From Desulfurococcaceae archaeon (GTDB lineage Archaea; Thermoproteota; Thermoprotei_A; Sulfolobales; NBVN01): 64,000 nt of DNA. This document shows, one piece after another, positions 1-64,000 of the stretch. Below the pieces are notes generated by a model. That model saw nothing but the letters and a program-made list of their open reading frames with translations, ran no database searches and was not told where the DNA came from. Position numbers and translations under genes: made by a program. The number at the start of each line of letters is the position of its first letter. Positions within the stretch are counted from its first letter, which is position 1. The stretch lies in contig JAJHQJ010000002.1 in the NCBI GenBank assembly GCA_020833415.1, forward strand, positions 3,840-67,839, written 5' to 3'.

Positions 1-524
1 ATGTAAATACCGTCCACGAAAACCCTTCTATCGAAGTCCCTGATCTTGGTTGCCTGCTCTATATTAGCTGCAGTCTGAGCTACGGCCTCTAAATCACAGC
101 CCTCAACTATGACATCTGTCTTAGTTACCGTAACCTTCACGTTACCCACTATCTTAGCTACCCTAGGGGCCTTCTCCCCTATGAAGTTCTCTATTATGAC
201 CTTATCCCCGGAGACCTTTACTGATATGGGGAAGTGTGTGTGAACTATCCTAAGCTTGTACCTGTAGCCCTTTAGGACCCCCTCAATAGCGTTCTTTATG
301 TGTGAGACTATGCTGTAGGCCTGGGCTTTAAGCTTTCTATCAACAAAGAAGGACTCGACAACAACCCTACCGCTCTCTAAGTAGATTCTAACACCCCTAG
401 CACAACTAAAGTCCCTCTCCACGGTACCCCTAGGTCCACGAACTCTAACTCTACGACCCTCCACTTCTACGCTTACCCCCTCGGGGATCTCGACCTCCTC
501 CCGGATAGTTACAGCCCTAGCCAT
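1..524 (-). CDS. rpl6: 50S ribosomal protein uL6 (C-terminal end outside window)
   Basis: Own minus-strand translation from ATG at 522-524: MARAVTIREEVEIPEGVSVEVEGRRVRVRGPRGTVERDF...GYRYKLRIVHTHFPISVKVSGDKVIIENFIGEK. Follows uS8 as in archaeal spc operons. Not in ORF track because it runs off the edge. Confidence 0.9.
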   Translation of the reverse strand, partial: MARAVTIREEVEIPEGVSVEVEGRRVRVRGPRGTVERDFSCARGVRIYLESGRVVVESFFVDRKLKAQAYSIVSHIKNAIEGVLKGYRYKLRIVHTHFPISVKVSGDKVIIENFIGEKAPRVAKIVGNVKVTVTKTDVIVEGCDLEAVAQTAANIEQATKIRDFDRRVFVDGIY

Positions 525-533
525 ATCACCCCC

Positions 534-950
534 TCAGTAGCAGTAGGCTAGTAGCACCCCACCACTCCTCATCTCGATAGCCTCCCTATGTGACACCACT
601 CCGCGGGGTGTCGAGATTATCAGTATACCTATGTCCCTAGATGGTAGGTACTTCCGCATCCAGTGAGGGACTCTAAGGAGATCTACGTACTTAACCGAGA
701 ACCTAGGCTTTATCGCACCGCAGCGGTTTATCCTGCCGAGTAGTTGTACCTTGATCTTACCCCACCTACCATCATCTATGTGCTCAAACTCCCCTATATA
801 GCCGTACCTCTGCATAACCCTCAGTACCGCAGCTATGAGCTTTGAGGCCGGCATTATTAGTGCCTCCTTATTACCCCTTATTTCGTTGTCGTATATCGTC
901 GCCAGAGCATTAGCCAGAGGATCTAGGGAGACCACGGCGCTGTCCCTCAC
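534..950 (-). CDS. rps8: 30S ribosomal protein uS8
   Basis: 138-aa track ORF with uS8-type sequence (...[23 protein letters not shown]...GGVLLAYCY). Lies between uS14 and uL6. GTG start overlaps the uS14 stop. Confidence 0.95.
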
Positions 951-1111
951 GAGTACTTTCTAAAACCTAACTGTAGAGCCACCTCCCTAAAGCACTGCCT
1001 ACATAGGTACAGCCCGTACTTCTGTATAACAGCATCTCTGCTACCACACCTCCTGCACACCTGTACCCCTCTACCATACTTCCTTACCACAGGTCTCCTG
1101 TACTTACCCAA
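947..1111 (-). CDS. rps14: 30S ribosomal protein uS14 (short zinc-binding type)
   Basis: Own translation from TTG at 1109-1111: [53 protein letters not shown], with two CxxC pairs. At 54 aa it is below the track cutoff. Overlaps the uL5 stop and the uS8 start. Confidence 0.85.
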
Positions 1112-1676
1112 GGCCTACCACCTTGACCCCCAGTTTTGTCATAAAGAAAACCGCAGCCTCCAGCCTGCCGACTTTATGCCTCCTAGGCACCCTACTCCTG
1201 CACCTCCTTCTTCTCTCCACTCTATATCCGGGTCTCTCAAGCTTTACCGTTATGTCCATGCCAAAAATACCGATATCTGGGTCGTACTTTGTGCCGGGTA
1301 GGGCTATATGCTCCTTAATCCCGAAGGAGGCATTTCCGTAATCGTCAAAACTGGAGAACTTTATCCTCCTACCTATAGCTGTAAGAGCTCTATCTAGGAA
1401 CTGGAGAGCCCTCTCACCACGTAGGGTTACGACCACGGCTATAGGCTCACCCCTCCTTATACCGAACTCCCTAATGGTTTTCCTAGCCCGCCTATAGGAA
1501 GGCCTCTGACCAGTAAGCTGTTCAAGTAGTTTAGCAGCCTTCTCAAGCCTCTCCCCGGAGCTGCCGACACCTATATTTATAATTACCTTAGCTATCCTAG
1601 GTTCACGCATCTTATTCTTAAGCCAGCCCTGTACTACTGAGTTAATGAGATCCTCAATGTTTCCGGATACTCTCAT
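1104..1676 (-). CDS. rpl5: 50S ribosomal protein uL5
   Basis: 190-aa ORF with uL5-like sequence, in the canonical operon position between eS4 and uS14. Confidence 0.95.
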
Positions 1677-2431
1677 TGCTTTCCACCAAGACCGGGGACT
1701 ATGGGGAGAGTTATCTCCGGTTTGGAGATCCCTATAACGAACACTTTATCCAACGATGTGTAGAAGGTGCCACCGCGTACATCCTCTATAGCAACGAGCT
1801 TTCTGTAGTGTCTAACTCCCTCACTTATGCTGATGATTTTGCCTACTCTGCCTACGTTAATACCCCCTAGTACTATGACTAAAACCCCTTTATCTAGGCT
1901 GTAGTAGTCCAGAAGCTCATTACTCGGTACTGATATCTTGACCGTAGACAGTGTAGTGAACTTCCTACTTTCCTCTGGCGGTAGAACGATATTCCTTCCG
2001 TCGTGAAGGTTGAGCTGTATCCTACCGCCCTTAACAGTAGTCTTGTTCTCAATTCTGCAGAGCTTGTAGGAGGCCTCCTCCCTACTTATGGGTATTAAAG
2101 CCATAACCTTAGTGGGCACCGGCACGACCCTGAAGTACTCTCCGGAAGTTCTTATCTCTATTACGTCCATATAGCCCACAGGGAACTTGTAGTCCCTTCT
2201 AACTACCCCATCTACGAGAATATGCCCTTCAGCAATGATCCTCCTAGCTTCTCTGTAGGTCTTAGCATATCCCAGGATCTCCCTGACAACTATGAGTAGG
2301 GGTAGGGACCTCGAAGCCGGGTGAGGCCCTGGCGATGGCTTTACAGCCCACTTAGCCTCTTTCCTAAGTACCGGCCAGAATTCGGGAGCGGCTAACCTCT
2401 TGAGGTGTCTTCTCCCACCCATCCTAGCCAC
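1673..2431 (-). CDS. rps4e: 30S ribosomal protein eS4
   Basis: 252-aa ORF starting [21 protein letters not shown]..., typical of eS4. 4-nt overlap with the uL5 start. Confidence 0.95.
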
Positions 2432-2813
2432 CGCTCTTCACCTCTTCAGGTTTCTTCCTCCTCTCGATTATCTTCCTCCTAACATCATCTACCTTCCCCA
2501 GCTTTATTATCATTACCTTAGAGGGATGTATTGGGTATGGAACGGGAGTCCCGTCAGCCTTCTTTATCGTAACCCCCTCTACGTAGATCCTAACCCTCTT
2601 CAGGTTCACATCTAGTACCTTACCTTCGTGTCCGGTCCAGTCCCCTCTAAGTATCCTAACTACGTCATCCTTACATACCGGGAGCCTCTTAACGCCTAGC
2701 TCCTTAGCTAGCTCCGGGGCCAGCCTAGCGTTAAAGAACTTGTGGCGTATGTGCAGTGGGGCTGTGTAGTAGGCAAGTCTCTGCTTACGTGGTTGACTAC
2801 TTCGGGTACCCAT
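2424..2813 (-). CDS. rpl24: 50S ribosomal protein uL24
   Basis: Track ORF 2424..2834. Start trimmed to the ATG at 2811-2813 ([12 protein letters not shown]...), just downstream of the uL14 stop. KOW-type sequence. Confidence 0.9.
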
Positions 2814-2823
2814 GGGACCACCC

Positions 2824-3243
2824 CTACACCACAAGGGTAGCTAGGTTAGCTATTCCAGGCCATCTCTCGGCAGCTTCCCTAGCTACAGGGCCTCTTATTT
2901 CACTCCCCTTGGGGTTGCCCTCAGGGGTAACTATCACACACGCGTTATCCTCGAAGGCTATCCAGGTTCCGTCAGGTCTTCTGTACGGCTTCCTCTGCCT
3001 AATAACTATGGCCTGCATAACCTGTCCTATGAGCTCAGTCTTCCCCTTCTTCACGGTAACTACGACCATGTCGCCTACGGTAGCGAAGGGTATTCTCCTC
3101 AACCTGGTCTTAACCCCTATAACACCTATCATCATAACCTCCCTAGCTCCACTGTTATCTGCTACGTTAAGCCTAGTACCGTTGGTAATACCTGGAGATC
3201 TACCTAACCTACTAAACCTTGCAGTAGACTTCACCGAGCTCAT
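2824..3243 (-). CDS. rpl14: 50S ribosomal protein uL14
   Basis: 139-aa ORF with ...[17 protein letters not shown]...[14 protein letters not shown]..., uL14-like. Confidence 0.95.
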
Positions 3244-3599
3244 CAGCTACTCACCCTACTAAGAACTCCTAGGACTATCCAAGCTACTGACTTAGCTAAG
3301 GGTCTGGTCTCACCTATTAGTACAGTATCTCCAGGGTTAACCTTAATGCACGGAGGGAGATACGCGTGTATCCTAGACCTCCTCCTCTCATACCTACGGT
3401 ACTTCCTGATATACACTAGGTAGTCTCTCTCTACAACAATCATCTTATGAGCTCTGGCCTTGTAGACTCTCCCAACAAGTAGACCCCCTCTCACCTTTAG
3501 ATGCCCATGCCACGGGCACTTCGGGTCCGAACACTCCTCCTGAGGGGGTTGTAGTCCTTCGTACTTTATCCCGATGTTCCTAACCCTACTCATACTCAT
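3243..3599 (-). CDS. rps17: 30S ribosomal protein uS17
   Basis: uS17-like ORF. The ATG at 3597-3599 overlaps the TGA of the upstream gene (ATGA). Confidence 0.9.
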
Positions 3600-3871
3600 C
3601 ACCCACACCTCCTAGGTCTCTCCTCAGGTCTTCCAAGTATCTCCTCACCCTCTATTACTACAGTATCTCCGCTAGTCAGCTTAAAAGAAAACCTCCCGTA
3701 GAGTTTAGGTACCATCACCTCCCTACCCTCCCTCTCTATTATTAGCATGTTCTTCGTCTCCCAAACTACCCTTCCGCGGATACCGCTGAAGCTCTTAGAG
3801 CTGTGGTCCAGTACCGTAACCTCTAAGCCTATTAGTTCGTGGCACTTAAGATTTCTACTACTGTACCTCAA
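3599..3871 (-). CDS. rnp1: RNase P protein component 1 (Rpp29/Pop4)
   Basis: 90-aa ORF (...LIGLEVTVLDHSSKSFSGIRGRVVWETKNMLIIE...) in the usual archaeal slot between uL29 and uS17. Confidence 0.8.
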   Translation of the reverse strand: MRYSSRNLKCHELIGLEVTVLDHSSKSFSGIRGRVVWETKNMLIIEREGREVMVPKLYGRFSFKLTSGDTVVIEGEEILGRPEERPRRCG

Positions 3872-4077
3872 CCGCTTAGTCCCTTCTTTTTCTCCTCATT
3901 TATTACTGTGAGTATCCTGGCTATGTTTTTCCTAACTAGCCTTATTCTAGCAGTATTAGTTATGGTACCAACCCTAGCCTGGGTCCTTAGCTTAAGGAGT
4001 TCCATCCTAAGCTCATTCAGGGTCTTAAGCCTCTCCTCGGGGTTCATCCTCCTTACCTCATCTGCCGAGAGACTCAT
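3868..4077 (-). CDS. rpl29: 50S ribosomal protein uL29
   Basis: 69-aa ORF, helical, ...ELRMELLKLRTQ...; operon position. Confidence 0.9.
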   Translation of the reverse strand: MSLSADEVRRMNPEERLKTLNELRMELLKLRTQARVGTITNTARIRLVRKNIARILTVINEEKKKGLSG

Positions 4078-4721
4078 GATGCTCCCCCTGTAGTCGTACT
4101 AGACTCGCTCTGGGTAGCCCCCTCAGTAGTTGCTTTAAGAGCCACGTAGTCATCCGGAGTACCCGGCTTAACTATGATTACCTCTACACCGTATAGGCCT
4201 GGCTTAAGTAGAGCACTTACAACTGCTCTATCTACGAGTCTCTCCACGTGGCCCCCGGTCTTATAGACCTTACCTGCCCGGATCTTCTCGTACCTAGCCC
4301 TCTCTGAGGTGAGTTTACCGCTAATCACTATCTCACAACCTATCGCACCAGCTGAGAGTATCCTCCTGAGAGCTACGTAGGCAGCTCGCCTAAAGTGGTA
4401 CCCCTTCTCGAGAGCCAGGGCTATCCTAGATGCCATAACCTTAGCGCTGAGCTCCGGTACCTCCAGCCCGGTTACAGTTATCTGAGGGTTCTCGAGCTTA
4501 AAGTACTTTGAGAGTATATCGGCTAGCTTCTTTATCTGCTGACCGCGCCTACCTATAACCATAGCTGGTCTGTCAGCGTATATTATGACCCTATCGCCGA
4601 GGGGGGTCCTGAAGAGGTCTACCCCGGCATACCCAGCCTTGTAGAGCGTCTTAGCTAAATACTCGTCGATTTTCAGCTTAGTTATGTTCATCTCGATGAA
4701 GTACTTCTTTATGTCTACCAT
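4074..4721 (-). CDS. rps3: 30S ribosomal protein uS3
   Basis: 215-aa ORF with a KH-domain uS3 sequence (...VIGRRGQQIKKLADIL...). Confidence 0.95.
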   Translation of the reverse strand: MVDIKKYFIEMNITKLKIDEYLAKTLYKAGYAGVDLFRTPLGDRVIIYADRPAMVIGRRGQQIKKLADILSKYFKLENPQITVTGLEVPELSAKVMASRIALALEKGYHFRRAAYVALRRILSAGAIGCEIVISGKLTSERARYEKIRAGKVYKTGGHVERLVDRAVVSALLKPGLYGVEVIIVKPGTPDDYVALKATTEGATQSESSTTTGGAS

Positions 4722-4724
4722 AGC

Positions 4725-5204
4725 CTACACCTCCCTAGCTACTACCTCTAGGTGGGTTAGGGACCTGAACTTAGGGGTAGCTCTACCGAAAGCTCTAGGC
4801 ATCCACCTCTTCAAGTAGGGTCCTCTGTGAGCTGCTGCGTGTACTATAACCAGTCTATCGAGGTCTAAACCGCTTACCTCAGCGTTGTTCTCCAGGTTCT
4901 TAAGGAGCTTGAGGATGTACCTAGCAGCCTTGACCGGGTACCTACCTATGGGGGAACTCCACCTAGGAAAAGCATCCGGGAGACCGGTCTTGTGAGCTAT
5001 GGATAGCTTATACCTAGTGTAGGGTACGGCCACCCTCTTAGCTATGACATCCTCGAGAAACCTCTTAGCCTCGGAGAGCTTCATACCCCTCAGCATCTTA
5101 AAGATCTCGTAAGCCTCCTTTCTCGATATAGGGGCATCCCACATCATAGCCTTAGCTACCCTAGACTCTCTTACAACCTCCAGCGGGTACCTCCATCGCG
5201 GCAT
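4725..5204 (-). CDS. rpl22: 50S ribosomal protein uL22
   Basis: Track ORF 4725..5216. ATG at 5202-5204 (MPRWRYP...) preferred because it lies about 38 nt from a TATA-like box. Confidence 0.93.
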   Translation of the reverse strand: MPRWRYPLEVVRESRVAKAMMWDAPISRKEAYEIFKMLRGMKLSEAKRFLEDVIAKRVAVPYTRYKLSIAHKTGLPDAFPRWSSPIGRYPVKAARYILKLLKNLENNAEVSGLDLDRLVIVHAAAHRGPYLKRWMPRAFGRATPKFRSLTHLEVVAREV

Positions 5205-5235
5205 ACCCCGGACCAAGCCTAAGTCTCTAGTCTAA

Positions 5236-5248
5236 GCCTTATAAGCTT
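5236..5248 (-). promoter_or_regulatory. TATA-like box (AAGCTTATAAGGC) for the uL22-to-uL6 transcription unit
   Basis: Matches the recurrent GCTTATAA motif found 33-41 nt upstream of many starts in this window. Confidence 0.5.
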
Positions 5249-5291
5249 CTAAGTGAGGGTTACTACTCCATCAGCATATAGTTTGTCCTAG

Positions 5292-6265
5292 ATGCTCATT
5301 CTCATTGGTTCATGTTTATTTATCACATCTAGGGACTTCCTCCTCTTCCACTCCTTCACTGATAGCACTGCTAGCTCGAGAGTGGGGTCACAGGGCATCG
5401 GGGTGAACGACACGCACCCCTTGAGAGTTAGATACCTTCTCTCGAGGCTCAGTACAGCTACTACGTCTCTACCAGACTATAAATTCACAATTCTGACATT
5501 TGAGTTGCCTCAGGACATTGCCCCCCATCAGCTTAGAGTTGCAGAGAGGGCATGTAGAGGAGGTGTTTCTCGGGTCTACTTTAGCCACGGGGACTCCTCT
5601 CTCCGAGCACTCCTCCTCAATAGCTTTAACCATACCTCTGAACCTTGCTTGGTATATCCTATGCCTTAGCACCGGGTCTCTAACATCCCTAATCATATTC
5701 CTTGAGTATTGCTTAGGAAGCTTCTCCAACACAACCACCGCATTGATATTTTTGGCTCTGTTAGAAACTATATCCGCAATTTTTAACCTAATACCACGCT
5801 CTCTACCACGGATGACTCCATAAACATATCCATTACCCTTAACACTCTGCGCAACCTCTCTATACGTAGCATAACCGATAGTAATCCTCTTAATCTCTGT
5901 CTCAAGGATGTACACCCTATCGAGAACCTTAACAGCTACATTATCCTCATTAACATCAACAGAAATAGCATGTTTAACACCATTTTCATCGACATTAATG
6001 ATTCTGCGAACACGAAGTATATTGATGACCTCCTACGTCTATAGTCAATCTTTATCTTCGGCTGTGTTCTCAGAGCCCAGTCACTGCTAATGTATCTCTA
6101 ATAAAGTTTGTGAAGTACTAGCTCTATTGGTATCCAACTCCTGTGGGTGTAGACGAGGGTTGTTGCACATCCTACGCGCTTCCACAGGTGGTCATCTAGC
6201 CATATACTGACCTTCCTAACCTCAGGCCTGTATTCTTTAGAAGTGCAGTACTGCGTCAGGTACTG
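5292..6265 (-). pseudogene. tnpB: TnpB (IS605 OrfB family) pseudogene with several frameshifts and stops
   Basis: Track ORF 5469..5915 carries ...VAKVDPRNTSSTCPLCNSKL...LKCQNCEF. My translations show the N-terminal part (KIKIDYRR / NILRVRRIINVDENGVKHAISVDVNEDNVAVKVLDRVYILE) and the C-terminal part (SGRDVVAVLSLERRY...) in other frames. Confidence 0.75.
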
Positions 6266-6268
6266 TAC

Positions 6269-6529
6269 CTACCTCTCCAGGTTGCTCCTCCGGTCTGAGG
6301 AGCTCACATGTGCATAGATAACTGCTCCGATCTCTTTGCTTATTGGCAAACCCTCAGCAATCCTCCTAACCTCGCTCTCGGGGACCCTATACTTACCACC
6401 AGCAGTCCTGATAGCCCTAATCCTACCCTCCCTAACCCACCTAGATAGAGTGGAGTAGCTAATACCAAGACTCCGACAGACCTCCCTAGGTCTCAGCAAC
6501 CTCTCCGGAGACCCCAAAATAGCTGGCAC
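6269..6529 (-). pseudogene. tnpA: Truncated IS607-type serine recombinase TnpA (MerR-like HTH plus only the first residues of the catalytic domain)
   Basis: 86 aa: ...LRPREVCRSLGISYSTLSRWVREGRIRAIRTAGGKYRVPESEV...AVIYAHVSSSDRRSNLER, then a stop. Normal IS607 TnpA proteins are roughly twice as long. Confidence 0.7.
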
Positions 6530-6736
6530 AGGTAATAATAGATAGAACGATGGGATTAGAGCTTATAAACCTAACTCCTAGACATCAACTACGAAACAGC
6601 CCCTATTGGGGATAACCTTGTAGACATCTCCCCTAAACGAGTTCCTCCAGCCGATATCGGTACCCGGTGGAATGAGGTCTGCTTAGCGATGTTAAGCAGC
6701 CTCTGTGCCGCTATTTTGAAGAGCCATAGTGAAACT

Positions 6737-6925
6737 GCTTTGTAGGTTTATAAGGGTTGATGCTACCCTGTGAGACTCTGAGGGTGACTCCAGGCGCTCA
6801 AGATGTGGGGTCTCCGGGGTGGCCCCGAACGCCCCTAAGGCGGATGCAGCCCCAAGGAGCGATGCGGGGGAAGAGATGAGGTGATGACCATAGAACAACA
6901 TAGACTCACATAAGAGCTGAACTCC
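6737..6925 (+). mobile_element. Internally deleted TnpB element (left end plus omega-RNA-like right end), copy 1
   Basis: GGTTTATAAGGGTTGATGCTACCCTGTGAG... matches the 5-prime end of the intact tnpB at 38208. ...CTCAAGATGTGGGGTCTCCGGGGTGGCCCCGAACGCCCC...GAGCTGAACTCC matches its 3-prime end (39330-39466). Confidence 0.8.
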
Positions 6926-6982
6926 CGTCCCTGTAAGGGATATAAGGTAGGGTAGGAAAAAGTATTCTGGTGTGGTAACCAC

Positions 6983-8461
6983 ATGTTTGAGGAGGTAGCT
7001 TACAGGGGTCCGCCGCCTAAGGTAACCCTAGAGAGGTTGGACGAGTATACGTGGCGTATACCTAGGGGGTATAAGGAGTGTATGAAGGTACCGGCAATAG
7101 TATTCGCTGACGAGAGCCTCCTATCGAAGATGAGGGAGGATCTAACCCTCGTTCAGGCAGCTAACGTCGCCTGCCTCGACGGCATAGAGATCGCCTCCTA
7201 CGTAATGCCCGATGGACATCAGGGCTACGGGTTCCCGATAGGTGGAGTAGCCGGTATGGACTATGAGGAGGGAGTTATATCTCCGGGTGGCGTAGGTTAC
7301 GACATAAACTGCGGTGTTAGGTTACTTAGAACCAACCTAAGCCTCGAGGAGGTTAAGCCCAAGCTGAAGGAGCTCGTCGATACCATATTCCATAACGTCC
7401 CTTCAGGTGTTGGGAGTACCGGTAAGGTAAGGTTAAGTATCTCCGAGCTCGATAGGGTACTAGCCGAGGGGGTTGCCTGGGCTATAGAGAAGGGTTTCGG
7501 CTGGGCTGACGACCCCGAGTTCATAGAGGAGAGGGGGTCCATGGAGGGGGCAGACCCAAGTAAGGTTAGTAGGGTCGCGAAAGAGAGGGGAGCACCCCAA
7601 CTGGGTACCCTCGGGGCCGGGAACCACTTCCTGGAGGTTCAGGTAGTAGATAAGATATATGATAGGGACGTAGCTAAGGTCCTCGGTATAGAGTATGAGG
7701 GGCAGATCACGGTAATGGTACATACGGGATCTAGGGGTTTAGGTCATCAGGTAGCTAGCGACTACTTAGTAATTATGGAGAGGGCTATGCGGAGGTACGG
7801 TATATCCCCCCCAGATAGGGAGCTGGCGTCTGTACCTATAAAGACTAAGGAGGGTGGGGACTACTTCGCAGCTATGGCTGCTGCAGCTAACTATGCGTGG
7901 ACTAATAGGCAACTCATAACTCACTGGGTTAGGGAGTCGTTCGGTAGAGTATTCAAGGTAGATCCAGATAAGCTGGACCTACGTATAATCTACGACGTAG
8001 CACATAACATAGCTAAGATAGAGGAGCACTACGTAGATGGTAGGAGGCTTAAGCTAGTTGTTCATAGAAAGGGAGCTACAAGAGCCTTCCCGCCAGGTCA
8101 CCCGGAGATACCTAAGGCTCACCAATCCATCGGTCAGGTGGTGCTAATACCGGGCTCTATGGGTACTGCCAGCTACGTTATGGTCGGTGTACCGGAGGGT
8201 GCTAGGACATTCTACTCCGCGGCACACGGTGCTGGTAGGTGGCTCTCTAGGGAGGCTGCCGTTAGGAGATACAGGCCCCAGGAGGTTACAGGGCACTTAG
8301 CATCTATGGGTATATACCTTAGAGCCGCTACAGCAAGGGTAATCTCGGAGGAGGCTCCCGGAGCCTACAAGGACGTAGATAGAGTAGCCCTTGTAAGTCA
8401 CAAGGTCGGTATAGCCAAGCTCGTCGCCCGCTTAAGGCCTATAGGTGTTGCTAAGGGTTGA
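6983..8461 (+). CDS. rtcB: RNA-splicing ligase RtcB
   Basis: 492-aa ORF with RtcB hallmarks (...GYDINCGVRLL...GAGNHFLE...HTGSRGLGHQVA...AHGAGR...). Confidence 0.95.
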   Translation: MFEEVAYRGPPPKVTLERLDEYTWRIPRGYKECMKVPAIVFADESLLSKMREDLTLVQAANVACLDGIEIASYVMPDGHQGYGFPIGGVAGMDYEEGVISPGGVGYDINCGVRLLRTNLSLEEVKPKLKELVDTIFHNVPSGVGSTGKVRLSISELDRVLAEGVAWAIEKGFGWADDPEFIEERGSMEGADPSKVSRVAKERGAPQLGTLGAGNHFLEVQVVDKIYDRDVAKVLGIEYEGQITVMVHTGSRGLGHQVASDYLVIMERAMRRYGISPPDRELASVPIKTKEGGDYFAAMAAAANYAWTNRQLITHWVRESFGRVFKVDPDKLDLRIIYDVAHNIAKIEEHYVDGRRLKLVVHRKGATRAFPPGHPEIPKAHQSIGQVVLIPGSMGTASYVMVGVPEGARTFYSAAHGAGRWLSREAAVRRYRPQEVTGHLASMGIYLRAATARVISEEAPGAYKDVDRVALVSHKVGIAKLVARLRPIGVAKG

Positions 8462-8892
8462 AGAAGGTAAAAGCTCTTGCTAGAGTAGGAGGCTACTTAC
8501 TCCCAGCTACTGTAAGTATAGAGGAGGGTGTGATCAAGGTATTACTCGGATCCGCCGCAGCTAGGACTATGGTTCTACGCAGTTCTCTCTCCATTACTGA
8601 GATCGGGGAGATATTAGGCGGTAGAGAAATCGAAATTAGATTAGATACTAACTGCAGAGCATCCGTAAGGAGGTTAGGGAGAAAGCTAAGACCTACGGAC
8701 CCCCGGGATAGGAAGCTACTCGAAGCTCTTGGAATAGGTCCTCAGGGGTTCAAGGATCGAATAGACTTCATTAGTGACCTCTATGTGGTTCATGTATCTA
8801 GGGGGGACCTAGATATAACGCTAGTAGTAGATCAAACCACAGCTCTCGTATTGAAAAACCTACTTAGAAATTACGGAGTTAGCACAAAGTAG
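8458..8892 (+). CDS. Hypothetical protein, translationally coupled to rtcB
   Basis: 144-aa ORF. TTG start overlaps the rtcB TGA (GTTGA). No family recognised, and it lacks archease motifs. Confidence 0.55.
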   Translation: MKKVKALARVGGYLLPATVSIEEGVIKVLLGSAAARTMVLRSSLSITEIGEILGGREIEIRLDTNCRASVRRLGRKLRPTDPRDRKLLEALGIGPQGFKDRIDFISDLYVVHVSRGDLDITLVVDQTTALVLKNLLRNYGVSTK

Positions 8893-9248
8893 AACTAAGA
8901 TGGTCATAACTGAAACCCCACCTTCAAGGTAGGGATAAGGGATAAGAGTTCATAAGTTCTTATATCGTCTCACTTACCCCTAAGTCCGTTGCGGAGATGT
9001 GGAATAGCTAACCCCCTCCCAGCACTAAAGGGTGGAGGTTCCCTAGAGCGGGGGAGGCTGGGATTACATCCCCTCTCCGGGGTTCAATTCCGGACTTGGC
9101 CTCCGGTCTGTCTCCTCCACCTCTATTCCGTTGGACCCGGGGTTACGAGTACGTTATACGCTTCTACTAGATCTGCGTTGAAGATTCTGTCTATTTTTGT
9201 GTACTTGAATAATCCTCTCTCCGCACCCCTCGTCATGCACTAGGCACT

Positions 9249-9652
9249 TGGATGAGGTATACGCCTCGTTGACGTAGACTAACGTAAAGCCTAAACTGTT
9301 ATGACCGTAGACATCAACCTCGATAGTGTAACGCTAGCCGCGTTTACTAACTGAAAGCCTCGCCATTCATGGCGGGGAGGAGGTCAGCCCTGGTGGCAGG
9401 TTGCTCAGACTGAAGAGGTTTAGAGCACCTCACAGGAAGATGCTAGCTCGTAAGATCTAAGTTGAGAGAATTAGAGGAATTACCCTAAGTCGTGGGGATT
9501 CGTTAAGGGTGTTAAGAAGGTTGTTGAGAAGCGTAGCGAGATAATCAAGAGCATCTCCTGGGACTGCGCCCACAGAGCAGTAGACATAGTCACTGAGCTG
9601 GCATTCAAACAATGAAAATCTATTAAACTATATGAAGCTGACCTTCTAGAGG
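9249..9652 (+). pseudogene. tnpB: TnpB pseudogene fragment (central portion) interrupted by a hairpin repeat
   Basis: Own translation: ...VKPKLLMTVDINLDSVTLAAFT [insert] PGGRLLRLKRFRAPHRKMLARKI*VERI...ISWDCAHRAVDIVTELAFK. This parallels residues VKPLKPRTVMAIDLNFDNVTLAIFALSGRLLKLKRFKTPHRRILTHRIWIERI...ISWDYAHKLGDLVAELALK of the intact copy. Stops and frameshifts are present. Confidence 0.7.
9348..9388 (+). repeat. Short hairpin repeat (about 40 bp), copy inserted inside the TnpB pseudogene
   Basis: TAACTGAAAGCCTCGCCATTCATGGCGGGGAGGAGGTCAGC preceded by TTAC (9344-9347). The stem carries a compensatory C-to-A / G-to-T pair relative to other copies. Confidence 0.85.
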
Positions 9653-9817
9653 TATGTGGGTTTTCTCAGGTCCTTCCCATCCTAGACAGACTTCGCAAAC
9701 AGAGAACAGCCCATTTTATGATGGTCTTTCCCTTAGCAGTAATCGCGTTAACTAGGGTTCAGTTAAGCATACTAACGTTCGATTTATGACTACTCTAACG
9801 TAGGAGAGTCCCGGAGA

Positions 9818-9831
9818 AAAGCTTTAAAGTC
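9818..9831 (+). promoter_or_regulatory. TATA-like box (AAAGCTTTAAAGTC) upstream of rpl3
   Basis: About 37 nt upstream of the GTG start at 9865. Confidence 0.45.
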
Positions 9832-9864
9832 CCTCTAGCTAGTGGACTAGGTAAGGCGGTAGAG

Positions 9865-10887
9865 GTGGCACGAAGAAAGCAGTCAGCTCCAAGGAGGGGG
9901 AGTCTCGGTGTAAGACCTAGGAAGAGAGCTGCAAGGCTACTACCTAAGGTTAGGTCGTGGCCTACGGTAAACCTAGCAGAACCTAGGCCCCTAGCCTTTG
10001 TAGGGTACAAGGCAGGTATGACTCACGCTATAATAATCGACAATAGGCCGGGTAGCTTAACTTACGGACAGGAGATCGCGGTTGCGGTAACAGTCATAGA
10101 GACCCCGCCGGTAATACCAGTTGCAGCTAGGTTTTACACCTACGGAGCTTTCGGGGACCTCGAGACATTTACTGAGGTCTGGGCTAGCGTACCTAGGGAG
10201 CTAGAGCTCTGGAGGAGGATCTCCACACTCTCCGTAGACCCTCAGAGGAACGAATCTAGAGTAAAGTTGGTTACCGAGAACTTAGGTAAGATAGCTGAGG
10301 TCTCCCTCATAATAGCAACGCAGCCCAAGCTCACCGGAGGGCTGAGTAAGAAGGTCCCGGACCTACTGGAGGTTAGGGTTGGCGGTGGTTCTATAGAGGA
10401 TAGGGTTAAGTACGCCATAGGCGTTCTCGGAAAGCCCATCGAAATCAGTAGTGTGTTCTCTCCCGGGCAGTACGTAGATGTAATTGGGGTTACTAAGGGT
10501 AAGGGCTTCCAGGGGGTCATAAAGAGGTTTGGAGTGAGGGAGCTTCCTAGGTGGCATAAGCATAGGAAGGGGAGTAGAAGGGTTGGTTCTAGGTCTCCAA
10601 CCATTGGGGCCCTCAGTACAGTACCTCAAGCTGGTCAGATGGGTTTCCACAGAAGGACGGAGTACAATAAGCTTATACTGAGTATAGGGAATAACGGTTA
10701 CGAAGTAGTTCCGTCAGGTGGGTTCCCCCACTATGGACTGGTTAGGTCGAGTTACGTTATCTTAAAGGGAAGCGTCTTCGGACCCCCAAAGAGGCCCGTA
10801 GTGCTTAGATGGCCTATAAGACCTCCTAGAGAGGTCCTGCCGGGGCTGCCTAAGATAGTCTATATTAGCCTGGAGAGTAAGCAGTAG
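9865..10887 (+). CDS. rpl3: 50S ribosomal protein uL3
   Basis: 340-aa ORF, MARRKQSAPRRGSLGVRPRKRA...FQGVIKRFGV...; first gene of the S10-type block. Confidence 0.95.
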   Translation: MARRKQSAPRRGSLGVRPRKRAARLLPKVRSWPTVNLAEPRPLAFVGYKAGMTHAIIIDNRPGSLTYGQEIAVAVTVIETPPVIPVAARFYTYGAFGDLETFTEVWASVPRELELWRRISTLSVDPQRNESRVKLVTENLGKIAEVSLIIATQPKLTGGLSKKVPDLLEVRVGGGSIEDRVKYAIGVLGKPIEISSVFSPGQYVDVIGVTKGKGFQGVIKRFGVRELPRWHKHRKGSRRVGSRSPTIGALSTVPQAGQMGFHRRTEYNKLILSIGNNGYEVVPSGGFPHYGLVRSSYVILKGSVFGPPKRPVVLRWPIRPPREVLPGLPKIVYISLESKQ

Positions 10888-10889
10888 AG

Positions 10890-11708
10890 GTGCTACCTAT
10901 GAGAGTCATAGTAGTACCAACCAAGCTGGCCCCGAAGAGGGTACCCGTATACAACCTAGGGGGAGGTGTAGTTAGTGAAGTAGAGCTCCCGGAGGTTTTC
11001 TCCCTACCAGTCAGGCTAGATATAATTAGGAGGGCTTTCCACGCGGCCTTTACGGCCCGCCTCCAACCCAAGGGTAGGGATGAGCTAGCCGGTAAGCGTA
11101 GGGTAGGCGAGTCCTGGGGTATAAACTACTCAGTTGCCAGGGTTCCAAGACTCGATAACGGAAGAGCCGTCTTCGTGCCACAGGCTAGGGGAGGTAGACT
11201 AGCGTTTCCGCCGACTACCGAGAGGAGGATTCATGAACTCGTAAATAGGAAGGAGAAGCTCCTGGCTATAGCCTCAGCCTTAGCAGCAACTGCAGTTGAG
11301 GAGTTGGTACGCTTAAGGGGTCACAGGTTCTCCGTGAGTACGCTACCTATAGTTGTGGCTAATGACCTCGAGGAGGTAGAGAGGGCCTCGACCCTTAAGG
11401 GAGTACTTAAGGCCTTGAAGGTGTGGGAGGATGTTGAGCGTGCCCAGAACGGTACTAAGATTAGAGCCGGTAAGGGTAAGATGAGGGGTAGGAGGTACTA
11501 CGTACCTAAGTCACTGCTACTGGTAGTCTCGAGAGATAAAGCTAAGGTAATAAAGGCCGGTAGAAGCCTTCCCGGAGTCGACGTAGTCTCGGCCGATATG
11601 CTCAGCATACTCCACCTAGCTCCCGGAGGGCGCCCCGGTAGGTTAACAATCCTAACCCTTGGAGCTCTGGAGGTCCTCAGGAACAGGTTCCAGGTGGTGA
11701 CCTCGTGA
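10890..11708 (+). CDS. rpl4: 50S ribosomal protein uL4
   Basis: 272-aa ORF, uL4-like, operon position. Confidence 0.93.
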   Translation: MLPMRVIVVPTKLAPKRVPVYNLGGGVVSEVELPEVFSLPVRLDIIRRAFHAAFTARLQPKGRDELAGKRRVGESWGINYSVARVPRLDNGRAVFVPQARGGRLAFPPTTERRIHELVNRKEKLLAIASALAATAVEELVRLRGHRFSVSTLPIVVANDLEEVERASTLKGVLKALKVWEDVERAQNGTKIRAGKGKMRGRRYYVPKSLLLVVSRDKAKVIKAGRSLPGVDVVSADMLSILHLAPGGRPGRLTILTLGALEVLRNRFQVVTS

Positions 11709-11968
11709 AGGATCCGCACACGGTAATTAAGGCAGCTGTTTCAAGTGAGAAGGCTCTAACGTACATAAACAAGTATAACACGCTGACCCTCATAGTGGAC
11801 ATTAAGGCTACTAAGCATGACATTAAGAGGGCTGTGGAGACTCTGTTCAGCGTTAAGGTAGCTGAGGTCAGGACCCTAATAACACCTAAGGGGGAGAAGA
11901 AGGCCTACGTAAGGTTAGCTGAAGGCTATAAGGCTTCGGATGTAGCTACTAAGCTAGGTATCCTGTAG
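11705..11968 (+). CDS. rpl23: 50S ribosomal protein uL23
   Basis: 87-aa ORF, ...NTLTLIVDIKATKHDIKRAVETLFSVKV.... Confidence 0.93.
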   Translation: MKDPHTVIKAAVSSEKALTYINKYNTLTLIVDIKATKHDIKRAVETLFSVKVAEVRTLITPKGEKKAYVRLAEGYKASDVATKLGIL

Positions 11969-11978
11969 GGTGGTCTAG

Positions 11979-12695
11979 GTGGGTAAGAGAATACTTGTTC
12001 AGAGAGCTGGACGCGGAACCCCAACGTTTAGAAGTCCGTCACATCTAAGAGTATCACCCGCGAAGTACCCAGCACTAAGTTCCGAGACTAAGCGGGGAGT
12101 TATCGTAGAGCTGGTACACGACCCTGGTAGGTGGGTTCCTCTGGCACACATAACACTAGAGGACGGTACAGACTTCTATGTTCCGGCCGTTGAGGGGGTT
12201 TACGAGGGTCAGGTAATCTACATAGGGTCGCAAGCACCCGTAGCTGTTGGTAACATACTCCCGCTAGGCAACATACCCGAAGGTACTAAGGTGTGTAATG
12301 TAGAGCTCAGACCTGGGGATGGAGGTAAGCTAGCTAGGCAGGCCGGTTCATACGCAGTAGTTCTCGGGAAGTCGGGTAGGTATGTGATACTGCAACTTCC
12401 AAGTGGCGAGCAGAAGATTGTGCTAGCCTCTGCTAGGGCGACTATCGGAGTCCCAGCCGGTGCTGGGAGGACTGAGAAGCCGTTACTTAAAGCCGGAGTA
12501 GCATACCATAAGTGGAAGGTTAAGGCGAGGAAGTGGCCTAGAGTTAGAGGAGTTGTAATGAACCCGGTATCTCATCCACATGGTGGAGGCTCGCACCAGA
12601 GCGTCTCGAGGTCGTCGACAGTATCTAGAAATGCCCCACCAGGTCGTAAGGTAGGACACATAGCAGCCCGCAGAACTGGGAGAAGGAAGAGGTAG
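11979..12695 (+). CDS. rpl2: 50S ribosomal protein uL2
   Basis: 238-aa ORF with ...VMNPVSHPHGGG.... Confidence 0.95.
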   Translation: MGKRILVQRAGRGTPTFRSPSHLRVSPAKYPALSSETKRGVIVELVHDPGRWVPLAHITLEDGTDFYVPAVEGVYEGQVIYIGSQAPVAVGNILPLGNIPEGTKVCNVELRPGDGGKLARQAGSYAVVLGKSGRYVILQLPSGEQKIVLASARATIGVPAGAGRTEKPLLKAGVAYHKWKVKARKWPRVRGVVMNPVSHPHGGGSHQSVSRSSTVSRNAPPGRKVGHIAARRTGRRKR

Positions 12696-12873
12696 CATCT
12701 TCCCTCCATCAGTACTCCACGGTATCTACAAGTATACATACACTTGCTAGCCGGTGTAGACCTTAGTTCAGAGACCCTACTAAGTGCTCCCCGGATACCT
12801 TACAAGTCAGCACCGGGGAGTATTAGTGGAGAAGGATGCGTCACTACTCCTCCTACTGCTAAGCCCGTAACAG

Positions 12874-12886
12874 CCTTTATTAAGCT
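12874..12886 (+). promoter_or_regulatory. TATA-like box (CCTTTATTAAGC) inside the L2-S19 spacer
   Basis: 34-37 nt upstream of where uS19 homology starts. Confidence 0.4.
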
Positions 12887-12913
12887 CCTAGAACAGTAGG
12901 AGGGGGACCCGGG

Positions 12914-13402
12914 ATAGTAGCTAAGGTAGAGCTACCACCTGAATGGACTAGGTTTAGGTATAGGGGTAAGACCCTAGAGGAGCTCCTGAATATGCCTATG
13001 GACGAGCTCGTAAAGCTCCTACCAGCTCGAGCTAGGAGATCCCTACTCAGAATGTCTGACCCGGAGATTAGGAAGAGGACGTATGAGTACGGTATGCTTA
13101 AGTCCGAGAAGGATGAGCCGGAGAGGCTTAAGCTCCTGAAGAAAGTCTTTAAGGCTAGGGAGATGCTAGCCAAGGGAGAGAACGTCGTCATAAAGACTCA
13201 CGTTAGGGATATGGTCATACTGCCAGTGATGGTCGGTCTAACCATAGCTGTCTACAACGGTAAGGAGTACGTACCCGTAAAGATAGCCCCCGAGATGATA
13301 GGACACTATCTCGGTGAGTTCGCACCAACTACTAAGAAGGTAGAGCACGGAGAGCCGGGACTTAAGGCAACTAGGTCGACCCTCTTCGTAGCGATGAAGT
13401 AG
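12914..13402 (+). CDS. rps19: 30S ribosomal protein uS19 (start uncertain, no canonical start for the conserved N-terminus)
   Basis: The track ORF starts at ATG 12992, but the frame is open from 12884 and encodes ...[31 protein letters not shown]..., typical of archaeal uS19 N-termini. There is no ATG/GTG/TTG in that stretch. ATA at 12914 is a candidate. Confidence 0.85.
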
Positions 13403-13412
13403 CCTTTGCTAC

Positions 13413-13451
13413 AACTGAAGGCCTCGCCCTTTAGGGCGGGGAAGAGGTAGG
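13413..13451 (+). repeat. Short hairpin repeat, copy b
   Basis: AACTGAAGGCCTCGCCCTTTAGGGCGGGGAAGAGGTAGG, 10 nt after the rps19 stop. Its purine-rich right end abuts the ATG of the next ORF. Confidence 0.8.
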
Positions 13452-13901
13452 ATGTATGGAGTCGAGTGCTTGGAGAGCTTCCTCAGGGACCTCATAGATC
13501 CTAGCTTTCTACTCAACGTCCTCTTGGAAGCTGAGGAGACGACCTCAAACTTAGTGCTGCTTCACTTCGACTTCAGGTGTGTAAGGGGCTTAGTTAAGGA
13601 GGTACTCGTAGCCATACTATATACTCCTAAGATAGTAGTTAGGGTTACAGCAGAGGTAGTCCTGAAGCCGGAGGTAGAGGCCAGAGACTTCATCCTACGC
13701 GTTTACCCGTCCCTAATCAGTATGGGGTACGGAGTGGATGTGTCTTCCGAGGGTATAAGAGTCTACAGGGTTTACAGCTGTAGAGGCTCTCCAGATAGAA
13801 GCTTTACTAGAACAGTTAGTGAGATTCTCTCAGTATTCAACGAGAGCTGTGAAGTTATCTTCAGGGGGAGCTACTCCCTGGAGTCCTTAACCCCTCCCTA
13901 A
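13452..13901 (+). CDS. Hypothetical protein
   Basis: 149-aa ORF; no family recognised. Confidence 0.5.
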   Translation: MYGVECLESFLRDLIDPSFLLNVLLEAEETTSNLVLLHFDFRCVRGLVKEVLVAILYTPKIVVRVTAEVVLKPEVEARDFILRVYPSLISMGYGVDVSSEGIRVYRVYSCRGSPDRSFTRTVSEILSVFNESCEVIFRGSYSLESLTPP

Positions 13902-13977
13902 GAGTAGCCCGCGACTAGGTAGACGCGTGGATCAGGTCCCTCCTAGAGGTTTACCTACGCATCGAAGGACCTCATGA

Positions 13978-13992
13978 AAGCTTAAATAGAAG
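13978..13992 (+). promoter_or_regulatory. TATA-like box (AAAGCTTAAATAGAAG region) upstream of the thermosome gene
   Basis: About 38 nt upstream of ATG 14023. Confidence 0.45.
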
Positions 13993-14022
13993 TTTCTAAT
14001 GTTACTCTAATGGGTGGTACAT

Positions 14023-15714
14023 ATGGCGACGTACGGTATACCTGTCTTAGTCCTAAAGGAGGGTACTAGTAGGACGTACGGTCGTGAGGCACTTAGAGCG
14101 AACATCCTAGCAGCTAGAGCTCTAGCTGAGGTGCTGAGAACCTCTCTAGGGCCTAAGGGACTGGATAAGATGCTCGTAGACAGCTTCGGGGATATAACAG
14201 TAACTAACGACGGAGCTACGATTGTTAAGGAGATGGAGGTTCAGCACCCAGCCGCCAAGCTCTTAGTCGAGACAGCTAAGGCTGTCGATGCCGAGGTCGG
14301 CGATGGGACCACATCTGCTGTGGTACTAGCAGGAGCTCTACTCGCCAGAGCTGAGAATCTCCTCGATCAGAACATCCACCCATCCATTATTATAGAGGGG
14401 TACAAGAAGGCTGCCGAGAAAGCTGTAGAGATCCTAGAGGAGGTAGCGGATAGGGTTAATATAGGTCTAGAGACCTCGGAGGAAATAGAGAGGTCTAAGC
14501 CCATACTAAGGGAGCTTGCGTACGCAGCCCTAGCAAGTAAGTACATATCCTCTCCAGATATCATAGACCACTTCATAGACCTCGTTGTGGAGGCTGTTAT
14601 AACTGTAGCTGAGAAGAGGCCTGAGGGAGGTTACCTAGTTAGGACAGACAACATTAAGGTAGAGAAGAAGAAGGGTGCCTCCCTAGCCGAGAGTAGGTTA
14701 GTAAAGGGTATCGTATTAGACAAGGAGGTAGTCCACCCAGGTATGCCTAAGAGGGTTGAGAGGGCTAGGATAGCCCTACTAGATGCTCCGCTAGAGATAG
14801 AGAAGCCGGACATAACAGCTAAGATAAACATCACATCACCAGACCAGATAAAGAGGTTCCTCGACGAGGAGACTAGGCTCCTGAAGGAGATGGTCGATAA
14901 GATAGTGTCTGTAGGTGCTAACGTTGTTATATGTCAGAAGGGTATTGATGACGTAGCTCAGCACTTCCTAGCTAAGAGGGGTATACTAGCTGTTAGAAGG
15001 GTTAAGAGGTCGGACATGGAGAAACTTGAGAGAGCTACTGGAGGTAGGATAGTAACTAGCATCAGGGACCTTACCGAGAAGGACCTAGGCTACGCTGAGC
15101 TAGTAGAGGAGAGGAGGGTGGGGAACGATAAGATGGTGTTCGTGGAGGGCTGCAAGAACCCGAAGGCGGTAACAATACTAGTGCGCGGAGCTAACGACAT
15201 GCTACTAGACGACGCTGAGAGGTCCCTAAATGACGCGATTAACGCACTTAGGAACGCCCTGAGGGAGCCTAAGGTACTACCGGGAGGTGGAGCCCCCGAA
15301 GTTGAGGTAGCCCTCGGGCTAAGGAAGTGGGCTGAGACCGTAGGCGGTAAGGAGCAGCTAGCAGTGTTAGCCTTTGCCGACGCCCTGGAGGAGATCCCGG
15401 TAATACTAGCTAGGAGTGCCGGCATGGACCCGCTAGAAGTACTAATGGAGCTTAGAAGGTTACACGCAGCAGGTAATAAGTACGCGGGGATCAACGTCAT
15501 CGAGGGTAAGATCGAGGAGGACATGAGGAAGCTGAAGGTACTGGATCCACTCACAGTTAAGAAGCAGATTATAAGAGCTGCAACTGAGGCAGCAACAGCC
15601 ATACTAAAGGTCGATGACCTAATAGCAGCATCTCCTCTTAAGAAGGAGGGTAAGGAGAAGAAGGAAGAGGAGGAAGGAGAGACCAAGACCATGAGTAAGC
15701 CTGAGCTGGACTAG
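14023..15714 (+). CDS. ths: Thermosome (group II chaperonin) subunit
   Basis: Track ORF 14014..15714, with ...[24 protein letters not shown]...[13 protein letters not shown]...VLPGGGAPE.... ATG 14023 preferred. Confidence 0.95.
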
Positions 15715-16040
15715 CACCTACATAGCATAGCAACCTAGGAGTTCCCCCAAACATATCAATACAATAGGACCAGGAGTTTTTCCTTCTAATAGTCTATCAC
15801 GTAAGCTTAGAAGTACACACAACCAACCCCAACCTTAAGTTTCTACGCATCTACCTTCAATAACCCTAGTTTGAAGAGTTGAAGAAGCCTAAATGGGGGA
15901 CAAGCTTACAGATTAAAGTCCAGGTCTTAAGACTCTTGACGCACCGGTACCGCGATCGATCTGTACCAACTCTCTGTTTAAATATTTTCCGGCGTTGGAC
16001 GCGGGCAAGCTTAGTAGGTTGTGAACACACCATCCCCGAA

Positions 16041-16148
16041 GCTGACGGCGAGGCCTGATCCTGTGATGCGGCACCCGTGAGGAGCTTCCGAGAGGTGTGG
16101 GAAGGTCCTTGTAAGCGTAGACCGCCCTTAAGGGCAGGGGGCCGTCAG
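16041..16148 (+). ncRNA. Candidate structured RNA / composite hairpin-repeat relative
   Basis: 8-bp closing stem CTGACGGC (16042-16049) / GCCGTCAG (16141-16148). Internal hairpin CCGCCC-TTAA-GGGCAGGG resembles the repeat family. A TTTAAATATTTT box lies about 50 nt upstream. Confidence 0.25.
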
Positions 16149-16193
16149 TGTGGACTTGAGTACTACTGTGTAGGGCGGGTCCTCCGAGAGGAG

Positions 16194-16206
16194 ACTTTAT
16201 ATAATG
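16194..16206 (+). promoter_or_regulatory. TATA-like box (ACTTTATATAATG) upstream of trm1
   Basis: About 33 nt upstream of ATG 16231. Confidence 0.45.
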
Positions 16207-16230
16207 TGAGAGCGGGGTTTCAGTAAGGGT

Positions 16231-17412
16231 ATGGAGGAGCTCATTGAGATAGTTGAGGGTAGGGTTCGGCTACTGGTGTACAACCCGGATAGGTTTAAAA
16301 GGTCTGACGGTGTTTATGAGCCTGCCTGGGCACCGGTATTCTACAACCCCCAAATGACTATAAGCAGGGATTACAGTGTCTTAAACTTGGCTACTCTGAA
16401 CCTTAGTGGAGCCGTAGTTGTCGATGCCCTAGCCGGTTCCGGTATTAGGGCCTTAAGGTACTGTACCGAAGTTGTAGGTGTAGAAAGCTGCCTAGCTAAC
16501 GACTTAGACACGAGAGCTTACAACCTCATCAGGAGGAACGTAGAGCTTAACAAACTATCGGAGAAGGTTAAGGCTTTTAACGAGGATGCTAACGTACTTC
16601 TCTACAGGCTGAAGCTACTGGGTGAGAGGCTAGACTTCATAGATATAGACCCCTACGGTTCTCCATCACCCTTCACTAGGTCAGCTACGTGGGCTGTAGC
16701 TAGGGGGGGTTACGTAGGGTTAACAGCTACGGACCTCGCGGCTCTGTCCGGTAGTAAGCCGTGGGCCGGTAGTAGGAGGTACTGGGCTTCGCTAGCAGTT
16801 ACCGACGTACCTAGGGTAGTAGCTCTCAGAGTTCTGCTAGGCTATGCGGCTCGGGTAGCAGCGGAGCTCGATAGGTACGTAGAGCCGTTATCCTACCTAC
16901 TAGGTAGGCACTTCGTGAGGATAATGTACAGAGTTCGGAAGGGGGCCTCGGCTGCGGATGCCATGCTAGCTAGGGATGTAGGTTACCTAAGGTACTGTGA
17001 GCACTGCGGCTTTAGAGACTACGTAGGGGAGTTCGAGAGCCCCACCTGCCCGAACTGCGGTGGTAGAGTCAGGCACATAGGTCCTCTCTGGATCGGTAGT
17101 ACGGTCTACGGGGAGATCGTAGCTAAGGCTAGGGAGCTACTGCTCAGAGACTACACCTACCTACAGACTCGGGAGGAGCTATTAAGGGTCCTCGAACTCC
17201 AGGTAGCTGAGGCTGAGATACACCCCCAAGTACCTTACGATGTAGTCCACCTATCGAGCTGGCTAAAGGTCAGCACTCCGAAAGTCTCTAGAGTAGTGGA
17301 CTGCCTTAGATCCCTAGGATACGGTAGCGTTAGGTATTACGGAGTACCGACAGCTATATGTACTAACGCACCCTATAGGGACGTTGTTAACTGTATTAAA
17401 AGTCCGCGTTAG
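16231..17412 (+). CDS. trm1: tRNA (guanine26-N2)-dimethyltransferase Trm1
   Basis: 393-aa ORF with ...PVFYNPQMTISRDYSV...DALAGSGIRALRY...IDIDPYGSPSPF... and a CxxC...CxxC zinc motif. Confidence 0.9.
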   Translation: MEELIEIVEGRVRLLVYNPDRFKRSDGVYEPAWAPVFYNPQMTISRDYSVLNLATLNLSGAVVVDALAGSGIRALRYCTEVVGVESCLANDLDTRAYNLIRRNVELNKLSEKVKAFNEDANVLLYRLKLLGERLDFIDIDPYGSPSPFTRSATWAVARGGYVGLTATDLAALSGSKPWAGSRRYWASLAVTDVPRVVALRVLLGYAARVAAELDRYVEPLSYLLGRHFVRIMYRVRKGASAADAMLARDVGYLRYCEHCGFRDYVGEFESPTCPNCGGRVRHIGPLWIGSTVYGEIVAKARELLLRDYTYLQTREELLRVLELQVAEAEIHPQVPYDVVHLSSWLKVSTPKVSRVVDCLRSLGYGSVRYYGVPTAICTNAPYRDVVNCIKSPR

Positions 17413-17432
17413 CAAATTCCCAGCGGGTTTAC

Positions 17433-17472
<40 letters not shown>

Positions 17473-17480
17473 AGGAGAAG

Positions 17481-17491
17481 AGCTTATAACC
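17481..17491 (+). promoter_or_regulatory. TATA-like box (AGCTTATAACC) upstream of rpoH
   Basis: About 40 nt upstream of TTG 17527. Confidence 0.45.
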
Positions 17492-17526
17492 TACCAGTGG
17501 AAACTCTTTAGTAGCTGGGGTAGGGA

Positions 17527-17784
17527 TTGAGCACCAGGAGTGAGAAGATAAGTCATAAGATTCTGGAGCACGAGTACGTCCCGAAGCACGAACTCCTAAG
17601 TAAGGAGGAGGCGATAAAGGTGTTGAAGGAGCTCGGTGTACGTCCAGAGCAGCTACCGTGGATAAGGGCCTCCGATCCTGTGGCTAGACTGTTGGGGGCT
17701 AAGCCAGGAGATATTGTAAGGGTGATCAGGAAGTCTCCAACCGCAGGGGTCTCTATAGCTTATAGGTTTGTGGTGGTAGGGTAG
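17527..17784 (+). CDS. rpoH: RNA polymerase subunit Rpo5 (RpoH)
   Basis: 85-aa ORF, ...[24 protein letters not shown]...[12 protein letters not shown].... Confidence 0.93.
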
Positions 17785-20700
17785 TGAGTATGAGTGCTGC
17801 AAGCTACTTAACACAGGATATTAGGTGGAGAATATTCGAGGATTACGCACGTAGTGTGGGACTGGTACGTCACCACATAGATTCCTTCAATAACTTTGTT
17901 GAGCGTGGGATTAAGGAAATAGTTAGAGGCTTAGGGGTTATCGAGATCCCGGTAAAGGAGGTTGAGGAGGGTAAGATAACTATAGAGTTCGTCGACGTCT
18001 ACATAGGTACGCCGAAGTTCCACGAAGTTGAGGGACATGTAGTTGATGTAACACCTATGGTAGCTAGACTGCGTAATCTAACCTATAGTGCTCAGATCAC
18101 AGCTAAGGTAGTAGTTAAGAGGGGCGATAACGTAATCTACGAAGATGAGGTACCCGTAGGGCAGCTCCCAGTAATGGTTAGGTCTAAGATAGACCCCACG
18201 TCTAGTATGAGTAAGGAGGAGCTCGTAAGTATAGGGGAGGACTGGAGGGATCCCGGAGGCTACTTCATAATTAACGGCTCTGAGAGGGTTATAGTAGCTC
18301 AGGAGGATCTAGCACCGAACAGGGTCTTCGTGGAGAAAGCCGAGGCAGGGGCGAACATCACCCACTCTGCTAAGATGATATCCGTTTCAGCCGGTCTTAG
18401 AGTTCCAACAATAGTCGATAGGCAGAAGGATGGTACCCTCGTTATTAACTTCCCAGCCCTCTTAGCTAAGGTACCGGTTGTAGTTGTAATGAAGGCCCTC
18501 GGATTGGTTACGGATAAGGAGATAGTCTATGCAGTCTCCCACGACCCCGAGATACAGCAGGAGCTACTGCCATCGCTTCTCCAGGCTCAGGAGATAAGGA
18601 CCAGAGAGGATGCTCTAGACTACATAGGGGCCAGGATCGCGGCTGGTCAGGTAGCTGAGGCTAGGAGGAAGAGGGCTGAGGAGGTACTGGATAGATACCT
18701 ATTCCCGCACCTAGGGACTGATCCCTCGCCGACTACGAGGCTCAGGAAGGCTCTCTACTTAGGTCAGATGGTCTGTAGACTCATAGAGCTGGTCCTCGGT
18801 AGACGGGAACCGGACGATAGGGATCACTACGGTAATAGGAGGCTCAGGCTAGCTGGAGACCTCCTAGCACAGCTCTTTAGAGTAGCCTTCAGGCAGTACG
18901 TAGAGGAACTCCGGAGTGCCCTAGAGAGGACTACAATCAGGCTCGGCCGTATAAATATAAGAGCCCTAGTGAGGCCTGACATAGTTACTGAGAGGCTTAG
19001 ACACGCCCTTGCTACAGGTAATTGGGTTGGAGGTAAGACTGGAGTTAGTCAAATGCTGGATAGGACTAACTGGACCTCTACACTAAGTCATCTTAGGAGG
19101 ACGGTATCCCCCTTAAGTAGGGGTCAGCCGCACTTTGAGGCTAGAGACGTTCACGGAACTCAGTTCGGCCGCATATGTCTGTTTGAGACCCCTGAAGGAC
19201 CTAACTGCGGTTTAGTTAAGAACCTAGCGCTCTACGTAAAGATCTCCACGGGTTCAGACCCCGAGGAGGTTCTAGCAGTACTTAGAAAACTAGGTATAAC
19301 TCTCGCTGAGGAGGTATTCAAGAGACTGGTTGAAGGTGATGAGGAGCTCTTGGGGAGGTTAAACGGCTATGCTAAGGTATTCCTGAACGGAACCCTGGTT
19401 GGCTACTACCCAGGTAGTGCGGAGTCCCTAGCAAAAGCCCTTACCCACCTAAGGAGGAAGGGTAGGCTTCATTATGAGACCAGTGTTAAGTACATACAGA
19501 CGGAGTACCTGAATGAGGTCTACATAAACACCGACGAGGGGAGAGCCCTCAGACCCCTAATAGTCGTGGATGGAGGTAAACCGCGCCTAACCAAGGAGCT
19601 CGTCGAGGAGTACCTCTCGGGTAAGCTAACCTTTGATGACCTAGTTAAGCACGGGGTCATCGAGTACGTAGACCCAGATGAGGAGGAGAACTGCTACATA
19701 GCTCTAGATCCGGAGGACCTTACCTTAGAGCATACACACCTCGAGCTCTGGCCGGCTGCTATAGTAGGTGTAGCGGCAGCAACAATACCGTACCTCGAGC
19801 ATAACCAGTCCCCGAGGAATACGTACCAGGCTGCTATGGCTAAGCAGGCGCTGGGTCTATACTCCGCGAACTTCAACCTAAGGTTCGATAGCCGAGCCCA
19901 CGTACTGCACTACCCCCAGAAACCCATCGTCCAGACGAGGTTCCTGGACCTAATAGGGTATAACGATAGGCCGGCAGGTCAGAACTTCATTGTCGCGGTG
20001 TTATCCTTTACCGGCTACAACATGGAGGACGCAGTTATACTAAATAGGTCCTCAGTTGAGAGGGGGCTTGCGCGAAGTACCTTCTACAGGGAGTACAGTA
20101 CGGAGGAGCTTAGATATGCTGGAGGTCAGATGGATAGAATAGAGATACCGGAGCCATCGGTTAGAGGCTATAGAGGTAGGGAGAATTACGCACTACTAGA
20201 TGAGGACGGGATCGTAGCTCCCGAGAATAAGGTGTTATCAGGTAACGTACTCATAGGTAAGACCTCACCCCCGAGGTTCATGGAGGAGTACAGGGAGCTA
20301 GGTATAGTCAGTACAACAAGGAGGGATACCTCAGTAACTCTAAAGCACGGCGATAGGGGTATAGTAGATACTGTGCTAGTCGCGGTATCAGCTGACGGGA
20401 ATAAACTGATAAGGGTTAAAGTTAGGGACCTGAGGATACCCGAGATCGGGGATAAGTTCGCATCGAGGCACGGTCAGAAGGGAGTGGTTGGTTTGCTGGT
20501 ACCTCAGTACGATATGCCGTACACACCTGAGGGTATAACCCCGGACCTGATTATAAACCCGCACGCACTACCCTCTAGGATGACTGTAGGTCAGTTGATA
20601 GAGACGATAGCCGGTAAGGTTGGTGCCGTATACGGTAGGTTCGTTGATGGTACCCCGTTCTACGGTGAGAAGTCGGAGAGACTTAAGGTGGAGTTACTAC

Positions 20701-21203
20701 TAAGGGGTTACCCGGACGACGGTACTGAGCCCATGTACGACGGTAGGACCGGGGAGCTGCTCTCGAACCCCGTCTTCATAGGTGTAGTCTACTACCAGAA
20801 ACTACACCACATGGTAGCTGATAAGATGCACGCAAGGGCTAGGGGACCTGTTCAGCTACTTACCAGACAGCCAACAGAGGGTAGGGCTAGGGAGGGAGGG
20901 CTTAGGTTCGGTGAGATGGAGAGGGACTGTCTAATCGGGCACGGTGCAGCACTACTACTCCAGGAGAGGATGCTTGAGAGCTCCGACAAGGTCATTATAT
21001 ACGTATGCGAGGAGTGCGGGTTGATCGGGTGGTTCGATAGAAAGAAAGGGAGGTACGTCTGCCCTCTACACGGAGATAAGGGAAGGCTCCACCCGGTTAA
21101 GGTAAGCTACGCATTTAAGTTACTACTACAGGAGCTTATGTCCATGCTAATATACCCGAAGATCATGCTTGGAGATAGGTACGAGCTTTCTAGAGGTGGG
21201 TAG
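17784..21203 (+). CDS. rpoB: RNA polymerase subunit Rpo2 (RpoB, unsplit)
   Basis: 1139-aa ORF with ...[12 protein letters not shown]...[14 protein letters not shown].... Confidence 0.97.
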
Positions 21204-21205
21204 CT

Positions 21206-23854
21206 GTGGCGGAGGCTGAGAAAGTAATACGTGGGATCAAGTTCGGAATACTATCCCCGGAGATGATCAGGAAGATCTCGGTTACAGCAATAGTTACGCC
21301 CGAGGTCTACGATGAGAACGGCATACCAGTAGAGGGGGGTGTGATGGATCCAAGGCTAGGTGTAATTGAACCTGGACAGAGGTGTGCTACGTGCGGTAAC
21401 ACCCTAGCGCAATGTCCTGGTCATTTCGGGCATCTAGAGCTAGCTAAGCCGATAATACACGTAGGCTTTGTTAGACACGTATATATGCTACTGAAGACTA
21501 CGTGTCACGCATGTAATAGAGTTAAGATACCTGAGAAGGACCTGGAGAGGTATAGGGAGCTCTATAGGAAGCTTAAGGATAGATGGCCTCAGTTAGCAAA
21601 CAGCTTAGTCGAGTTCGTTAGGCAGAAGGCTGCGAAAGCCCTTGAATGCCCTCACTGCGGAGCTAGGCAGTACAAGATAATTCTGGAGAAGCCGGCTACA
21701 TTCATAGAGGAAGGGGGTAGGGGTAAGCTATACCCGGACGTAATAAAGCAGTGGCTTAGTAACATACCTAACACAGACCTAGAGGTCCTAGGTCTCGACC
21801 CGGAGGTAGCTAGACCTGAGTGGATGATAGTAAACGTTCTTCCGATACCGCCAATAGCCGTTAGACCTTCCATAGTCCTAGAGACAGGTATGAGAGCTGA
21901 GGATGACTTAACGCATAAGCTGGTTGACATAATAAGAACTAACGAGAAGCTTAAGGAGGCCATAAACTCGGGAGCTCCCGAGATAATAGTTGAGGACCTA
22001 TGGGAACTCCTCCAGTACCACGTAATGACCTACATAGATAACGAGCTCCCCGGAATACCGCCAGCTAAGAGAAGGTCGGGGATGCCCCTTAAGACCCTAG
22101 CTCAGAGACTTAGGGGTAAGGAGGGTAGGTTCAGGGGGAACCTATCCGGTAAGAGGGTAGACTTCTCAGCTAGGACTGTTATAAGCCCAGACCCCAACCT
22201 CGATATAAACGAGGTGGGGGTCCCCTACGAGGTAGCTATGACCCTTACGGTACCTGAGTATGTAACTCCGTGGAACCTGGATAGAATGAGGGAGTACGTG
22301 CTTAACGGCCCCTATAGGTGGCCTGGTGCTAACTACGTAATAGACCCAAGCGGTAGGAGGTTAGACCTAAGGTACGTTAAGGACCTCAAGGCTCTTGCGG
22401 AGAGCCTTAAGCCGGGCTACATAGTTGAGAGGCACTTAATTAACGGCGATATCGTGCTCTTCAATAGACAGCCATCGCTACACAAGATGTCCATAATGGC
22501 TCACAGGGTTAGGGTCCTACCAGGCAAGACCTTCCGCCTACACCTAGCTGTGTGTCCTCCGTATAACGCGGACTTCGATGGGGATGAGATGAACCTTCAC
22601 GTACCTCAGACCCTAGAGGCTAGGGCGGAGGCTGAGGAATTATTACTAGTTGAGAAGCATATACTAAGCCCTAGGTACGGAGGTCCTATAATCGGTGGTA
22701 TACAGGACTACATAAGTGGGGGCTACCTACTGACGCTTAAGTCAACTCTACTCACTAAGGAGCAGGTCGCAGACCTACTAGCAACCATAGACTACTCCGG
22801 GGAGATACCCGAGCCGGCGATCCTCTCCCCTATAGAGGCTTGGTCGGGGAAGCAGATCCTCAGCCTACTCCTACCCGAGGACTTCAACTTTATGGGAGAG
22901 ACGAAGCTATCCTCCGGTAACCTGAAGTGCACCTCTGAGGAGTGCTTCTGGGACACCTTCCTAGTAGTTAAGAGGGGTAAGGTACTGGAGGGTGTAGTAG
23001 ATAAGACTGTTATAGGGTCCCAGCAGCCTAAGTCCCTCATGCACTACCTGATAGTGGAGTACGGTGATAGGTTCGGTGCGGAGTTCATGAACAAGGCGTT
23101 CAAGCTATTCCTCAGGTACATAGAGATGGTAGGCTTCACCATGACCTTAGACAATGTAGAGCTGAGAGATAAAGCCCTGGCTGAAGCTTGGGAGTACGTC
23201 CAGAACTCATACAAGGAGGTCGAGAAGCTTATAGAGCTGTACAACTCCGGTCAGCTAGAGCCGGTACCGGGTAGGACCCTAGCTGAGACCCTGGAGATTA
23301 GGATCCTAGATGTACTGGCTAAGGCTAGGGATGAGGGAGGTTCCATGGCGTTGAAGTACATGGGTCTGACCAACTCGGTCTACGTTATGGCTAGGACCGG
23401 TGCTAGAGGTAGTAATCTCAACATAATCCAGATGGCGGTACTACTCGGGCAGCAGTCGGTGAGAGGTGAGAGGATATGGAGAGGCTATAGAGGGAGGGTA
23501 CTAGCCCACTTTAAGTACGGCGACCTAAGCCCTAAGGCGAGGGGCTTTGTAGAGGGTTCATTCCGTAAGGGACTTACACCCATTGAGGTCTTCTTCCATG
23601 CTGCAGGAGGGCGTGAGGGGCTGGTAGATACGGCTGTTAGGACATCTCAGAGCGGGTACATGCAGAGGAGGCTGATAAACGCTCTCCAGGACCTCTACGT
23701 AGGGTACGACCTGACAGTTAGAAGTGCGTATGGAGAACTGGTCCAGTTTAAGTACGGAGAGGACGGTGTTGACCCGAGGAAGACCTCATTCGGTAAGGCC
23801 GTCGATGTAGATAGAATAATAGTTAAGAACGTTGGGTGGAGGATGACCCCATGA
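21206..23854 (+). CDS. rpoA1: RNA polymerase subunit Rpo1N (RpoA-prime)
   Basis: 882-aa ORF with a zinc motif and [12 protein letters not shown]. Confidence 0.97.
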
Positions 23855-25332
23855 GCGGGAAGTCTAGGACTAAGGGTACGTCTAGGAGGAGGAAGGTGGA
23901 GGAGAGAAGACCTAGCGAGGAGGTAGAGAGGGTTAGAAAGGCTGTTCTAGAACCCGGAGAGCTTGCGGATAGGCTTGTGGAGGAGCTTCACCTACGTGAG
24001 AAGTTGCCTGGAGTGCTCATAGAGAGGGTTAGGAGTATGGTACTTAGCAAGTACGCTACCGGTCCCGATGAGGAGGCGATGAGGCATGAGCTGGAGAAGC
24101 TGGCTACCCTTGCTGGGAGGGTCTATAGCGTTATGAGATCCATCGAGGAGAGGGTCCCGAGGGCCGTATTTGAGGAGGCTTTAGTTAAGGTATTAGAAGT
24201 AACTGTACGCTTCTCACTAACCGATGACGAGATAGCTAGAATAAGGGACGATATAGAGTCGACATATCTGAAAGCTATAGTAGAACCCGGGGAGCCCGTT
24301 GGAACTGTAGCTGCGCAGTCTATTGGGGAACCGAGTACCCAGATGACGTTGAGAACCTTCCACTTCGCAGGGGTTAGGGAGCTTAACGTAACCCTAGGGC
24401 TTCCACGACTTATAGAACTGGTCGACGCTAAGAGGAAGCCTGAGACACCGATCATGGAGATATACCTTAAGGATGAGTACAGGTACGACCTTAACGCAAC
24501 TCTAAGTTTAGCTAGGAGACTGGAGTACACTACCCTAGAGAACGTCACAGCATCGGCTGACGTAGACCTAGCTACTGAGAGTATAATCATTAGGCTCGAT
24601 AAGGAGATGCTTGAGGATAAGGGTCTTACCGTAGGTGACGTTGTCGCAGCTCTGTCGAAGCACAAGGCCCTTGCTGGAAGGGTTAGGCTGGAGGAGTCCG
24701 AGTATGAGCTCCCGGTAATTGTAGTGGAGGTACCTAAGGCCTACGCACACATAACCAAGATCCTGAAATTCAGGGAGAGGTTACTGAAGGTTAAGTTAAA
24801 GGGGGTTAAGGGGGTAAGGAAGGTTATCCTACAGAGAAGACTCGAACCATCCACAGGTAGATACGAGTACGTACTGTTAACAGAGGGCTCGAACCTAGCT
24901 GAGGTCCTGGCTCTGCCTCAGGTAGACCATAGGAAGACCAAGACCAACGATATCCATGAGATTGAGAGGGTCCTAGGAATAGAGGCCGCCCGCTACGCCC
25001 TAATAACGGAGATAATGAATACCCTTAGAGAGCAGGGTCTAGAGGTTGATGTGAGACACGTCATGCTTGTCGCAGACTTGATGACGTGGACAGGTGTCGT
25101 CAGGCAGATAGGTCGTCACGGTGTTGTGGGGGAGAAGAGGAGCGTCCTAGCTAGAGCAGCCTTCGAGGTGACTACTAAGCAGCTCTTCGATGCTAGTGCT
25201 TCCGGAGAGGTAGATACCCTTAGGGGTGTTGCTGAGAACGTAGTTATCGGGCAGCTAATACCGTTCGGTACAGCTATGGTAGAGCTTAAAACTAGTCCTC
25301 AACTACTAGCTAAGGGGTGGGAGAGCAAGTGA
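23851..25332 (+). CDS. rpoA2: RNA polymerase subunit Rpo1C (RpoA-double-prime) with an extended charged N-terminus
   Basis: Track ORF 23836..25332. ATG 23851 overlaps the rpoA1 TGA (ATGA). ...[31 protein letters not shown].... Confidence 0.95.
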
Positions 25333-25649
25333 GCGAAGCTCTAAGGTCGGAGCTAGAGAGGGAGGTAAAGAACTTGGTGAGGACCGGTAAGTTCATACTG
25401 GGGGCGAGGAAGAGCTTGAAGGCTTTACTCCTAGGTAAGGCTAAAGCAGTTGTAGTAGCGGATAAGATACTGCCGACTATAGAGGCGGATGTACTTCACT
25501 ACGCTAAGCTGGGGGGAGTACCTGTGATAAAGTTCCCCGGGACTAGCTACGAGCTAGGTCTAGTCTGCGGTAGGCAGCACCCCGTATCCGTGATAGCGGT
25601 ACTAGACTTCGGTGAATCGAAGCTGAGTGAGGTGGGGAAGGCTGTCTGA
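25317..25649 (+). CDS. rpl30e: 50S ribosomal protein eL30
   Basis: 110-aa ORF, ...[25 protein letters not shown].... The start may instead be the GTG at 25329, overlapping the rpoA2 stop. Confidence 0.9.
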
Positions 25650-26076
25650 GATAAGGCTTAGTAATGAAGAGCTTAGATACATGGCACTTTTCAGCGATAT
25701 AACCGGAACCGATGTTAAGGACTGCATAATTGACCCAGAAAGCGGGACTATAGTGTTCATAGTGCCCCCAGGTAAGGCTGGCCTAGCTATAGGTAGCAGG
25801 GGGGTTAACGTTAAGAGACTCTCCAAGATCCTCGGTAAGAGGATCGAGGTGGTTGAGTGGGCGGATAACCTAGAGGACTTCGTTAAGAACCTCTTCCTCC
25901 CAGCTAGGGTCCTAGGGACTAGCCTAATGAAGCTTAAGGACGGGAGGAAGGTTCTGTACGTTAGGGTGAACCCGGAGGATAAGGGTCTAGCTATAGGTAA
26001 GGGAGGTAAGAACGTCAATAAGGCTAGGATCATACTTAAGAGGTACTTCGATATAGACGTGGTCTCAATAATCTAG
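25627..26076 (+). CDS. nusA: Archaeal NusA-like protein (two KH domains)
   Basis: 149-aa ORF, GLAIGSRGVNVKRL... and GLAIGKGGKNVNKA.... Confidence 0.9.
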   Translation: MRWGRLSEIRLSNEELRYMALFSDITGTDVKDCIIDPESGTIVFIVPPGKAGLAIGSRGVNVKRLSKILGKRIEVVEWADNLEDFVKNLFLPARVLGTSLMKLKDGRKVLYVRVNPEDKGLAIGKGGKNVNKARIILKRYFDIDVVSII

Positions 26077-26081
26077 GTAGG

Positions 26082-26093
26082 GCTTATAAGTAT
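26082..26093 (+). promoter_or_regulatory. TATA-like box (GCTTATAAGTAT) upstream of rps12
   Basis: About 36 nt upstream of GTG 26123. Confidence 0.4.
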
Positions 26094-26122
26094 ACAGTAG
26101 CCTCTGTCTGTGAGGTGGGGGA

Positions 26123-26566
26123 GTGCCGGGGTCTAAGGCACCTAAGGGGCTCTACGCGGCTAGGAAGCTTAGGCTGAAGAGACTTAAGTTTAGGTGGTCC
26201 CAGAGGGACTTTAGAGTAAGGATGCTCCGCCTAAAGGAGAAGTACGACCCACTGGAGGGGGCTCCTATGGCACGTGGTATAGTGATAGAGAAGGTCGGTA
26301 TAGAGTCTAGGCAACCGAACTCAGCACTCAGGAAGTGTGTACGTGTTCAGCTCGTTAAGAACGGTAAGGTAGTCACAGCGTTCGTACCCTGGGACGGTGG
26401 TATAACGTTCATAGATGAGCACGATGAGGTAATAATAGAGGGTATTGGAGGAACCAGAGGTAGATCTATGGGAGACCTACCCGGCGTTAGGTATAAGGTC
26501 GTAGCTGTTAACGGGGTTTCACTTAAGGAACTACTACGGGGTAGGAAGCAGAAGCCCATGAGGTAG
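26123..26566 (+). CDS. rps12: 30S ribosomal protein uS12
   Basis: 147-aa ORF, ...[20 protein letters not shown]...PGVRYKVV.... Confidence 0.95.
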
Positions 26567-26581
26567 GAGGTTCGGTAGTTT

Positions 26582-27532
26582 TTGAGGACGGTAGTAGTAA
26601 CACACACCGACCTAGACGGAACCGCCTCGGCAGCAATACTCCTCAGGTACCTAGGTCGCATAGATAAATTCCTCTTCATCCAGCCCAGTAACCTAGCGAA
26701 AGCTTTATCGGGATTAAACTGCGGTAATGAGTGCTCGGTCTACGTATGTGATCTCAGCCCCAATAGCAGTAACTTCACGGTGATAGCTAAGTCCCTGAGT
26801 AAGTTAGTGGGGAAGGGGGTTACCGTATGGTGGTTCGACCACCACGTATGGGACGCTAACTGGATCTCTGAGCTCGGTAGGATCGGTGTTAGACTCTTTA
26901 TAGATAGGTATACGTGTGCTGCAGGTGCGGTAGTCAAGTACCTGGGAATAGCTGACGAGGTTTCGGTTAGACTGGCCAGAGCTGCATGCTCCCTAGATAT
27001 GTGGGTTTTCGATGACTGGTTAGGTAACTTCCTAGCTCGCTATGTTGGGTTTAGTAAGAGCTCTAACTGGCGGAGGAGAACTGCTGAGAAGCTCTCCTTG
27101 GGAGGGCTCTTCGATGAGGAGGTTCTGAGGGTGGTTGAGGAGAGCGTGGATAGGGAGCTTAAGATCCTTTCGGAGGCGTTAAGGAAGAGTAAGGTTAAAG
27201 AGGTTTGTGGAGGTATTCGTATAGCGTACTACTACAAGTCCGTTAAGGATCACGTAACCTCCTACATAGCCTCCCTACAGATGTCTAGGTTCTCAGCTGA
27301 TGTATCTTTGATCTGCAGAAAGGGCTCAGCAAGCTTGAGGAGTAGGGGTTCTGTAAACGTACGTGAGGTAGCCAAGAAGCTGGGAGGTGGAGGGCATGAG
27401 TACGCAGCGGGGTTCTCTGTTAGGCCACACCTACTTCACAGAATCCTATTATACCTAGGCATAACCGGTCCCTACACTGAGTGGTGCGTATCTAAGGTAG
27501 AGAAAGCTCTATGTAGCGGCAATTCTAACTGA
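26582..27532 (+). CDS. DHH/DHHA1-family phosphoesterase
   Basis: 316 aa; HTDLDG (motif I), WWFDHH (DHH), GGGHEYAAGF (DHHA1 GGGH). Confidence 0.75.
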   Translation: MRTVVVTHTDLDGTASAAILLRYLGRIDKFLFIQPSNLAKALSGLNCGNECSVYVCDLSPNSSNFTVIAKSLSKLVGKGVTVWWFDHHVWDANWISELGRIGVRLFIDRYTCAAGAVVKYLGIADEVSVRLARAACSLDMWVFDDWLGNFLARYVGFSKSSNWRRRTAEKLSLGGLFDEEVLRVVEESVDRELKILSEALRKSKVKEVCGGIRIAYYYKSVKDHVTSYIASLQMSRFSADVSLICRKGSASLRSRGSVNVREVAKKLGGGGHEYAAGFSVRPHLLHRILLYLGITGPYTEWCVSKVEKALCSGNSN

Positions 27533-27562
27533 AGGTAGAGTCCTCCGAGGAGTTGGGGGTCT

Positions 27563-28171
27563 ATGGGGGAGTTCTCTGCTGGTAGCATTAGAACACGTAG
27601 TAGCAGTTCTTCTAAGGTCTCCGGACTAGACCTCTCAGCCGAGAGCTACAACTGCAGTGGTTATGCAGTTATAGATTTCCGGGATAGACGTCTTACTAAG
27701 CTCGAGTGTCTCTATAGCGATGAGCAGATAGTTTCGGCAGTACTCTCCGATTCCGTAGTCTTGGTTAGTATTGACGCCCCTCTAATGGAGGTACCCCGCT
27801 TTAGGGAGGTGGATAGAGTGGCGATAAGTAGGGGGTTTAGGGTCTTGCCACCTACGTTTAAGCACATGAGGAAGCTTACTGAGAGAGCGTGGAAGCTCTA
27901 CGGGGAGCTGGTAGCAGCTGGTGTACGGGTAATAGAGACCCACCCGAGGAGCGCCCTTAAAAGCTCGGGGGCTCGGGATGTGGTAAGCTTAGCACATACC
28001 GTAGGGGTAGACCTCGGAGAGCTAGGTAGTAGGTTAGTAAAGAAAGACCTAACTGACGCCCTAGTAGCTGCTATAGTAGCTCTATGCTACCTTAAGGGAG
28101 ACTGTGTGGACTCTATAAGTGCTAATGATGGTGTTATATACATACTGAAAAAGTTAGATGAGCGATTTTAA
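27563..28171 (+). CDS. Predicted RNase H-fold protein (DUF429-like)
   Basis: 202 aa; GLDLS...IDAPL...ETHP...DALVAA pattern recalled from DUF429. Assignment from memory only. Confidence 0.45.
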   Translation: MGEFSAGSIRTRSSSSSKVSGLDLSAESYNCSGYAVIDFRDRRLTKLECLYSDEQIVSAVLSDSVVLVSIDAPLMEVPRFREVDRVAISRGFRVLPPTFKHMRKLTERAWKLYGELVAAGVRVIETHPRSALKSSGARDVVSLAHTVGVDLGELGSRLVKKDLTDALVAAIVALCYLKGDCVDSISANDGVIYILKKLDERF

Positions 28172-28363
28172 CTACCCCTTCTTACTCTTCTCCCTCCCTT
28201 TCTCCTTCGCCTTGGACTGCTCCTTAGATTGCCTCTCCCCCTCTTTTTCGCCCCTCTCCCCACCTATACCCATGAACAGAGTAGTTCTCTGCCTACCCCC
28301 CACGCTAGCACCGTGAGCTAGGGATTTCCAAGCTTAAAAGCGGGTGAACACTTAGTGTAGTGG

Positions 28364-28411
28364 ATGATGATTAAGCCGAGTACCGACTATGAGGTATCTC
28401 CCGAAGTCTGA
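28364..28411 (+). ncRNA. Candidate C/D box sRNA
   Basis: C ATGATGA (28364-70), 12 nt, D-prime CCGA (28383-86), 2 nt, C-prime ATGAGGT (28389-95), 12 nt, D CTGA (28408-11). This is the canonical archaeal 12-nt spacer geometry, in a 600-bp intergenic region. Confidence 0.55.
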
Positions 28412-28448
28412 CCTAACCTCCTCCCGTCCTGAGGACAAGGTTTTAATC
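28408..28448 (-). repeat. Degenerate short hairpin repeat
   Basis: The reverse complement reads TTAC|GATTAAAACCTTGTCCTCAGGACGGGAGGAGGTTAGGTCAG, same skeleton as the consensus. Overlaps the putative D box. Confidence 0.5.
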
Positions 28449-28773
28449 GTAAAGCTATTACTATGGATGTAACTGTGTTATTTGTTAGGAGGTTGCTTCC
28501 GTTGCTTCCCTAAAACTCCCACCCCCGATCTCCATCTCTTAACGTCTTCCCTCTTTGACTTAACATCTTCATTCCCACCAACTGCTGGTACTTCTAAAGT
28601 CCTTATGGATTCCACGATCTCTGAGGTCTGTTAGACGTACATGTCATTAGCGGGGAGGGTTCAGCGTCTAGTATGGTTAGAGGGAATTCAGTACTCCACA
28701 TAGAAGTTAGGGTATCTGCGTACTTATCTGCCTTAGCTTATTAAGCTCTACAGAACTAGTTAGAGAGGAAGCT

Positions 28774-29046
28774 ATGGTAAGGAGTTCGCCATCTACTCAA
28801 GCAGCAACTATACTGGAGGTAGTAGCTAGACTCGGTGGTGTGGCCTCGGGAGAGGCTGTTTATGTCGAGCTGAGAAAGTCTAGTGATATTTCACTTGGAG
28901 AGTTCATGAGGTTACTAATGGTATTAGAGCTTAGAGGACTGGTGAGGGTAACTACAGCATCCGAGAGTAAGTTCTTCATACACCTTACTGAGAGAGCTAT
29001 AAAGATACTTACTACTAGGGAAGCTCCTGAAGAGGAGAGTAGCTGA
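28774..29046 (+). CDS. Small winged-helix DNA-binding protein (putative)
   Basis: 90-aa ORF; ...ILEVVARLGG.ASGEAVYVELRK...LMVLELRGLVRV... wHTH-like pattern. TATA-like CTTATTAAGC 34 nt upstream. Confidence 0.5.
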   Translation: MVRSSPSTQAATILEVVARLGGVASGEAVYVELRKSSDISLGEFMRLLMVLELRGLVRVTTASESKFFIHLTERAIKILTTREAPEEESS

Positions 29047-29147
29047 GGATACTCCGTAGTCAAAGCTTCCGAACTTCCCTACATCCTTAAGGTAGGGGGC
29101 TAATGTGAGACCGGGAGCTATGACCTAAACTTTCCTCTACGACATCC

Positions 29148-29516
29148 TTAGCCTGTTCTCCAAATGAAGTCCGGGATCTCCTTAAGGTTTATTATTGGGA
29201 CGTTTATGGTGCCCGGTCTAAACCCCTTACTAAACTCTATGTGCTCCCCGAGTTCGTCAGACCTAACTACTACGTAGTTCCTGTCTAGAGGGAGCTTACA
29301 CCCATCGTCAACCCAGTAGTACATGAGGGGTACTCCGTAATACCTATAGAAGTCCTTAAAAACTGCCATAACTCCATACACACAGTTACCGCCCTCCACG
29401 GTAAACCTAATTATATAGGTCGGTTGCCCCATCATAATCCCCGAAGCCGCTAACCTAGCTAAGTCCGAGAAGTCCTTAACTCTAATTCTAACTAACCTAC
29501 CCTCAAACCCCTCCAT
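29148..29516 (-). CDS. Hypothetical protein
   Basis: 122-aa ORF; no family recognised. Confidence 0.5.
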   Translation of the reverse strand: MEGFEGRLVRIRVKDFSDLARLAASGIMMGQPTYIIRFTVEGGNCVYGVMAVFKDFYRYYGVPLMYYWVDDGCKLPLDRNYVVVRSDELGEHIEFSKGFRPGTINVPIINLKEIPDFIWRTG

Positions 29517-29557
29517 CTCTAAGCCCTAGATACTACCCCTAGGCAACAGTTATAACT

Positions 29558-29596
29558 CTGACCTCCTCCCGCCCCAAGAGTGGTAGACTCCCAGTT
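29558..29596 (-). repeat. Divergent short hairpin repeat
   Basis: The reverse complement reads TTAC|AACTGGGAGTCTACCACTCTTGGGGCGGGAGGAGGTCAG. Ends are conserved but the left stem arm is not. Confidence 0.55.
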
Positions 29597-29671
29597 GTAA
29601 GCTAGGAGTCCTACTACAGGGAGCTAGTCCGGAGCTTTAAAGCTGTGTAGTTAAAGAGAATCTAGGCTAGG

Positions 29672-30166
29672 ATGGTCAGAGTAGTAGTAGATACTATGCT
29701 GGGTAACTTAGCTAGGTGGTTAAGGGTTCTCGGAGTCGACACAGAGTATTCAAGGAGGTTTACCGATAGTGAGATACTGAGTAATGCTTTCCGCGAGGGT
29801 AGGGCGGTAGTTACCAAGGATCTGGGACTCCACAGGAGGGCTCTGAGACTGGGCTTAAGGTCTGTCTACATACCTCCGGATACTACTGACGTAGCTGAGA
29901 TGCTGGTAATAGTGGCTAGGGAGTTAGGTTTAAGCATAGAGTTTGATAAAGGAAACACCAGGTGCCCAATATGTAACACTAAGTTAAGCATAGTTAGTAA
30001 AGCTCAGGTATCTACGATAGTCCCACCAGAGGTTCTTAATAAGTATGATACGTTCTGGTACTGTCCTAAGTGCCATAAGGTGTACTGGCAGGGTAATCAC
30101 TGGAAGACGATCAGCTACATCATAGAGAAGGCTAGGAGTAAATTAAACAGGGTCAACACATCTTGA
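29672..30166 (+). CDS. Mut7-C (DUF82) PIN-like RNase domain protein with C-terminal zinc ribbon
   Basis: 164 aa; VVVDTMLGNLARWLRVLG...CPICN...CPKCHKVYWQGNHW. Confidence 0.7.
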   Translation: MVRVVVDTMLGNLARWLRVLGVDTEYSRRFTDSEILSNAFREGRAVVTKDLGLHRRALRLGLRSVYIPPDTTDVAEMLVIVARELGLSIEFDKGNTRCPICNTKLSIVSKAQVSTIVPPEVLNKYDTFWYCPKCHKVYWQGNHWKTISYIIEKARSKLNRVNTS

Positions 30167-30320
30167 CCTACTTACCGGCCGTGTTCAACTGTCGAAGGAG
30201 GGTGTTAGTTGAGAGTATACCATATATGACGGGGAGAGTTTAGTAGCTTGGTGTAGTGTACTGGGTCCCGTAGAGGTAGGTTCAGCATTCGTTTGGCCTC
30301 CGCCAGCAGGTAAGGTTAGG

Positions 30321-31124
30321 ATAGGCCTGGTTATCCCCTCATCAAACCTCTCCATATACCCAGATGCGAGACTCAAGACTAGGCTTGCTGGGGAGTTTGC
30401 TAGGGTCTCCTCAGTATTTAGAGTTTCGTCTCTTGCGATATTTAGGGACCCCGATGCAGAGGAGTTCGACCATAGACTTTTCGTTAAGGTAGTAAGGTAC
30501 ATGCTCTTACCACCTTACCTAAGGGTAAGGGTCTGGAGGTTAGACCCGGAGCTGAGGTATGCTGGACTGCTACCACCACTTAACATTTACCCACATAACC
30601 CAGAGGGAAGGGCCCCTGAGGTTGGTGATATCAGGTACGGGCTAGTACTGAACGAACACGGTGCTGTAGAGATGGGCTGGGTTAAACCCTGTAGGTTAGT
30701 CGAACCCCTAACTACTAAGGTAGGTTCAGTTGACCTCTTTGAAGTAGTATCCCTAGAACCCTTCCTATGCCGAAGAGTATCTAGAGCTTCTATTTACGTA
30801 GGTTACGAGGTCGTGGAGTTGGGTAATACTAGGGATCTAGTTAACTACTTAGGGGAGTTTCAGCTAGTAATTAACACCAGTAAGAGGGGGGTAGCACTAG
30901 CTAGCGTACTCTCCGACCCGAATAGCTCTAGGAAGCTAACTACGGCGGAGTCTATATGCCTGCTCTTCGGTAATCCGAAGAAGGATCTAGATGAAATCGT
31001 TGAGAGAGAGCTACGCGTGGACTTAACGGTAAACTTCATACCGTACCAGGGGGTACTCTCCATTAGGACTCTCGAAGCGGTGACGGCCTCTCTAGCAGTA
31101 CTTAACCTACTACTCGCAAACTAA
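30321..31124 (+). CDS. SPOUT-superfamily putative RNA methyltransferase (DUF171-like), start uncertain
   Basis: The track ORF begins at ATG 30501, but the frame is open from 30213 and encodes ...KVRIGLVIPSSNLSIYPDARLKTRLAGEFARVSSVFRVSSLAIFRD..., the conserved N-terminal part of the family. There is no ATG/GTG/TTG upstream. ATA 30321 and CTG 30261 are candidates. Confidence 0.7.
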   Translation: MGLVIPSSNLSIYPDARLKTRLAGEFARVSSVFRVSSLAIFRDPDAEEFDHRLFVKVVRYMLLPPYLRVRVWRLDPELRYAGLLPPLNIYPHNPEGRAPEVGDIRYGLVLNEHGAVEMGWVKPCRLVEPLTTKVGSVDLFEVVSLEPFLCRRVSRASIYVGYEVVELGNTRDLVNYLGEFQLVINTSKRGVALASVLSDPNSSRKLTTAESICLLFGNPKKDLDEIVERELRVDLTVNFIPYQGVLSIRTLEAVTASLAVLNLLLAN

Positions 31125-31192
31125 CACTCTTTCACAGTTTCCGTCTACTGTAGGAGGAAATCGGTTAAAGAGTTACTCACGTTTTCCGGCAC

Positions 31193-31446
31193 GGGGTTCA
31201 GCTCTCATATAAGTTCATGTAACTCGATGTCATCGCCTCATCTCCGTTCCCCCGCACCCCGCTCGGGGCCTCACCGGCTTGGGGGTGTTCAGGGCCACCC
31301 TAGGGACCCCGCATCTTGAGTGCTTGGAGCCACCCTCGGGGAGGGCCCTTACCTTCAGAGCCTCAACAACTACAGGTTCTCCATCCCTCACATGGTAGCT
31401 TACCGACGTCATAAAGTACCAAACCTTATAAACCTAGGTGAAAGTC
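31193..31446 (-). mobile_element. Internally deleted TnpB element, copy 2
   Basis: The minus strand reads AGGTTTATAAGGTTTGG...ATGACGTCGGTAAGCTACCATGTGAGGGATGGAGAACCTGTAGTTGTTGAGGCTCTGAAGGTAAGGGCCCTCCCCGAGGGTGGC | ...CTCAAGATGCGGGGTCCCTAGGGTGGCCC...GAGAGCTGAACCCC, i.e. the 5-prime and 3-prime ends of the tnpB element. Confidence 0.85.
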
Positions 31447-31474
31447 AGAGAAGCAGCTACAGGCTAGTTGCACA

Positions 31475-31719
31475 GCTGACCCCTTCCCCGCTCTGAAGGG
31501 CAGGGGTTGCCCGCATCTATTCGGGTCTACATCTGCGGGGCAGTTGGGGTGATCAGAGGTTCCTCCATTACATTTTCGTTACGTAGTTGCCTATTCTGCA
31601 TCCCCGTGGAGGGCTTAGGGGTAACCACATCCACGTAACCCCATCATCAAAACCATAGAATAGAGAAAGATTATAAGCCTTCCCCCATATTCCCGCCTTA
31701 AAAGGCTAGGCTTTCAGTT
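31475..31719 (-). repeat. Long form (about 245 bp) of the hairpin-repeat family, copy 2
   Basis: Bounded by GCTGACCCCTTCCCCGCTCTGAAGGGCAGGGG at one end and CCGCCTTAAAAGGCTAGGCTTTCAGTT|GCAA at the other. Internal blocks are shared with 44200-44446. Overlaps the moaE stop. Confidence 0.8.
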
Positions 31720-32407
31720 GCAATCTAGTACCATCACCAAGTACCCAGAATACGCCGTCATCTCTAAGCTCCTTCTTCCATATGGCTGACTCGTGTTTAA
31801 CTCTCTCAACGATTTCCCTAAGGGCCTCCACTACCTCCCTCCTCCCACGGCCCACTACTCCTGCTGCGAATACCACAGTACCTGGTTTGAACTCCCCTAC
31901 ACTATGGTATATTAAGACCGCCTTTAGTTTAGCCTTAGATTCCACCTCCTTTGCTATTCTATTTAGAGCCTCCTCTGTAAACCTCTCGTGGTACTCGTAG
32001 ACGAGCTTCTCAACTCTCCCCCCATCTACATACTCCTTAACCACTCCGAAGTAAGTTGCTACAGCCCCGCTCTCGCTATCTACGTAGCTTAGAAGCTCCC
32101 TCAGGAAGTCGTCAACAGGTACCTGCTCACCTAGGACAAGCTTAGCCCGGGATACTCCCCCTGCCGAGGGGGGTACTATGTCTACCCTAGGATCCTCGCA
32201 TACGTTCAGAATAGCCTCTCTACTACCTACCAACCTCCCTCTATGGATTAGCAGGACGTAGCCTAGCCTGGTGAGCTCGCTTAGTCTACCCCTTCTCTCT
32301 AGGACCTCGAGGATATCAGAGGAAGTGATCTCACATCCATCTACATCGACCTCCTCGTACTCTATCCCCGCAAGTTCCTTCAGTAAGGCGTAGTACTTTA
32401 GCCTAAT
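31706..32407 (-). CDS. moaE: MoaD-MoaE fusion (molybdopterin synthase small and large subunit domains), start uncertain
   Basis: Track ORF 31706..32233 is MoaE-like (...ERVKHESAIWKKE...). Upstream in the same frame I read IRLKYYALLKELAGIEYEEVDVDG...LLIHRGRLVGSREAILNVCEDPRVDIVPPSAGG, a MoaD/ThiS-like domain ending in GG. The only candidate start there is ATT at 32405-32407. Confidence 0.75.
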   Translation of the reverse strand: MRLKYYALLKELAGIEYEEVDVDGCEITSSDILEVLERRGRLSELTRLGYVLLIHRGRLVGSREAILNVCEDPRVDIVPPSAGGVSRAKLVLGEQVPVDDFLRELLSYVDSESGAVATYFGVVKEYVDGGRVEKLVYEYHERFTEEALNRIAKEVESKAKLKAVLIYHSVGEFKPGTVVFAAGVVGRGRREVVEALREIVERVKHESAIWKKELRDDGVFWVLGDGTRLQLKA

Positions 32408-32549
32408 CCTAGGCGTAAACCCACCCCCAGAATGTGTTGTAGAGGGTGTTTTAACGGCTTAGACACCGGGCTGTATCGAGGTAGTTGGGCAGGGTTCCGA
32501 GGTTGCTAGATATTAACCTCCTGGACGTACTACATGTACTGGTACTGAC

Positions 32550-33359
32550 ATGCGTGTTAGGAGTCTTCTTACGAGTAGGTACCCTACGGTTTCACGTAAT
32601 GACCTACTAACCCACGCAAGGTCCCTAATGAGGGACCTCGGGCTGAGGGTCCTTCCAGTAGTTGAGGAGGGGAGGCTTCTCGGGATTCTAACCCGTGAGA
32701 GTGCCTTAGCTATTACCTCCACGAGGTCTAACACGTTGGTACGTGATGTTATGGAGACTCCCAGACTCGTTTTCAGTTCGGAGGAAGACCTCTGGACTGC
32801 TTTGAGAGTTATGTTGGAGTTCGACGAGTGGTACGTACCTGTTACATCAGTCAGTGCTGGTAACAGGTATGAGGGCGTACTTGAGATAGACGCGTTCCTT
32901 AGGAGTGCCCTAGCAGAGTTCTCCGAGTCTAGAAGCCTAGGGCTCGTGAGGAACTTCATGTCTAGGAACGTGGAGTACGTAACTCCCGACGAGACCATAG
33001 TCAGGCTCTGGCGGAGGATGTTGAAGACTAGGTACGCAGGCTTTCCAGTAGTACGTAGTACTAGGGATATGGAGGTAGTTGGTATCATAACGCAGCATGA
33101 CTTACTGAAGAAGGGTTATACTAGGATTGAGTTGGAGTCTGAGGCAGGACCTAGGAAGTCCGTCAAGGTTAGGGAAGCTATGACTACCCCAGCAATAACT
33201 GTGGAGGAGGACTCCGACCTGTACCAGGTCGCGGAGATCATGGTTAGGAACAACATCGGTAGGGTACCTGTAGTAGATGACGGGAGGAGTCTCGTAGGTA
33301 TAGTGGACAGAAGTGATGTCTGTAGAGCCTACGCACTAGCTAGAGGTGTTAAGCTATGA
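32550..33359 (+). CDS. CBS-domain protein (1 of 3 in tandem)
   Basis: 269 aa; repeated CBS-pair patterns (...GRLLGILTRESAL..., ...VVGIITQHDLLK..., ...LVGIVDRSDV...). Confidence 0.8.
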   Translation: MRVRSLLTSRYPTVSRNDLLTHARSLMRDLGLRVLPVVEEGRLLGILTRESALAITSTRSNTLVRDVMETPRLVFSSEEDLWTALRVMLEFDEWYVPVTSVSAGNRYEGVLEIDAFLRSALAEFSESRSLGLVRNFMSRNVEYVTPDETIVRLWRRMLKTRYAGFPVVRSTRDMEVVGIITQHDLLKKGYTRIELESEAGPRKSVKVREAMTTPAITVEEDSDLYQVAEIMVRNNIGRVPVVDDGRSLVGIVDRSDVCRAYALARGVKL

Positions 33360-34282
33360 AGTTACCTAACCCACGTAGGATGTACGAGAGAGCTAGGTGG
33401 CTCAGGAGTGACGGTAAGCCAAACTTCACCTCAGTAGTACGTAGTAGGCAGTCGGAGTTAAGGATCCTGGTGGACAGTAACGTACCAGTAGTATCGCCTC
33501 AAACACCGCTACTTAACTGCATTGAAGAGATGTGCAGACGTAGGTTTAGGGCGGTACTAGTAGCTAAGTCCAACCTACTTAGCGGTATCATAACGTTCCA
33601 CGATATAGCTGACTACCTAGGTGGTGGGTATAGGTATAGGGTAGCTCTTGATAGGTACGGAGCTAACCTGTTCAGAGTTCTTTCAATAGCCTCCCAAGAG
33701 CTGATGAATAGGGATTTAACTTACGTTACTCTCGATACTCCACTAGAAAGAGTTCTAGAACTCATGGTTATCGGTGGCTTCGGTCTGATCCCGGTAACGG
33801 ATGAGACTGGAAGACCTCTTGGGGCCGTTACTGAGGGTGGTATAGTTAGAGCATTTTCGTGGAGGGTTGGTAGGAAACCTGTAGAGAACTTTATGACTAG
33901 GAACGTAGTAGTATCGGAAGCTGGGGGGAGGCTAGGTGACGTACTGAGACTAATGGTTTCAACGGGAGTGAGGAGGATCCCTCTCGTAGGTAGGGACGGG
34001 AGTATTCAGGGGGTTGTAAGCTGGCGTAGTGTAGTCGATTACATAGGTTCCCACAGGGTATTCGAAAACCTCAGGGAGGGTCTCATTACGGAGTTCCTAG
34101 AGCTTAGGTCAGCGGAGGTTGCTGATAGGGATATCGTAGTAGTAGAGCCCGAGACCCCACTAGAGCGGTTGATCCGAGTACTGCTAGAGAGAGGCTTGGA
34201 CTACGCCCTGATAGCTAAAGGAGGGGAGCTCGTCGGTATAATCACGGAGAGGGATATTATGTACGCAGTTATAGGGGCTTGA
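33356..34282 (+). CDS. CBS-domain protein (2 of 3)
   Basis: 308 aa; CBS patterns; 4-nt start/stop overlap with the previous gene. Confidence 0.8.
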   Translation: MKLPNPRRMYERARWLRSDGKPNFTSVVRSRQSELRILVDSNVPVVSPQTPLLNCIEEMCRRRFRAVLVAKSNLLSGIITFHDIADYLGGGYRYRVALDRYGANLFRVLSIASQELMNRDLTYVTLDTPLERVLELMVIGGFGLIPVTDETGRPLGAVTEGGIVRAFSWRVGRKPVENFMTRNVVVSEAGGRLGDVLRLMVSTGVRRIPLVGRDGSIQGVVSWRSVVDYIGSHRVFENLREGLITEFLELRSAEVADRDIVVVEPETPLERLIRVLLERGLDYALIAKGGELVGIITERDIMYAVIGA

Positions 34283-35151
34283 GGTGCTGTGCTGTGAGAG
34301 TTAAGGTCGAGCACTACATGAGCTACCCGGTGGTAACGGCCTCTCCAGGTGACAGTCTAGCTAGGGTAAGGAACCTCATGCTAAGGTACAGGGTTGGGCA
34401 CATAGTCGTAGCTGAGGAGGAGAAGCCCCGGGGTATTATAAGCGAGAGGGACTTCGCTAAGCTACTCTACAATAGGAAGTGGCTGGCTAAGCCTCTAACC
34501 GATATACTAGCCCAGGACATAATGTCTAAGCCGGTTTACGCCACCCTACCTACTAGAAGAGTAGTACACGTAGCTAAGAAGATGCTTGAGAAGAGAGTAG
34601 GGTCTATGGTGGTGGTTAGGGATAGTGCTTCAATGAAGATCGCCGGCATAATTACGAAGACAGACCTAGCGAGAGCCTACGCGGAGAACTTCGAGGGGGT
34701 CTTCAAAGCTGGGAGTTACTGTGATAAGGATGTACTCCTAGCCAACCCAGCTCACTCGATATACTACGTCATTGAGGGGGTTATCGAGGGTAAGCCCATA
34801 GTCGTTGTAGATAGTGGAAAGGTAGTCGGTATAGTAAGTAGGAAGACCGTAGCCTTCTTCAGCGTACCGGTGCAGACTATTAGAAAGCCACTCAAGCTGC
34901 GCGGAGTCTCACCAAGGGGTATAGAGACCTCCGTTAAGGTGTACCCAGTAGTGATGGTATCCGAGATCATGGATACTGGCATAGTAGCCGTAGAACCTAA
35001 CGAGGACCTAGCTTCAGTAGCTCACATAATAGTACGTAGTAACCTCGATACCGTACCCGTAGTAGATGAGAGAGATAACTTCCTGGGAGTCATAACTAAG
35101 ACTACTATAGCTAGAGCTCTCGTAGATGCCGGGTCTAGGAGGTCCAGGTAG
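34279..35151 (+). CDS. CBS-domain protein (3 of 3)
   Basis: 290 aa; CBS patterns; 4-nt overlap with the previous gene. Confidence 0.8.
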   Translation: MRCCAVRVKVEHYMSYPVVTASPGDSLARVRNLMLRYRVGHIVVAEEEKPRGIISERDFAKLLYNRKWLAKPLTDILAQDIMSKPVYATLPTRRVVHVAKKMLEKRVGSMVVVRDSASMKIAGIITKTDLARAYAENFEGVFKAGSYCDKDVLLANPAHSIYYVIEGVIEGKPIVVVDSGKVVGIVSRKTVAFFSVPVQTIRKPLKLRGVSPRGIETSVKVYPVVMVSEIMDTGIVAVEPNEDLASVAHIIVRSNLDTVPVVDERDNFLGVITKTTIARALVDAGSRRSR

Positions 35152-35180
35152 TGCACTACCTAGGTAGCCTAGGTATGTGC
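35152..35180. terminator. Imperfect 13-bp palindrome directly after the CBS operon stop
   Basis: GTGCACTACCTAGG-TAG-CCTAGGTATGTGCA. Function unproven. Confidence 0.25.
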
Positions 35181-35254
35181 ATCAAAGGATCCTAAACCCC
35201 CCTCAAAGCTCCATAGCTGGGTACAAAAGCTTTGAAAACTACCGAATCTAGGGC

Positions 35255-36331
35255 ATGAAGCCAGACCTAAGTAAGCCGTGGGTCCGTGAGGCCCGCTTCT
35301 GGGTAAGCCTTGGGAATGGTAAGGTTAGGTGTAATCTATGCTACAAGAGGTGTCCCATAGCTCCAGGGGGCTATGGTGCGTGTGGAGTTAGGTATAACCA
35401 CGAGGGGAAGCTGTATACTCTGGTCTACGGACTGCTTACAGCAGCTAACGTAGACCCCATAGAGAAGAAGCCGTTAATGCACTTCCACCCGGGTTCGTCC
35501 GTACTCTCGATCTCAACAGCCGGCTGTAACTTTATGTGCTCCTTCTGCCAGAACTGGACCCTATCCCAGTCTAGACGTGACGAGATCTTTGGGGAGTACG
35601 TAGAGCCGGAGGAGGTAGTTAGACTCGCTAGGAGGTGGGGTTCCGATGGGATTAGCTACACGTACAACGAGCCAACCGTATTCTACGAGTACATGTACGA
35701 TGTGGCTAAGTTAGCTAAGTCGGAGGGGTTATTCAACACCGTAGTAACCAATGGCTATATAACTGAGGAGGCCCTTGACGAACTCTCCAAGTACTTAGAC
35801 GCAGCAACGGTCGACTTTAAGGGGGGTGGTAACAAGAGCTTCTACGTAAAGTTCATGGGCGTCCCCGACCCTGAACCCATATTCGAAACCCTTCTGGAGA
35901 TGAGGAGGAGGGGGGTGTTTATAGAGGTAACAAACCTCGTAGTGCCGAGGTACGGGGACGGTGTAGATGATGTAAGGAGGTTAGCTAGGTGGATAGTGGA
36001 GAATCTAGGTGATGAGACACCGTTCCACCTACTAAGGTTCTACCCTCACTACAAGTTAAGCTACCTACCTCCAACCGATATAGCTACCCTGGAGAAGCTA
36101 GCTAAGGTAGCCCAGTCTGAGGGCTTGAGGCACGTATACCTAGGTAACATACCTGGTCATAAGTTAGAGCACACCTACTGTCCTAGATGCGGTTACCTAG
36201 TTATAAGGAGGTACGGATTCTACATAATTGAGTGGAACCTGACCAAGGGGAATACGTGTCCCAAATGCGGCTACAAGCTCAACATTGTTGGGGAGTTCAA
36301 GGGCCGTTCTGGTATAAGGATATGGATGTAG
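35255..36331 (+). CDS. AmmeMemoRadiSam-type radical SAM enzyme
   Basis: 358 aa; N-terminal Cys cluster CNLCYKRCPIAPGGYGACGVR, DPIEKKPLMHFHPGS, radical SAM CNFMCSFCQNW. Confidence 0.8.
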   Translation: MKPDLSKPWVREARFWVSLGNGKVRCNLCYKRCPIAPGGYGACGVRYNHEGKLYTLVYGLLTAANVDPIEKKPLMHFHPGSSVLSISTAGCNFMCSFCQNWTLSQSRRDEIFGEYVEPEEVVRLARRWGSDGISYTYNEPTVFYEYMYDVAKLAKSEGLFNTVVTNGYITEEALDELSKYLDAATVDFKGGGNKSFYVKFMGVPDPEPIFETLLEMRRRGVFIEVTNLVVPRYGDGVDDVRRLARWIVENLGDETPFHLLRFYPHYKLSYLPPTDIATLEKLAKVAQSEGLRHVYLGNIPGHKLEHTYCPRCGYLVIRRYGFYIIEWNLTKGNTCPKCGYKLNIVGEFKGRSGIRIWM

Positions 36332-36332
36332 A

Positions 36333-36797
36333 CTACGGCCTAGAAGTTCTTTCCAGTACCGAGGTCCAGCTCTCGGAGGAGTCCTCGCACTGGGGGTCGA
36401 ATACTACCCTAGCTTCGTAGATAGCCCTCTCCCGGCTATCAGCTGCGTGGACCACGTTCTCAAGTATCGAGATAGAGTAATCCCCCCTTATAGTTCCAGG
36501 AGGTGCCCTCCTACCGTCTGTAGGGCCTATCAGGTTCCTCACGACCTCGACAGCCCCATCCCCCTCTACCAGTACGGCAACTACCGGACCGGAGGTCATG
36601 AAGTCTATGAGGCCCTGGTAGAAGCTCTTACCTCTATGAATATCGTAGAGAGCCTCAGCACAATCTCTCTTAAGCTTTAGCATCTTAAGTGCAACGATCC
36701 TCAGCCCCTTCATCTCCACCCTTCTAAGGACCTCGCCAATTAACCCCCTCCTAACTCCATCTGGTTTTATTAGGAGGAGTTCAAGCTCAGTAGGCAT
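36333..36797 (-). CDS. ndk: Nucleoside diphosphate kinase
   Basis: Track ORF 36333..36827. ATG at 36795-36797 ([15 protein letters not shown]...) preferred. ...NVVHAADS.... Confidence 0.9.
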
Positions 36798-36801
36798 AGC
36801 A

Positions 36802-36990
36802 CTACTTCCTCTTAACGTAGAAGGCACTCCACGGAACCTTCTTGGGGTCTCTACCTAACTTGAAGCTCTTAAAGCACTTACTGGAACAGAAGTGGAGGAT
36901 AGTACCATCCCTAAGTACGTAGGTAAGTCCTGACCCGGGCTCTATTCTACCTCCGCAAAAGCTACAGCTATATACCTTAGGCACCTCCAC
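36802..36990 (-). CDS. rpl24e: 50S ribosomal protein eL24
   Basis: 62 aa; [13 protein letters not shown]...HFCSSKC. Confidence 0.9.
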
Positions 36991-37058
36991 CTCCCCCCTA
37001 TTGGGGAGGTGGGGCTTTAAAGCTTTAAAGCGGGGACTTGTGGAATACCGAGGTGTGT

Positions 37059-37322
37059 ATGGAAGTGGGTGAGGTTAGAAAGGTAGACCTAACCCAGCCT
37101 GAAGTGAATGTAGTTGAGGAGTTTGGCTTTCCTGCCGAGGTACTACAGATAGTAGGTAGGACAGGTGTTACTGGTGAGATAACCCAGGTAAGGGTAAGGG
37201 TTTTAGACGGGAGGGATAGGGGTAGGGTCATAACCCGAAACGTTAAGGGTCCTGTTAGGGTTGGGGATATAGTAATACTTAGGGAGACCGAGAGGGAGGC
37301 TAGGAAGTTAACTGCTAGGTAG
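37059..37322 (+). CDS. rps28e: 30S ribosomal protein eS28
   Basis: Track ORF 37038..37322; ...[57 protein letters not shown].... Confidence 0.9.
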
Positions 37323-37342
37323 GAGTAGCGGAAGGCTGGAAC

Positions 37343-37885
37343 ATGTTTATAGACGTACGTGGGGTCAGGCTTCCTAGGGACCTCAGATACTTCTGGATAC
37401 CTCAGGTACTGATAAGACCTGCGTGCCGCAGTAACTTAGTCCTAGTAGACTGCTACTTCTCTAAACACCTAGGTAAGCGCTCACTAACGCTACTACTCTC
37501 CAGGAGATTGAGGAAGGTACCGAACCTAGTTACAGCTGCACCTGTGGAGTCACCGGTACTCTACTCAGACGGTTGCAACGTACTCCACTATGTTGAGACT
37601 ATCACATATCTAGGCGATAGAATAGAGTGCGGTGATATCTCCGACATGCTCCTCAGACCCCATGACGCGAGATCCGGGAGGTTAATACTGGAGCTATCTA
37701 AGACCATGCTTAAGCTACTGTGCTATCCGGAACCCCCTCTGGAGTTTAATCAGGTCTACGTCCTGATCGCACTAGATGTAAAAAGAAAGCAGTCCTACTA
37801 CATCATAGGCAATAGACTAATAAGGTCGGCAGTCCTAGAGGAGGTAATCTACGGTAATCTCGGAGGTATTAAGCTTTTCGAGTAG
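37343..37885 (+). CDS. Hypothetical protein
   Basis: 180-aa ORF; no family recognised. Confidence 0.45.
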   Translation: MFIDVRGVRLPRDLRYFWIPQVLIRPACRSNLVLVDCYFSKHLGKRSLTLLLSRRLRKVPNLVTAAPVESPVLYSDGCNVLHYVETITYLGDRIECGDISDMLLRPHDARSGRLILELSKTMLKLLCYPEPPLEFNQVYVLIALDVKRKQSYYIIGNRLIRSAVLEEVIYGNLGGIKLFE

Positions 37886-37974
37886 CTAACCTCTCCGTGC
37901 TCCCGAAGCATAGCTACTAGTAGAAATAGCAGCTAAATAGTGTTTAAAGAGGACAGCTGTAGTATGGAGCCTTT

Positions 37975-38140
37975 CGTAGCTGTTTCTAGTTTCATATAGG
38001 TTCATGTGGTTTGATGCTACTCCTCCGCTATTATCACTACGTGTACTCTCTTGCCGTACAGTGGTTTTACCTCGGGTTGGTACTTCGCTAGCAGGTATAG
38101 GACTACTGTCCCACCCCTGAACTTTATTACGGAGCACTCG
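37975..38140 (-). mobile_element. Remnant of a TnpB-element right end
   Basis: The minus strand reads ...GTAGCATCAAACCACATGAACCTATATGAAACTAGAAAC, resembling ...ACATCAAGCTATATGAACCTATATGAGAGCTGAAC of the intact element. The track ORF 37886..38137 lies in it. Confidence 0.45.
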
Positions 38141-38207
38141 GCATATGCGAATCTAGCCACGCTATCATAGAAACACTTTAAGTACTTCTAGTTACATAGG
38201 TATGTAG

Positions 38208-39461
38208 GTGAGCTACCCTGTGAGGGGTGAAGAGCCCGTTGTTATAGAGGCTCTTAAGGTGAGGGCTCTCCCCGAGGGTAGCTGTGACCGTCTACTTGAG
38301 TTCCTGATTCTCTATCGCGATGCCGTCCAGATGGTAGTCGACAGGGTCTGGAGTCTAGACACTAAGCTATCCAAGAAGAAGTTACATAGGCTGTTCTACA
38401 GCGACCTAATGTCTATGGGTTTTAGAGCTCACCACGCTAAGGAGGTATATATGTACGCTAAGAGCCTGGTGGAGTCGGCTAGGGGTAACGGCGGTAGAAA
38501 GCCTGTCCTCAGGAGGTTGAGTGCTAGGGTGGATAGGTACGACTACAGACTGGATTTAGACAGCATGACACTAACACTGAAGCTCCACAGCGGCTATGAG
38601 GCTAGGCTAAAGCTAGTGACATCGAGGGAGAGGGTCGAGAGGTTCAGGGGTTGGAGCAACTACGAGCTAGTTGTGAAGTACGATAAGGGAGAGTTTTGGG
38701 TCTCAATCTACTTTAGGAGAGCTGTTAAACCGTTGAAGCCCAGAACGGTAATGGCAATAGACCTGAACTTCGACAACGTAACGTTAGCAATATTCGCCCT
38801 TAGCGGTAGACTACTCAAATTGAAGAGGTTTAAGACTCCCCACAGGAGGATCCTGACCCACAGGATATGGATTGAGAGGATCCAGGAGAGGTACCCGAGG
38901 TCGTGGAGGTTCATCAAGGGCGTTAGGAGGGCTATCGAGAGGCATGGTAAAAGGATTAGGAGTATCTCGTGGGACTACGCCCATAAATTGGGGGACTTAG
39001 TGGCTGAGCTAGCACTCAAGTACTGTTCATTAATTGTCCTCGAGGATCTGGAGAAGCTGAAAGAGAACGGTAAAGGAGATAGGGAGTTTAACAAGAGGCT
39101 GGGGCTGTGGTTCTACCGTAGGATACAGTTCTGCGTTGAGTACGAGGCTAAAGAGAGGAATCTTGAAGTAGTTAAGATTAATCCTAGGGGTACTTCTTCG
39201 AAGTGCCCTGGGTGCGGTGGTAAGCTAGTTGAGGACGGGCATAGGGTGCTGAGGTGTAGAAAATGCGGCTTCACGGGTGATAGAGACGTTATAGCAACGG
39301 TAAACCTATACAGGAGATACGTGTTCAAGTACTCAAGATGTGGGGTCCCCGGGGTGGCCCCGAACGCCCCCGAGCCCGATGAGGCCCCGAGCGGGGTGCG
39401 GGGGAACGGATATGAGGTGATGAAAACTACATCAAGCTATATGAACCTATATGAGAGCTGA
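38208..39461 (+). CDS. tnpB: TnpB (IS605 OrfB / IS1341-type RNA-guided nuclease family), apparently intact, no adjacent tnpA
   Basis: 417 aa; RuvC-like residues in VMAIDLN, LIVLEDL, GDRDVIATVNL; zinc finger CPGCGG...CRKCG. Confidence 0.9.
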   Translation: MSYPVRGEEPVVIEALKVRALPEGSCDRLLEFLILYRDAVQMVVDRVWSLDTKLSKKKLHRLFYSDLMSMGFRAHHAKEVYMYAKSLVESARGNGGRKPVLRRLSARVDRYDYRLDLDSMTLTLKLHSGYEARLKLVTSRERVERFRGWSNYELVVKYDKGEFWVSIYFRRAVKPLKPRTVMAIDLNFDNVTLAIFALSGRLLKLKRFKTPHRRILTHRIWIERIQERYPRSWRFIKGVRRAIERHGKRIRSISWDYAHKLGDLVAELALKYCSLIVLEDLEKLKENGKGDREFNKRLGLWFYRRIQFCVEYEAKERNLEVVKINPRGTSSKCPGCGGKLVEDGHRVLRCRKCGFTGDRDVIATVNLYRRYVFKYSRCGVPGVAPNAPEPDEAPSGVRGNGYEVMKTTSSYMNLYES

Positions 39462-39466
39462 ACCCC
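39330..39466 (+). ncRNA. Omega-RNA (reRNA)-like right-end module overlapping the tnpB 3-prime end
   Basis: A GC-rich hairpin-forming stretch (GGGGTCCCC, GGGGTGGCCCC, ...) ending GAGAGCTGAACCCC. The same module is retained in the deleted copies. By analogy with IS200/IS605 TnpB systems. Confidence 0.45.
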
Positions 39467-39519
39467 ACCTGGCTGAGGATTAGAGAATTTTCAGCTTTTA
39501 AACCCTGAGATAAGCCTAA

Positions 39520-40767
39520 GTGTGGTGGTACCCTACGGGAACTAGGGGTCCCGGCTACCGACTCCTAGTAGCCATTGCTATAGGGTTCGTCCTAGGGCTT
39601 GTAGTGGGGTTCTCCCTCCTCGGTGTACCGGAGGCTGCGAGGACTGATGCTGCGGCGTGGTTTAAGGCTCTGGGAGATATATTCGTGAGGTTGATAAGGA
39701 TCGTCATACCGCCGCTCATATTCTTCACTATAGCAACTGCGACAGCCTCCATAGCCGACTTGAGGAGGTTGGGGTTGGTGCTCCTCTGGATGCTAGTACT
39801 CTACATAGGTACATCAGCTCTAGCAGCCTTCTGGGGGGTGCTCGCCGGCCAGCTCTTCCAGCCCGGAGTTGGGGTAGGTCTTAAACCTCCAGCTGGCTAC
39901 ACGCCGCCTAAGCCGCCGTCAGCTATAGATATACTGATGAGCTTCTTCCAGGTAGACTTCAGCGCCTTACTAACGGTTGGCGGCGCTATGACTATGATAA
40001 TATTCGCTATAATCCTGGGGGTTGCCGTAGTACTACTAGGTGGAGAGGGTAGGAGGGTCTACTCGCTCCTCAAGCTAGCCTCAGACCTTATGATAAGGAT
40101 CGTTGGTATTATAATGTACTACGCACCTGTAGCTATATTCGGCTACGCAGCTTGGTTGATAGCTACTTACGGACCTCAGATGCTCGGTGCCTACGGTAAG
40201 TTCCTAGTATCTCAGTACTCGCTCACCTTGATGCACTTCTTCGTAATCTACAGCATAATAGTGGTTGCGGGAGGGCTTAACCCACTGAGGTACTTCAAGT
40301 ACCAGTCTACGCCGTTCGTCATAGCCTTTACGACGAGGTCGTCTGCAGTAACCCTACCCTACAACATGGAGGCTGCTAGGAGGATGGGGATCCCGGAGGA
40401 GGTCTTCCAGATAACCGTACCTATAGGAGCTACGGTAAACATGGACGGTACAGCCCTGTACCAAGCCCTCTCGGCCCTCTTCGTCGCACAGCTCTTCGGT
40501 ATCTCGCTTACACCAGCCCAAGTGGGTCTGGTGGTAGTGGCGGCTGTAGTAGGCTCGGTAGCTACGGCAGCCATACCTGGCGGTGGCACGATAATGCTAG
40601 CCTACGTTCTAGGCGTGGTTGGTCTACCTCTAGAGGGTGTGGGTATAATGATGGTTGTAGACCCCATAGCGGACGCCATGAGGACCGCCATAAATGCCTC
40701 GGGAGACAACGCCTGCTCAGTACTAATAACTAGGCTAGTAGGCCTAAGGCTCAGATCCTCGAGCTAA
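39520..40767 (+). CDS. Dicarboxylate/amino acid:cation symporter (GltP/GltPh family)
   Basis: 415 aa; ...TRSSAVTLPYNMEAA...NMDGTALYQ.... The start is uncertain because a TATA-like box lies only about 19 nt upstream of GTG 39520. Confidence 0.85.
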   Translation: MWWYPTGTRGPGYRLLVAIAIGFVLGLVVGFSLLGVPEAARTDAAAWFKALGDIFVRLIRIVIPPLIFFTIATATASIADLRRLGLVLLWMLVLYIGTSALAAFWGVLAGQLFQPGVGVGLKPPAGYTPPKPPSAIDILMSFFQVDFSALLTVGGAMTMIIFAIILGVAVVLLGGEGRRVYSLLKLASDLMIRIVGIIMYYAPVAIFGYAAWLIATYGPQMLGAYGKFLVSQYSLTLMHFFVIYSIIVVAGGLNPLRYFKYQSTPFVIAFTTRSSAVTLPYNMEAARRMGIPEEVFQITVPIGATVNMDGTALYQALSALFVAQLFGISLTPAQVGLVVVAAVVGSVATAAIPGGGTIMLAYVLGVVGLPLEGVGIMMVVDPIADAMRTAINASGDNACSVLITRLVGLRLRSSS

Positions 40768-40919
40768 GCCTATTCATGTAACCTTTTTATCTTCCTTACA
40801 CTTCTGCCGAAGCTACTCTAGGAACTTAGGTGCGGAGGCTCTCTAGAGTTTCTGTAGCTTAAGCATGATCTTTCGACTAAAGTTCCCGGTTCTTACTCGA
40901 AGCGTTGCTCTTAGTGCAA

Positions 40920-41624
40920 CTAGGCTGTAGGTCGGTCGGTCCGCGTAACTACCTCTGAAGAGGTCTTTATGAGGTAGCTTATATCTGAGTATACTAGGCT
41001 TATCGCATCGCTTAGGTCTACCTCGATACTGCTTCCTAAGGATACCTTTACTCCCCTTATCGAGTCTCCGGTTTTGTATACGTAGACCCTAACCCCGTAG
41101 CTTGTTAGTATTGTCGATGCGAGCTCCCTCTTACCGCTCTCATATAGCTTCCTAACTAGGCTTAGGAGGACCCTAGCTAATCTGTGACTGCAGCTCCTCA
41201 GTTCGGTAGACCTCTCCAGTAGGGCTATTGCCAACGCTGCGGAGAGGAAGTCCCGAGATTCGTTGACTATATGCGGTACGCTATCCAGGTCCGAGCATGT
41301 AAGCTCCCCTGCGAGGAACCTACCTACCTCCCTCTCTATGGAGAACCCCACCTCACTCTGAGGTGGGAGGTCGTAACCACCTCTAACTAAACTGACTAGC
41401 TTAGGTATTAGGTCTCTGTACCTCTCCGGGAGCTCGTTGAGTACAGCTACTAGGGTCTCCACACCCTCAGCTCTACCCCCCTCCAGCAGCTCTGCAAGTA
41501 CCTTTACTAGCCTAACCCTGCAGTCCTCATCCCCCCTACAGCTACCCAGGACCCTCCGTATCCTAGATGCTACTAGTTCCCTCCTACGTACACGCGATAG
41601 CCCTAGGAAGTCTGGGAACACCAT
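40920..41624 (-). CDS. Hypothetical protein
   Basis: 234-aa ORF, 12 nt downstream of the 137-aa gene on the same strand. Confidence 0.5.
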   Translation of the reverse strand: MVFPDFLGLSRVRRRELVASRIRRVLGSCRGDEDCRVRLVKVLAELLEGGRAEGVETLVAVLNELPERYRDLIPKLVSLVRGGYDLPPQSEVGFSIEREVGRFLAGELTCSDLDSVPHIVNESRDFLSAALAIALLERSTELRSCSHRLARVLLSLVRKLYESGKRELASTILTSYGVRVYVYKTGDSIRGVKVSLGSSIEVDLSDAISLVYSDISYLIKTSSEVVTRTDRPTA

Positions 41625-41635
41625 AGACTAAACCT

Positions 41636-42049
41636 CTAGGACTTACTCCTCTTAGCTAGCCTTACGCAGTCAGCCACCACCCTATCGACAAGGTCTCTAT
41701 GCTCTAGCCTCACATGTCTCTCAGGGTTCATGGTCAGGGTCTTACCGCAGACAGTGCAGTAGTACCCGCCAGGGACCTTAACTACTATCGGTGTCAGAGT
41801 TGCTAGAGTGTTAAAGGAAGATCTTACAATAGCCTGGGCCACCCGGTAGTTACCGGCCTTCTCAACAACCCTCTGGATATAGCCTCTGAGCTTAAACTTA
41901 CCTATCCTGTACTTATGGCTTAGGGTAGAGGGGGACTCCCCATCGATGAGGTACTCCTTAAGAGCGTAGAGTACAACTAGATCTCCAGCAAGAACCTTAA
42001 CTGCTAAGTACCTTAAGGCCTCAGCAACTCCCTCAGGCATCCTCCACAC
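41636..42049 (-). CDS. Putative DNA-binding protein with C-terminal C2H2-like zinc finger
   Basis: 137 aa; CTVCGKTLTMNPERHVRLEH. Confidence 0.5.
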   Translation of the reverse strand: MWRMPEGVAEALRYLAVKVLAGDLVVLYALKEYLIDGESPSTLSHKYRIGKFKLRGYIQRVVEKAGNYRVAQAIVRSSFNTLATLTPIVVKVPGGYYCTVCGKTLTMNPERHVRLEHRDLVDRVVADCVRLAKRSKS

Positions 42050-42141
42050 CTAGGAGTCCTCTATAGTAGGAGGTTCTTTAAAACAGTTAAGCCAATAGAT
42101 TTCCCCAGCGGATCATTCTCCACTCCCTAGGGTTGGTCTCC

Positions 42142-42191
42142 AGCTGTAAACCCCTTAGAGGATGTAGCAGTTTAGTGGTGGAGGGGTCAGC
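42142..42191 (+). repeat. Divergent hairpin repeat with internal insertion
   Basis: AGCTGTAAACCCC...CAGTTTAGTGGTGGAGGGGTCAGC. Both ends resemble the consensus. Confidence 0.45.
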
Positions 42192-42240
42192 ATTTTATGG
42201 TAGAGGGCTTCGTCGACTACACTATTTTTAAATTACCTAG

Positions 42241-42255
42241 CCCTATACTATAGGG
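42241..42255. promoter_or_regulatory. Near-perfect palindrome CCCTATACTATAGGG between the TATA-like box (42223-42235) and the RHH gene start
   Basis: Seen in sequence. The position is typical of an autoregulatory operator. Confidence 0.3.
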
Positions 42256-42262
42256 TTAGCTA

Positions 42263-42460
42263 TTGGACGATGATGTCCTAGTATCCGTTAGACTACCTGA
42301 GGAGGTTGTTGAGGCTATAGACAGTTTGGTTAGAAGTGGTATAGCTGAGTGTCGTAGCGATGTACTGAGGTTGGCGGTTCTCCTAAAGCTTAGAAGTATG
42401 GGTTACCCGGTAGGGGGTGAGGAGTTAAGTAGACTTCTCTCAAAGCTTAAGATAGGGTGA
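42263..42460 (+). CDS. Ribbon-helix-helix (CopG-like) protein
   Basis: 65 aa; VSVRLPEEVVEAIDSLVRSG...SDVLRLAV pattern. Confidence 0.6.
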   Translation: MDDDVLVSVRLPEEVVEAIDSLVRSGIAECRSDVLRLAVLLKLRSMGYPVGGEELSRLLSKLKIG

Positions 42461-42468
42461 CGTAATGG

Positions 42469-42822
42469 TTGAGTTCCTGGGAGCCTAGGTGGGTCAGGAG
42501 GAGGGTCTCTGCACACGGTATTACCGTAACCACGTGCTACGACCTCACAACCACACTACTCGTATGTCCTCTCTGTAGCGATATAAGTATAGATGAGCTG
42601 TGTCCAGAGGGTCAGGAGGGGGTTATCCCGGTATCTAGGGCAGCCCTCTTCCTCACGGTTGAGGACCTAATAAACCATATGAGGACTCACTGGCATAGTA
42701 AGAGGTATAAGAGGATCGGGGTCCCCACAGCTAGGGAGGGTGATGAAGGGGGTGAGGAGGGTATTCTTAGGAGATTCTCTAACGTCAAATCTACTAGCGG
42801 GGGAGGGAGACCTAGTAGTTGA
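42469..42822 (+). CDS. Small Cys/His-containing protein (zinc-finger-like)
   Basis: 117 aa; CPLC...HMRTHWH. Overlaps the next ORF by 83 nt. Confidence 0.45.
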   Translation: MSSWEPRWVRRRVSAHGITVTTCYDLTTTLLVCPLCSDISIDELCPEGQEGVIPVSRAALFLTVEDLINHMRTHWHSKRYKRIGVPTAREGDEGGEEGILRRFSNVKSTSGGGRPSS

Positions 42823-43645
42823 CTTCTGGGAGGGTGGTAGCGACCTCTACGGCTGGTCCATAGGTAGCTACTGCGTAGATAGAGTACCCATATTCCTGAG
42901 GAGGAGTTGCTGTACGGCTAATCTTAGGTGGGACCTCCTAGAGGTAGATGTTAACGTAAGTGTGGAGGGCTTGGAGAGTGTAGTTAGTGAGAAGCTGGGG
43001 GACTTAAGTACTACCGTAGTAGGTTTCAGTGGTAGGCTCTACACACCGGCTAAGCCGGTCTGCAGATACTTTAGGAGGTTAAGGTCTGAGAGTAGGGCTC
43101 AACACCTCTACTCACCTATAGTTAGGGTAGACCTAGAGCTTAGGGAGGTTGTAACGTACCACGCTAAGGTAGAGTTCTCAGAGCTCGTTAACACCTTACC
43201 ACTACACTACTTACTACTGAAGAGCGGACTCAAGAGCCTAGCTGAGGAACTGGGGTATAGCTCAGCTCACATACTAATGCTCGTAGCTGAGAGCTCTCTG
43301 AAGGAGTACTCAAAGCTGTTTATAGGGCATAGAGGTTACCTAACCAGTTGTGTTATCTCTTACCGGGAAGAGCCTCTAGGTAGAATCCTCTACGCGATAA
43401 CTCCGCTAACTAGGGGGACCTACAAGGAGGACCTCACAGCTAAGGTTATGGGAGAGCTTAAGAGGCTTAAAGTAGTTAGTGGAAAGCCTAAATCCTACAG
43501 GTCCTTCTACATAAAGTACTTCAGGTTCTACGGAAACCCTAGGAGAGCTTTAGAAGAGCTAAGAAAGTATAAAGTCCTATCCCTAGGTAGGTACGGTAGC
43601 TGGTCGGAGTTAGACCTATGCTCGATATGTGAATCCACTAAATAA
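42740..43645 (+). CDS. Degenerate FAD/NAD(P)-oxidoreductase-like protein
   Basis: 301 aa. The N-terminus VRRVFLGDSLTSNLLAGEG resembles a decayed GxGxxG Rossmann motif. The C-terminal LGRYGSWSEL resembles the GRxGxWxY motif of amine-oxidase/UGM-like proteins. Confidence 0.45.
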   Translation: MMKGVRRVFLGDSLTSNLLAGEGDLVVDFWEGGSDLYGWSIGSYCVDRVPIFLRRSCCTANLRWDLLEVDVNVSVEGLESVVSEKLGDLSTTVVGFSGRLYTPAKPVCRYFRRLRSESRAQHLYSPIVRVDLELREVVTYHAKVEFSELVNTLPLHYLLLKSGLKSLAEELGYSSAHILMLVAESSLKEYSKLFIGHRGYLTSCVISYREEPLGRILYAITPLTRGTYKEDLTAKVMGELKRLKVVSGKPKSYRSFYIKYFRFYGNPRRALEELRKYKVLSLGRYGSWSELDLCSICESTK

Positions 43646-43666
43646 CCTCCCACCACCCTCTGGGGC

Positions 43667-43710
<44 letters not shown>

Positions 43711-43717
43711 TAGAGCT

Positions 43718-44038
43718 CTAGTAGGTTAGTGCTGCATTAGCTATCAGCGGATCCTCAAGGAATGCGAGGATATCTGCCTCATCCTCCGGGGATTCATTGA
43801 AGTAGAGAGCTATTGAAAGAATTAGGTCCTCTAGTTCCTCGACAGTTGGTAGGGACTTGGTCACCACCTTAACCCCGTTTACGGATAGGAACGGGGTTCT
43901 CGTACTGACCGTTACCGGTATTACGTAAACCTCCACACCGTACTTCTTAAATATTCTCTGCGCAGCTTCCCAGGTTAGTCTAACAAGTTCTTCACAGACT
44001 TCATCACCGTTAGTACCTACGACTACGTTAACGGTCAG
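43718..44038 (-). CDS. Thioredoxin-fold small protein lacking the CxxC pair, start uncertain
   Basis: The track ORF starts at GTG 43936. The upstream in-frame sequence TVNVVVGTNGDEVCEELVRLTWEAAQRIFKKYG completes the beta-alpha-beta N-terminus of small thioredoxin-like proteins. CTG at 44036-44038 lies 37 nt from the TATA-like CCTTATAAGG. Confidence 0.55.
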   Translation of the reverse strand: MTVNVVVGTNGDEVCEELVRLTWEAAQRIFKKYGVEVYVIPVTVSTRTPFLSVNGVKVVTKSLPTVEELEDLILSIALYFNESPEDEADILAFLEDPLIANAALTY

Positions 44039-44199
44039 AGTACTCCCGGAAAACCACTCACCGGAGAGACCCTTATAAGGGTAGCCCCCCTTAGATAGAC
44101 CCTCCGACAGCTACCTACATATAGGTAGTTACTAAGCCACTCTAGCTTTCAAATCCCGTCTGTGTATTCACGGTATTGTGGTCAAAATATCGGGCTCTA

Positions 44200-44446
44200 C
44201 CTGACCTCCTTTCCGCCCTAGAGGGCGAGGATTCCCCTAGGGCGGCTCACAGGTTCCCCCCATCTATTCGGGGCTACATCTGTCATCTGGGAGGCATTCA
44301 GGGGGTCGGAGCTCCCCACATCCTGCCTAGGGTTCTACGCGGTTGCCTATCCCGCATCCCCGGAGGGCTTGGGGGCAAGCGCAAAACATCGGCACGGAGC
44401 TTATAAGCTTTCCCCATCCCCACCCTAAAGGGCGAGGCTTTCAGTT
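44200..44446 (-). repeat. Long form (about 247 bp) of the hairpin-repeat family, copy 1
   Basis: CTGACCTCCTTTCCGCCCTAGAGGGCGAGG ... CCCCACCCTAAAGGGCGAGGCTTTCAGTT|GTAA. Internal blocks (AAGCCCTCC.GGGGATGC, CAGATGTAG.CCCGAATAGATG, GCTTATAA) are shared with 31475-31719. Confidence 0.85.
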
Positions 44447-44583
44447 GTAACTATTGGAGTTCTATCCCGAATTCGACACGGTCTTACTATTTGTTAAGGA
44501 CCCACCTCTAGGCAAGAGCTACCACGATCTCTAGGTCAGCTCTTTAAATGCTACTATCGTGTGGGTGGGTTCTTGGAGTTCTA

Positions 44584-45087
44584 CTAGGTGCTGAGTTCCA
44601 GCTGAAGCTTATTACCACACCTAGGACACTCCCCCGGTTTCGCAGACCTGTAGCCGCAGGCTTTACATACATAGACGTACCTCCTGACCCTAGTCCTGCC
44701 AGGGTACTTAAGCCCCTGTATGGCTATACCTAGTGATATAGCTACGTTCTGTACTAAGGTATCGTCTGTGTAGAGTATGGCAGAACCGCACCTCTCCTTA
44801 ACGTAGTAGGCTAGAGCGAGGACCTCTAAATCGGCCTTAGAGAGCTCGTAGAGTACACCCAACTTCCTAGCTACCTCCATAACCCTCCTTCTGAAGTTTT
44901 CTGAAGCCTGTGTAACTACGAGTTTCCCTGAAGCTAGGGCCAACTCAACACCCCTCCTACTCCTCTCGTCGAGTACCTCCTCAGTAACCTGCTCAACGGT
45001 ATAGACCACCGGGTAGCTTAGGTTTACACCCGCGAAGAGTCCGGCCGCATCAACAACTACGTTACTCCTGCTACAGTCTACAGACAC
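44584..45087 (-). CDS. nob1: Nob1-like endonuclease (PIN domain plus zinc ribbon)
   Basis: 167 aa; PIN-like N-terminus; CKACGYRSAKPGECPRCG. Confidence 0.75.
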   Translation of the reverse strand: MSVDCSRSNVVVDAAGLFAGVNLSYPVVYTVEQVTEEVLDERSRRGVELALASGKLVVTQASENFRRRVMEVARKLGVLYELSKADLEVLALAYYVKERCGSAILYTDDTLVQNVAISLGIAIQGLKYPGRTRVRRYVYVCKACGYRSAKPGECPRCGNKLQLELST

Positions 45088-45908
45088 CTCTCGAACACCT
45101 TAGAGAAGAAGTCCTCGTAGAAGAACCTTATTACTCTAGCTGGTCTAGGTGCCTTAAGTACCTCTACCGAGTCCCCGGGCTCCCTGAGGGCCGTCATCAC
45201 CCCATCAACGTAGAGCTCTACCTCATGCGAGTCCCCGGATACCTCCACAAGGACCGTGGAATTCTCCGGGAGGACTACAGGTCTCGAGCAGAGGGATATG
45301 GGTGCAAGCGGAGTTACCAGTATAACCCTCATTAGGGGGTCCACTATGGGGCCTCCAGCAGCTAGGCTATACGCAGCCGAACCTACAGGTGTTGCAATTA
45401 TAACTCCATCACCTACAATACTGAGAACCCCCTCCACACGTCCTTCCTGGCATCTCATAACTCTGAGTCTACAGACCTTACCCCTGGCTCTCGAGGAGGT
45501 AACTACAGCTACTTCGTTAAGAGCGTACGGGATCCTCTCAACCCCCCTACACCTAGCCTCAAGCCTCATGTACTCATGGACTACGTACCTACCATCAATA
45601 AGTCTATCCAGAGCTATAGCGTAGTCATACGGGGGGACGTCGGCTAGGAACCCCCTCTTACCGTACCTAATGGTTACTACAGGGGTATCCATGTCTCCCA
45701 GGAGGTGTAGGGTCCTCAGTATAGTTCCATCACCACCTACTACAACTACTACGTCAACGCGGTCCCTACCGAGGTTGAAGGTTGGGTGCCACTCAACGTA
45801 GTTAAGGGCCCTTGAGTCTAGGTATGCTTTAAGACCCCTACTCTCGGCATACTCTAATATCTTTACAGCTAGGGCTAGGGCATCCGTGCTACCCAGCTTC
45901 GGTACCAC
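45078..45908 (-). CDS. nadK: NAD kinase
   Basis: 276 aa; VVVVGGDGTILRTL motif. Confidence 0.9.
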   Translation of the reverse strand: MVPKLGSTDALALAVKILEYAESRGLKAYLDSRALNYVEWHPTFNLGRDRVDVVVVVGGDGTILRTLHLLGDMDTPVVTIRYGKRGFLADVPPYDYAIALDRLIDGRYVVHEYMRLEARCRGVERIPYALNEVAVVTSSRARGKVCRLRVMRCQEGRVEGVLSIVGDGVIIATPVGSAAYSLAAGGPIVDPLMRVILVTPLAPISLCSRPVVLPENSTVLVEVSGDSHEVELYVDGVMTALREPGDSVEVLKAPRPARVIRFFYEDFFSKVFERCL

Positions 45909-45963
45909 CCCGATACTCTGCGTTCTCGCACCCCAGGTCTCCGTAGAGCTAGGGCTATTATAG

Positions 45964-46551
45964 CTAGGTCTTATAGCTACGGTCGTGCCCTACCTGTATA
46001 ATAGAGCTCTCGGGAACTGATATCCCCAGCTTTAGGAGCTTACTAACGCAGGTAGGGCAGAACTTATCCAGCTTCCTATCTACCTCCAGTAGGCTGTTAC
46101 TAAAGCTCATAACGCAGAGGGGGTTCCTACAGTGACCTAACCCAAAGACATGGCCTAGCTCGTGTACGGATTCCTTGACAACCCTCTTCAAGTACCCCTC
46201 CCTACTAGTCCAGAGCCTAAGCCTCCTGAGGAATACTGCGGCAGACCCTAGCTCAGGTATAGCCAGCCCGAACACGAAGTTGAGGCCGGGGACGTAGGCA
46301 TCGACATCGGCTAGTACGAGCACTATAGAGCTGTGACCCCTCCTTAGGGCCGATACATACCTAACGACGGCGTCTGCTAGGAACTGATTACGTACTCTAT
46401 CGAAGAACTCTTCAGGGATCTCCACAGCCCCCCCGAGGACTACTCCTGCGCTGAATACCTCAGAAAGCCTCCTCTGGAGGAGGTCTAGAGCATCGGTCTC
46501 GACGTACCCGTAGCTGTAGAGCTGGACCGTATAGACTCTAGCTAAGGCTAC
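45964..46551 (-). CDS. amzA: Archaemetzincin (zinc metallopeptidase), start uncertain
   Basis: HELGHVFGLGHC...C...C motif. The track ORF starts at GTG 46425, but 45 in-frame codons upstream (open to 46560) encode ARVYTVQLYSYGYVETDALDLLQRRLSEVFSAGVVLGGA, the conserved N-terminal strand-helix of the family, without any ATG/GTG/TTG. Confidence 0.85.
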   Translation of the reverse strand, partial: VALARVYTVQLYSYGYVETDALDLLQRRLSEVFSAGVVLGGAVEIPEEFFDRVRNQFLADAVVRYVSALRRGHSSIVLVLADVDAYVPGLNFVFGLAIPELGSAAVFLRRLRLWTSREGYLKRVVKESVHELGHVFGLGHCRNPLCVMSFSNSLLEVDRKLDKFCPTCVSKLLKLGISVPESSIIQVGHDRSYKT

Positions 46552-46638
46552 CCCACCCCCCTAAGATCATCCTAACTCAGGAATATAGTTTTAAGCTTAT
46601 TTAACCTACTCCTTACACCATGTGCGGTAGGGTTAGAT

Positions 46639-46923
46639 ATGGAGCTAGAGTATCTAGTCTCTACGGTGCTGACCATACTAATACCCTTCTACCTTACATC
46701 GTTCCTACTGTACATAATTAGGGTAGTTAAAGGACCAACCCTCTCCGATAGGGTACTTGCTGTAGACTCCCTAGGCTACGACCTAGCAGCCTTCATGGTA
46801 GTCCTCTCAGTACTTCTCAAAGCTCCGCTAATGATCGTATCCGCTCTAGCCCTAGCACTCTGGGTCTACGCTCTAGACATATACGTAGCCAAGTACCTAG
46901 AGGCCCGTGAGATGGGTGGTTAA
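46639..46923 (+). CDS. mnhF: Mrp antiporter subunit F-like
   Basis: 94 aa, membrane protein, ...VVKGPTLSDRVLAVDSLG.... Confidence 0.75.
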   Translation: MELEYLVSTVLTILIPFYLTSFLLYIIRVVKGPTLSDRVLAVDSLGYDLAAFMVVLSVLLKAPLMIVSALALALWVYALDIYVAKYLEAREMGG

Positions 46924-47296
46924 GGTGATCTCCCTCCTACTGGTAATCCTAGGACTTACCCTAATAGCAATCGGGGTCTTCTTCGACTTCGTCGGAGCTC
47001 TAGGTCTCCTAAGGTTACCCAACTTCTATACGAGACTACACGCAGCTACTGCAGGGGCTATAGGAGGTGCTGTAGTACCTATGCTAGGCGCTTCCCTGCT
47101 CGCACTAGGAGCCGAGTACCTAGGGCCACAGAGGTTCTTCCTAGCCGGGGCAGCGTTTGCGAGTAGCATCCTACTGATGATCCTAGCTCAAGCTGGGTCG
47201 CACGCCCTTGCGAGGGCGACCTACATATCCCAGGGAGCTCCTCTTGAGCCTATAGAGTACGACGCCTTAAGGGAGAGAGGTCGGGGTGGTTCCTAG
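46907..47296 (+). CDS. mnhG: Mrp antiporter subunit G-like
   Basis: 129 aa; LRLPNFYTRLHAATAGAIGG motif. Confidence 0.8.
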   Translation: MRWVVKVISLLLVILGLTLIAIGVFFDFVGALGLLRLPNFYTRLHAATAGAIGGAVVPMLGASLLALGAEYLGPQRFFLAGAAFASSILLMILAQAGSHALARATYISQGAPLEPIEYDALRERGRGGS

Positions 47297-47547
47297 TGGA
47301 GCCCGTAGCTATCCTACTAGCTACGGCGGCAGCCCTCCTCTCAGTTATAGCTACGTACCTAGCTATAGAGGCTAAGGACCTACTAGTAGCAACGGTATTC
47401 TCAGCTGTACAGAGTACGGCCTACGCACTAATGTACTACATACTCATGGCTCCGGACATAGTCCTAGTATACGTACCTGTATCGGTAGGTCTTCTCCCAG
47501 CCGTTACGATACTCTTAATAAAGAAGACTGAGAGGTATGAGAGATGA
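47296..47547 (+). CDS. MbhD / MrpB N-terminal (DUF4040)-like membrane subunit
   Basis: 83 aa, three TM helices, operon position. Confidence 0.6.
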   Translation: MEPVAILLATAAALLSVIATYLAIEAKDLLVATVFSAVQSTAYALMYYILMAPDIVLVYVPVSVGLLPAVTILLIKKTERYER

Positions 47548-48356
47548 AAGCCCGGGAGCTGTTGATAGCTATCTCAATAGCTCTAATGGTACTCCTCCTA
47601 GCGTACGTAATAGAGCTCGGAGGACTAGGTCCGCTAGCTCCGTACGCCCTGAGAGACATAGCTAGGGCCTACCTGGAGTACGTGTACAACCCATGGAACG
47701 TTACCGCAAGCTCCATGGCCTTAGAGGCAGTAACAGCAATAGTCTGGGACTATAGGGGTCTCGATACCTACTTCGAGACGTCAGTACTCTTCGTAGCAAT
47801 AGTAGGTGTGGCAACACTCTACAGGGGTTACCGTGAGTTAAGGGGGCTTGGTGGTGTAGGCCTCTCGGAGATTGTTAAGACCTCAACTAGGGTGCTAATA
47901 CCCTTAATACTGGTAGCCGGAGCTTCAATAGCTATCCACGGTCACCTAACCCCTGGAGGAGGCTTCCAGGGAGGGTCGTTCATGGCTGTCCTCATGGTAC
48001 TACTGGTGGTGGTATTCTCCCTAGATTACGCTTTCGAGAAGGGTCTAACTAGTAGTAGGTTACTAGCCATTAGATCAGCTGGTCTAGTGGGTATACTACT
48101 AACCTCAGTAGCTCTACTAATAGCCGGAGTCGTTGCCGGTGCAGGTGCCTACGTCTTCCAGAACATGGCTAGGGAGGGCTCGGACCTCTCAATGCCTTCG
48201 TGGTTCCTCGATAGACCCCTAGGAGGAACCCTCTTCCTCTTCAACGTCTTCGAGTCTTTGGCCGTAGTCTCTGGGTTAACACTTACGTTCATAGTTCTAG
48301 CCCTTAGGAAGGAGGAGGTAGACCAGGCCCTAGCTACTGGTGAGTGGTGTGAGTGA
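47544..48356 (+). CDS. mnhB: Mrp antiporter subunit B-like
   Basis: 270 aa; GHLTPGGGFQGG hallmark. Confidence 0.8.
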   Translation: MKARELLIAISIALMVLLLAYVIELGGLGPLAPYALRDIARAYLEYVYNPWNVTASSMALEAVTAIVWDYRGLDTYFETSVLFVAIVGVATLYRGYRELRGLGGVGLSEIVKTSTRVLIPLILVAGASIAIHGHLTPGGGFQGGSFMAVLMVLLVVVFSLDYAFEKGLTSSRLLAIRSAGLVGILLTSVALLIAGVVAGAGAYVFQNMAREGSDLSMPSWFLDRPLGGTLFLFNVFESLAVVSGLTLTFIVLALRKEEVDQALATGEWCE

Positions 48357-48753
48357 CTACTTCTCCCTAATGTTTACGGTTGTACTACTATCTCTAGTTG
48401 TCAACATAGGTATAGCCCTGTACGGAATATTCATCAAGCCGTCCCTAGTTAAGAAGTTCATAGCCCTGACAATATTCTCTGACAGCATAAACAGTTTCGC
48501 AATAGCTCTAGGCTTTAGGAGAGTAACCGGTTCCTACCCAGGTGTAGCTGTCCTATCAGACGTTCCGAGAGGTGTAGAGGAGCTTAGGCACTTCTCTACG
48601 GCATCTGTAGACCCCCTACCGCAGGCCCTAGTACTTACAGCCATAGTTATAGGCCTCGCCGTCTACATGTTCCTAACAGGCCTCATAATGCTGTACTACA
48701 GGCACTACGGGACTACACGTGTAGATGCTGCAAGAGGTGGTTCACGTGAGTAG
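48340..48753 (+). CDS. mnhC: Mrp antiporter subunit C (NuoK-like)
   Basis: 137 aa, membrane protein, operon position. Confidence 0.7.
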   Translation: MSGVSDYFSLMFTVVLLSLVVNIGIALYGIFIKPSLVKKFIALTIFSDSINSFAIALGFRRVTGSYPGVAVLSDVPRGVEELRHFSTASVDPLPQALVLTAIVIGLAVYMFLTGLIMLYYRHYGTTRVDAARGGSRE

Positions 48754-49252
48754 GCTACTCAACTACCTAACTGTCTTCGCACTAACATACTCTTTCTACG
48801 TAGTCTTTACCGGAGCATCAACATCCTTTAGTCTAGCTCTAGGGGCCCTGGCCTCAGCAGCTATAACTGTCTTTGCAACACCCCTACTCATCTCCAGAGA
48901 ACTTAGGCTAGCCGACGTAGTTAGGGCCGCCTACCTGGTAGCTTACTACATGTACTACATGGCCGTAGCCGAGGTAGAGGCCCACGTAGGTATAACTAGG
49001 ACTGTCCTGAGTAGGAGGATCCGGATCTCACCAGCTATAGTGGAGGTACCCTACTACGTGCGAACTAGCTTCGGGATGACCCTGATAGCCGGCTCCATAA
49101 CCAATACCCCGGGTACGGTCGTAGTACAGGTCGATACCGCGGGGAGGGTACTATACGTCCACTGGCTTAAGGCAGTAACCTACAGACCCGAGGAGGCTAG
49201 GAGGTACATCTCGGAGAAGTTTGAGGAGTTCGCAGCTAAGATCTTTGGGTGA
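48725..49252 (+). CDS. mnhE: Mrp antiporter subunit E-like
   Basis: 175 aa; ...GSITNTPGTVVVQVD.... Confidence 0.7.
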   Translation: MLQEVVHVSRLLNYLTVFALTYSFYVVFTGASTSFSLALGALASAAITVFATPLLISRELRLADVVRAAYLVAYYMYYMAVAEVEAHVGITRTVLSRRIRISPAIVEVPYYVRTSFGMTLIAGSITNTPGTVVVQVDTAGRVLYVHWLKAVTYRPEEARRYISEKFEEFAAKIFG

Positions 49253-50814
49253 GGGAGTTGCTTACCGCAGCCCTACTACCACTACTCCTAATCGGCCTAG
49301 CCTTCGCTCTCCCAGCTATCTCCCTAGTAGTAAGGAATCCGAGGTTCTTCAGGATCTACGCGGTTACGGCGTCGTTACTGGCCCTCGCGATGGCTTTAGA
49401 TGTAGCTGTAGGTGTCTACAGGACGGGGGTTACGTACTACCTGTTCGGAGGCTTCAGACCGCCTCTAGGCATAGTCTACACTATAGATAAGCTCGGCGCC
49501 GTACTAGGTCTGCTCTCGATCTTCATTCTCGCTATGTCCACTATCTACAGTACCTGGATGGTTAGGTCTAGGTGGGAGTACCTGTACTACACAGCCCTAC
49601 TAGCCTTAGGCGCGGGCTCCGTAGGCTGCCTCTACACAGGTGACGTATTCAACTTCTTCGTAATGCTAGAGGTACTCTCGATATCAGCCTACGTTCTCGT
49701 AGCCTTCTACCGCGATAATCCGAGAGCTGTTGAGGCATCTATAAGGTACTCCATGGTTGGTATGGTAGCTACATCGTTCTACCTACTCTCAGCTTTCGTG
49801 ATCTACGGTTCCTTCGGTACTCTAAACATGGCTGACGTAGCTCTTAAGGCTAGGTCCCCACTAGCTCAAATACAGTACAGCGGTGGGGTCTTCGGTAATG
49901 TAATCCTCTCCTCAGCTCTAGCTATAGCGTTATCCATGTGGACCTTCACCTTCAAGGCAGCTATATTCCCCAACCACTTCTGGCTCCCCGACGCAAACCC
50001 GGAGGCACCTACACCTATCTCAGCCCTATTCGTAGCTGTTATAGACCTCATAGGGGCCTATGGGGCGATCAGGTACCTCTACACGATCTTCGGTACTGGA
50101 AGTGTTATAGAGTATCTGAGGTCGGACATCATGCTCGTACTACACGTACTCGGAGCTCTCTCAGCACTAGTAGGTGCGCTACTCCTAGTAGTGCAGACCG
50201 ACGTTAAGAAGTTCATAGCATACAGTACGATAAGCCACATGGGTCTAGCCTTCATGGCCTTCACCTTAGGTACCGAGCGCGGTGTTGTAGCAGCCATAGT
50301 ACAGCTAGTATCGAACTCTCTTAGTGAGGCCTTACTATTCTACTCCGCGGGGATAGCTATAGTAGCCTCGGGAAGGGCTGTAGAGGGGCTCAGCACCCTT
50401 AGAAGGTATAGGCTTGCCTCAGTAGCCTTCGTAGTAGGGCTACTAAACCTCTTCGGGGTGGTCCCACTATTCATAGGGTTCTGGAGTAAGGTCCTGATAT
50501 TCATAGCTATGGTTGAGGTAGGCTACATCGCGAGTGCGCTGGTACTCGTAGTATCCACCGGGATCTCTGGGTTAGGGTATGTAAGGCTCATAAGGTACTT
50601 AACGAGGCCTAGCGGGAGTGTAAGGGAGGATGGGAGACTGAGGGATCTGAGAGTACCCTATGTAGTTATATCCGTAGTACTACTAGCTCTAGTCCTTCTA
50701 GGGGCGCTCTTCATATACCTACCGGAGTTTAGGGCCCTCCTAGAGGTAGTAGGTACTGAGGTCTTAGACTACGGCAAGTACGTCGAGGCTGTCCTAGGTG
50801 GAACATTTAAGTAG
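49249..50814 (+). CDS. mnhD: Mrp antiporter subunit D (NuoM/N-like proton-conducting subunit)
   Basis: 521 aa; ...FWLPDANPEAPTPISALF.... Confidence 0.9.
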   Translation: MRELLTAALLPLLLIGLAFALPAISLVVRNPRFFRIYAVTASLLALAMALDVAVGVYRTGVTYYLFGGFRPPLGIVYTIDKLGAVLGLLSIFILAMSTIYSTWMVRSRWEYLYYTALLALGAGSVGCLYTGDVFNFFVMLEVLSISAYVLVAFYRDNPRAVEASIRYSMVGMVATSFYLLSAFVIYGSFGTLNMADVALKARSPLAQIQYSGGVFGNVILSSALAIALSMWTFTFKAAIFPNHFWLPDANPEAPTPISALFVAVIDLIGAYGAIRYLYTIFGTGSVIEYLRSDIMLVLHVLGALSALVGALLLVVQTDVKKFIAYSTISHMGLAFMAFTLGTERGVVAAIVQLVSNSLSEALLFYSAGIAIVASGRAVEGLSTLRRYRLASVAFVVGLLNLFGVVPLFIGFWSKVLIFIAMVEVGYIASALVLVVSTGISGLGYVRLIRYLTRPSGSVREDGRLRDLRVPYVVISVVLLALVLLGALFIYLPEFRALLEVVGTEVLDYGKYVEAVLGGTFK

Positions 50815-50843
50815 TAAAAACGTATACAAACGCAACCTAGCGA

Positions 50844-50855
50844 GGTTTAAATACG
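50844..50855 (+). promoter_or_regulatory. TATA-like box (GGTTTAAATACG) between the Mrp module and the flavoprotein gene
   Basis: About 35 nt upstream of ATG 50884. Confidence 0.4.
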
Positions 50856-50883
50856 CTAAAGCAGGGTTTACAGCTGAGGAGGA

Positions 50884-51948
50884 ATGAAGTTCGCGTTCCT
50901 CTGTAAGGAGAGGACCAGGAGTTCTGGGGCTAAGGTAGCTGTAGTCGGTGCTGGTCCAGCTGGGCTAGCGGCTACAGGTTACCTAGTGTGCAGAGGGCAT
51001 GAGGTGGACGTCTACGATAAGCTACCCCTACCAGGTGGTATGATGACCTTCGCTATACCCAAGTATAGAATACCCCTGGATGCAGTTATGGAGGGGGTTG
51101 AGGACCTCCAGAAGAACTTCGGAGTCAAGTTTTACCTATCGACTAAGGTAGTGTGCGGTGAGAGGCACGACGAGGGTGATGAGCTGGCTAGAAATAATGT
51201 AGACCTTACGAAGCTTGTGGAGGGGTACAACGCCGTCCTCATAGCTACTGGGACGTGGCGCTCTAGGAGGTTAGGAGTACCTGGAGAGGATGCCGAGAAC
51301 GTCGTGTCCGCACTCGAGTTCCTACTCAAGCTAAACCTAGGTAGGTTAGGTCTTCTAGAGGGTAAGCTGTGGAGCTTTAGGAGAGTCGTTGTCGTAGGCG
51401 GGGGACTAAGCGCCATAGACGCTGCTGAGGAGAGTCTACTGAGCGGAGCTCAGGAGGTCTACCTAGTCTACAGGAGGACCATTAAGGAGGCCCCAGCCGG
51501 TGAGTACGAGATCGACAGACTCATTAGATTAGGGGTTAGGTGGATCGAGTTAGCAGCCCCTAAGTCTATAGTAGTGGAGAACGGTAGGGCGAGGGCTGTG
51601 GAGTTCCAGAGGATGAAGCTGGGCGAGCCTGACGAGACCGGTAGACCGAGGCCTGTCCCGATACCTGGTAGTGAGTTCACCCTAGAGGCAGACCTAGTTA
51701 TAGCTGCCATAGGTGAGATACCGACACCACCCCTAGCACCTAACTGTGGGGACCTAGTTAAGTACGTAGGGAAGGACGGTAGGGTCCTAGTTGATAGAGG
51801 TTACAGAATACCGGGGACAAACATCTTCGCAGCAGGTGACGTAGTTACCGGACCCTCTAAGATAGGTCAGGCAACTAAACAGGGACTGGAGGCAGCTAGG
51901 GAGATAGACAGGCTTTTGTCAGCTAAGATACTGGTCACTGCGAGGTGA
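50884..51948 (+). CDS. GltD/SudA-like NAD(P)H-dependent flavoprotein (two Rossmann folds, no N-terminal Fe-S domain)
   Basis: 354 aa; KVAVVGAGPAGLAA...IPKYRIP...VVVVGGGLSAIDAAEE...FAAGDVVTGPS. Confidence 0.8.
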   Translation: MKFAFLCKERTRSSGAKVAVVGAGPAGLAATGYLVCRGHEVDVYDKLPLPGGMMTFAIPKYRIPLDAVMEGVEDLQKNFGVKFYLSTKVVCGERHDEGDELARNNVDLTKLVEGYNAVLIATGTWRSRRLGVPGEDAENVVSALEFLLKLNLGRLGLLEGKLWSFRRVVVVGGGLSAIDAAEESLLSGAQEVYLVYRRTIKEAPAGEYEIDRLIRLGVRWIELAAPKSIVVENGRARAVEFQRMKLGEPDETGRPRPVPIPGSEFTLEADLVIAAIGEIPTPPLAPNCGDLVKYVGKDGRVLVDRGYRIPGTNIFAAGDVVTGPSKIGQATKQGLEAAREIDRLLSAKILVTAR

Positions 51949-52445
51949 ACCACGTGAGTGGGGTAGGTAGAGTAGGAGTCCTACTAAGAGCTATAGACTA
52001 CTCAAAGTGCATGGGTTGTGAAACCTGCGAGGTAGTCTGCGGGTTTATACACGAACTGGGACCCTTCATAAGACTCTACGAGATTGGAGGCGGGGTTAGG
52101 AGACCCATATCCTGCTTCCACTGCAGTAGAGCACCATGCGTAGAGGTCTGTCCCACCGGCGCTATGAGACGTGATAGCCAGGGTGCTGTCTACGTAGAGT
52201 TCTCTAGGTGTATAGGGTGTATGGCGTGCCTCTATGCCTGCCCCTTCGGGATCCCCGACTACAGTCCCACTACTAAGACCTCCGTTAAGTGCGATCTGTG
52301 TAGTGACCTAAGGAGAGAGGGGCTTACGGCAGCGTGCGTAGCTATGTGCCCGACGAGAGCTATCATTATAGGTGAGCCGAGGGCCATAGGGGATGAGATG
52401 AAGAGGAGAGCCCTTCTAAGGGTAGTCCACCTAGGTGATACCTAG
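51945..52445 (+). CDS. HycB-like polyferredoxin (four [4Fe-4S] motifs)
   Basis: 166 aa; CMGCETCEVVC, CFHCSRAPCVEVCP, CIGCMACLYACP, CDLC...CVAMCP. Confidence 0.85.
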   Translation: MNHVSGVGRVGVLLRAIDYSKCMGCETCEVVCGFIHELGPFIRLYEIGGGVRRPISCFHCSRAPCVEVCPTGAMRRDSQGAVYVEFSRCIGCMACLYACPFGIPDYSPTTKTSVKCDLCSDLRREGLTAACVAMCPTRAIIIGEPRAIGDEMKRRALLRVVHLGDT

Positions 52446-53953
52446 TGGAGGACCTACTTAGGTATGTCGTGTTTACAGTATCAACGGTACTCATACTAGC
52501 AGGTAATACCAGCCCCATTCGGGCTAAGGCTCTTGGAGCCTCTGTTAGGGTTGCCGGATTTTTGATGCTCCTACTACTCCTACCCTACTGGTACCTGGAC
52601 CCCACCCCCTCGGTCCTACTAACAGTATCGGTAGTTGTAGGCTCCCTCGTAACCCTCTACACCCCGGGTTACTCTAGTAGGAAGTACGGTACAGGACTTC
52701 TCCAGGTACTGGTAGATTTCTTCACACTCTCCGTAGTGCTGGTCTTTGCTTCCAGGTACCTCCTAGAGTTCATTGCCTTCTGGCTCGTAACTGAGGTACT
52801 GGGGTTCTTCGTTGTAGTCTACGATGCTATGCTAGGCATAAATCCCAGGGCCTGGTCAGCTGGGCTCAGGTACTTAGTGGTGTCGATGGTCCCGGCAGAC
52901 CTCTCCCTCCTACTCCTACTAGCCCTAGTAGGGTTGGAGGACTCCCTAAGCGTACCGCTTACGGAGCTAAGGCCTGACCTAACCACACCAATCCTAACAG
53001 TCTTAGCTATGGTGGGCTTCTTCGCTAAGGCGGCTGTAGCCCCCCTCCACTTCTGGCTCCCCGACGCACACTCCATGGCTCCGTCACCGGGTTCCGCCAT
53101 ACTCTCGGGGATAATGGTGAAGATGGGGATCTACGGTATTACTAGACTAGCACTAATGCCGTCTATCGATAGGGGGATCGCGGCTCTGGTATGCCTAGTC
53201 TTCGGCTCACTTACCTCCATATACGGTGGGCTCCAGGCTATAGTTCAGTCCGATATAAAGCGTATCCTAGCCTATAGCACTATATCACACACTAGTACTA
53301 TGACGTTACTACTAGGGCTTTACATACTATCCGGGAGTAGTCAGTTCCTAGCAGCTACCCTGATCTACGCCGCTGCACACGCCATATACAAGGCGTCCCT
53401 ATTCATGGACTCCGGAGTGGTTGAGGTACTAACCCATACAAGGTCTATAGAGAGGCTAGGCTACGTATCCAGATTCGCCCCCGGTGAGACTCTATCGGCC
53501 GTAATATCGGTACTCTCCCTAATCGGGGTTCCGCCAACCCTCGGCTTCCTAACTAAGCTCGCAGTCTTCATGTCACTAGCTGGTCACATACCGCAGTCGT
53601 GGGTCTACCTAGTTGCTACGGTAATAGTAGCCTTCGAGGTAATACTATCGGTAGGCTATAGTGTTAGGTATCTGCTAGCACACGTAGGTAACCCCTCCTA
53701 TAGGTACGAGGAGATCGACCCAGGAGCTCTAAAGCTAACACCCTACGTACTAACCCTCTCAGTTACGTCTGTAGTGCTCCCCTACTACGTACTAACCGCT
53801 ATCGGAGTTGTACCGGCACTCGGATTACCGTTACAGGTAGTATATCTACTCCTAGTACTTACAGCTCTCTTCGGGATTGCCAGCTGGGTGACCTACTCAA
53901 TGCTAAAACGTGGTAGGAGGGATGAGGTCTGGCTCGGGGGTGCTAGACCTTGA
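52445..53953 (+). CDS. HyfB/NuoL-like membrane subunit of group 4 hydrogenase
   Basis: 502 aa; ...FWLPDAHSMAPSPGSAILSGIMVKMG.... Confidence 0.85.
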   Translation: MEDLLRYVVFTVSTVLILAGNTSPIRAKALGASVRVAGFLMLLLLLPYWYLDPTPSVLLTVSVVVGSLVTLYTPGYSSRKYGTGLLQVLVDFFTLSVVLVFASRYLLEFIAFWLVTEVLGFFVVVYDAMLGINPRAWSAGLRYLVVSMVPADLSLLLLLALVGLEDSLSVPLTELRPDLTTPILTVLAMVGFFAKAAVAPLHFWLPDAHSMAPSPGSAILSGIMVKMGIYGITRLALMPSIDRGIAALVCLVFGSLTSIYGGLQAIVQSDIKRILAYSTISHTSTMTLLLGLYILSGSSQFLAATLIYAAAHAIYKASLFMDSGVVEVLTHTRSIERLGYVSRFAPGETLSAVISVLSLIGVPPTLGFLTKLAVFMSLAGHIPQSWVYLVATVIVAFEVILSVGYSVRYLLAHVGNPSYRYEEIDPGALKLTPYVLTLSVTSVVLPYYVLTAIGVVPALGLPLQVVYLLLVLTALFGIASWVTYSMLKRGRRDEVWLGGARP

Positions 53954-54306
53954 GCCATGTGAGGTCCAGCATCCTACGTAGGGTCGAGGAGTACGTTAGG
54001 AAGCTCATGCTCGTGGACAGTTCAGTGGTATTCGATAGGGTCGCTGAGTTAAGTGGACCTACTTCAGAGTCTAGGGAGTCGGAGTTCAGCAAGTTCCTTA
54101 CAAAGGCCCTTCGCTTCGTAGTGAACGTCCCCCAATACTTCTCGGTAGTAGAGTTCGACCTGAGGAAAACAGCGTCCAGGGTTACGAAGGCCCTCGAGAC
54201 CTTTAGGGACTCCTTAGAGACATCGGTAGCCCTCTCATCTCTTCTAGCAGGTACGTTAATAACTGTAGCCCTCCTAGTAATGGTGGTGGTTAGAGGTGCT
54301 CCATAG
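53950..54306 (+). CDS. Hypothetical C-terminally membrane-anchored protein within the hydrogenase operon
   Basis: 118 aa. Start and stop overlap the flanking genes. Preferred over the antisense ORF 53943..54350 by operon context. Confidence 0.5.
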   Translation: MSHVRSSILRRVEEYVRKLMLVDSSVVFDRVAELSGPTSESRESEFSKFLTKALRFVVNVPQYFSVVEFDLRKTASRVTKALETFRDSLETSVALSSLLAGTLITVALLVMVVVRGAP

Positions 54307-55159
54307 CATACTAACCCTAGTAGCTTCTTTAGTAGGGGTTGTACTAGCACCGGTCTACGACGGTCTTGAGCGTAAGCTGAGGGCAGCTATACATACACGC
54401 ATAGGCCCCCCAGTACTTCAGACGTGGTACGACCTAGTGAAGCTGTTCTCCAAGGAACTCGTAATTCCTGAGGGCGGTACGTGGTGCGTCCTCACGCTAG
54501 CCCTAGAGATTACAGCTTTAGTAGCCTCTATAGCCCTACTTAACTACATCCCCTTAGTAACTATCCCGGGGGTAGTGGGAGTTGAGGTGGCAGCCTTCAT
54601 AGCTCTCCTAACAGTAGCTACAGCTCTCACCATGGTGAGAGCCGTAGCCCAGAATAACGTCTACTCAGTTGTAGGTGGATTTAGGGAGTTCACCCTAGCT
54701 CTCTCATCTGAGCCCTTCTTAGTCTTCTCTTACCTAGCCCTAGTAGCTGGTGGGGAGAGACCTGTCTTCAGGATCTCCTCCCTACTCATCCTAACTATCT
54801 GTGCGTACGTACTAAGCAGTAGGATACCCTACGATATCGCTGAGGCCGAACCGGAGCTCTCCGCTGGGGTTAACATAGAGTTAGCCGGACCTCTATTGGG
54901 GGTAGCTACCATGTCCACCGTCCTCAGGAGGTTTCTAGCGGCTGAGCTTACAGCACTAGCACTAGTATCTACGGCAGGGTTCTGGAGCTACCAAGCCCTA
55001 GTCCTATCCCTAGCCCTAACCCCAGCAGTCTGGGTAGTACACGCACTGGTAAGCATACTCCTCGGTAGGACTAGGGTTGATGTAGGTCCTAGAACTCTAC
55101 TCCTAACTCTATTTCCTCTAAGTGTAGTTACGATAACTATCTACGGGTTAGGGCTATGA
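54296..55159 (+). CDS. HycD/NuoH-like membrane subunit
   Basis: 287 aa; ...GLERKLRAAIHTRIGPP.... Confidence 0.85.
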   Translation: MLHSILTLVASLVGVVLAPVYDGLERKLRAAIHTRIGPPVLQTWYDLVKLFSKELVIPEGGTWCVLTLALEITALVASIALLNYIPLVTIPGVVGVEVAAFIALLTVATALTMVRAVAQNNVYSVVGGFREFTLALSSEPFLVFSYLALVAGGERPVFRISSLLILTICAYVLSSRIPYDIAEAEPELSAGVNIELAGPLLGVATMSTVLRRFLAAELTALALVSTAGFWSYQALVLSLALTPAVWVVHALVSILLGRTRVDVGPRTLLLTLFPLSVVTITIYGLGL

Positions 55160-56787
55160 CGGAGTCTGTAAGTAAGCTTATCGAGGAGCTGAAGAGATTG
55201 GGAGGTAGGGTAGAGGAGGTTAAGGATAGGGAGGTCTACCTAGTAGTAGGTAGGGACAACCTAAGAAGCCTAGCCAAGGCACTCTACAGCACCGGAGCCT
55301 ACCTAAAGACCTGTGCAGGTGTGGACGAGAGGCAGGTCCAGGGAGTTCTCTCCATCTACTACATCTTCGGTTTAGACGAGCTAGGGGTTGACGTAGTCCT
55401 CAGGGTACCGGTAACTGAGGACGATGCTAAAATCCCAACTATAGTATTGGAGGTACCGGCCGCGGACTGGTGCGAGCTTGAGGCTAGGGACATGGTTGGA
55501 GTAGAGATAACCGGTAGACCCGTTAGGAGGCTAGTCCTACCGGAGGACTGGCCCGAGGGTATACACCCGCTTAGGAAGGACTTCGACTACTCTGCTAGAC
55601 CTCCGAGGCGTTTTAGGTCGGAGCTACCTGAGGAGGTTGGGGTACCCCTAGGTCCTTACCACCCAGCACTCCACGAACCTGAGTACTTCGAACTCTACGT
55701 AGATGGTGAGAAGGTTGTTGACGTAGTCTACAGGGGCTTCCACGTCCATAGAGGTATAGAGAAGCTGGCTGAGTCACCTAGGTTTACCTACAAGCAGATC
55801 CCGTTCCTAGCTGAGAGGATCTGCGGTATCTGCGGTTTCGTACACTCCAGCTGCTACGTTATGGCTGTCGAGAGAGCGGCCGGGATAGAGGTACCGGAGA
55901 GGGCTGAGTTCATAAGGTCGATAGTCCTTGAGGTTGAGAGACTCCATAGCCACCTACTATGGCTTGGCGTAGCAGCCCACCTACTAGGCTACGATGTAGG
56001 CTTCATGCACGCCTGGAGAATTAGAGAGCACGTCATGGTCCTAGCGGAGTACCTAACAGGGTCTAGGAAGACCTACGGGATAAACATCATAGGGGGTGTT
56101 AGGAGGGACCTAAACGTAGATAAGCTGGATAGAATCCTTAAGACCCTGGCGAAGGTACGTGAGGAGTTTGTGAAGCTAGTCGAGGTCATGCTATCAGTTC
56201 CCCAGATCAAGTTAAGGGCTTCCGGTACGGGGATCCTATCGAGGTCCGAGGCGAGGGCTCTAAGTGTTGTAGGCCCTGTTGCGAGGGCCTCCGGGCTGTA
56301 CAGGGATATTAGGAAGGACTACCCGTACTTCGCCTATAGGGAGGTGTCCTTTAAGGTTCCCCTATACACTGAGGGGGATAACCTAGCTAGGGTCCTAGTC
56401 AGAGTTGAGGAGGTACTGGAGAGCATAGAGATAATCAAGCAACTAGTAGACAAACTACCCGGAGGACCCGTAGCTGTGGAGTCGTGGGACGTACCGCCCT
56501 ATAGGAGGGCTGTAGCAGCTATCGAGGCACCTAGAGGAGAGGATGTGCACTTCATAATAACTGGGGTCGGGAAGCCCTATAGGTGGAGGGTTAGAGCACC
56601 GACATACCAGAACATACCTGCTTTGAGGGCTATGCTGAGGGGGGCTTCACTAGCAGATGCCCCACTAACAATAGCGAGTATAGACCCTTGCTTCTCTTGT
56701 ACAGATAGACTGGTCGTCTATGACTTGAGGACCGGTAGTAGGAGGGTCCTAAGAATCGCGGGAGGTGTATCTGCGTGTCCCTTGTGA
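55156..56787 (+). CDS. Group 4 [NiFe]-hydrogenase large subunit (NuoC-NuoD fusion, HycE-like)
   Basis: 543 aa. The N-terminal ligand motif RICGICGFVHSSCY and the C-terminal DPCFSCTDR are both present, followed by a 25-aa tail. Confidence 0.9.
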   Translation: MTESVSKLIEELKRLGGRVEEVKDREVYLVVGRDNLRSLAKALYSTGAYLKTCAGVDERQVQGVLSIYYIFGLDELGVDVVLRVPVTEDDAKIPTIVLEVPAADWCELEARDMVGVEITGRPVRRLVLPEDWPEGIHPLRKDFDYSARPPRRFRSELPEEVGVPLGPYHPALHEPEYFELYVDGEKVVDVVYRGFHVHRGIEKLAESPRFTYKQIPFLAERICGICGFVHSSCYVMAVERAAGIEVPERAEFIRSIVLEVERLHSHLLWLGVAAHLLGYDVGFMHAWRIREHVMVLAEYLTGSRKTYGINIIGGVRRDLNVDKLDRILKTLAKVREEFVKLVEVMLSVPQIKLRASGTGILSRSEARALSVVGPVARASGLYRDIRKDYPYFAYREVSFKVPLYTEGDNLARVLVRVEEVLESIEIIKQLVDKLPGGPVAVESWDVPPYRRAVAAIEAPRGEDVHFIITGVGKPYRWRVRAPTYQNIPALRAMLRGASLADAPLTIASIDPCFSCTDRLVVYDLRTGSRRVLRIAGGVSACPL

Positions 56788-57287
56788 AGATACTCGAAAT
56801 AGCCCTTAGAACCGGGCGTGTAACCCGTAGGTATCCGGTGGAGGAGCCTCTACTGACACCGGAGTTTAGGGGCTCTATAGAGGTGGACCCATCGAAGTGC
56901 TGGGGTTGTGGTGCCTGTACTAAGGTATGCCCCTCTAACGCTCTAACTCTAACACCCTCGGGTAAGGGCCTCGTTCTGGAGTACTTCGTTGGTAGGTGTG
57001 TATTCTGCGGTATGTGTGCTGAGGTATGCCCAGCTAAGGCTATAACGGTTACGAAGAAGTTCGAACTCGCCTCCAAGAACCTCAGGGACTTGAGGTCTAG
57101 GGTGGTCCACGAAGTACTACGCTGTAGTGTTTGTGGAGCACCTATCACAGCAGAGGCTGAGGTAAGGGCTGTAGTGAAGGTATCGCCCATAACTGAGGAG
57201 TACGTTGCCCTATGCCCTAGGTGTAGGAAGGAGAGGTTCACTAAGTCAGTAGCCCTTAGGATAGGTGCTAGCAGTGGACCTAGCTAA
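56775..57287 (+). CDS. HycF/NuoI-like 2x[4Fe-4S] subunit
   Basis: 170 aa; CWGCGACTKVCP and CVFCGMCAEVCP. Confidence 0.85.
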   Translation: MSLVKILEIALRTGRVTRRYPVEEPLLTPEFRGSIEVDPSKCWGCGACTKVCPSNALTLTPSGKGLVLEYFVGRCVFCGMCAEVCPAKAITVTKKFELASKNLRDLRSRVVHEVLRCSVCGAPITAEAEVRAVVKVSPITEEYVALCPRCRKERFTKSVALRIGASSGPS

Positions 57288-57765
57288 GGCTCTTAAAGCT
57301 ATTAGGAGGAGTATCTGGGTATACCACCTAAACAGCGGTTCATGCAACGCGTGTGATATAGAGGTTCTCGACGCACTAACACCCTACTTCGACGTCGAGA
57401 GGTTCGGGATAAAGCTAGTAGGGTCCCCTAGGCACGCTGACGTAGTTCTGTTTACGGGTCCGGTAACTAGGGAGTCCCTTCCTAAGGTCGTGAGGGCCCT
57501 CAAGGCTATGCCAAGGCCTAGACTACTCCTAGTCCTAGGGTCGTGCGGTGTTGGAGGGGGTATATGGTGGGATACCTATGCAACTATCGGGGGCTTCAGT
57601 AAGCTCGAGGAGATCCTCAGGGAGCAGGGTGTGGAGGTGGATAGAGTAGTCTACGTACCGGGTTGCCCGGTAAGGCCTGAGGCTATAATCTACGGTATAC
57701 TGGTTCTACTAGGTCTAGCTGAGCAGAAGGTTAGGGAGGTGGAGGTACACGCACCAGGAGGTTAA
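57265..57765 (+). CDS. HycG/NuoB-like hydrogenase small subunit
   Basis: 166 aa; GSCNACDIE...LGSCGVGGG...VPGCPVRPE. Confidence 0.85.
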   Translation: MLAVDLAKALKAIRRSIWVYHLNSGSCNACDIEVLDALTPYFDVERFGIKLVGSPRHADVVLFTGPVTRESLPKVVRALKAMPRPRLLLVLGSCGVGGGIWWDTYATIGGFSKLEEILREQGVEVDRVVYVPGCPVRPEAIIYGILVLLGLAEQKVREVEVHAPGG

Positions 57766-57796
57766 GGTCTACCTCTGCTCGGTAGAGGGTCTAGAG

Positions 57797-58006
57797 GTGT
57801 CCACCTACAGGCACGTACTAGCACCAATCTCGAGGTGTGAGTATAGGGGTAGTATTAGCATAGACTCACTACCCCCCGAGGTACGTGAGGAACTCCTAAA
57901 GAGGGGTGAGGTAATTCTAACCGAGCTCGATGAGAACCTAGCCAAGGTGCTGGGAGTCGATAACCTCAGTAACTATCAGTACATTAGGTTCTCCACCTAC
58001 GGTTAG
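57797..58006 (+). CDS. Hypothetical small protein
   Basis: 69-aa ORF after the hydrogenase genes; no family recognised. Confidence 0.4.
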   Translation: MSTYRHVLAPISRCEYRGSISIDSLPPEVREELLKRGEVILTELDENLAKVLGVDNLSNYQYIRFSTYG

Positions 58007-58011
58007 CGTCT

Positions 58012-58113
58012 CCCCACTAACGGTACCTGTACCTCCGTTAGTGGGGTTGGGTCTCGGTGTGGGTTCACCGGCGTCACCCACACCCCACGGACTCCGGTCG
58101 AGCCCAACCCCAC
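58012..58113. other. GC-rich structured element with two mutually exclusive hairpins
   Basis: Perfect 12-bp stem 58012-58023/58035-58046. Perfect 11-bp stem 58041-58051/58103-58113 enclosing a 9-bp hairpin 58056-58064/58076-58084. The GTGGGG at 58041-58046 is shared by both. Confidence 0.6.
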
Positions 58114-58222
58114 AGGGCCTCTACCTGAGTCTCCCTATGTCACCGCAGCGCGGTTCATCCGAGGAACTACAGTATGCAGAGGTGTTTAAACATCACCCTA
58201 TAGCATCAGGTACTCACAGCTA

Positions 58223-59413
58223 TTATAACTTACCGATAACCTTGTAATGGCCTAGTGTGAGGGCGGAGGCGATTAAGTGCCCGGTAACTGCTACTATAAT
58301 AACGTACTCGTAGCCTAGGTACGAGGCTAGTACCCCACTTAGAGTCGACCCAACTACACTCCCCAATTCGCTGAGTACTCCATAGAGGAACGTGTTAAGC
58401 CCTCCTGAGGAGTTTACGTAGATTACGTAGTTAGCTGCGTTAAATAGGTTGAATAGAGCTGATATGACTACTAAGTAGAGGAGGGCTACCTCAGCTCTAC
58501 TCAGCGTAAGGAGTGCGGGGATAACTACTCCCCTAGCTAGGGCAGCGACGGGGGCTACGGACCCGGATAGAGGGGCTTTAGATAAGGCTAGTATGATAAG
58601 GGAGGAGACCAGGGAGGAGAGTCCGTAGATGAGTACCGTAGCTGTAGAGCCTAGGTATCTGGATATTACGAGCGGTAGGACTACGGCTAGCGCGTCCGAG
58701 GAGGCTACAACTAGAAATGCTCCGAGGAGTGGTCGGTAGCTGGGTAACTCCCTACCTTCATCCCAGGTTGAACGCAGGATCTCTGAAGGCTCTAGACCCC
58801 CGTCGAGGACCTCCGGGAGTACTGCTGCTAGCTTAGCGTACCGGTAGAGGGAGTCGAGTCTCTTGGATATCCTAAAGAGGGTTCTCTCTACGGGTAGTAC
58901 TACAGGTGGGAGGAACCAGACGAATATGGCTGAGGCGGTGAGGGCTAGGATTATGAGGGACTCGGCAGTAAGGTAGTTGTAGGAGATTAGTACTAGGATT
59001 ACTCCCCTAATAGCTAGAGATGCGGAGTTCACTAGGTTATTGTAGAGACCCCAGCGGGAGCTCTCAACGTATTCCAGCAGTGTAACGCTAACCGAGACCC
59101 TACCTAGAGCTAGGGCTACAGCATGGAGGAGACAGTAGGATGTAGCTACATAGAGTAGATCCCTAGTAAGAGCTGGGGCTAGAAGGGAGAGTACTAGTAG
59201 AGCAGCTGAAACTGTTGCACCTAGTTTGTTGACCCCTTTCTCAACTACCTTGCATAACGTCAGGCTCACAACTATGAATATAACACTCCAGAGACTACTA
59301 ACAAGCCCTAGAACTACCGGGTCTGGTCTTATCTGCAGAGCTATGTACAGGTAGAGGTAGAGGTCGGTAAAGGATAGCAGGGCTAGGTAGACCGTAGCTG
59401 GGGCTAACCACAC
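58223..59413 (-). CDS. Polytopic membrane protein (MFS-like transporter?)
   Basis: 396 aa, many hydrophobic segments; family not firmly recognised. Confidence 0.5.
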   Translation of the reverse strand: MWLAPATVYLALLSFTDLYLYLYIALQIRPDPVVLGLVSSLWSVIFIVVSLTLCKVVEKGVNKLGATVSAALLVLSLLAPALTRDLLYVATSYCLLHAVALALGRVSVSVTLLEYVESSRWGLYNNLVNSASLAIRGVILVLISYNYLTAESLIILALTASAIFVWFLPPVVLPVERTLFRISKRLDSLYRYAKLAAVLPEVLDGGLEPSEILRSTWDEGRELPSYRPLLGAFLVVASSDALAVVLPLVISRYLGSTATVLIYGLSSLVSSLIILALSKAPLSGSVAPVAALARGVVIPALLTLSRAEVALLYLVVISALFNLFNAANYVIYVNSSGGLNTFLYGVLSELGSVVGSTLSGVLASYLGYEYVIIVAVTGHLIASALTLGHYKVIGKL

Positions 59414-59488
59414 GTAAGCCCCTTAAGCCACCTAGAGGGAGGTGTTCAGCTTTAAGCCTAACCCCTAATAGAGCTCGTAGTGTGAAGT

Positions 59489-60391
59489 ATGAGATGCAGC
59501 TACCGGGTTAGGAGGGCGGTCAACCCGCTCTGCTACGTTGCCCTAGTATCGGTTACCGTAGTACTGATCCTAGCACTCCTACTGGACTCTACGGAGTTGT
59601 GGATAGCTTTGACGAGTCTAGGTGAGGAAGTTGCGTACGTAGGGTTGGCCCTAGCTGTTGTATACCTACTGGACCCTCTGGTAGGGTTACTAACTCTAGG
59701 GATAGTGCTACTCTCCGGCTCCACTAACATACTCCTGAAGTACTCTCTAAACATCCCCAGACCCCCTCCCGAGTACTGGCGCGTCCCAGCGGAGGGTCCT
59801 GGGTTTCCAAGCGGTCATACCCAGGTATCTGCAAGCTTCTGGAGCGGGTTAGCTGTGCTGACTCCGCGTAAGTGTACGGTGCCACTAGCTTTAGTAATTC
59901 CCGTAGCTGTAGCTTCCTCGAGGGTAGCTCTGGGGGTTCATAGTATTGCCGACGTAGCGGGTGGTTACGCGATAGGGGTAGCTATATCAGTTACCTCAGC
60001 CTACCTAGAAAGGTGTTTAGGTGGAGGATCCGTACCGTTAGTCTACTCCCTAGCGTTAGCTGCATCGTCGATCAGTAGCTACCTAGGCTACGACCTCAGG
60101 ACCTCCTCCTCGACCCTAGGCCTCTCCCTCGGACTCCTCCTACTTACCCCAAGGGTTAAGCACTTCATACGTTCAGTACACTCTATGAGTCTAACTGAGA
60201 GGTTCCTAGCCTTAGTTACCTCAGCGACTATGTCTCTATCTGTACTCTACCTGAGCAGACCTGCGGGGTACGTAGCTAGGGCTTCAGCATACCTACTCCT
60301 AGCTCTAGCCTTATACACAGTACCGGTAGCTTTCAGAAGGGTTAGGGCTGGAGCCCTTCGCGACTGTATCAAGTTTCATAGAGGTTTATAA
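59489..60391 (+). CDS. PAP2-family membrane phosphatase
   Basis: 300 aa; KYSLNIPRPP, PSGH, SRVALGVHSIADV motifs. The last codons and stop lie in a TnpB mini-element. Confidence 0.8.
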   Translation: MRCSYRVRRAVNPLCYVALVSVTVVLILALLLDSTELWIALTSLGEEVAYVGLALAVVYLLDPLVGLLTLGIVLLSGSTNILLKYSLNIPRPPPEYWRVPAEGPGFPSGHTQVSASFWSGLAVLTPRKCTVPLALVIPVAVASSRVALGVHSIADVAGGYAIGVAISVTSAYLERCLGGGSVPLVYSLALAASSISSYLGYDLRTSSSTLGLSLGLLLLTPRVKHFIRSVHSMSLTERFLALVTSATMSLSVLYLSRPAGYVARASAYLLLALALYTVPVAFRRVRAGALRDCIKFHRGL

Positions 60392-60661
60392 GGGTTGTCG
60401 GTGCTTCCCTTATCGGGGAACCGCCTCGAGATGCGGGTATAGACCTAAGAGAGGCGTGTTTTGAGGGGGAGTCAGGATGCGGGGGTTTCCCCACAGCAAT
60501 GACCCTGAGAGAACGATGAGGGGGGAGCTGTGGGTAGGGGTTACCCCGAGGGGGTGGAGTCCTGTGATGTGGATCCCGATGAAAGGGGTCCCGAGGGCTG
60601 TGAAGCCAAGGGTAGAGGACTTGGTATCAAAGAATATCAAGCCCTATGAAACCTGAACTCC
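60373..60661 (+). mobile_element. Internally deleted TnpB-type element, divergent copy 3
   Basis: Starts GTTTCATAGAGGTTTATAAGGGTTG (as at 6737) and ends ...CCTATGAAACCTGAACTCC (as ...GAGCTGAACTCC). The GC-rich hairpin-rich interior contains GGGGGTTTCCCC and GGGGTTACCCC. Confidence 0.6.
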
Positions 60662-60666
60662 GACTA

Positions 60667-61566
60667 CTAGACCTCTCTAGGTAGCTTTACAGACTCCCTC
60701 AGTAGCTCTAGGAAGCTCCGCTTAGGCTCCTTTGGTGTGGTGAACTCTATAACGAGCTCCACTACGCTGGGGGTTGAGAGCTTTACTGAGTCAGCTATAT
60801 ACGACCTTATCTCCTCAAGCTCACCGAGTTTTGTTGAGGGGTCTACCTCGAGCTGTAGTAGTATGAAGTACCTACCAGGTTCTAGGACTAGGGATCTCAC
60901 ACTATTTACGTCTAATACCCTGGGGTCGGAGAGAGCTACCTTAACTACCCTACCTACAACATCCCTAGGGGCTGAGATCCCTAGGAGTGTAACTACGTAT
61001 CTATAGCCTAAGCTAGCTGAGGATAAGGCTATTACAGTAGCTACAGCGAACGCCCCGTAGCCGTCGATCAGCGGGTTCCCCGAGGATATGGCGACTACTG
61101 TTGCGATGTCTCCGAGAGTATCAGCTAGGTTCTCGGCTACAGTAGCTGTAAGTGCTGGGTGCTTACCAGTACTCCTACTCTCCCTAACGGCGTCTACCAG
61201 GACTAGGATGTTAAGGGTTAGGGATAGGTACATCAGGTACCTAGAGGTTTCGGAGACCTCAACTACGGGGTTAGCCAATCTGCTAATACCCTCACTAACA
61301 GCTCCTAGAAAGAGGTATGCTACAGCTAAAACTATAGCAGCAAAGCCTGTTACGTAGATAGCTCTACCGTAGCCGAAGGGGTACCTCAGGGAGGGTCTAA
61401 GCCTCTGTACAGCTATGCCCAGAGCTATGAGTCCTGAGAATGTGAGGTCGGCTAGTGAGTGGAGGAGTGAGGCGTCTATGGAGGCTGATACCGAGTTTAT
61501 GCTTGCAAAGTACTTCAGTAGGACTAATACAACATTAACTGCTAGCCCTAGGTATACGGGTCTCAA
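60667..61566 (-). CDS. Cation diffusion facilitator (CDF) family transporter
   Basis: 299 aa; ...HSLADLTFSG...LADTLGDIATVV... plus a C-terminal cytoplasmic domain. Confidence 0.8.
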   Translation of the reverse strand: MRPVYLGLAVNVVLVLLKYFASINSVSASIDASLLHSLADLTFSGLIALGIAVQRLRPSLRYPFGYGRAIYVTGFAAIVLAVAYLFLGAVSEGISRLANPVVEVSETSRYLMYLSLTLNILVLVDAVRESRSTGKHPALTATVAENLADTLGDIATVVAISSGNPLIDGYGAFAVATVIALSSASLGYRYVVTLLGISAPRDVVGRVVKVALSDPRVLDVNSVRSLVLEPGRYFILLQLEVDPSTKLGELEEIRSYIADSVKLSTPSVVELVIEFTTPKEPKRSFLELLRESVKLPREV

Positions 61567-61782
61567 CTTAGGCTCCCAACCCCCTTACAGTATCTGAGGG
61601 AGTAGGTAGGAGGCTTCAGCCACGTAGTTAGACCCTTAGCTACGGGTTCGGGGTATCCGCGTACCCTATAAACCGTTCTCAGTGCTACACTCTCTAAGCT
61701 AGCCCCCCGGAGCCCGTCTACGGCAGGCTATTAAGCTTTAAACCTGGGGAAGCGCTAGGCCGAGAACGGTTAGTAGAGTACA

Positions 61783-61792
61783 GCTTATAACC
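61783..61792 (+). promoter_or_regulatory. TATA-like box (GCTTATAACC) upstream of moeA
   Basis: About 36 nt upstream of the point where MoeA homology begins. Confidence 0.4.
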
Positions 61793-61822
61793 TGTTGCAG
61801 AGAGCTCACCCCGGGGCTATCC

Positions 61823-63784
61823 ACGGCTAGGGTATTCCATAGACTAGTATCCCTAGAGGAGGCCTACGAGATCCTGAGTGAGTACGTTAGGCTTAGACCC
61901 GTAGAGGTGGAGGAGGTAGACCTCGTGAACGCCTCCGGGAGGGTTCTAGCCGAAGATGTAGTAGCACTATACGATTACCCCCCATTTGATAGGTCTGAGG
62001 TAGACGGCTACGCTGTTCTCTCAAGTGATGTTGCTGGAGTGGACGAGGAGAGGCCTGCAGTACTTAGGGCTGTAGGCTCGGTGGGTATAGGTGAGGTACC
62101 GAAGTTCTCACTAAGTAGTGGGGAGTGTGCTGAGGTATCTACCGGGTCTATACTACCTAGGGGGGCTGATGCCGTTGTACCTGTTGAGTACACTAAGCGC
62201 GTAGGGGACCTAGTCTACGTCTACAGACCCGTAGCCCCCGGGGAGAACGTAGCCCAGGCAGGTTCCGACGTACTAGCCGGCGACGTACTCCTAACTAGGG
62301 GTACTGTACTAGGCCCGGTCGAGCTGGCGCTACTAGCCTCCTCAGGTATAGCTAGGGTGAGGGTCTACAGGAGGGTTAGGGTAGGTATAGTATCGATCGG
62401 GGACGAGCTGGTAGAGCCCGGGAGGGGGCTCGAGTTGGGTAAGGTATTCGATACCAACTCCTACTACCTCTACTCATCCGTGAGGGAACTCGGTGCAGAG
62501 CCCGTACTCTACGGTATCGTAGGGGACGATGAGGTAGCTCTGGAGAGGGTACTGAGGAGGGCTCTGGAGGAGTGCGATATCGTTATAACCAGCGGCGGGA
62601 CGTCGGCGGGTGTAGGTGACGTAACCTACAGGGTCGTTGAGAGGCTTAGCGGCGGGGTACTCCTATTCCACGGACTTAAGGTGAGGCCCGGTAAGCCCAC
62701 CTTCGCAGCAGTCGCCGGGGGCAAGCTAATCGTAGGGCTCCCGGGGTTCCCGCTCTCGCAGATGATGATCTTCAACGTACTTGTGAGACCGATCCTAGCC
62801 AGGCTCCTAGGCTATACCGAGCCCCGGACCACGGTGAGGGCTACACTAGCCGAGAGGGTCCTAGGCTACCTGGGGGTCACGAGGCTTGTCCCGGTAGTAC
62901 TTAGGAGGGGCCCCGGGGGTTACGTAGCCTACCCACTTAGCTACAGGTCCGGCTCTACGAGCGTCCTACAGGTAGCTGACGGGTTCGTAAGGGTTGAGGG
63001 CTCCGTACCGTTCATAGAGGAGGGTGCTGAGGTGGAGGTGTTCAGACTCCACACTAAGTGGTTAGCCGACCTAGTGGCCATAGGTAGCCACGACTACCTA
63101 CTCAGCGAGGTCTTCAGGGAGCTCAGTAGGAGCTTTACTGTTAAGTACGTGCCTGTAGGGTCTCTAGCGGGGCTGGAGGCCGTAGCTAAGGGGGTGGCGG
63201 ACCTAGGGGGCGTGCACGTACTCGACGCAGAGAGTGGGGAGTATAACGTACCGGTAGTTAGGAAGTTGGGATATGGAGATAGGGTAGCACTTATCGCGGG
63301 GTATACCCGTGAGGTAGGGCTGGCTATCGCTAGGGGGAACCCCAAGGGTATTAAAGGTCTGCGGGACCTACTTAGGGAGGATGTAGTCTTCGTTAATAGG
63401 ACTCGCTATAGCGGTATAAGGGTACTCGTAGATACCTACCTAGAGAGACTAGCCCAGGAACTTGGGATTACATTTGAGGAGCTTACCCGTAGGATAAGGG
63501 GGTACTACACTGAGGCTAGAACCCATAGTGGTGTAGCCCTAAGTGTACTAAGCGGTAGAGCTGATGTAGGGGTAACCCTAAGGTACGTAGCTGTAAGGTA
63601 CGGACTGGACTTCATACCACTGGCCTCCGAGAGATTCGATATAGCTGTCAACATTCAGTCCCTTAAGAAGAGGGAGGTGAAGTTACTCATAGACTACCTA
63701 CGCTCAGATAACTTTAAGAAACTAGTGGAGAGGTTCCCGGGTTACCGGCTAGCTGAGAGAACAGGAGAACTCGTAGTAATCTAA
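61823..63784 (+). CDS. moeA: MoeA (molybdopterin molybdenumtransferase) fused to a C-terminal periplasmic-binding-protein-like domain, start uncertain
   Basis: The track ORF starts at GTG 61907. The upstream in-frame ARVFHRLVSLEEAYEILSEYVRLRPVEV matches the conserved MoeA N-terminus, but that stretch holds no ATG/GTG/TTG. ACG 61823 is a candidate. Confidence 0.85.
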   Translation, partial: TARVFHRLVSLEEAYEILSEYVRLRPVEVEEVDLVNASGRVLAEDVVALYDYPPFDRSEVDGYAVLSSDVAGVDEERPAVLRAVGSVGIGEVPKFSLSSGECAEVSTGSILPRGADAVVPVEYTKRVGDLVYVYRPVAPGENVAQAGSDVLAGDVLLTRGTVLGPVELALLASSGIARVRVYRRVRVGIVSIGDELVEPGRGLELGKVFDTNSYYLYSSVRELGAEPVLYGIVGDDEVALERVLRRALEECDIVITSGGTSAGVGDVTYRVVERLSGGVLLFHGLKVRPGKPTFAAVAGGKLIVGLPGFPLSQMMIFNVLVRPILARLLGYTEPRTTVRATLAERVLGYLGVTRLVPVVLRRGPGGYVAYPLSYRSGSTSVLQVADGFVRVEGSVPFIEEGAEVEVFRLHTKWLADLVAIGSHDYLLSEVFRELSRSFTVKYVPVGSLAGLEAVAKGVADLGGVHVLDAESGEYNVPVVRKLGYGDRVALIAGYTREVGLAIARGNPKGIKGLRDLLREDVVFVNRTRYSGIRVLVDTYLERLAQELGITFEELTRRIRGYYTEARTHSGVALSVLSGRADVGVTLRYVAVRYGLDFIPLASERFDIAVNIQSLKKREVKLLIDYLRSDNFKKLVERFPGYRLAERTGELVVI

Positions 63785-63935
63785 GAACCTGAGCCTCAAG
63801 ATTACCGCGAAGATAGCTTAAAGTTGGTTGAATAATGCCTTAGTATATCTGCTATACGTTATCGCACATAGTGCGGTAAGTACCGTAAAAATTTATTAAG
63901 CCAAATCTATCTCAAGTATTTGAGGGGTGTATCTG

Positions 63936-64000
63936 TGAAGGCCCCCAAGGGTGTTGTAATAGCTATAGCTCTGCTAGTAGTAATATTAGTGATCTCAGTA
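63936..64000 (+). CDS. Start of a membrane/secreted protein (truncated by window end)
   Basis: GTG then KAPKGVVIAIALLVVILVISV, a hydrophobic signal/anchor. An AT-rich TATA-like region lies about 40 nt upstream. Confidence 0.35.

Follow-up and report, generated by a model that had tools for sequence, protein, structure and literature searches.

A 64,000-nucleotide stretch of a Desulfurococcaceae archaeon genome (hereafter, the window) carries a tnpB gene without an adjacent transposase gene, together with several sequences resembling its right end. This raises the question of which family the element belongs to, whether its nuclease is intact, and which of the orphan right ends could supply that nuclease with guide RNAs. 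The original prediction assigned the gene to IS200/IS605 and proposed that one nuclease is served by multiple right-end RNAs. The reading that we consider quite probable is that positions 37969–39466 represent a tnpA-less IS607-family element of a hot-spring crenarchaeon (Desulfurococcaceae/Acidilobus group), which encodes an intact TnpB RNA-guided DNA endonuclease and would operate by the mechanism proposed below. The features on which this reading is built are collected in Table 1.

Table 1. Coordinates of the element, its derivatives, and related remnants in the window.
Feature	Position	Strand	Remarks
Non-autonomous element, complete, probably IS607 family	37969–39466	+	1,498 bp: left end, tnpB, right end
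Left end, non-coding, 239 nt	37969–38207	+	first ~53 nt common to autonomous IS607 elements
TATA-like box CTTTAAGT	38176–38183	+	25–32 nt upstream of GTG; column conserved in left-end alignment
tnpB, 417 aa, intact, GTG start	38208–39461	+	Pfam and NCBIfam matches, residues, dN/dS
Imperfect hairpin, 18 bp, conserved	38212–38282	+	begins 4 nt past first base of start codon
RuvC D185	38760–38762	+	within IDLN
RuvC E279	39042–39044	+	within LEDL
C4 zinc finger, C333–C353	39204–39266	+	C333, C336, C350, C353
RuvC D360	39285–39287	+	within GDRD
Right-end core, presumptive omega-RNA scaffold	39327–39466	+	overlaps last 45 codons (374–417 plus stop) of tnpB
Putative guide ACCTGGCTGAGGATTAGAGA	39467–39486	+	flank adjoining right end; identity among copies ends at 39466
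Derivative B, 272 bp	31193–31464	−	left end with intact TTTATAAGG box, 5′ hairpin, right-end core
Putative guide of B, GTGCCGGAAAACGTGA	31192–31177	−	flank of right end
Derivative C, 203 bp	6723–6925	+	deletion junction identical to that of B; hairpin shortened; upstream of rtcB
Putative guide of C, CGTCCCTGTAAGGGAT	from 6926	+	flank of right end
Derivative D, 309 bp	60353–60661	+	from a different, autonomous IS607 lineage
Putative guide of D, GACTACTAGACCTCTC	60662–60677	+	flank of right end
Decayed fragment of related tnpB copy	9250–9660	+	interrupted by unrelated 44-nt mini-repeat
Dead IS607 element	5290–6600	−	tnpA pseudogene 6245–6502, then tnpB remnant 5429–6032

The boundaries of the element emerge from comparison with its relatives. 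Among 57–66 related copies, conservation starts at GCC (37969) and ends after ...CTGAACCCC (39466); beyond these points the flanks are unrelated on either side. Metagenome contigs diverge or break at ~37967 and ~39466, in agreement with these ends. The right end had been predicted to finish with GAGAGCTGAACCCC at 39466; 64 of 66 related copies stop at the same pattern, and its 29 terminal nucleotides are found again at 31193–31221(−), against a chance expectation of 0 matches. The predicted lack of a nearby tnpA holds for the element itself, which contains none, nor any remnant between the left end and tnpB, and the 57 aligned copies have none either; the window does, however, include a dead serine-recombinase tnpA. 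With no serine-recombinase gene of its own, the element can only be a non-autonomous derivative.

Both junctions are strongly patterned. It had been suggested that the TAM be read from left-end flanks; in related copies, 56 of 57 insertion sites have GCC at the left junction; in the left-flank alignment G is absent from position −1, while all other upstream positions carry ≤0.14 bit of information. In 65 of 66 aligned copies, the right end terminates in CC. The putative core dinucleotides match at both junctions, and target-site duplication is absent, as expected of IS607. In one nested insertion (L083), an IS607 tnpA is split by a copy of the element, and where the copy has its GCC, intact homologues carry the Gly codon GGC; treating GCC as part of the target, not of the element, depends on this single case, in which the other flank is rearranged. 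As to the crossover position, joins of 0 nt and 3 nt in the same insertion are both in frame; given this ambiguity and the rearranged right flank, the conclusion is limited to the intact target having contained GCC. From the junction bases as a whole, we infer that CC/GCC are the crossover sites, with GCC the likely target motif (TAM) of the element and CC its likely core dinucleotide.

The ends also speak to family membership. The left-end profile matches immediately before the tnpA gene of five autonomous IS607 elements (L088–L092; E 3.3e-8 to 2e-4), which carry both a serine-recombinase tnpA and a tnpB and come from Desulfurococcaceae and Acidilobus, and the right-end profile matches the right ends of the same five weakly (E 1.2e-3 to 4.8e-2). 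All five right ends finish AAACCCC, compared with GAACCCC in the element described here, and four of the five (L088–L091) begin GCC, the fifth (L092) having GCCC four bases further out. Because its ends match those of autonomous IS607 elements, 37969–39466 would be a tnpA-less IS607 derivative, and this homology to serine-recombinase elements displaces the original IS200/IS605 assignment. Against the IS607 reading, the TnpBs of the autonomous elements are only 27–28% identical to the one encoded here.

The 417-aa protein belongs to the TnpB family by its matches to Pfam PF07282 (2.6e-17, 63.2 bits vs. a threshold of 26.3) and NCBIfam guided_TnpB (NF040570; 105.7 bits, cutoff 100); the curated IS607_TnpB model (NF038280) gives 39.2 bits, below its cutoff of 350, and the IS200_TnpB model is matched weakly (35.6 bits, cutoff 425). 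In sequence, the protein barely resembles the TnpBs of solved structure (E 0.0055 to ISDra2). The best Foldseek matches are to Cas12f/TnpB, obtained with an AlphaFold model of low confidence (mean pLDDT 59.5) that was used for family-level fold matches alone. The intact RuvC triad (IDLN, LEDL, GDRD) and zinc finger of the original prediction are borne out, D185, E279, and D360 as well as C333, C336, C350, and C353 being invariant in 31 homologues. Inactivating RuvC substitutions had been named as one finding that would overturn the prediction; careful alignment reveals none, and D185/E279/D360 align with the RuvC D/E/D of Cas12f structures. Judged by its sequence, TnpB is catalytically complete, with every catalytic and zinc-binding residue kept, and dN/dS values of 0.03–0.17 against 56 related copies indicate that tnpB is under purifying selection. 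No record of the exact protein was found in the assembly index; the nearest recorded protein is 93% identical, and the absence of an identical copy from the records weakens the case for current mobility.

The left end includes, at 37990–38019, an inverted repeat of the right-end terminus, seen as inverted left-end/right-end matches; of the segment 37975–38140, only about 36 nt is repeated in this way. Two other interpretations of this region were rejected: as a hidden tnpA remnant or small ORF it gives tblastn noise alone, and relatives have a frameshifting indel; as a structured RNA its fold is unsupported. At the TATA-like box, where most relatives read TTATAAG, lies the probable promoter of a leaderless tnpB mRNA. 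The hairpin that follows is conserved, with 98.9% of cells paired among 56 distinct sequences (slid controls, 37–64%), compensatory double changes at five pairs (equalled in 3 of 500 shuffles), and a third-codon identity of 0.92 compared to ~0.61 in the tnpB gene body. Its stem is preserved at metagenome deletion joints, and the miniature derivatives described below keep it, sometimes with a trimmed loop; across these derivatives the hairpin is either trimmed or retained, and its loss was never seen.

At the opposite end, third-codon identity reaches 0.78–0.87 in the right-end core, as against ~0.61 upstream, showing by alignment that the last 140 nt are under nucleotide-level constraint beyond coding. 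Two conserved hairpins are 97.9% paired, with double changes at three pairs (equalled in 4 of 500 shuffles); covariation here is weak because the copies are 80–90% identical, and a scan across all column pairs gave scattered signals only. The GC-rich 3′ hairpins of the original prediction are recovered as predicted structures, but the single-sequence fold of the right end is no better than that of shuffles (z = −0.49). In an Rfam search, no family reached either threshold, and no omega-RNA-like or HgcC-type match was returned. A check of public RNA runs found none that contains the sequence. Segment 39327–39466 is exactly what gene-less derivatives keep, in addition to the left end and hairpin, and the right end fits the anatomy of an omega-RNA scaffold. 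The adjoining putative guide, whose length is assumed by analogy with other TnpB systems, lies upstream of a sodium:dicarboxylate symporter gene (39520–40767).

In the window, the right-end profile matches the element itself (39331–39466, E 1.5e-41) and two further sites, 31321–31193(−) (5.7e-36) and 6797–6925 (9.3e-26), so that the claim of the same module elsewhere stands for 31193–31330 and 6790–6925. It fails for the remaining two positions: 37975–38140 belongs to the conserved left end of the 37969–39466 element itself, and 60400–60661 matches weakly (E 0.0028) and derives from another autonomous IS607 lineage. The first two sites belong to miniature derivatives B and C. Derivative B joins the counterparts of 38204–38283 and 39326–39466 contiguously, at 82% and 85% identity, and is fixed in four metagenome runs, with no empty site among them. 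On alignment, B and C are gene-less deletion derivatives (PATEs) of the family of the 37969–39466 element. Derivative D shares its left-end start with the other elements compared, while 60472–60661 shows 84% identity to the 3′ end of tnpB and the adjoining right end in two of the autonomous elements (L088 and L089); it is high-copy in metagenomes. Because the TnpB of its lineage is only 28% identical to that of 38208–39461, D is unlikely to serve this nuclease. B, C, and D all have the hallmarks of PATEs: no ORF, left and right ends fused, and copies at unrelated sites. Left-end and right-end profile matches are paired and correctly oriented in the miniature derivatives, additional miniature copies occur in L073 and L078, and metagenomes contain many deletion-type joints at high depth, with the same forms at many unrelated sites. 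Gene-less derivatives consisting of left end, 5′ hairpin, and right-end core have therefore spread.

None of the four putative guides has a second match in the window or in 87 related loci, each matching its own flank only. This points to homing rather than to a multi-target system, with the guide corresponding to the element's own insertion site, as the known homing model predicts; the idea of a nuclease retargeted to many genomic sites is not upheld. What survives of the proposal that one nuclease uses multiple right-end RNAs is the existence of gene-less right ends, each with a different flank; one of the supposed modules is the element's own left end, and one belongs to another TnpB lineage. 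The guide of derivative C probably begins one base earlier than originally placed, at 6926 (CGTCCC...). A further reading, which we hold as tentative and on balance doubtful, is that the miniature copies are dedicated guide-RNA genes with their own promoter, composed of TATA box, 5′ hairpin, and scaffold, in which the hairpin would be a new functional module and the G/C-rich TAM (GCC) unusual. Under that reading, the hairpin might stabilise the RNA at its 5′ end or signal its maturation, or it might restrain translation of the leaderless tnpB mRNA.

Relics of related elements occur elsewhere in the window. The decayed tnpB fragment at 9250–9660 has 69% nucleotide identity to 38814–39019 and matches aa 180–288 at 34% by tblastn. 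The dead IS607 element at 5290–6600(−) retains matches to HTH_17 (4.5e-13) and PF07282 (3.5e-11); its tnpA pseudogene reads YAHVSS...LER and then a stop, and is 40–43% identical to intact IS607 TnpA proteins, and its tnpB remnant is 26–30% identical to other TnpBs. This pseudogene is the sole serine tnpA in the window, and the absence of a functional one counts against our preferred explanation.

In that explanation, the TATA-like box ~30 nt upstream would drive tnpB as a leaderless mRNA, and an omega RNA would be made from the 3′ 140 nt plus roughly 16–20 nt of flank. IS607 serine TnpAs use matching core dinucleotides, and the TnpB TAM contains them (doi 10.1101/2023.11.20.567912). Here, a serine transposase acting in trans would excise the element at CC core dinucleotides, one within the invariant left-junction GCC and the other closing the right end. 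The TnpB–RNA complex would then cut the emptied site, in which GCC, the likely TAM, precedes the flank that matches the guide, and recombinational repair of the cut would put the element back. Derivatives B and C, with their own TATA box and an 84–85% identical scaffold, could borrow the 38208–39461 TnpB or a sister TnpB in trans and so protect their own sites, and D would depend on a TnpB from its own lineage. There is published precedent for guide RNAs that are carried by PATEs and used in trans: many PATEs encode omega RNAs on which TnpB must act in trans (PMC10055086), and sense RNAs from archaeal tnpB 3′ ends as well as PATE-derived RNAs have been detected (PMC4615843). Searches for empty-site alleles in six hot-spring metagenome runs (X1–X6) returned none at the sites of the complete element (A) and B in X1–X4, and none at D in X1, X2, X5, and X6, all being contigs, which drop rare variants; sites A and B are occupied in X1–X4 and D in X1, X2, and X5, while X6 lacks the left flank of D.

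Three other explanations deserve weighing. The element could be of IS200/IS605 (IS1341) type, mobilised in single-stranded form (peel-and-paste) by a Y1 tyrosine TnpA, with a 4–5 nt TAM flanking the left end and a subterminal hairpin at each end. Elements with tnpB only are classically placed in the IS1341 group of IS200/IS605 (PMC3119063), and the weak 35.6-bit IS200_TnpB match leans the same way. We nevertheless regard this origin as very unlikely: there is neither a 4–5 nt motif upstream of the left end nor a supported hairpin near either terminus, the ends are homologous to those of serine-recombinase IS607 elements, tnpA lies inside the element in 0 of 87 related loci, and the transposase remnants that turned up, in searches short of a whole-window Y1 screen, are all of the serine type.

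The locus could instead be a fossil, in which an intact TnpB is stranded without a working transposase, the miniatures are fixed relics without usable guide RNAs, and nothing is now active. Such an outcome would agree with the dead tnpA as the window's only one, the occupied sites and lack of empty alleles in the runs examined, the closest relative at 93% identity with no identical copy on record, and the decayed tnpB copy and dead IS607 nearby. It seems unlikely to us in view of the strong purifying selection on tnpB, the invariance of all catalytic residues, the conservation of silent sites in the right end and hairpin, and the high copy number in the source metagenomes, where right-end depth reaches up to ~38x that of the flanks; moreover, intact IS607 tnpA genes are common among the same taxa, and rare empty alleles cannot show in contigs. 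Much more remote is the suggestion that the miniatures are host-exapted small RNA genes regulating their neighbours (the symporter, rtcB, and a cation efflux gene), with TnpB or with no protein, rather than selfish homing guides. All three miniatures do retain an intact TATA-like TTTATAAGG box and are intergenic, adjoining housekeeping genes, and a PATE-derived RNA affects growth in Halobacterium (PMC4615843); yet the guides match their own flank alone, the TATA box is simply inherited from the tnpA promoter in the left ends of autonomous IS607 elements, and the same forms recur at many unrelated metagenome sites, as mobile DNA would show.

The value of the analysis is mostly in annotation: it fixes element boundaries and family, and singles out the "orphan guide" loci that are plausible partners of the nuclease. 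In the family as a whole, tnpA-less IS607 derivatives and their gene-less offspring make a clean natural example of reliance on components supplied in trans. If active, the compact 417-aa nuclease, with its predicted non-T-rich TAM, would be modestly useful to genome-editing toolkits, and its origin in a hot-spring archaeon suggests that it would probably be thermostable; an active TnpB is known from a thermophilic archaeon (doi 10.1101/2023.03.06.531077).

Among known systems, the closest are the autonomous IS607 elements of Acidilobus sp. 7A and Desulfurococcaceae MAGs (L088–L092), with which the element shares a homologous left terminus of ~50 nt and a similar right terminus. Like IS607 elements generally, it lacks a target-site duplication and has tnpB at the right, with the presumptive guide-RNA region overlapping the tnpB 3′ end; unlike the autonomous ones, it has a 239-nt non-coding left end in place of tnpA, and its TnpB lacks the N-terminal PF27234 match. 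The experimentally studied IS607 IStron of Clostridium botulinum, with its TGGG TAM and GG core, is analogous to the GCC start and CC finish seen here. A solo tnpB is likewise found in the IS1341-group elements and PATEs of the archaea Haloquadratum and Halobacterium (PMC3119063, PMC4615843), and the PATEs of these genera and of Geobacillus stearothermophilus (PMC10055086) also have the core deleted, the ends fused, and the right-end RNA region kept, implying use of TnpB in trans. However, the IS1341-group and Geobacillus elements are described as IS200/IS605-type, with near-terminal palindromes and a Y1 TnpA, whereas the ends described here suggest mobilisation by a serine transposase, and the palindrome that is kept sits within the 5′ coding part of tnpB, not close to a terminus. 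At the protein level, ISDra2 TnpB (8EXA/8H1J), Sulfolobus islandicus SisTnpB1, and Cas12f share the RuvC D-E-D triad, the C4 zinc finger, and a size of ~400 aa. ISDra2 TnpB and SisTnpB1, the latter also from a thermophilic archaeon, use a right-end-derived scaffold followed by a flank-derived guide, the arrangement read as putative here. Characterised TnpBs recognize T-rich TAMs (TTGAT, TTTAA), in contrast to the G/C-rich GCC predicted for this element.

The boundaries of the tnpB-bearing element (element A) were drawn by comparison with 87 related loci, taken from seven GTDB MAGs (Desulfurococcaceae, Ignisphaera, and Acidilobus) and 80 metagenome contigs. Similarity stops after ...GAGAGCTGAACCCC in 64 of 66 distinct copies, with unrelated sequence beyond, which places the right end at 39466; upstream of the start codon, a further 239 nt are conserved, beginning with an invariant GCC at 37969. 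The stretch 37975–38140, originally predicted to be a separate module, is instead the left end of element A, and its likeness to the right end comes solely from ~36 nt (around 37990–38019) that repeat the right-end terminus imperfectly in inverted orientation. An 83-aa ORF antisense to this left end (37886–38137, minus strand) is probably spurious, since relatives carry frameshifting indels there.

Coordinates of element A, its derivatives, and other repeats in the window
Feature	Position	Strand	Remarks
Element A	37969–39466	+	1,498 bp, from conservation limits among related copies
tnpB ORF	38208–39461	+	GTG start, 417 aa
5' hairpin, 18 bp, conserved	38212–38282		directly after tnpB start codon; pairing in relatives
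Derivative B	31464–31193	-	paired end-profile matches
Derivative C	6723–6925	+	paired end-profile matches
Derivative D	60353–60661	+	paired end-profile matches
Decayed related tnpB fragment	9250–9660	+	69% nucleotide identity
Dead IS607 element	about 5290–6600	-	serine-recombinase tnpA pseudogene, then tnpB remnant
Its tnpA pseudogene	6245–6502	-	helix-turn-helix, then YAHVSS...LER, then stop
Its tnpB remnant	5429–6032	-	just 26–30% identical to other TnpBs
Second repeat, long forms (~250 nt)	44195–44455, 31470–31720	-	
Second repeat, short forms (~45 nt)	9347–9390, 43667–43716, 17429–17471, 13410–13442		

The encoded TnpB matches Pfam PF07282 (2.6e-17) and NCBIfam guided_TnpB (105.7 bits; cutoff 100), and has 758 homologues at E < 1e-5, most from hot-spring metagenomes and the best 93% identical. 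In a solved-structure sequence search it aligned with Cas12f and TnpB chains, which locates the RuvC catalytic residues at D185, E279, and D360 (AIDLNF, LEDL, GDRD). The predicted integrity of the RuvC triad and zinc finger (CPGC...CRKC) was borne out, as all seven residues are invariant in an alignment with 30 homologues of 75–93% identity. An AlphaFold model of low confidence (mean pLDDT 59.5; RuvC segments 82–90) gave 47 significant fold matches, mainly to Cas12f, TnpB, Fanzor, and other Cas12 proteins. In pairwise comparison with 56 related copies, dN/dS ranges from 0.03 to 0.17; judged by its sequence, tnpB is intact and under purifying selection.

Element A had been framed as a member of the IS200/IS605 family. 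Against this stand the insertion sites of related copies, where no motif was found upstream of the left end except the absence of G at -1, the lack of supported terminal hairpins at the element ends, and the transposase genes encountered, which included no Y1 tnpA. The ends instead match those of serine-recombinase IS607 elements. The intact serine TnpA of a related locus (L083) retrieved 4,351 relatives, many named IS607 family transposase, the latter occurring in Acidilobus, Zestosphaera, Ignisphaera, Thermosphaera, and Desulfurococcaceae, and five autonomous copies carrying both tnpA and tnpB (L088–L092) were fetched for end comparison. In all five, the left-end profile of A's family matches directly upstream of tnpA (E 3.3e-8 to 2e-4) and the right-end profile matches the right end (E 1.2e-3 to 4.8e-2). 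Four (L088–L091) start with GCC, while in L092 GCCC is displaced outward by four bases; each of the five ends in AAACCCC, close to the GAACCCC of A. Element A is best read, on these sequence grounds, as a tnpA-less IS607 derivative rather than an IS200/IS605 element. The reported absence of tnpA holds for the element itself but not for the window, whose only tnpA is the dead serine-recombinase gene at 6245–6502; in the surrounding element, which adjoins derivative C, a tnpB remnant follows this pseudogene, as in the IS607 layout. Among the autonomous copies, L090/L091 and L092 are the same element (identical TnpA) and have identical right neighbours and left neighbours that differ between MAGs (around 2925–2935), with a 4-nt TTTA insertion after GCCC in L092, suggesting a rearrangement at the left junction.

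Third-codon-position identity among 57 copies averages ~0.61 along tnpB, reaching 0.92 in the first 30 nt and 0.78–0.87 in 39319–39466; thus, the last ~140 nt are constrained beyond coding. GC-rich right-end hairpins were described originally, and RNAalifold predicts two conserved ones (97.9% of cells paired and double changes in 3 pairs across 66 sequences; 4 of 500 shuffles reach this), with modest covariation support because the copies are too alike. Folded as a single sequence, the right end does not outperform shuffled versions (z = -0.49). An Rfam search of the right end returned no family match, and among public RNA runs none was found to contain this sequence. Anatomy and precedent in other TnpB systems suggest that this end yields an omega RNA, the presumptive guide RNA. 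One non-textbook feature of element A is the 5' hairpin, with 98.9% of cells paired across 56 distinct sequences (just 37–64% in slid controls) and compensatory double changes in 5 pairs within coding sequence (3 of 500 shuffles reach this). It is retained in miniature derivatives, with the loop trimmed in some, and is a candidate translational brake on a leaderless mRNA, 5' module of an RNA made from those derivatives, or DNA-level signal.

The two end profiles found paired, correctly oriented ends at three further window sites, the gene-less miniature derivatives (PATEs) B, C, and D. B fuses 38204–38283 directly to 39326–39466, and C shares this junction with a shortened hairpin, so both stem from a single deletion derivative that later spread. 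Contigs from source-community metagenomes contain many joints of 38226–38282 to 39327–39334, and right-end depth there is up to ~38 times that of the flanks. D differs: its last 190 nt match, at 84% identity, the 3' end of tnpB and the right end in the autonomous copies L088 and L089, whose TnpB is just 28% identical to that of A. Of four orphan scaffolds proposed for A's TnpB, B and C are cognate, whereas the others are A's own left end and D, of another lineage. With scaffolds 84–85% identical to A's, B and C could plausibly use A's TnpB in trans; D probably cannot. A PAP2-family ORF (59489–60391, plus strand) extends 39 nt into D, where the TTTATAAGG box of the left end supplies its stop codon, so the insertion replaced the original 3' end of this gene. 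The decayed tnpB fragment retains a trace of a right end around 9609–9650 and is broken at 9347–9390 by a short form of a second dispersed repeat family.

This second family, unrelated to the TnpB elements, starts (C)AACTGAAAGCCTCGCC and ends GG(A/G)GGTCAG, the termini pairing as a hairpin. Its long forms contain GC-rich hairpins as well as a GCTTATAA box, and match the TnpB right-end profile weakly (E 0.016); the short forms are nothing but fused ends. It is multi-copy in metagenomes and present also in L016, L022, L028, L042, L052, L069, and L089.

Searches of the window and the 87 related loci (L001–L087) with the 24 nt that follow each right end, taken as guides, turned up no further match exceeding 15 nt with one mismatch, as expected for homing, where the guide is the element's own insertion site; this lends no support to a nuclease aimed at multiple loci. 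Contigs of hot-spring metagenome runs showed no empty-site alleles, either in X1–X4 at A and B or in X1, X2, X5, and X6 at D, and an exact protein search of an assembly index found no identical TnpB copy on record. Nothing shows that element A is mobile at present; selection on the TnpB protein and on right-end silent sites argues that the system worked in the recent past. The observation is genuine though ordinary, with family (IS607) and boundaries corrected, and its mildly unusual points are limited to the 5' hairpin and a predicted GCC target motif (TAM).

Serine TnpA of IS607 elements recombines at core dinucleotides that match between the two junctions. GCC stands at the left junction in 56 of 57 insertion sites, and the base lying three positions from the boundary at the right end is C or T, never G, by which the nuclease could tell an occupied site from an empty one. 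In L083, an element copy splits an IS607 tnpA within the helix-turn-helix region (665–841 and 2349–2440), the gene being otherwise intact; the copy's GCC coincides with the Gly codon GGC (RGYIKP) present in all intact homologues, which means that GCC can come from the target, as judged from one case whose far flank is rearranged (apparent loss of ~14 nt past the right end relative to intact homologues). GCC is a predicted TAM of A's TnpB. In IS607, the TnpB TAM takes in the core dinucleotide, as TGGG with a GG core in the Clostridium element (doi 10.1101/2023.11.20.567912); A shows an analogous pattern, its left junction carrying GCC and its right end closing with CC. For Geobacillus, it is stated that PATEs often carry omega RNAs used in trans (PMC10055086), haloarchaeal PATEs from tnpB elements (PMC3119063) and their RNAs (PMC4615843) are known, and a thermophilic archaeal TnpB is experimentally active (doi 10.1101/2023.03.06.531077).

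Follow-up and report, generated by a model that had tools for sequence, protein, structure and literature searches.

Operons of this kind in which a sudA homologue replaces fdhA were reported by Spring et al. (2010) in Thermosphaera, Desulfurococcus and Staphylothermus, in the last case together with Mrp genes (PMC3035292), and the S. marinus cluster had been described by Anderson et al. (2009) (PMC2678158). In Spring et al. (2010), the gene products of T. aggregans, D. kamchatkensis and S. marinus were already read as an NADPH dehydrogenase coupled to the reduction of H+ (or S0) (PMC3035292); the published label is "MBX" or "dehydrogenase-linked MBX complex", and the acceptor was left open (PMC3035292, PMC2678158). 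The gene architecture considered here is not new, having been known in Desulfurococcales since 2009–2010. The searchable literature yielded no data on biochemistry, transcripts or structure for any member of the family.

The window analysed here is a stretch of 64,000 nucleotides from a Desulfurococcaceae archaeon, an uncultured hot-spring lineage whose best matches found were at most 88–95% identical. The locus consists of seven Mrp/Mnh genes (46639-50814), an intergenic gap and a block of flavoprotein-hydrogenase genes extending to 58006, the latter composed of the flavoprotein, a HycB-type polyferredoxin, HycC/D/E/F/G-like subunits and two small conserved ORFs (Table 1). The ORF listing of the window confirmed the coordinates of every ORF, all on the + strand, and within each block the ORFs overlap or abut from end to end; as the listing takes the earliest possible start codon per ORF, some overlaps are perhaps overestimated. 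Family assignments were made for 16 ORFs from Pfam, NCBIfam and PDB matches, and together with the ORF coordinates they bore out the originally predicted gene content and order almost to the base. The junction between Mrp and hydrogenase genes is common to independent assemblies (L001, L030, L002, L035 and L036), and 93–99% of the words across 50000-53000 were present in several hot-spring metagenome runs, so that the junction is not an assembly artefact.

Table 1. Features of the Mrp-flavoprotein-hydrogenase locus, in window positions.
Feature	Coordinates	Strand	Evidence
MrpF/MnhF-like antiporter subunit, 94 aa	46639..46923	+	PF04066 E 3.5e-12; 46% identity to Pyrococcus FHL-associated MnhF
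MrpG/MnhG-like subunit, 129 aa	46907..47296	+	PF03334 E 8.9e-16; 49% identity to Pyrococcus kukulkanii MnhG
MbhD-like small membrane subunit, 83 aa	47296..47547	+	PF13244 E 1.6e-11; 50% identity to Pyrococcus counterpart
MnhB-like subunit, 270 aa	47544..48356	+	PF04039 E 2e-19; weak MbhE N-terminal match
MnhC/NuoK-like subunit, 137 aa	48340..48753	+	PF00420 E 1.1e-17
MnhE-like subunit, 175 aa	48725..49252	+	PF01899 E 9e-32
MnhD antiporter-like subunit, 521 aa	49249..50814	+	PF00361 E 5e-48; 37% identity to Pyrococcus kukulkanii MnhD
Intergenic region, 69 nt	50815..50883	+	archaeal TATA-like box TTTAAATA at 50846-50853
Short GltD/NfnL/SudA-type FAD + NAD(P)H flavoprotein, 354 aa	50884..51948	+	PF07992 E 7e-33; NCBIfam NF009409
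HycB/FdhB-type polyferredoxin, 166 aa	51945..52445	+	PF13247 E 1.5e-19
HyfB/HycC-like antiporter-like membrane subunit, 502 aa	52445..53953	+	PF00361 E 7e-45
Tail-anchored membrane protein, 118 aa, conserved position	53950..54306	+	C-terminal hydrophobic segment 91-118
HycD/NuoH-like membrane subunit, 287 aa	54296..55159	+	PF00146 E 6e-35
[NiFe] large subunit, HycE-type fused NuoC-NuoD, 543 aa	55156..56787	+	PF00329 + PF00374 + PF00346
HycF/NuoI-like 2x[4Fe-4S] subunit, 170 aa	56775..57287	+	Fer4 families; extra C-terminal CxxC...CxxC; 12 Cys
HycG/NuoB-like small subunit, 166 aa, 4 Cys	57265..57765	+	PF01058 E 1e-23; 48% identity to E. coli HycG
Soluble ORF downstream of hycG, 69 aa	57797..58006	+	conserved: 77% identity L001, 48% L030

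The large subunit carries RICGIC at residues 221-226 and DPCFSCTDR at 510-518, with exactly 25 residues beyond R518. Because both NiFe motifs and this cleavable tail are retained, it is assigned as a true hydrogenase subunit, in line with the original prediction, and its closest type is that of formate hydrogenlyase (FHL): identities were 49% to the Pyrococcus FHL, 47% to E. coli HycE (7z0s_E, E 3e-138) and 41% to MbhL (NuoD part), with bit scores of 465 for HycE, 248 for MbhL and 187 for MBS. Classification as an Mbx/MBS or complex-I derivative was rejected, the NiFe ligands being intact and the scores favouring HycE. Both motifs were kept in at least 120 homologues of the large subunit, that is, in all among the matches listed, and these intact motifs argue for H+/H2 as the likely acceptor couple over the open acceptor of the published descriptions. 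The top NCBIfam matches of the HyfB/HycC-like and HycF-like proteins were hydrogenase 4 subunit B and the formate hydrogenlyase iron-sulfur subunit (E 2e-36), respectively, both below cut-off. The 118-aa protein had no Pfam or NCBIfam match; ORFs in the same position were 78% (L001) and 62% (L030) identical, and the 96-aa ORF found there in L031 likewise ends in a TM helix but shows no detectable similarity. For the 69-aa ORF, which matched no Pfam family, weak but significant similarity was found to small ORFs after hycG in L031 (36%, E 1e-8) and in Methanodesulfokora (L026; 30%, E 5e-6), and it is probably an accessory or assembly protein of the same unit as hycG. No hyp or hycI genes were found within the window. 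MoeA-PBP and MoaE pterin-cofactor genes are also encoded in it.

The flavoprotein matched NF009409, a natively short curated family, over its full length with 467 bits (cut-off 343). Its best PDB matches begin only at residue ~140-190 of NfnL, NfnA, StnC and GltD, and the whole 354-aa protein aligns to their FAD/NADP(H) domain (E 1e-53 to 4e-59). A GltD-like flavoprotein with two dinucleotide-binding motifs and no Fe-S domain had been predicted: GAGPAG was found at residue 22 and GGGLSA at residue 172, followed by YRR after the second fold, and Pfam gave no match to Fer4_20, the N-terminal Fe-S domain being absent. The four Cys residues are scattered and include no CxxC-type pair. The NfnABC structure places the NADP(H) site in the homologous FAD domain (PMC12018979). 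Directly downstream, the polyferredoxin contains 16 Cys residues in four CxxCxxCxxxC-type [4Fe-4S] motifs, and its PDB matches were HDCR HycB3, NrfC, E. coli HycB, the WOR5 Fe-S subunit and AorA. As formate dehydrogenase adjoins the HycB/FdhB-like polyferredoxin in FHL-type clusters (PMC2678158, PMC3035292), the flavoprotein does occupy the dehydrogenase position that had been ascribed to it. Fusions of flavoprotein and Fer4_11 of ~530 aa, of the Rosetta-stone type, occur in Ignisphaera, Zestosphaera and Desulfurococcaceae, and E. coli AegA/YgfT unite both domain types in reversed order. Close relatives of the pair (57–68% identity) lie beside AFOR-family tungstoenzymes in Korarchaeota, Ignisphaera and Methanodesulfokora, and in Pyrococcus a flavoprotein-polyferredoxin pair sits between two hydrogenase clusters. 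Since other archaea have the pair fused or beside tungsten aldehyde oxidoreductases, it resembles a portable module for coupling to NAD(P)H.

Within the hydrogenase clade, the pair was present in 16 of the 16 informative related loci (those whose large subunit is at least 53% identical), in three gene orders, and the neighbour-joining (NJ) trees of flavoprotein and HycE were largely congruent; conservation of the flavoprotein independently of the hydrogenase was not seen in this clade. In the NJ tree, the hydrogenase-linked clade contains the AFOR-linked flavoproteins within it. Upstream of the flavoprotein gene, the predicted TATA-like box is present, in a gap one nucleotide shorter than the 70 nt first given, and recurs with identical spacing in L001 and L030. 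In loci without Mrp genes the flavoprotein gene heads the operon, and the gap is probably an internal promoter of the flavoprotein-hydrogenase unit. Among related loci, the Mrp genes adjoin the hydrogenase in three different arrangements, and they are absent from the hydrogenase loci of many relatives. As a conserved TATA box divides the Mrp from the hydrogenase genes and many relatives lack Mrp, coupling to Mrp is not obligatory for the clade. Within the Mrp block, the ORF at 47296-47547 stands as predicted, but not its identity as an N-terminal part of MnhB, the Pfam family being MbhD. The MnhD-like protein matched NCBIfam models of Na+/H+ antiporter subunit D below their cut-offs.

We favour, with a probability of roughly 0.55, the interpretation that the locus encodes one membrane complex of three modules, an ion-coupled NAD(P)H-linked hydrogenase; this idea was part of the original prediction and is the best-supported reading of the sequence. 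It draws on the observed gene content, cofactor-binding motifs, NiFe ligands, clade-wide conservation and co-divergence of flavoprotein and hydrogenase, and in its favour counts that each FHL subunit from HycB to HycG is paired one-to-one, with only the FdhF position taken by the flavoprotein. Against it count the occurrence of the pair outside hydrogenases, the lack of hyp and hycI in the window, and the polyferredoxin, which could accept electrons from ferredoxin too. In the physical assembly that we infer, the FAD flavoprotein and the four-cluster polyferredoxin would form the input module: hydride would be exchanged with NAD(P)H at the flavoprotein, and single electrons would then enter the polyferredoxin, which would substitute for the missing Fe-S domain. 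NADPH is the more likely substrate because of the NfnL homology and the conserved YRR motif. Through the FHL-type [NiFe] group-4 core, electrons would run from HycB via the two clusters of HycF and the single cluster of HycG to the HycE-like large subunit, at whose NiFe site H+ would be reduced to H2 or H2 oxidised, with HycD (NuoH-like) and one HycC/HyfB antiporter-like subunit as the membrane anchor. The seven-gene Mrp/Mnh set, which agrees with that on the formate-respiring hydrogenase of Thermococcales, would tie redox chemistry to the movement of H+/Na+. Overall, the complex would catalyse an ion-coupled NAD(P)H + H+ <-> NAD(P)+ + H2, a reaction that is probably reversible because it is close to equilibrium.

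Formation of H2 from NAD(P)H is endergonic under standard conditions (about -320 vs -414 mV), and energy conservation while evolving H2 would therefore need very low H2. As to direction, we guess, with a modest leaning, that the physiological role in these fermentative hot-spring archaea is the disposal of NAD(P)H as H2, which would be aided by ion influx at higher H2 pressure and could be weakly energy-conserving at very low H2 pressure.

Other explanations were weighed against this one. Ferredoxin might be the real donor via the polyferredoxin, with electrons split between H+ and NADP+ in an Mbx-like Fd:NADP+ oxidoreductase/hydrogenase, or the flavoprotein might work separately, as an NAD(P)H-dependent polysulfide/sulfur reductase that the complex supplies, as proposed by Anderson et al. 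(2009) for Smar_1055 in the S. marinus cluster (PMC2678158). Polyferredoxins of the HycB type serve as general-purpose electron connectors, and reduced ferredoxin is the main reductant output of these fermenters (PMC2678158, PMC3035292). However, the flavoprotein lacks the redox-active disulfide of pyridine-nucleotide disulfide reductases and occupies the exact substrate-dehydrogenase slot adjoining HycB, the large subunit keeps the NiFe ligands that distinguish it from the Mbx/MBS type, and separate Mbh- and Mbx-type complexes serve ferredoxin in related genomes, all of which makes these variants unlikely.

Flavin-based confurcation, in which an NfnL-type FAD would join NADPH and a second donor such as reduced ferredoxin for H2 formation, or split electrons from H2 in reverse, would solve the thermodynamic problem of driving H2 formation with NADPH. 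The bifurcating flavin of NfnSL is the NfnL FAD, and among proteins of known structure the flavoprotein is most closely related to subunits of the bifurcating Nfn/Stn enzymes. Such a mechanism nevertheless seems distinctly improbable here, given that a second electron branch, such as an NfnS/SudB-like second flavoprotein, is absent from the cluster, that the N-terminal two-cluster domain, the low-potential branch of NfnL, is missing, that an alternative driving force is already available from the Mrp-type ion module, and that the homologous FAD domain of NfnABC is a plain NADPH entry and not the bifurcation site (PMC12018979). Finally, adjacency might be regulatory or historical, the pair being a free-standing NAD(P)H:polyferredoxin oxidoreductase mainly for AFOR-type tungsten enzymes and the hydrogenase an ordinary ferredoxin- or polyferredoxin-coupled group-4 enzyme. 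In Korarchaeota and Ignisphaera the pair does lie beside AFOR, radical-SAM/SPASM and ThiS genes with no hydrogenase, and both the nesting of AFOR-linked flavoproteins and the pterin-cofactor genes mentioned above would fit; we consider it very improbable in view of the retention of the pair throughout the hydrogenase clade in all three gene orders, the congruent trees, the overlap of its ORFs, as listed, with the next hydrogenase gene, its first place in operons without Mrp, and the requirement for a HycB-type subunit as docking connector in FHL-type complexes (E. coli structure 7z0s).

The favoured NAD(P)H-linked hydrogenase can be set beside several named systems. The Desulfurococcaceae MBX clusters (T. 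aggregans Tagg_0050-0059, D. kamchatkensis, S. marinus Smar_1055-1071) likewise have a sudA/gltD homologue beside an FdhB/HycB-like protein and Hyc/Hyf-type subunits, and the large subunit encoded in the window shares about 59–62% identity with its homologues in Staphylothermus, Thermosphaera and Thermogladius. Loci of the T. aggregans type lack Mrp and carry two HyfB, whereas the window has a single HyfB and Mrp upstream of the flavoprotein; Mrp is shared with S. marinus, where by locus-tag numbering it follows the hydrogenase genes. The FAD and NAD(P)H dinucleotide folds and YRR of the flavoprotein recur in GltD, in the large subunit of NfnSL (NfnI/SudAB) and in the NfnL-like domain of NfnABC/Stn; unlike these, the flavoprotein lacks the N-terminal two-[4Fe-4S] domain and an NfnS/SudB partner and is instead partnered, or in relatives fused, with a four-cluster HycB-type protein. 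P. furiosus Mbh (6cfw) and MBS/Mbx (6u8y) have a similar Mrp-linked, complex-I-like architecture, but Mbh has separate NuoC and NuoD, neither HycB nor flavoprotein, and uses ferredoxin directly. In MBS the NiFe ligands have been lost.

E. coli formate hydrogenlyase-1 (Hyc; group 4a) has one counterpart in the window for each of HycB, C, D, E, F and G; HycE shares the NiFe motifs and also ends in a C-terminal extension, and similarity is low in HycC and HycD (26–30%); the window lacks FdhF and nearby hycA/H/I or hyp, and adds the Mrp module. The Thermococcales Fdh-Mfh-Mnh (HydDB group 4b), represented by the FHL-FocA-Mnh of Pyrococcus kukulkanii (L024), also has a fused NuoC-NuoD large subunit and counterparts of HycD/F/G. 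Its Mnh genes follow the identical order F-G-(MbhD)-B-C-E-D at 37–50% identity, so that the Mrp block agrees with this Pyrococcus module in both sequence and gene order. Thermodynamically, formate/H2 is a much more favourable couple at high temperature than NAD(P)H/H2. Compared with Fdh-Mfh-Mnh, the window has neither a formate dehydrogenase nor a formate transporter, and the flavoprotein stands in the position of the dehydrogenase.

From 46639 to 58006 the ORF listing revealed an unbroken series of plus-strand ORFs, in which an Mrp-type block is followed by the flavoprotein gene, the hydrogenase genes and a short final ORF. The gene content and details listed in the original prediction were all present in the ORF listing, the Pfam assignments and the motif positions, with two corrections: the gap after the Mrp block does carry a TATA-like box, but measures 69 nt instead of 70, and the gene described as an N-terminal part of mnhB exists, but its Pfam family is MbhD. 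The TATA-like box was found at equal spacing in the comparison loci L030 and L001, the latter being the best locus among species representatives (88% identical to the window). As the box is kept in both, and as the flavoprotein gene is the first gene of the operon in the loci that lack Mrp genes (type ii, below), the flavoprotein-hydrogenase genes probably have their own, predicted promoter. Sequencing runs containing this region consisted only of hot-spring and sediment metagenome DNA, and a search for it among RNA runs gave no match.

Coordinates of the features described in the window and in the comparison loci (marked L)
Feature	Position	Strand	Details
MoaE gene	31706-32233	-	
CBS-domain ORFs	32550-35151	+	three in a row (269, 308, 290 aa), multiple CBS domains
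Radical-SAM gene	35255-36331		follows the CBS-domain ORFs
TnpB-like ORF	38208-39461	+	417 aa; Cas12f1-like TNB domain (PF07282, E 3e-17)
PIN-domain, NAD kinase and M54 archaemetzincin genes	44584-46425	-	directly upstream of mrpF
Mrp/Mnh block	46639-50814	+	MrpF, MrpG, MbhD, MnhB, NuoK-like MnhC, MnhE, MnhD-type antiporter-like (Pfam)
Mrp-to-flavoprotein gap	50815-50883		
TATA-like box	50846-50853		TTTAAATA; 30 nt upstream of the flavoprotein ATG
Flavoprotein	50884-51948	+	354 aa; Pyr_redox_2
HycB-like polyferredoxin	51945-52445	+	166 aa, 16 cysteines; Fer4_11
HyfB-like		+	502 aa; Proton_antipo_M
Tail-anchored protein	53950-54306	+	118 aa, TM helix 91-118; no known family
HycD-like		+	NuoH-like
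HycE-like large subunit	55156-56787	+	543 aa; Complex1_30kDa, NiFeSe_Hases and Complex1_49kDa domains together
HycF-like	56775-57287	+	2x[4Fe-4S] protein, 12 Cys
HycG-like	to 57765	+	NuoB-like
Post-hycG ORF	57797-58006	+	69 aa; no Pfam family
MoeA fused to PBP-like domain	61907-63784	+	PBP of molybdate/tungstate-binding type
Post-hycG ORF match	L031:18462-18755		36%, E 1e-8
Post-hycG ORF match	L026:8539-8775		30%, E 5e-6
AFOR-adjoining pairs	L028:9256-12659, L029:624-4027, L032:7489-11599, L026:10001-13491		split or fused (~530 aa)
Pyrococcus kukulkanii pair	L024:9610-11568		CP010835
Dehalococcoidales MAG cluster	L017:6095-12538		HyfB, HycD, HycG, flavoprotein (~730-aa ORF), NuoD-like, HycF
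Limnocylindrales MAG cluster	L006:3423-11665		GltD-like ORF near hydrogenase genes

The large subunit keeps both NiFe motifs (RICGIC, residues 221-226, and DPCFSCTDR, 510-518) with all four ligand cysteines, and extends 25 residues past the motif arginine. Both motifs were kept in every one of the best 120 database homologues, with tails of 18-30 residues. The combination of PF00329, PF00346 and PF00374 in one protein (Pfam) corresponds to a fused NuoC-NuoD. Among structures, E. coli HycE scored best (7z0s_E, 465 bits), followed by P. furiosus MbhL (6cfw_L, 248) and MBS (6u8y_L, 187), the weakest of the three. BLASTP identities to the references of groups 4a, 4b and 4d and to related proteins were 47% for E. 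coli HycE, 49% for the formate hydrogenlyase (FHL) large subunit of Pyrococcus kukulkanii, 54% for a Hyf-like Ca. Methanodesulfokora subunit and, restricted to the NuoD part, 41% for Pyrococcus MbhL. Counterparts of HycB, C, D, E, F and G were all found in the window, which completes the set of FHL partner subunits: a 4-Cys NuoB-like protein, a 2x[4Fe-4S] HycF, a NuoH-like HycD, an antiporter-like HycC and a four-cluster HycB. In the sulfane-reducing Mbx/MBS complex the large subunit has lost its NiFe cysteine ligands, a trait absent here. On account of the HycE-like scores and identities, the intact motifs and tail, and the HycB-G counterparts, the enzyme is classified by sequence as an FHL-type group-4 [NiFe] hydrogenase and not as an Mbx/MBS or complex-I-like derivative, in agreement with the true hydrogenase originally claimed. 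In enzymes of FHL type a HycI-type endopeptidase cuts off the C-terminal extension, and Hyp proteins serve in maturation. No hycI or hyp homologues were detected by Pfam in the 64-kb window (~40 further ORFs), nor did E. coli HycI, HycH, HypA or HypB match anywhere in it as tblastn queries. The HycF-like subunit carries, besides its two [4Fe-4S] motifs, an extra C-terminal CxxC...CxxC (CSVC...CPRC) that could constitute an additional metal site.

The flavoprotein shows the motifs GAGPAG (residue 22) and GGGLSA (172); its four cysteines are scattered and Fer4_20 was not matched (Pfam), which bears out the two dinucleotide-binding motifs and the missing Fe-S domain of the original prediction. 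Its residues 12-349 aligned with the FAD/NAD(P)H-binding part of a number of PDB enzymes: the NfnL-like domain of a 1178-aa molybdopterin oxidoreductase (9bov), T. sibiricus NfnA (9n5u), S. ovata StnC (8oh5), the P. furiosus NfnI large subunit (5jca_L), T. maritima NfnB (4ylf_B) and GltD. In every match the alignment of the reference chain began at about 140-190, past the Fe-S domain. The short form is native and not a truncation, since the NCBIfam model NF009409 ('putative glutamate synthase subunit beta'), matched over the whole length above its curated cut-off, is itself short (360 positions). Past the second dinucleotide fold, VYRRT aligns with LYRRT and VYRRS of the PDB enzymes, and NADP(H) enters NfnABC, according to its structure, at the homologous FAD domain (PMC12018979). 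The sequence is thus consistent with the use of NADPH.

The adjoining polyferredoxin belongs to a family of four-cluster connectors that includes HDCR HycB3, NrfC, E. coli HycB, the WOR5 Fe-S subunit and AorA. Many homologues, in Ignisphaera, Zestosphaera and Desulfurococcaceae, are ~530-aa fusions of the flavoprotein with Fer4_11, and E. coli AegA/YgfT contain the same two domain types in the opposite order. These fusions are good evidence that the flavoprotein and the polyferredoxin would work as one unit, the polyferredoxin replacing the missing Fe-S domain.

Conservation of this pair was followed in 23 genome loci collected with flavoprotein homologues, 80 metagenome loci collected with large-subunit homologues and nine neighbourhoods obtained by exact protein look-up, all scored by tblastn with the window proteins as queries. 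Eighteen loci had a large subunit at least 53% identical; with L037 and L041 left out, both being cut off directly upstream of the hydrogenase genes, the pair was present in 16 of 16. Three gene orders were distinguished. In type i (the window, L001, L030, L002, L035, L036 and, with only MnhD visible upstream, L034) Mrp genes precede flavoprotein, HycB, HyfB, the small ORF and HycD-E-F-G; type ii (L004, L031, L038, L039, L040, L046, L107) differs from this in lacking Mrp and having two HyfB; and in type iii (L042, L043) Mrp is followed by HyfB and HycD-E-F-G, and the pair comes last. The flavoprotein and the large subunit gave neighbour-joining trees, built without bootstrap and indicative only, that recovered the same groups. 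Since the pair occurs in all 16 loci and the groups coincide, the flavoprotein is not conserved independently of the hydrogenase within this clade, which would have spoken against the original prediction, and these sequence comparisons show it as a fixed, apparently co-diverging component of the whole clade. Below about 52% identity the loci were of FHL/Hyf type without the flavoprotein, the exceptions being Pyrococcus L024 and the unassigned metagenome contigs L060 and L089.

In L060 and L089 the pair precedes HycD-HycE-HycF-HycG and there is no antiporter-like subunit. Together with the group-4 hydrogenase-like clusters of the Dehalococcoidales and Limnocylindrales MAGs, which likewise contain a GltD-like flavoprotein gene, these contigs suggest that NAD(P)H modules have been recruited repeatedly.

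In sequence, the Mrp-type proteins, seven in all, match the Mnh proteins encoded after the Pyrococcus FHL genes at 37-50% identity, and their genes have the same order. The hydrogenase genes have Mrp genes as neighbours in three different arrangements, a constancy that speaks for a functional link; within 10 kb of type-ii loci no Mrp genes were found.

The pair also occurs beside other enzymes. In two Korarchaeum MAGs it adjoins genes for an AFOR-family tungstoenzyme, a radical-SAM/SPASM protein and ThiS, and hydrogenase genes are absent; Ignisphaera has a fused pair with the same neighbours, and in Methanodesulfokora a Hyf-like hydrogenase lies on one side of the pair and AFOR on the other. 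Flavoproteins linked to AFOR share 57-68% identity with that of the window and fall inside the type-i clade (neighbour-joining tree, without bootstrap). In Pyrococcus kukulkanii the pair (flavoprotein 55% identical), with a 125-aa ferredoxin-like gene in front, separates the FHL-FocA-Mnh cluster from the mbh operon. Most simply, the pair can be read as a portable NAD(P)H:polyferredoxin module that became joined to various catalytic partners. From the AFOR-linked pairs an archaeal NAD(P)+-coupled aldehyde oxidoreductase is predicted, which would be analogous to bacterial AorABC. The 625-aa window ORF at 61907 was ruled out as an AFOR by Pfam, which identified the MoeA-PBP fusion; this gene and MoaE belong to pterin-cofactor biosynthesis and would fit a genome that encodes tungsto- or molybdoenzymes, for instance AFOR, outside the window.

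Two small ORFs accompany the hydrogenase genes. The soluble post-hycG ORF shows weak but significant conservation across distant lineages and may encode a so far overlooked protein with an accessory or assembly role in these hydrogenases. The 118-aa protein, encoded between the HyfB-like and HycD-like genes, is 78% identical in L001 and 62% in L030; the same slot of L031, a type-ii locus, holds a 96-aa ORF of like topology with no detectable sequence similarity. Upstream of the cluster, the PIN, NAD kinase and M54 genes were also found as neighbours in L001 and L030 (with NAD kinase and PIN inverted in L030), and not in more distant loci. The NAD kinase adjacency was for this reason discarded as a functional NADPH link and taken as probably local synteny only, shared by just the two closest relatives; a NADP+-forming kinase beside a putative NADPH-linked hydrogenase is still noteworthy. 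Elsewhere in the window, the TNB domain identifies the 417-aa ORF as a transposon-associated nuclease of TnpB/IS200-IS605 OrfB type, and the CBS-domain ORFs form a further group.

For the assembly, substrate, coupling and direction of the complex we infer the following scheme. NAD(P)H would reduce the FAD of the flavoprotein, and electrons would travel along a chain of Fe-S clusters, four in HycB, two in HycF and one in HycG, to reach the NiFe site and reduce protons there. The reaction would be reversible and coupled to H+ or Na+ movement through the membrane arm (HycD, the HyfB-like subunit and the tail-anchored protein) and Mrp. From established midpoint potentials, electron transfer from NAD(P)H to H2 is uphill by ~18 kJ/mol under standard conditions, so H2 evolution would need either ion influx as a driving force or a very low H2 pressure; energy could be conserved where H2 drives the reduction of NADP+.

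To our knowledge, the electron donors of all characterised group-4 hydrogenases are ferredoxin, formate or CO. Ferredoxin might likewise be the true donor here, with the flavoprotein as a side branch that forms NADPH or reduces sulfur (Anderson et al. 2009), an explanation weakened by the intact NiFe ligands and by the place of the flavoprotein in the substrate-dehydrogenase slot next to HycB. The constancy of the pair throughout the hydrogenase clade weakens the proposal that the pair is merely co-located with the hydrogenase and really serves AFOR, for which the AFOR-adjoining copies would speak. Flavin-based confurcation has also lost ground: the FAD and NAD(P)H dinucleotide folds of NfnSL, SudAB and GltD are common to the window flavoprotein, but the N-terminal two-[4Fe-4S] domain of NfnSL, SudAB and glutamate synthase is absent from it, and no NfnS/SudB or GltB partner gene was found in the window cluster. 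A NAD(P)H-linked, ion-coupled hydrogenase is the best-supported reading available and agrees with published genome-based proposals. The wider proposition is somewhat short of an even chance (about 0.45): that the clade is a distinct functional subgroup within group 4, an ion-translocating NADP(H)-dependent respiratory hydrogenase linking the pyridine-nucleotide pool to H2 and a Na+/H+ gradient, and that its flavoprotein-polyferredoxin input is a portable NAD(P)H 'plug', used in archaea also on tungsten aldehyde oxidoreductases.

If true, a membrane-bound, ion-coupled NAD(P)H-H2 enzyme would offer fermenters a new outlet for pyridine-nucleotide reducing power and, running in reverse, could use H2 to produce NADPH together with an ion gradient; in function it would also closely parallel the transition from hydrogenase to complex I, which oxidises NADH. 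Genome papers have carried the NAD(P)H-hydrogenase idea since 2009-2010, and the comparative data sharpen it through the fixation and co-divergence of the flavoprotein, the three gene orders, the fusions, the AFOR-linked copies and the small ORF after hycG. Since the carriers include cultured organisms (Staphylothermus, Thermosphaera, Thermogladius), the hypothesis lends itself to direct testing. In literature searches, with subscription-journal papers mostly outside their coverage, genome-based proposals and no biochemical studies of the enzyme were found.

Several known systems invite comparison. In bacterial AorABC, AorA matches the window polyferredoxin; AorC, considered as a flavoprotein homologue, was rejected, no 8c0z chain appearing among the PDB matches at E <= 1e-3, and the systems are analogous only. 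The Thermococcales Fdh-Mfh-Mnh clusters (group 4b) have a Mnh order, F-G-(MbhD)-B-C-E-D, identical to that of the window, but include formate dehydrogenase and formate transporter genes (FocA in P. kukulkanii), whereas no molybdopterin-oxidoreductase or Form_Nir_trans domains were detected by Pfam at 44-61 kb of the window. Whether the present architecture had already been described for Desulfurococcales, left open at the outset, can be answered affirmatively. Anderson et al. 2009 noted the SudA-like Smar_1055, 120 residues shorter than P. furiosus SudA, beside Smar_1057-1071 (PMC2678158). Spring et al. 2010 proposed a NADPH dehydrogenase linked to proton or sulfur reduction, with antiporter genes included only in S. 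marinus (PMC3035292), and the term 'dehydrogenase-linked MBX complex' also appears in the I. aggregans genome paper (PMC3035270); among the group-4 subclasses of HydDB none is coupled to NAD(P)H (PMC5037454). As in the definition of Spring et al. 2010, the window has a sudA/gltD homologue in the place of fdhA, adjoining FdhB/HycB-like and Hyc/Hyf-type genes. Large-subunit homologues of Staphylothermus, Thermosphaera and Thermogladius are 59-62% identical over full coverage, and orthology was judged from these named homologues. The window is another carrier of the kind already proposed in those genome papers, and differs from the published SudA-linked complexes in its uncultured hot-spring carrier and its slightly different gene order, with Mrp upstream and one HyfB.
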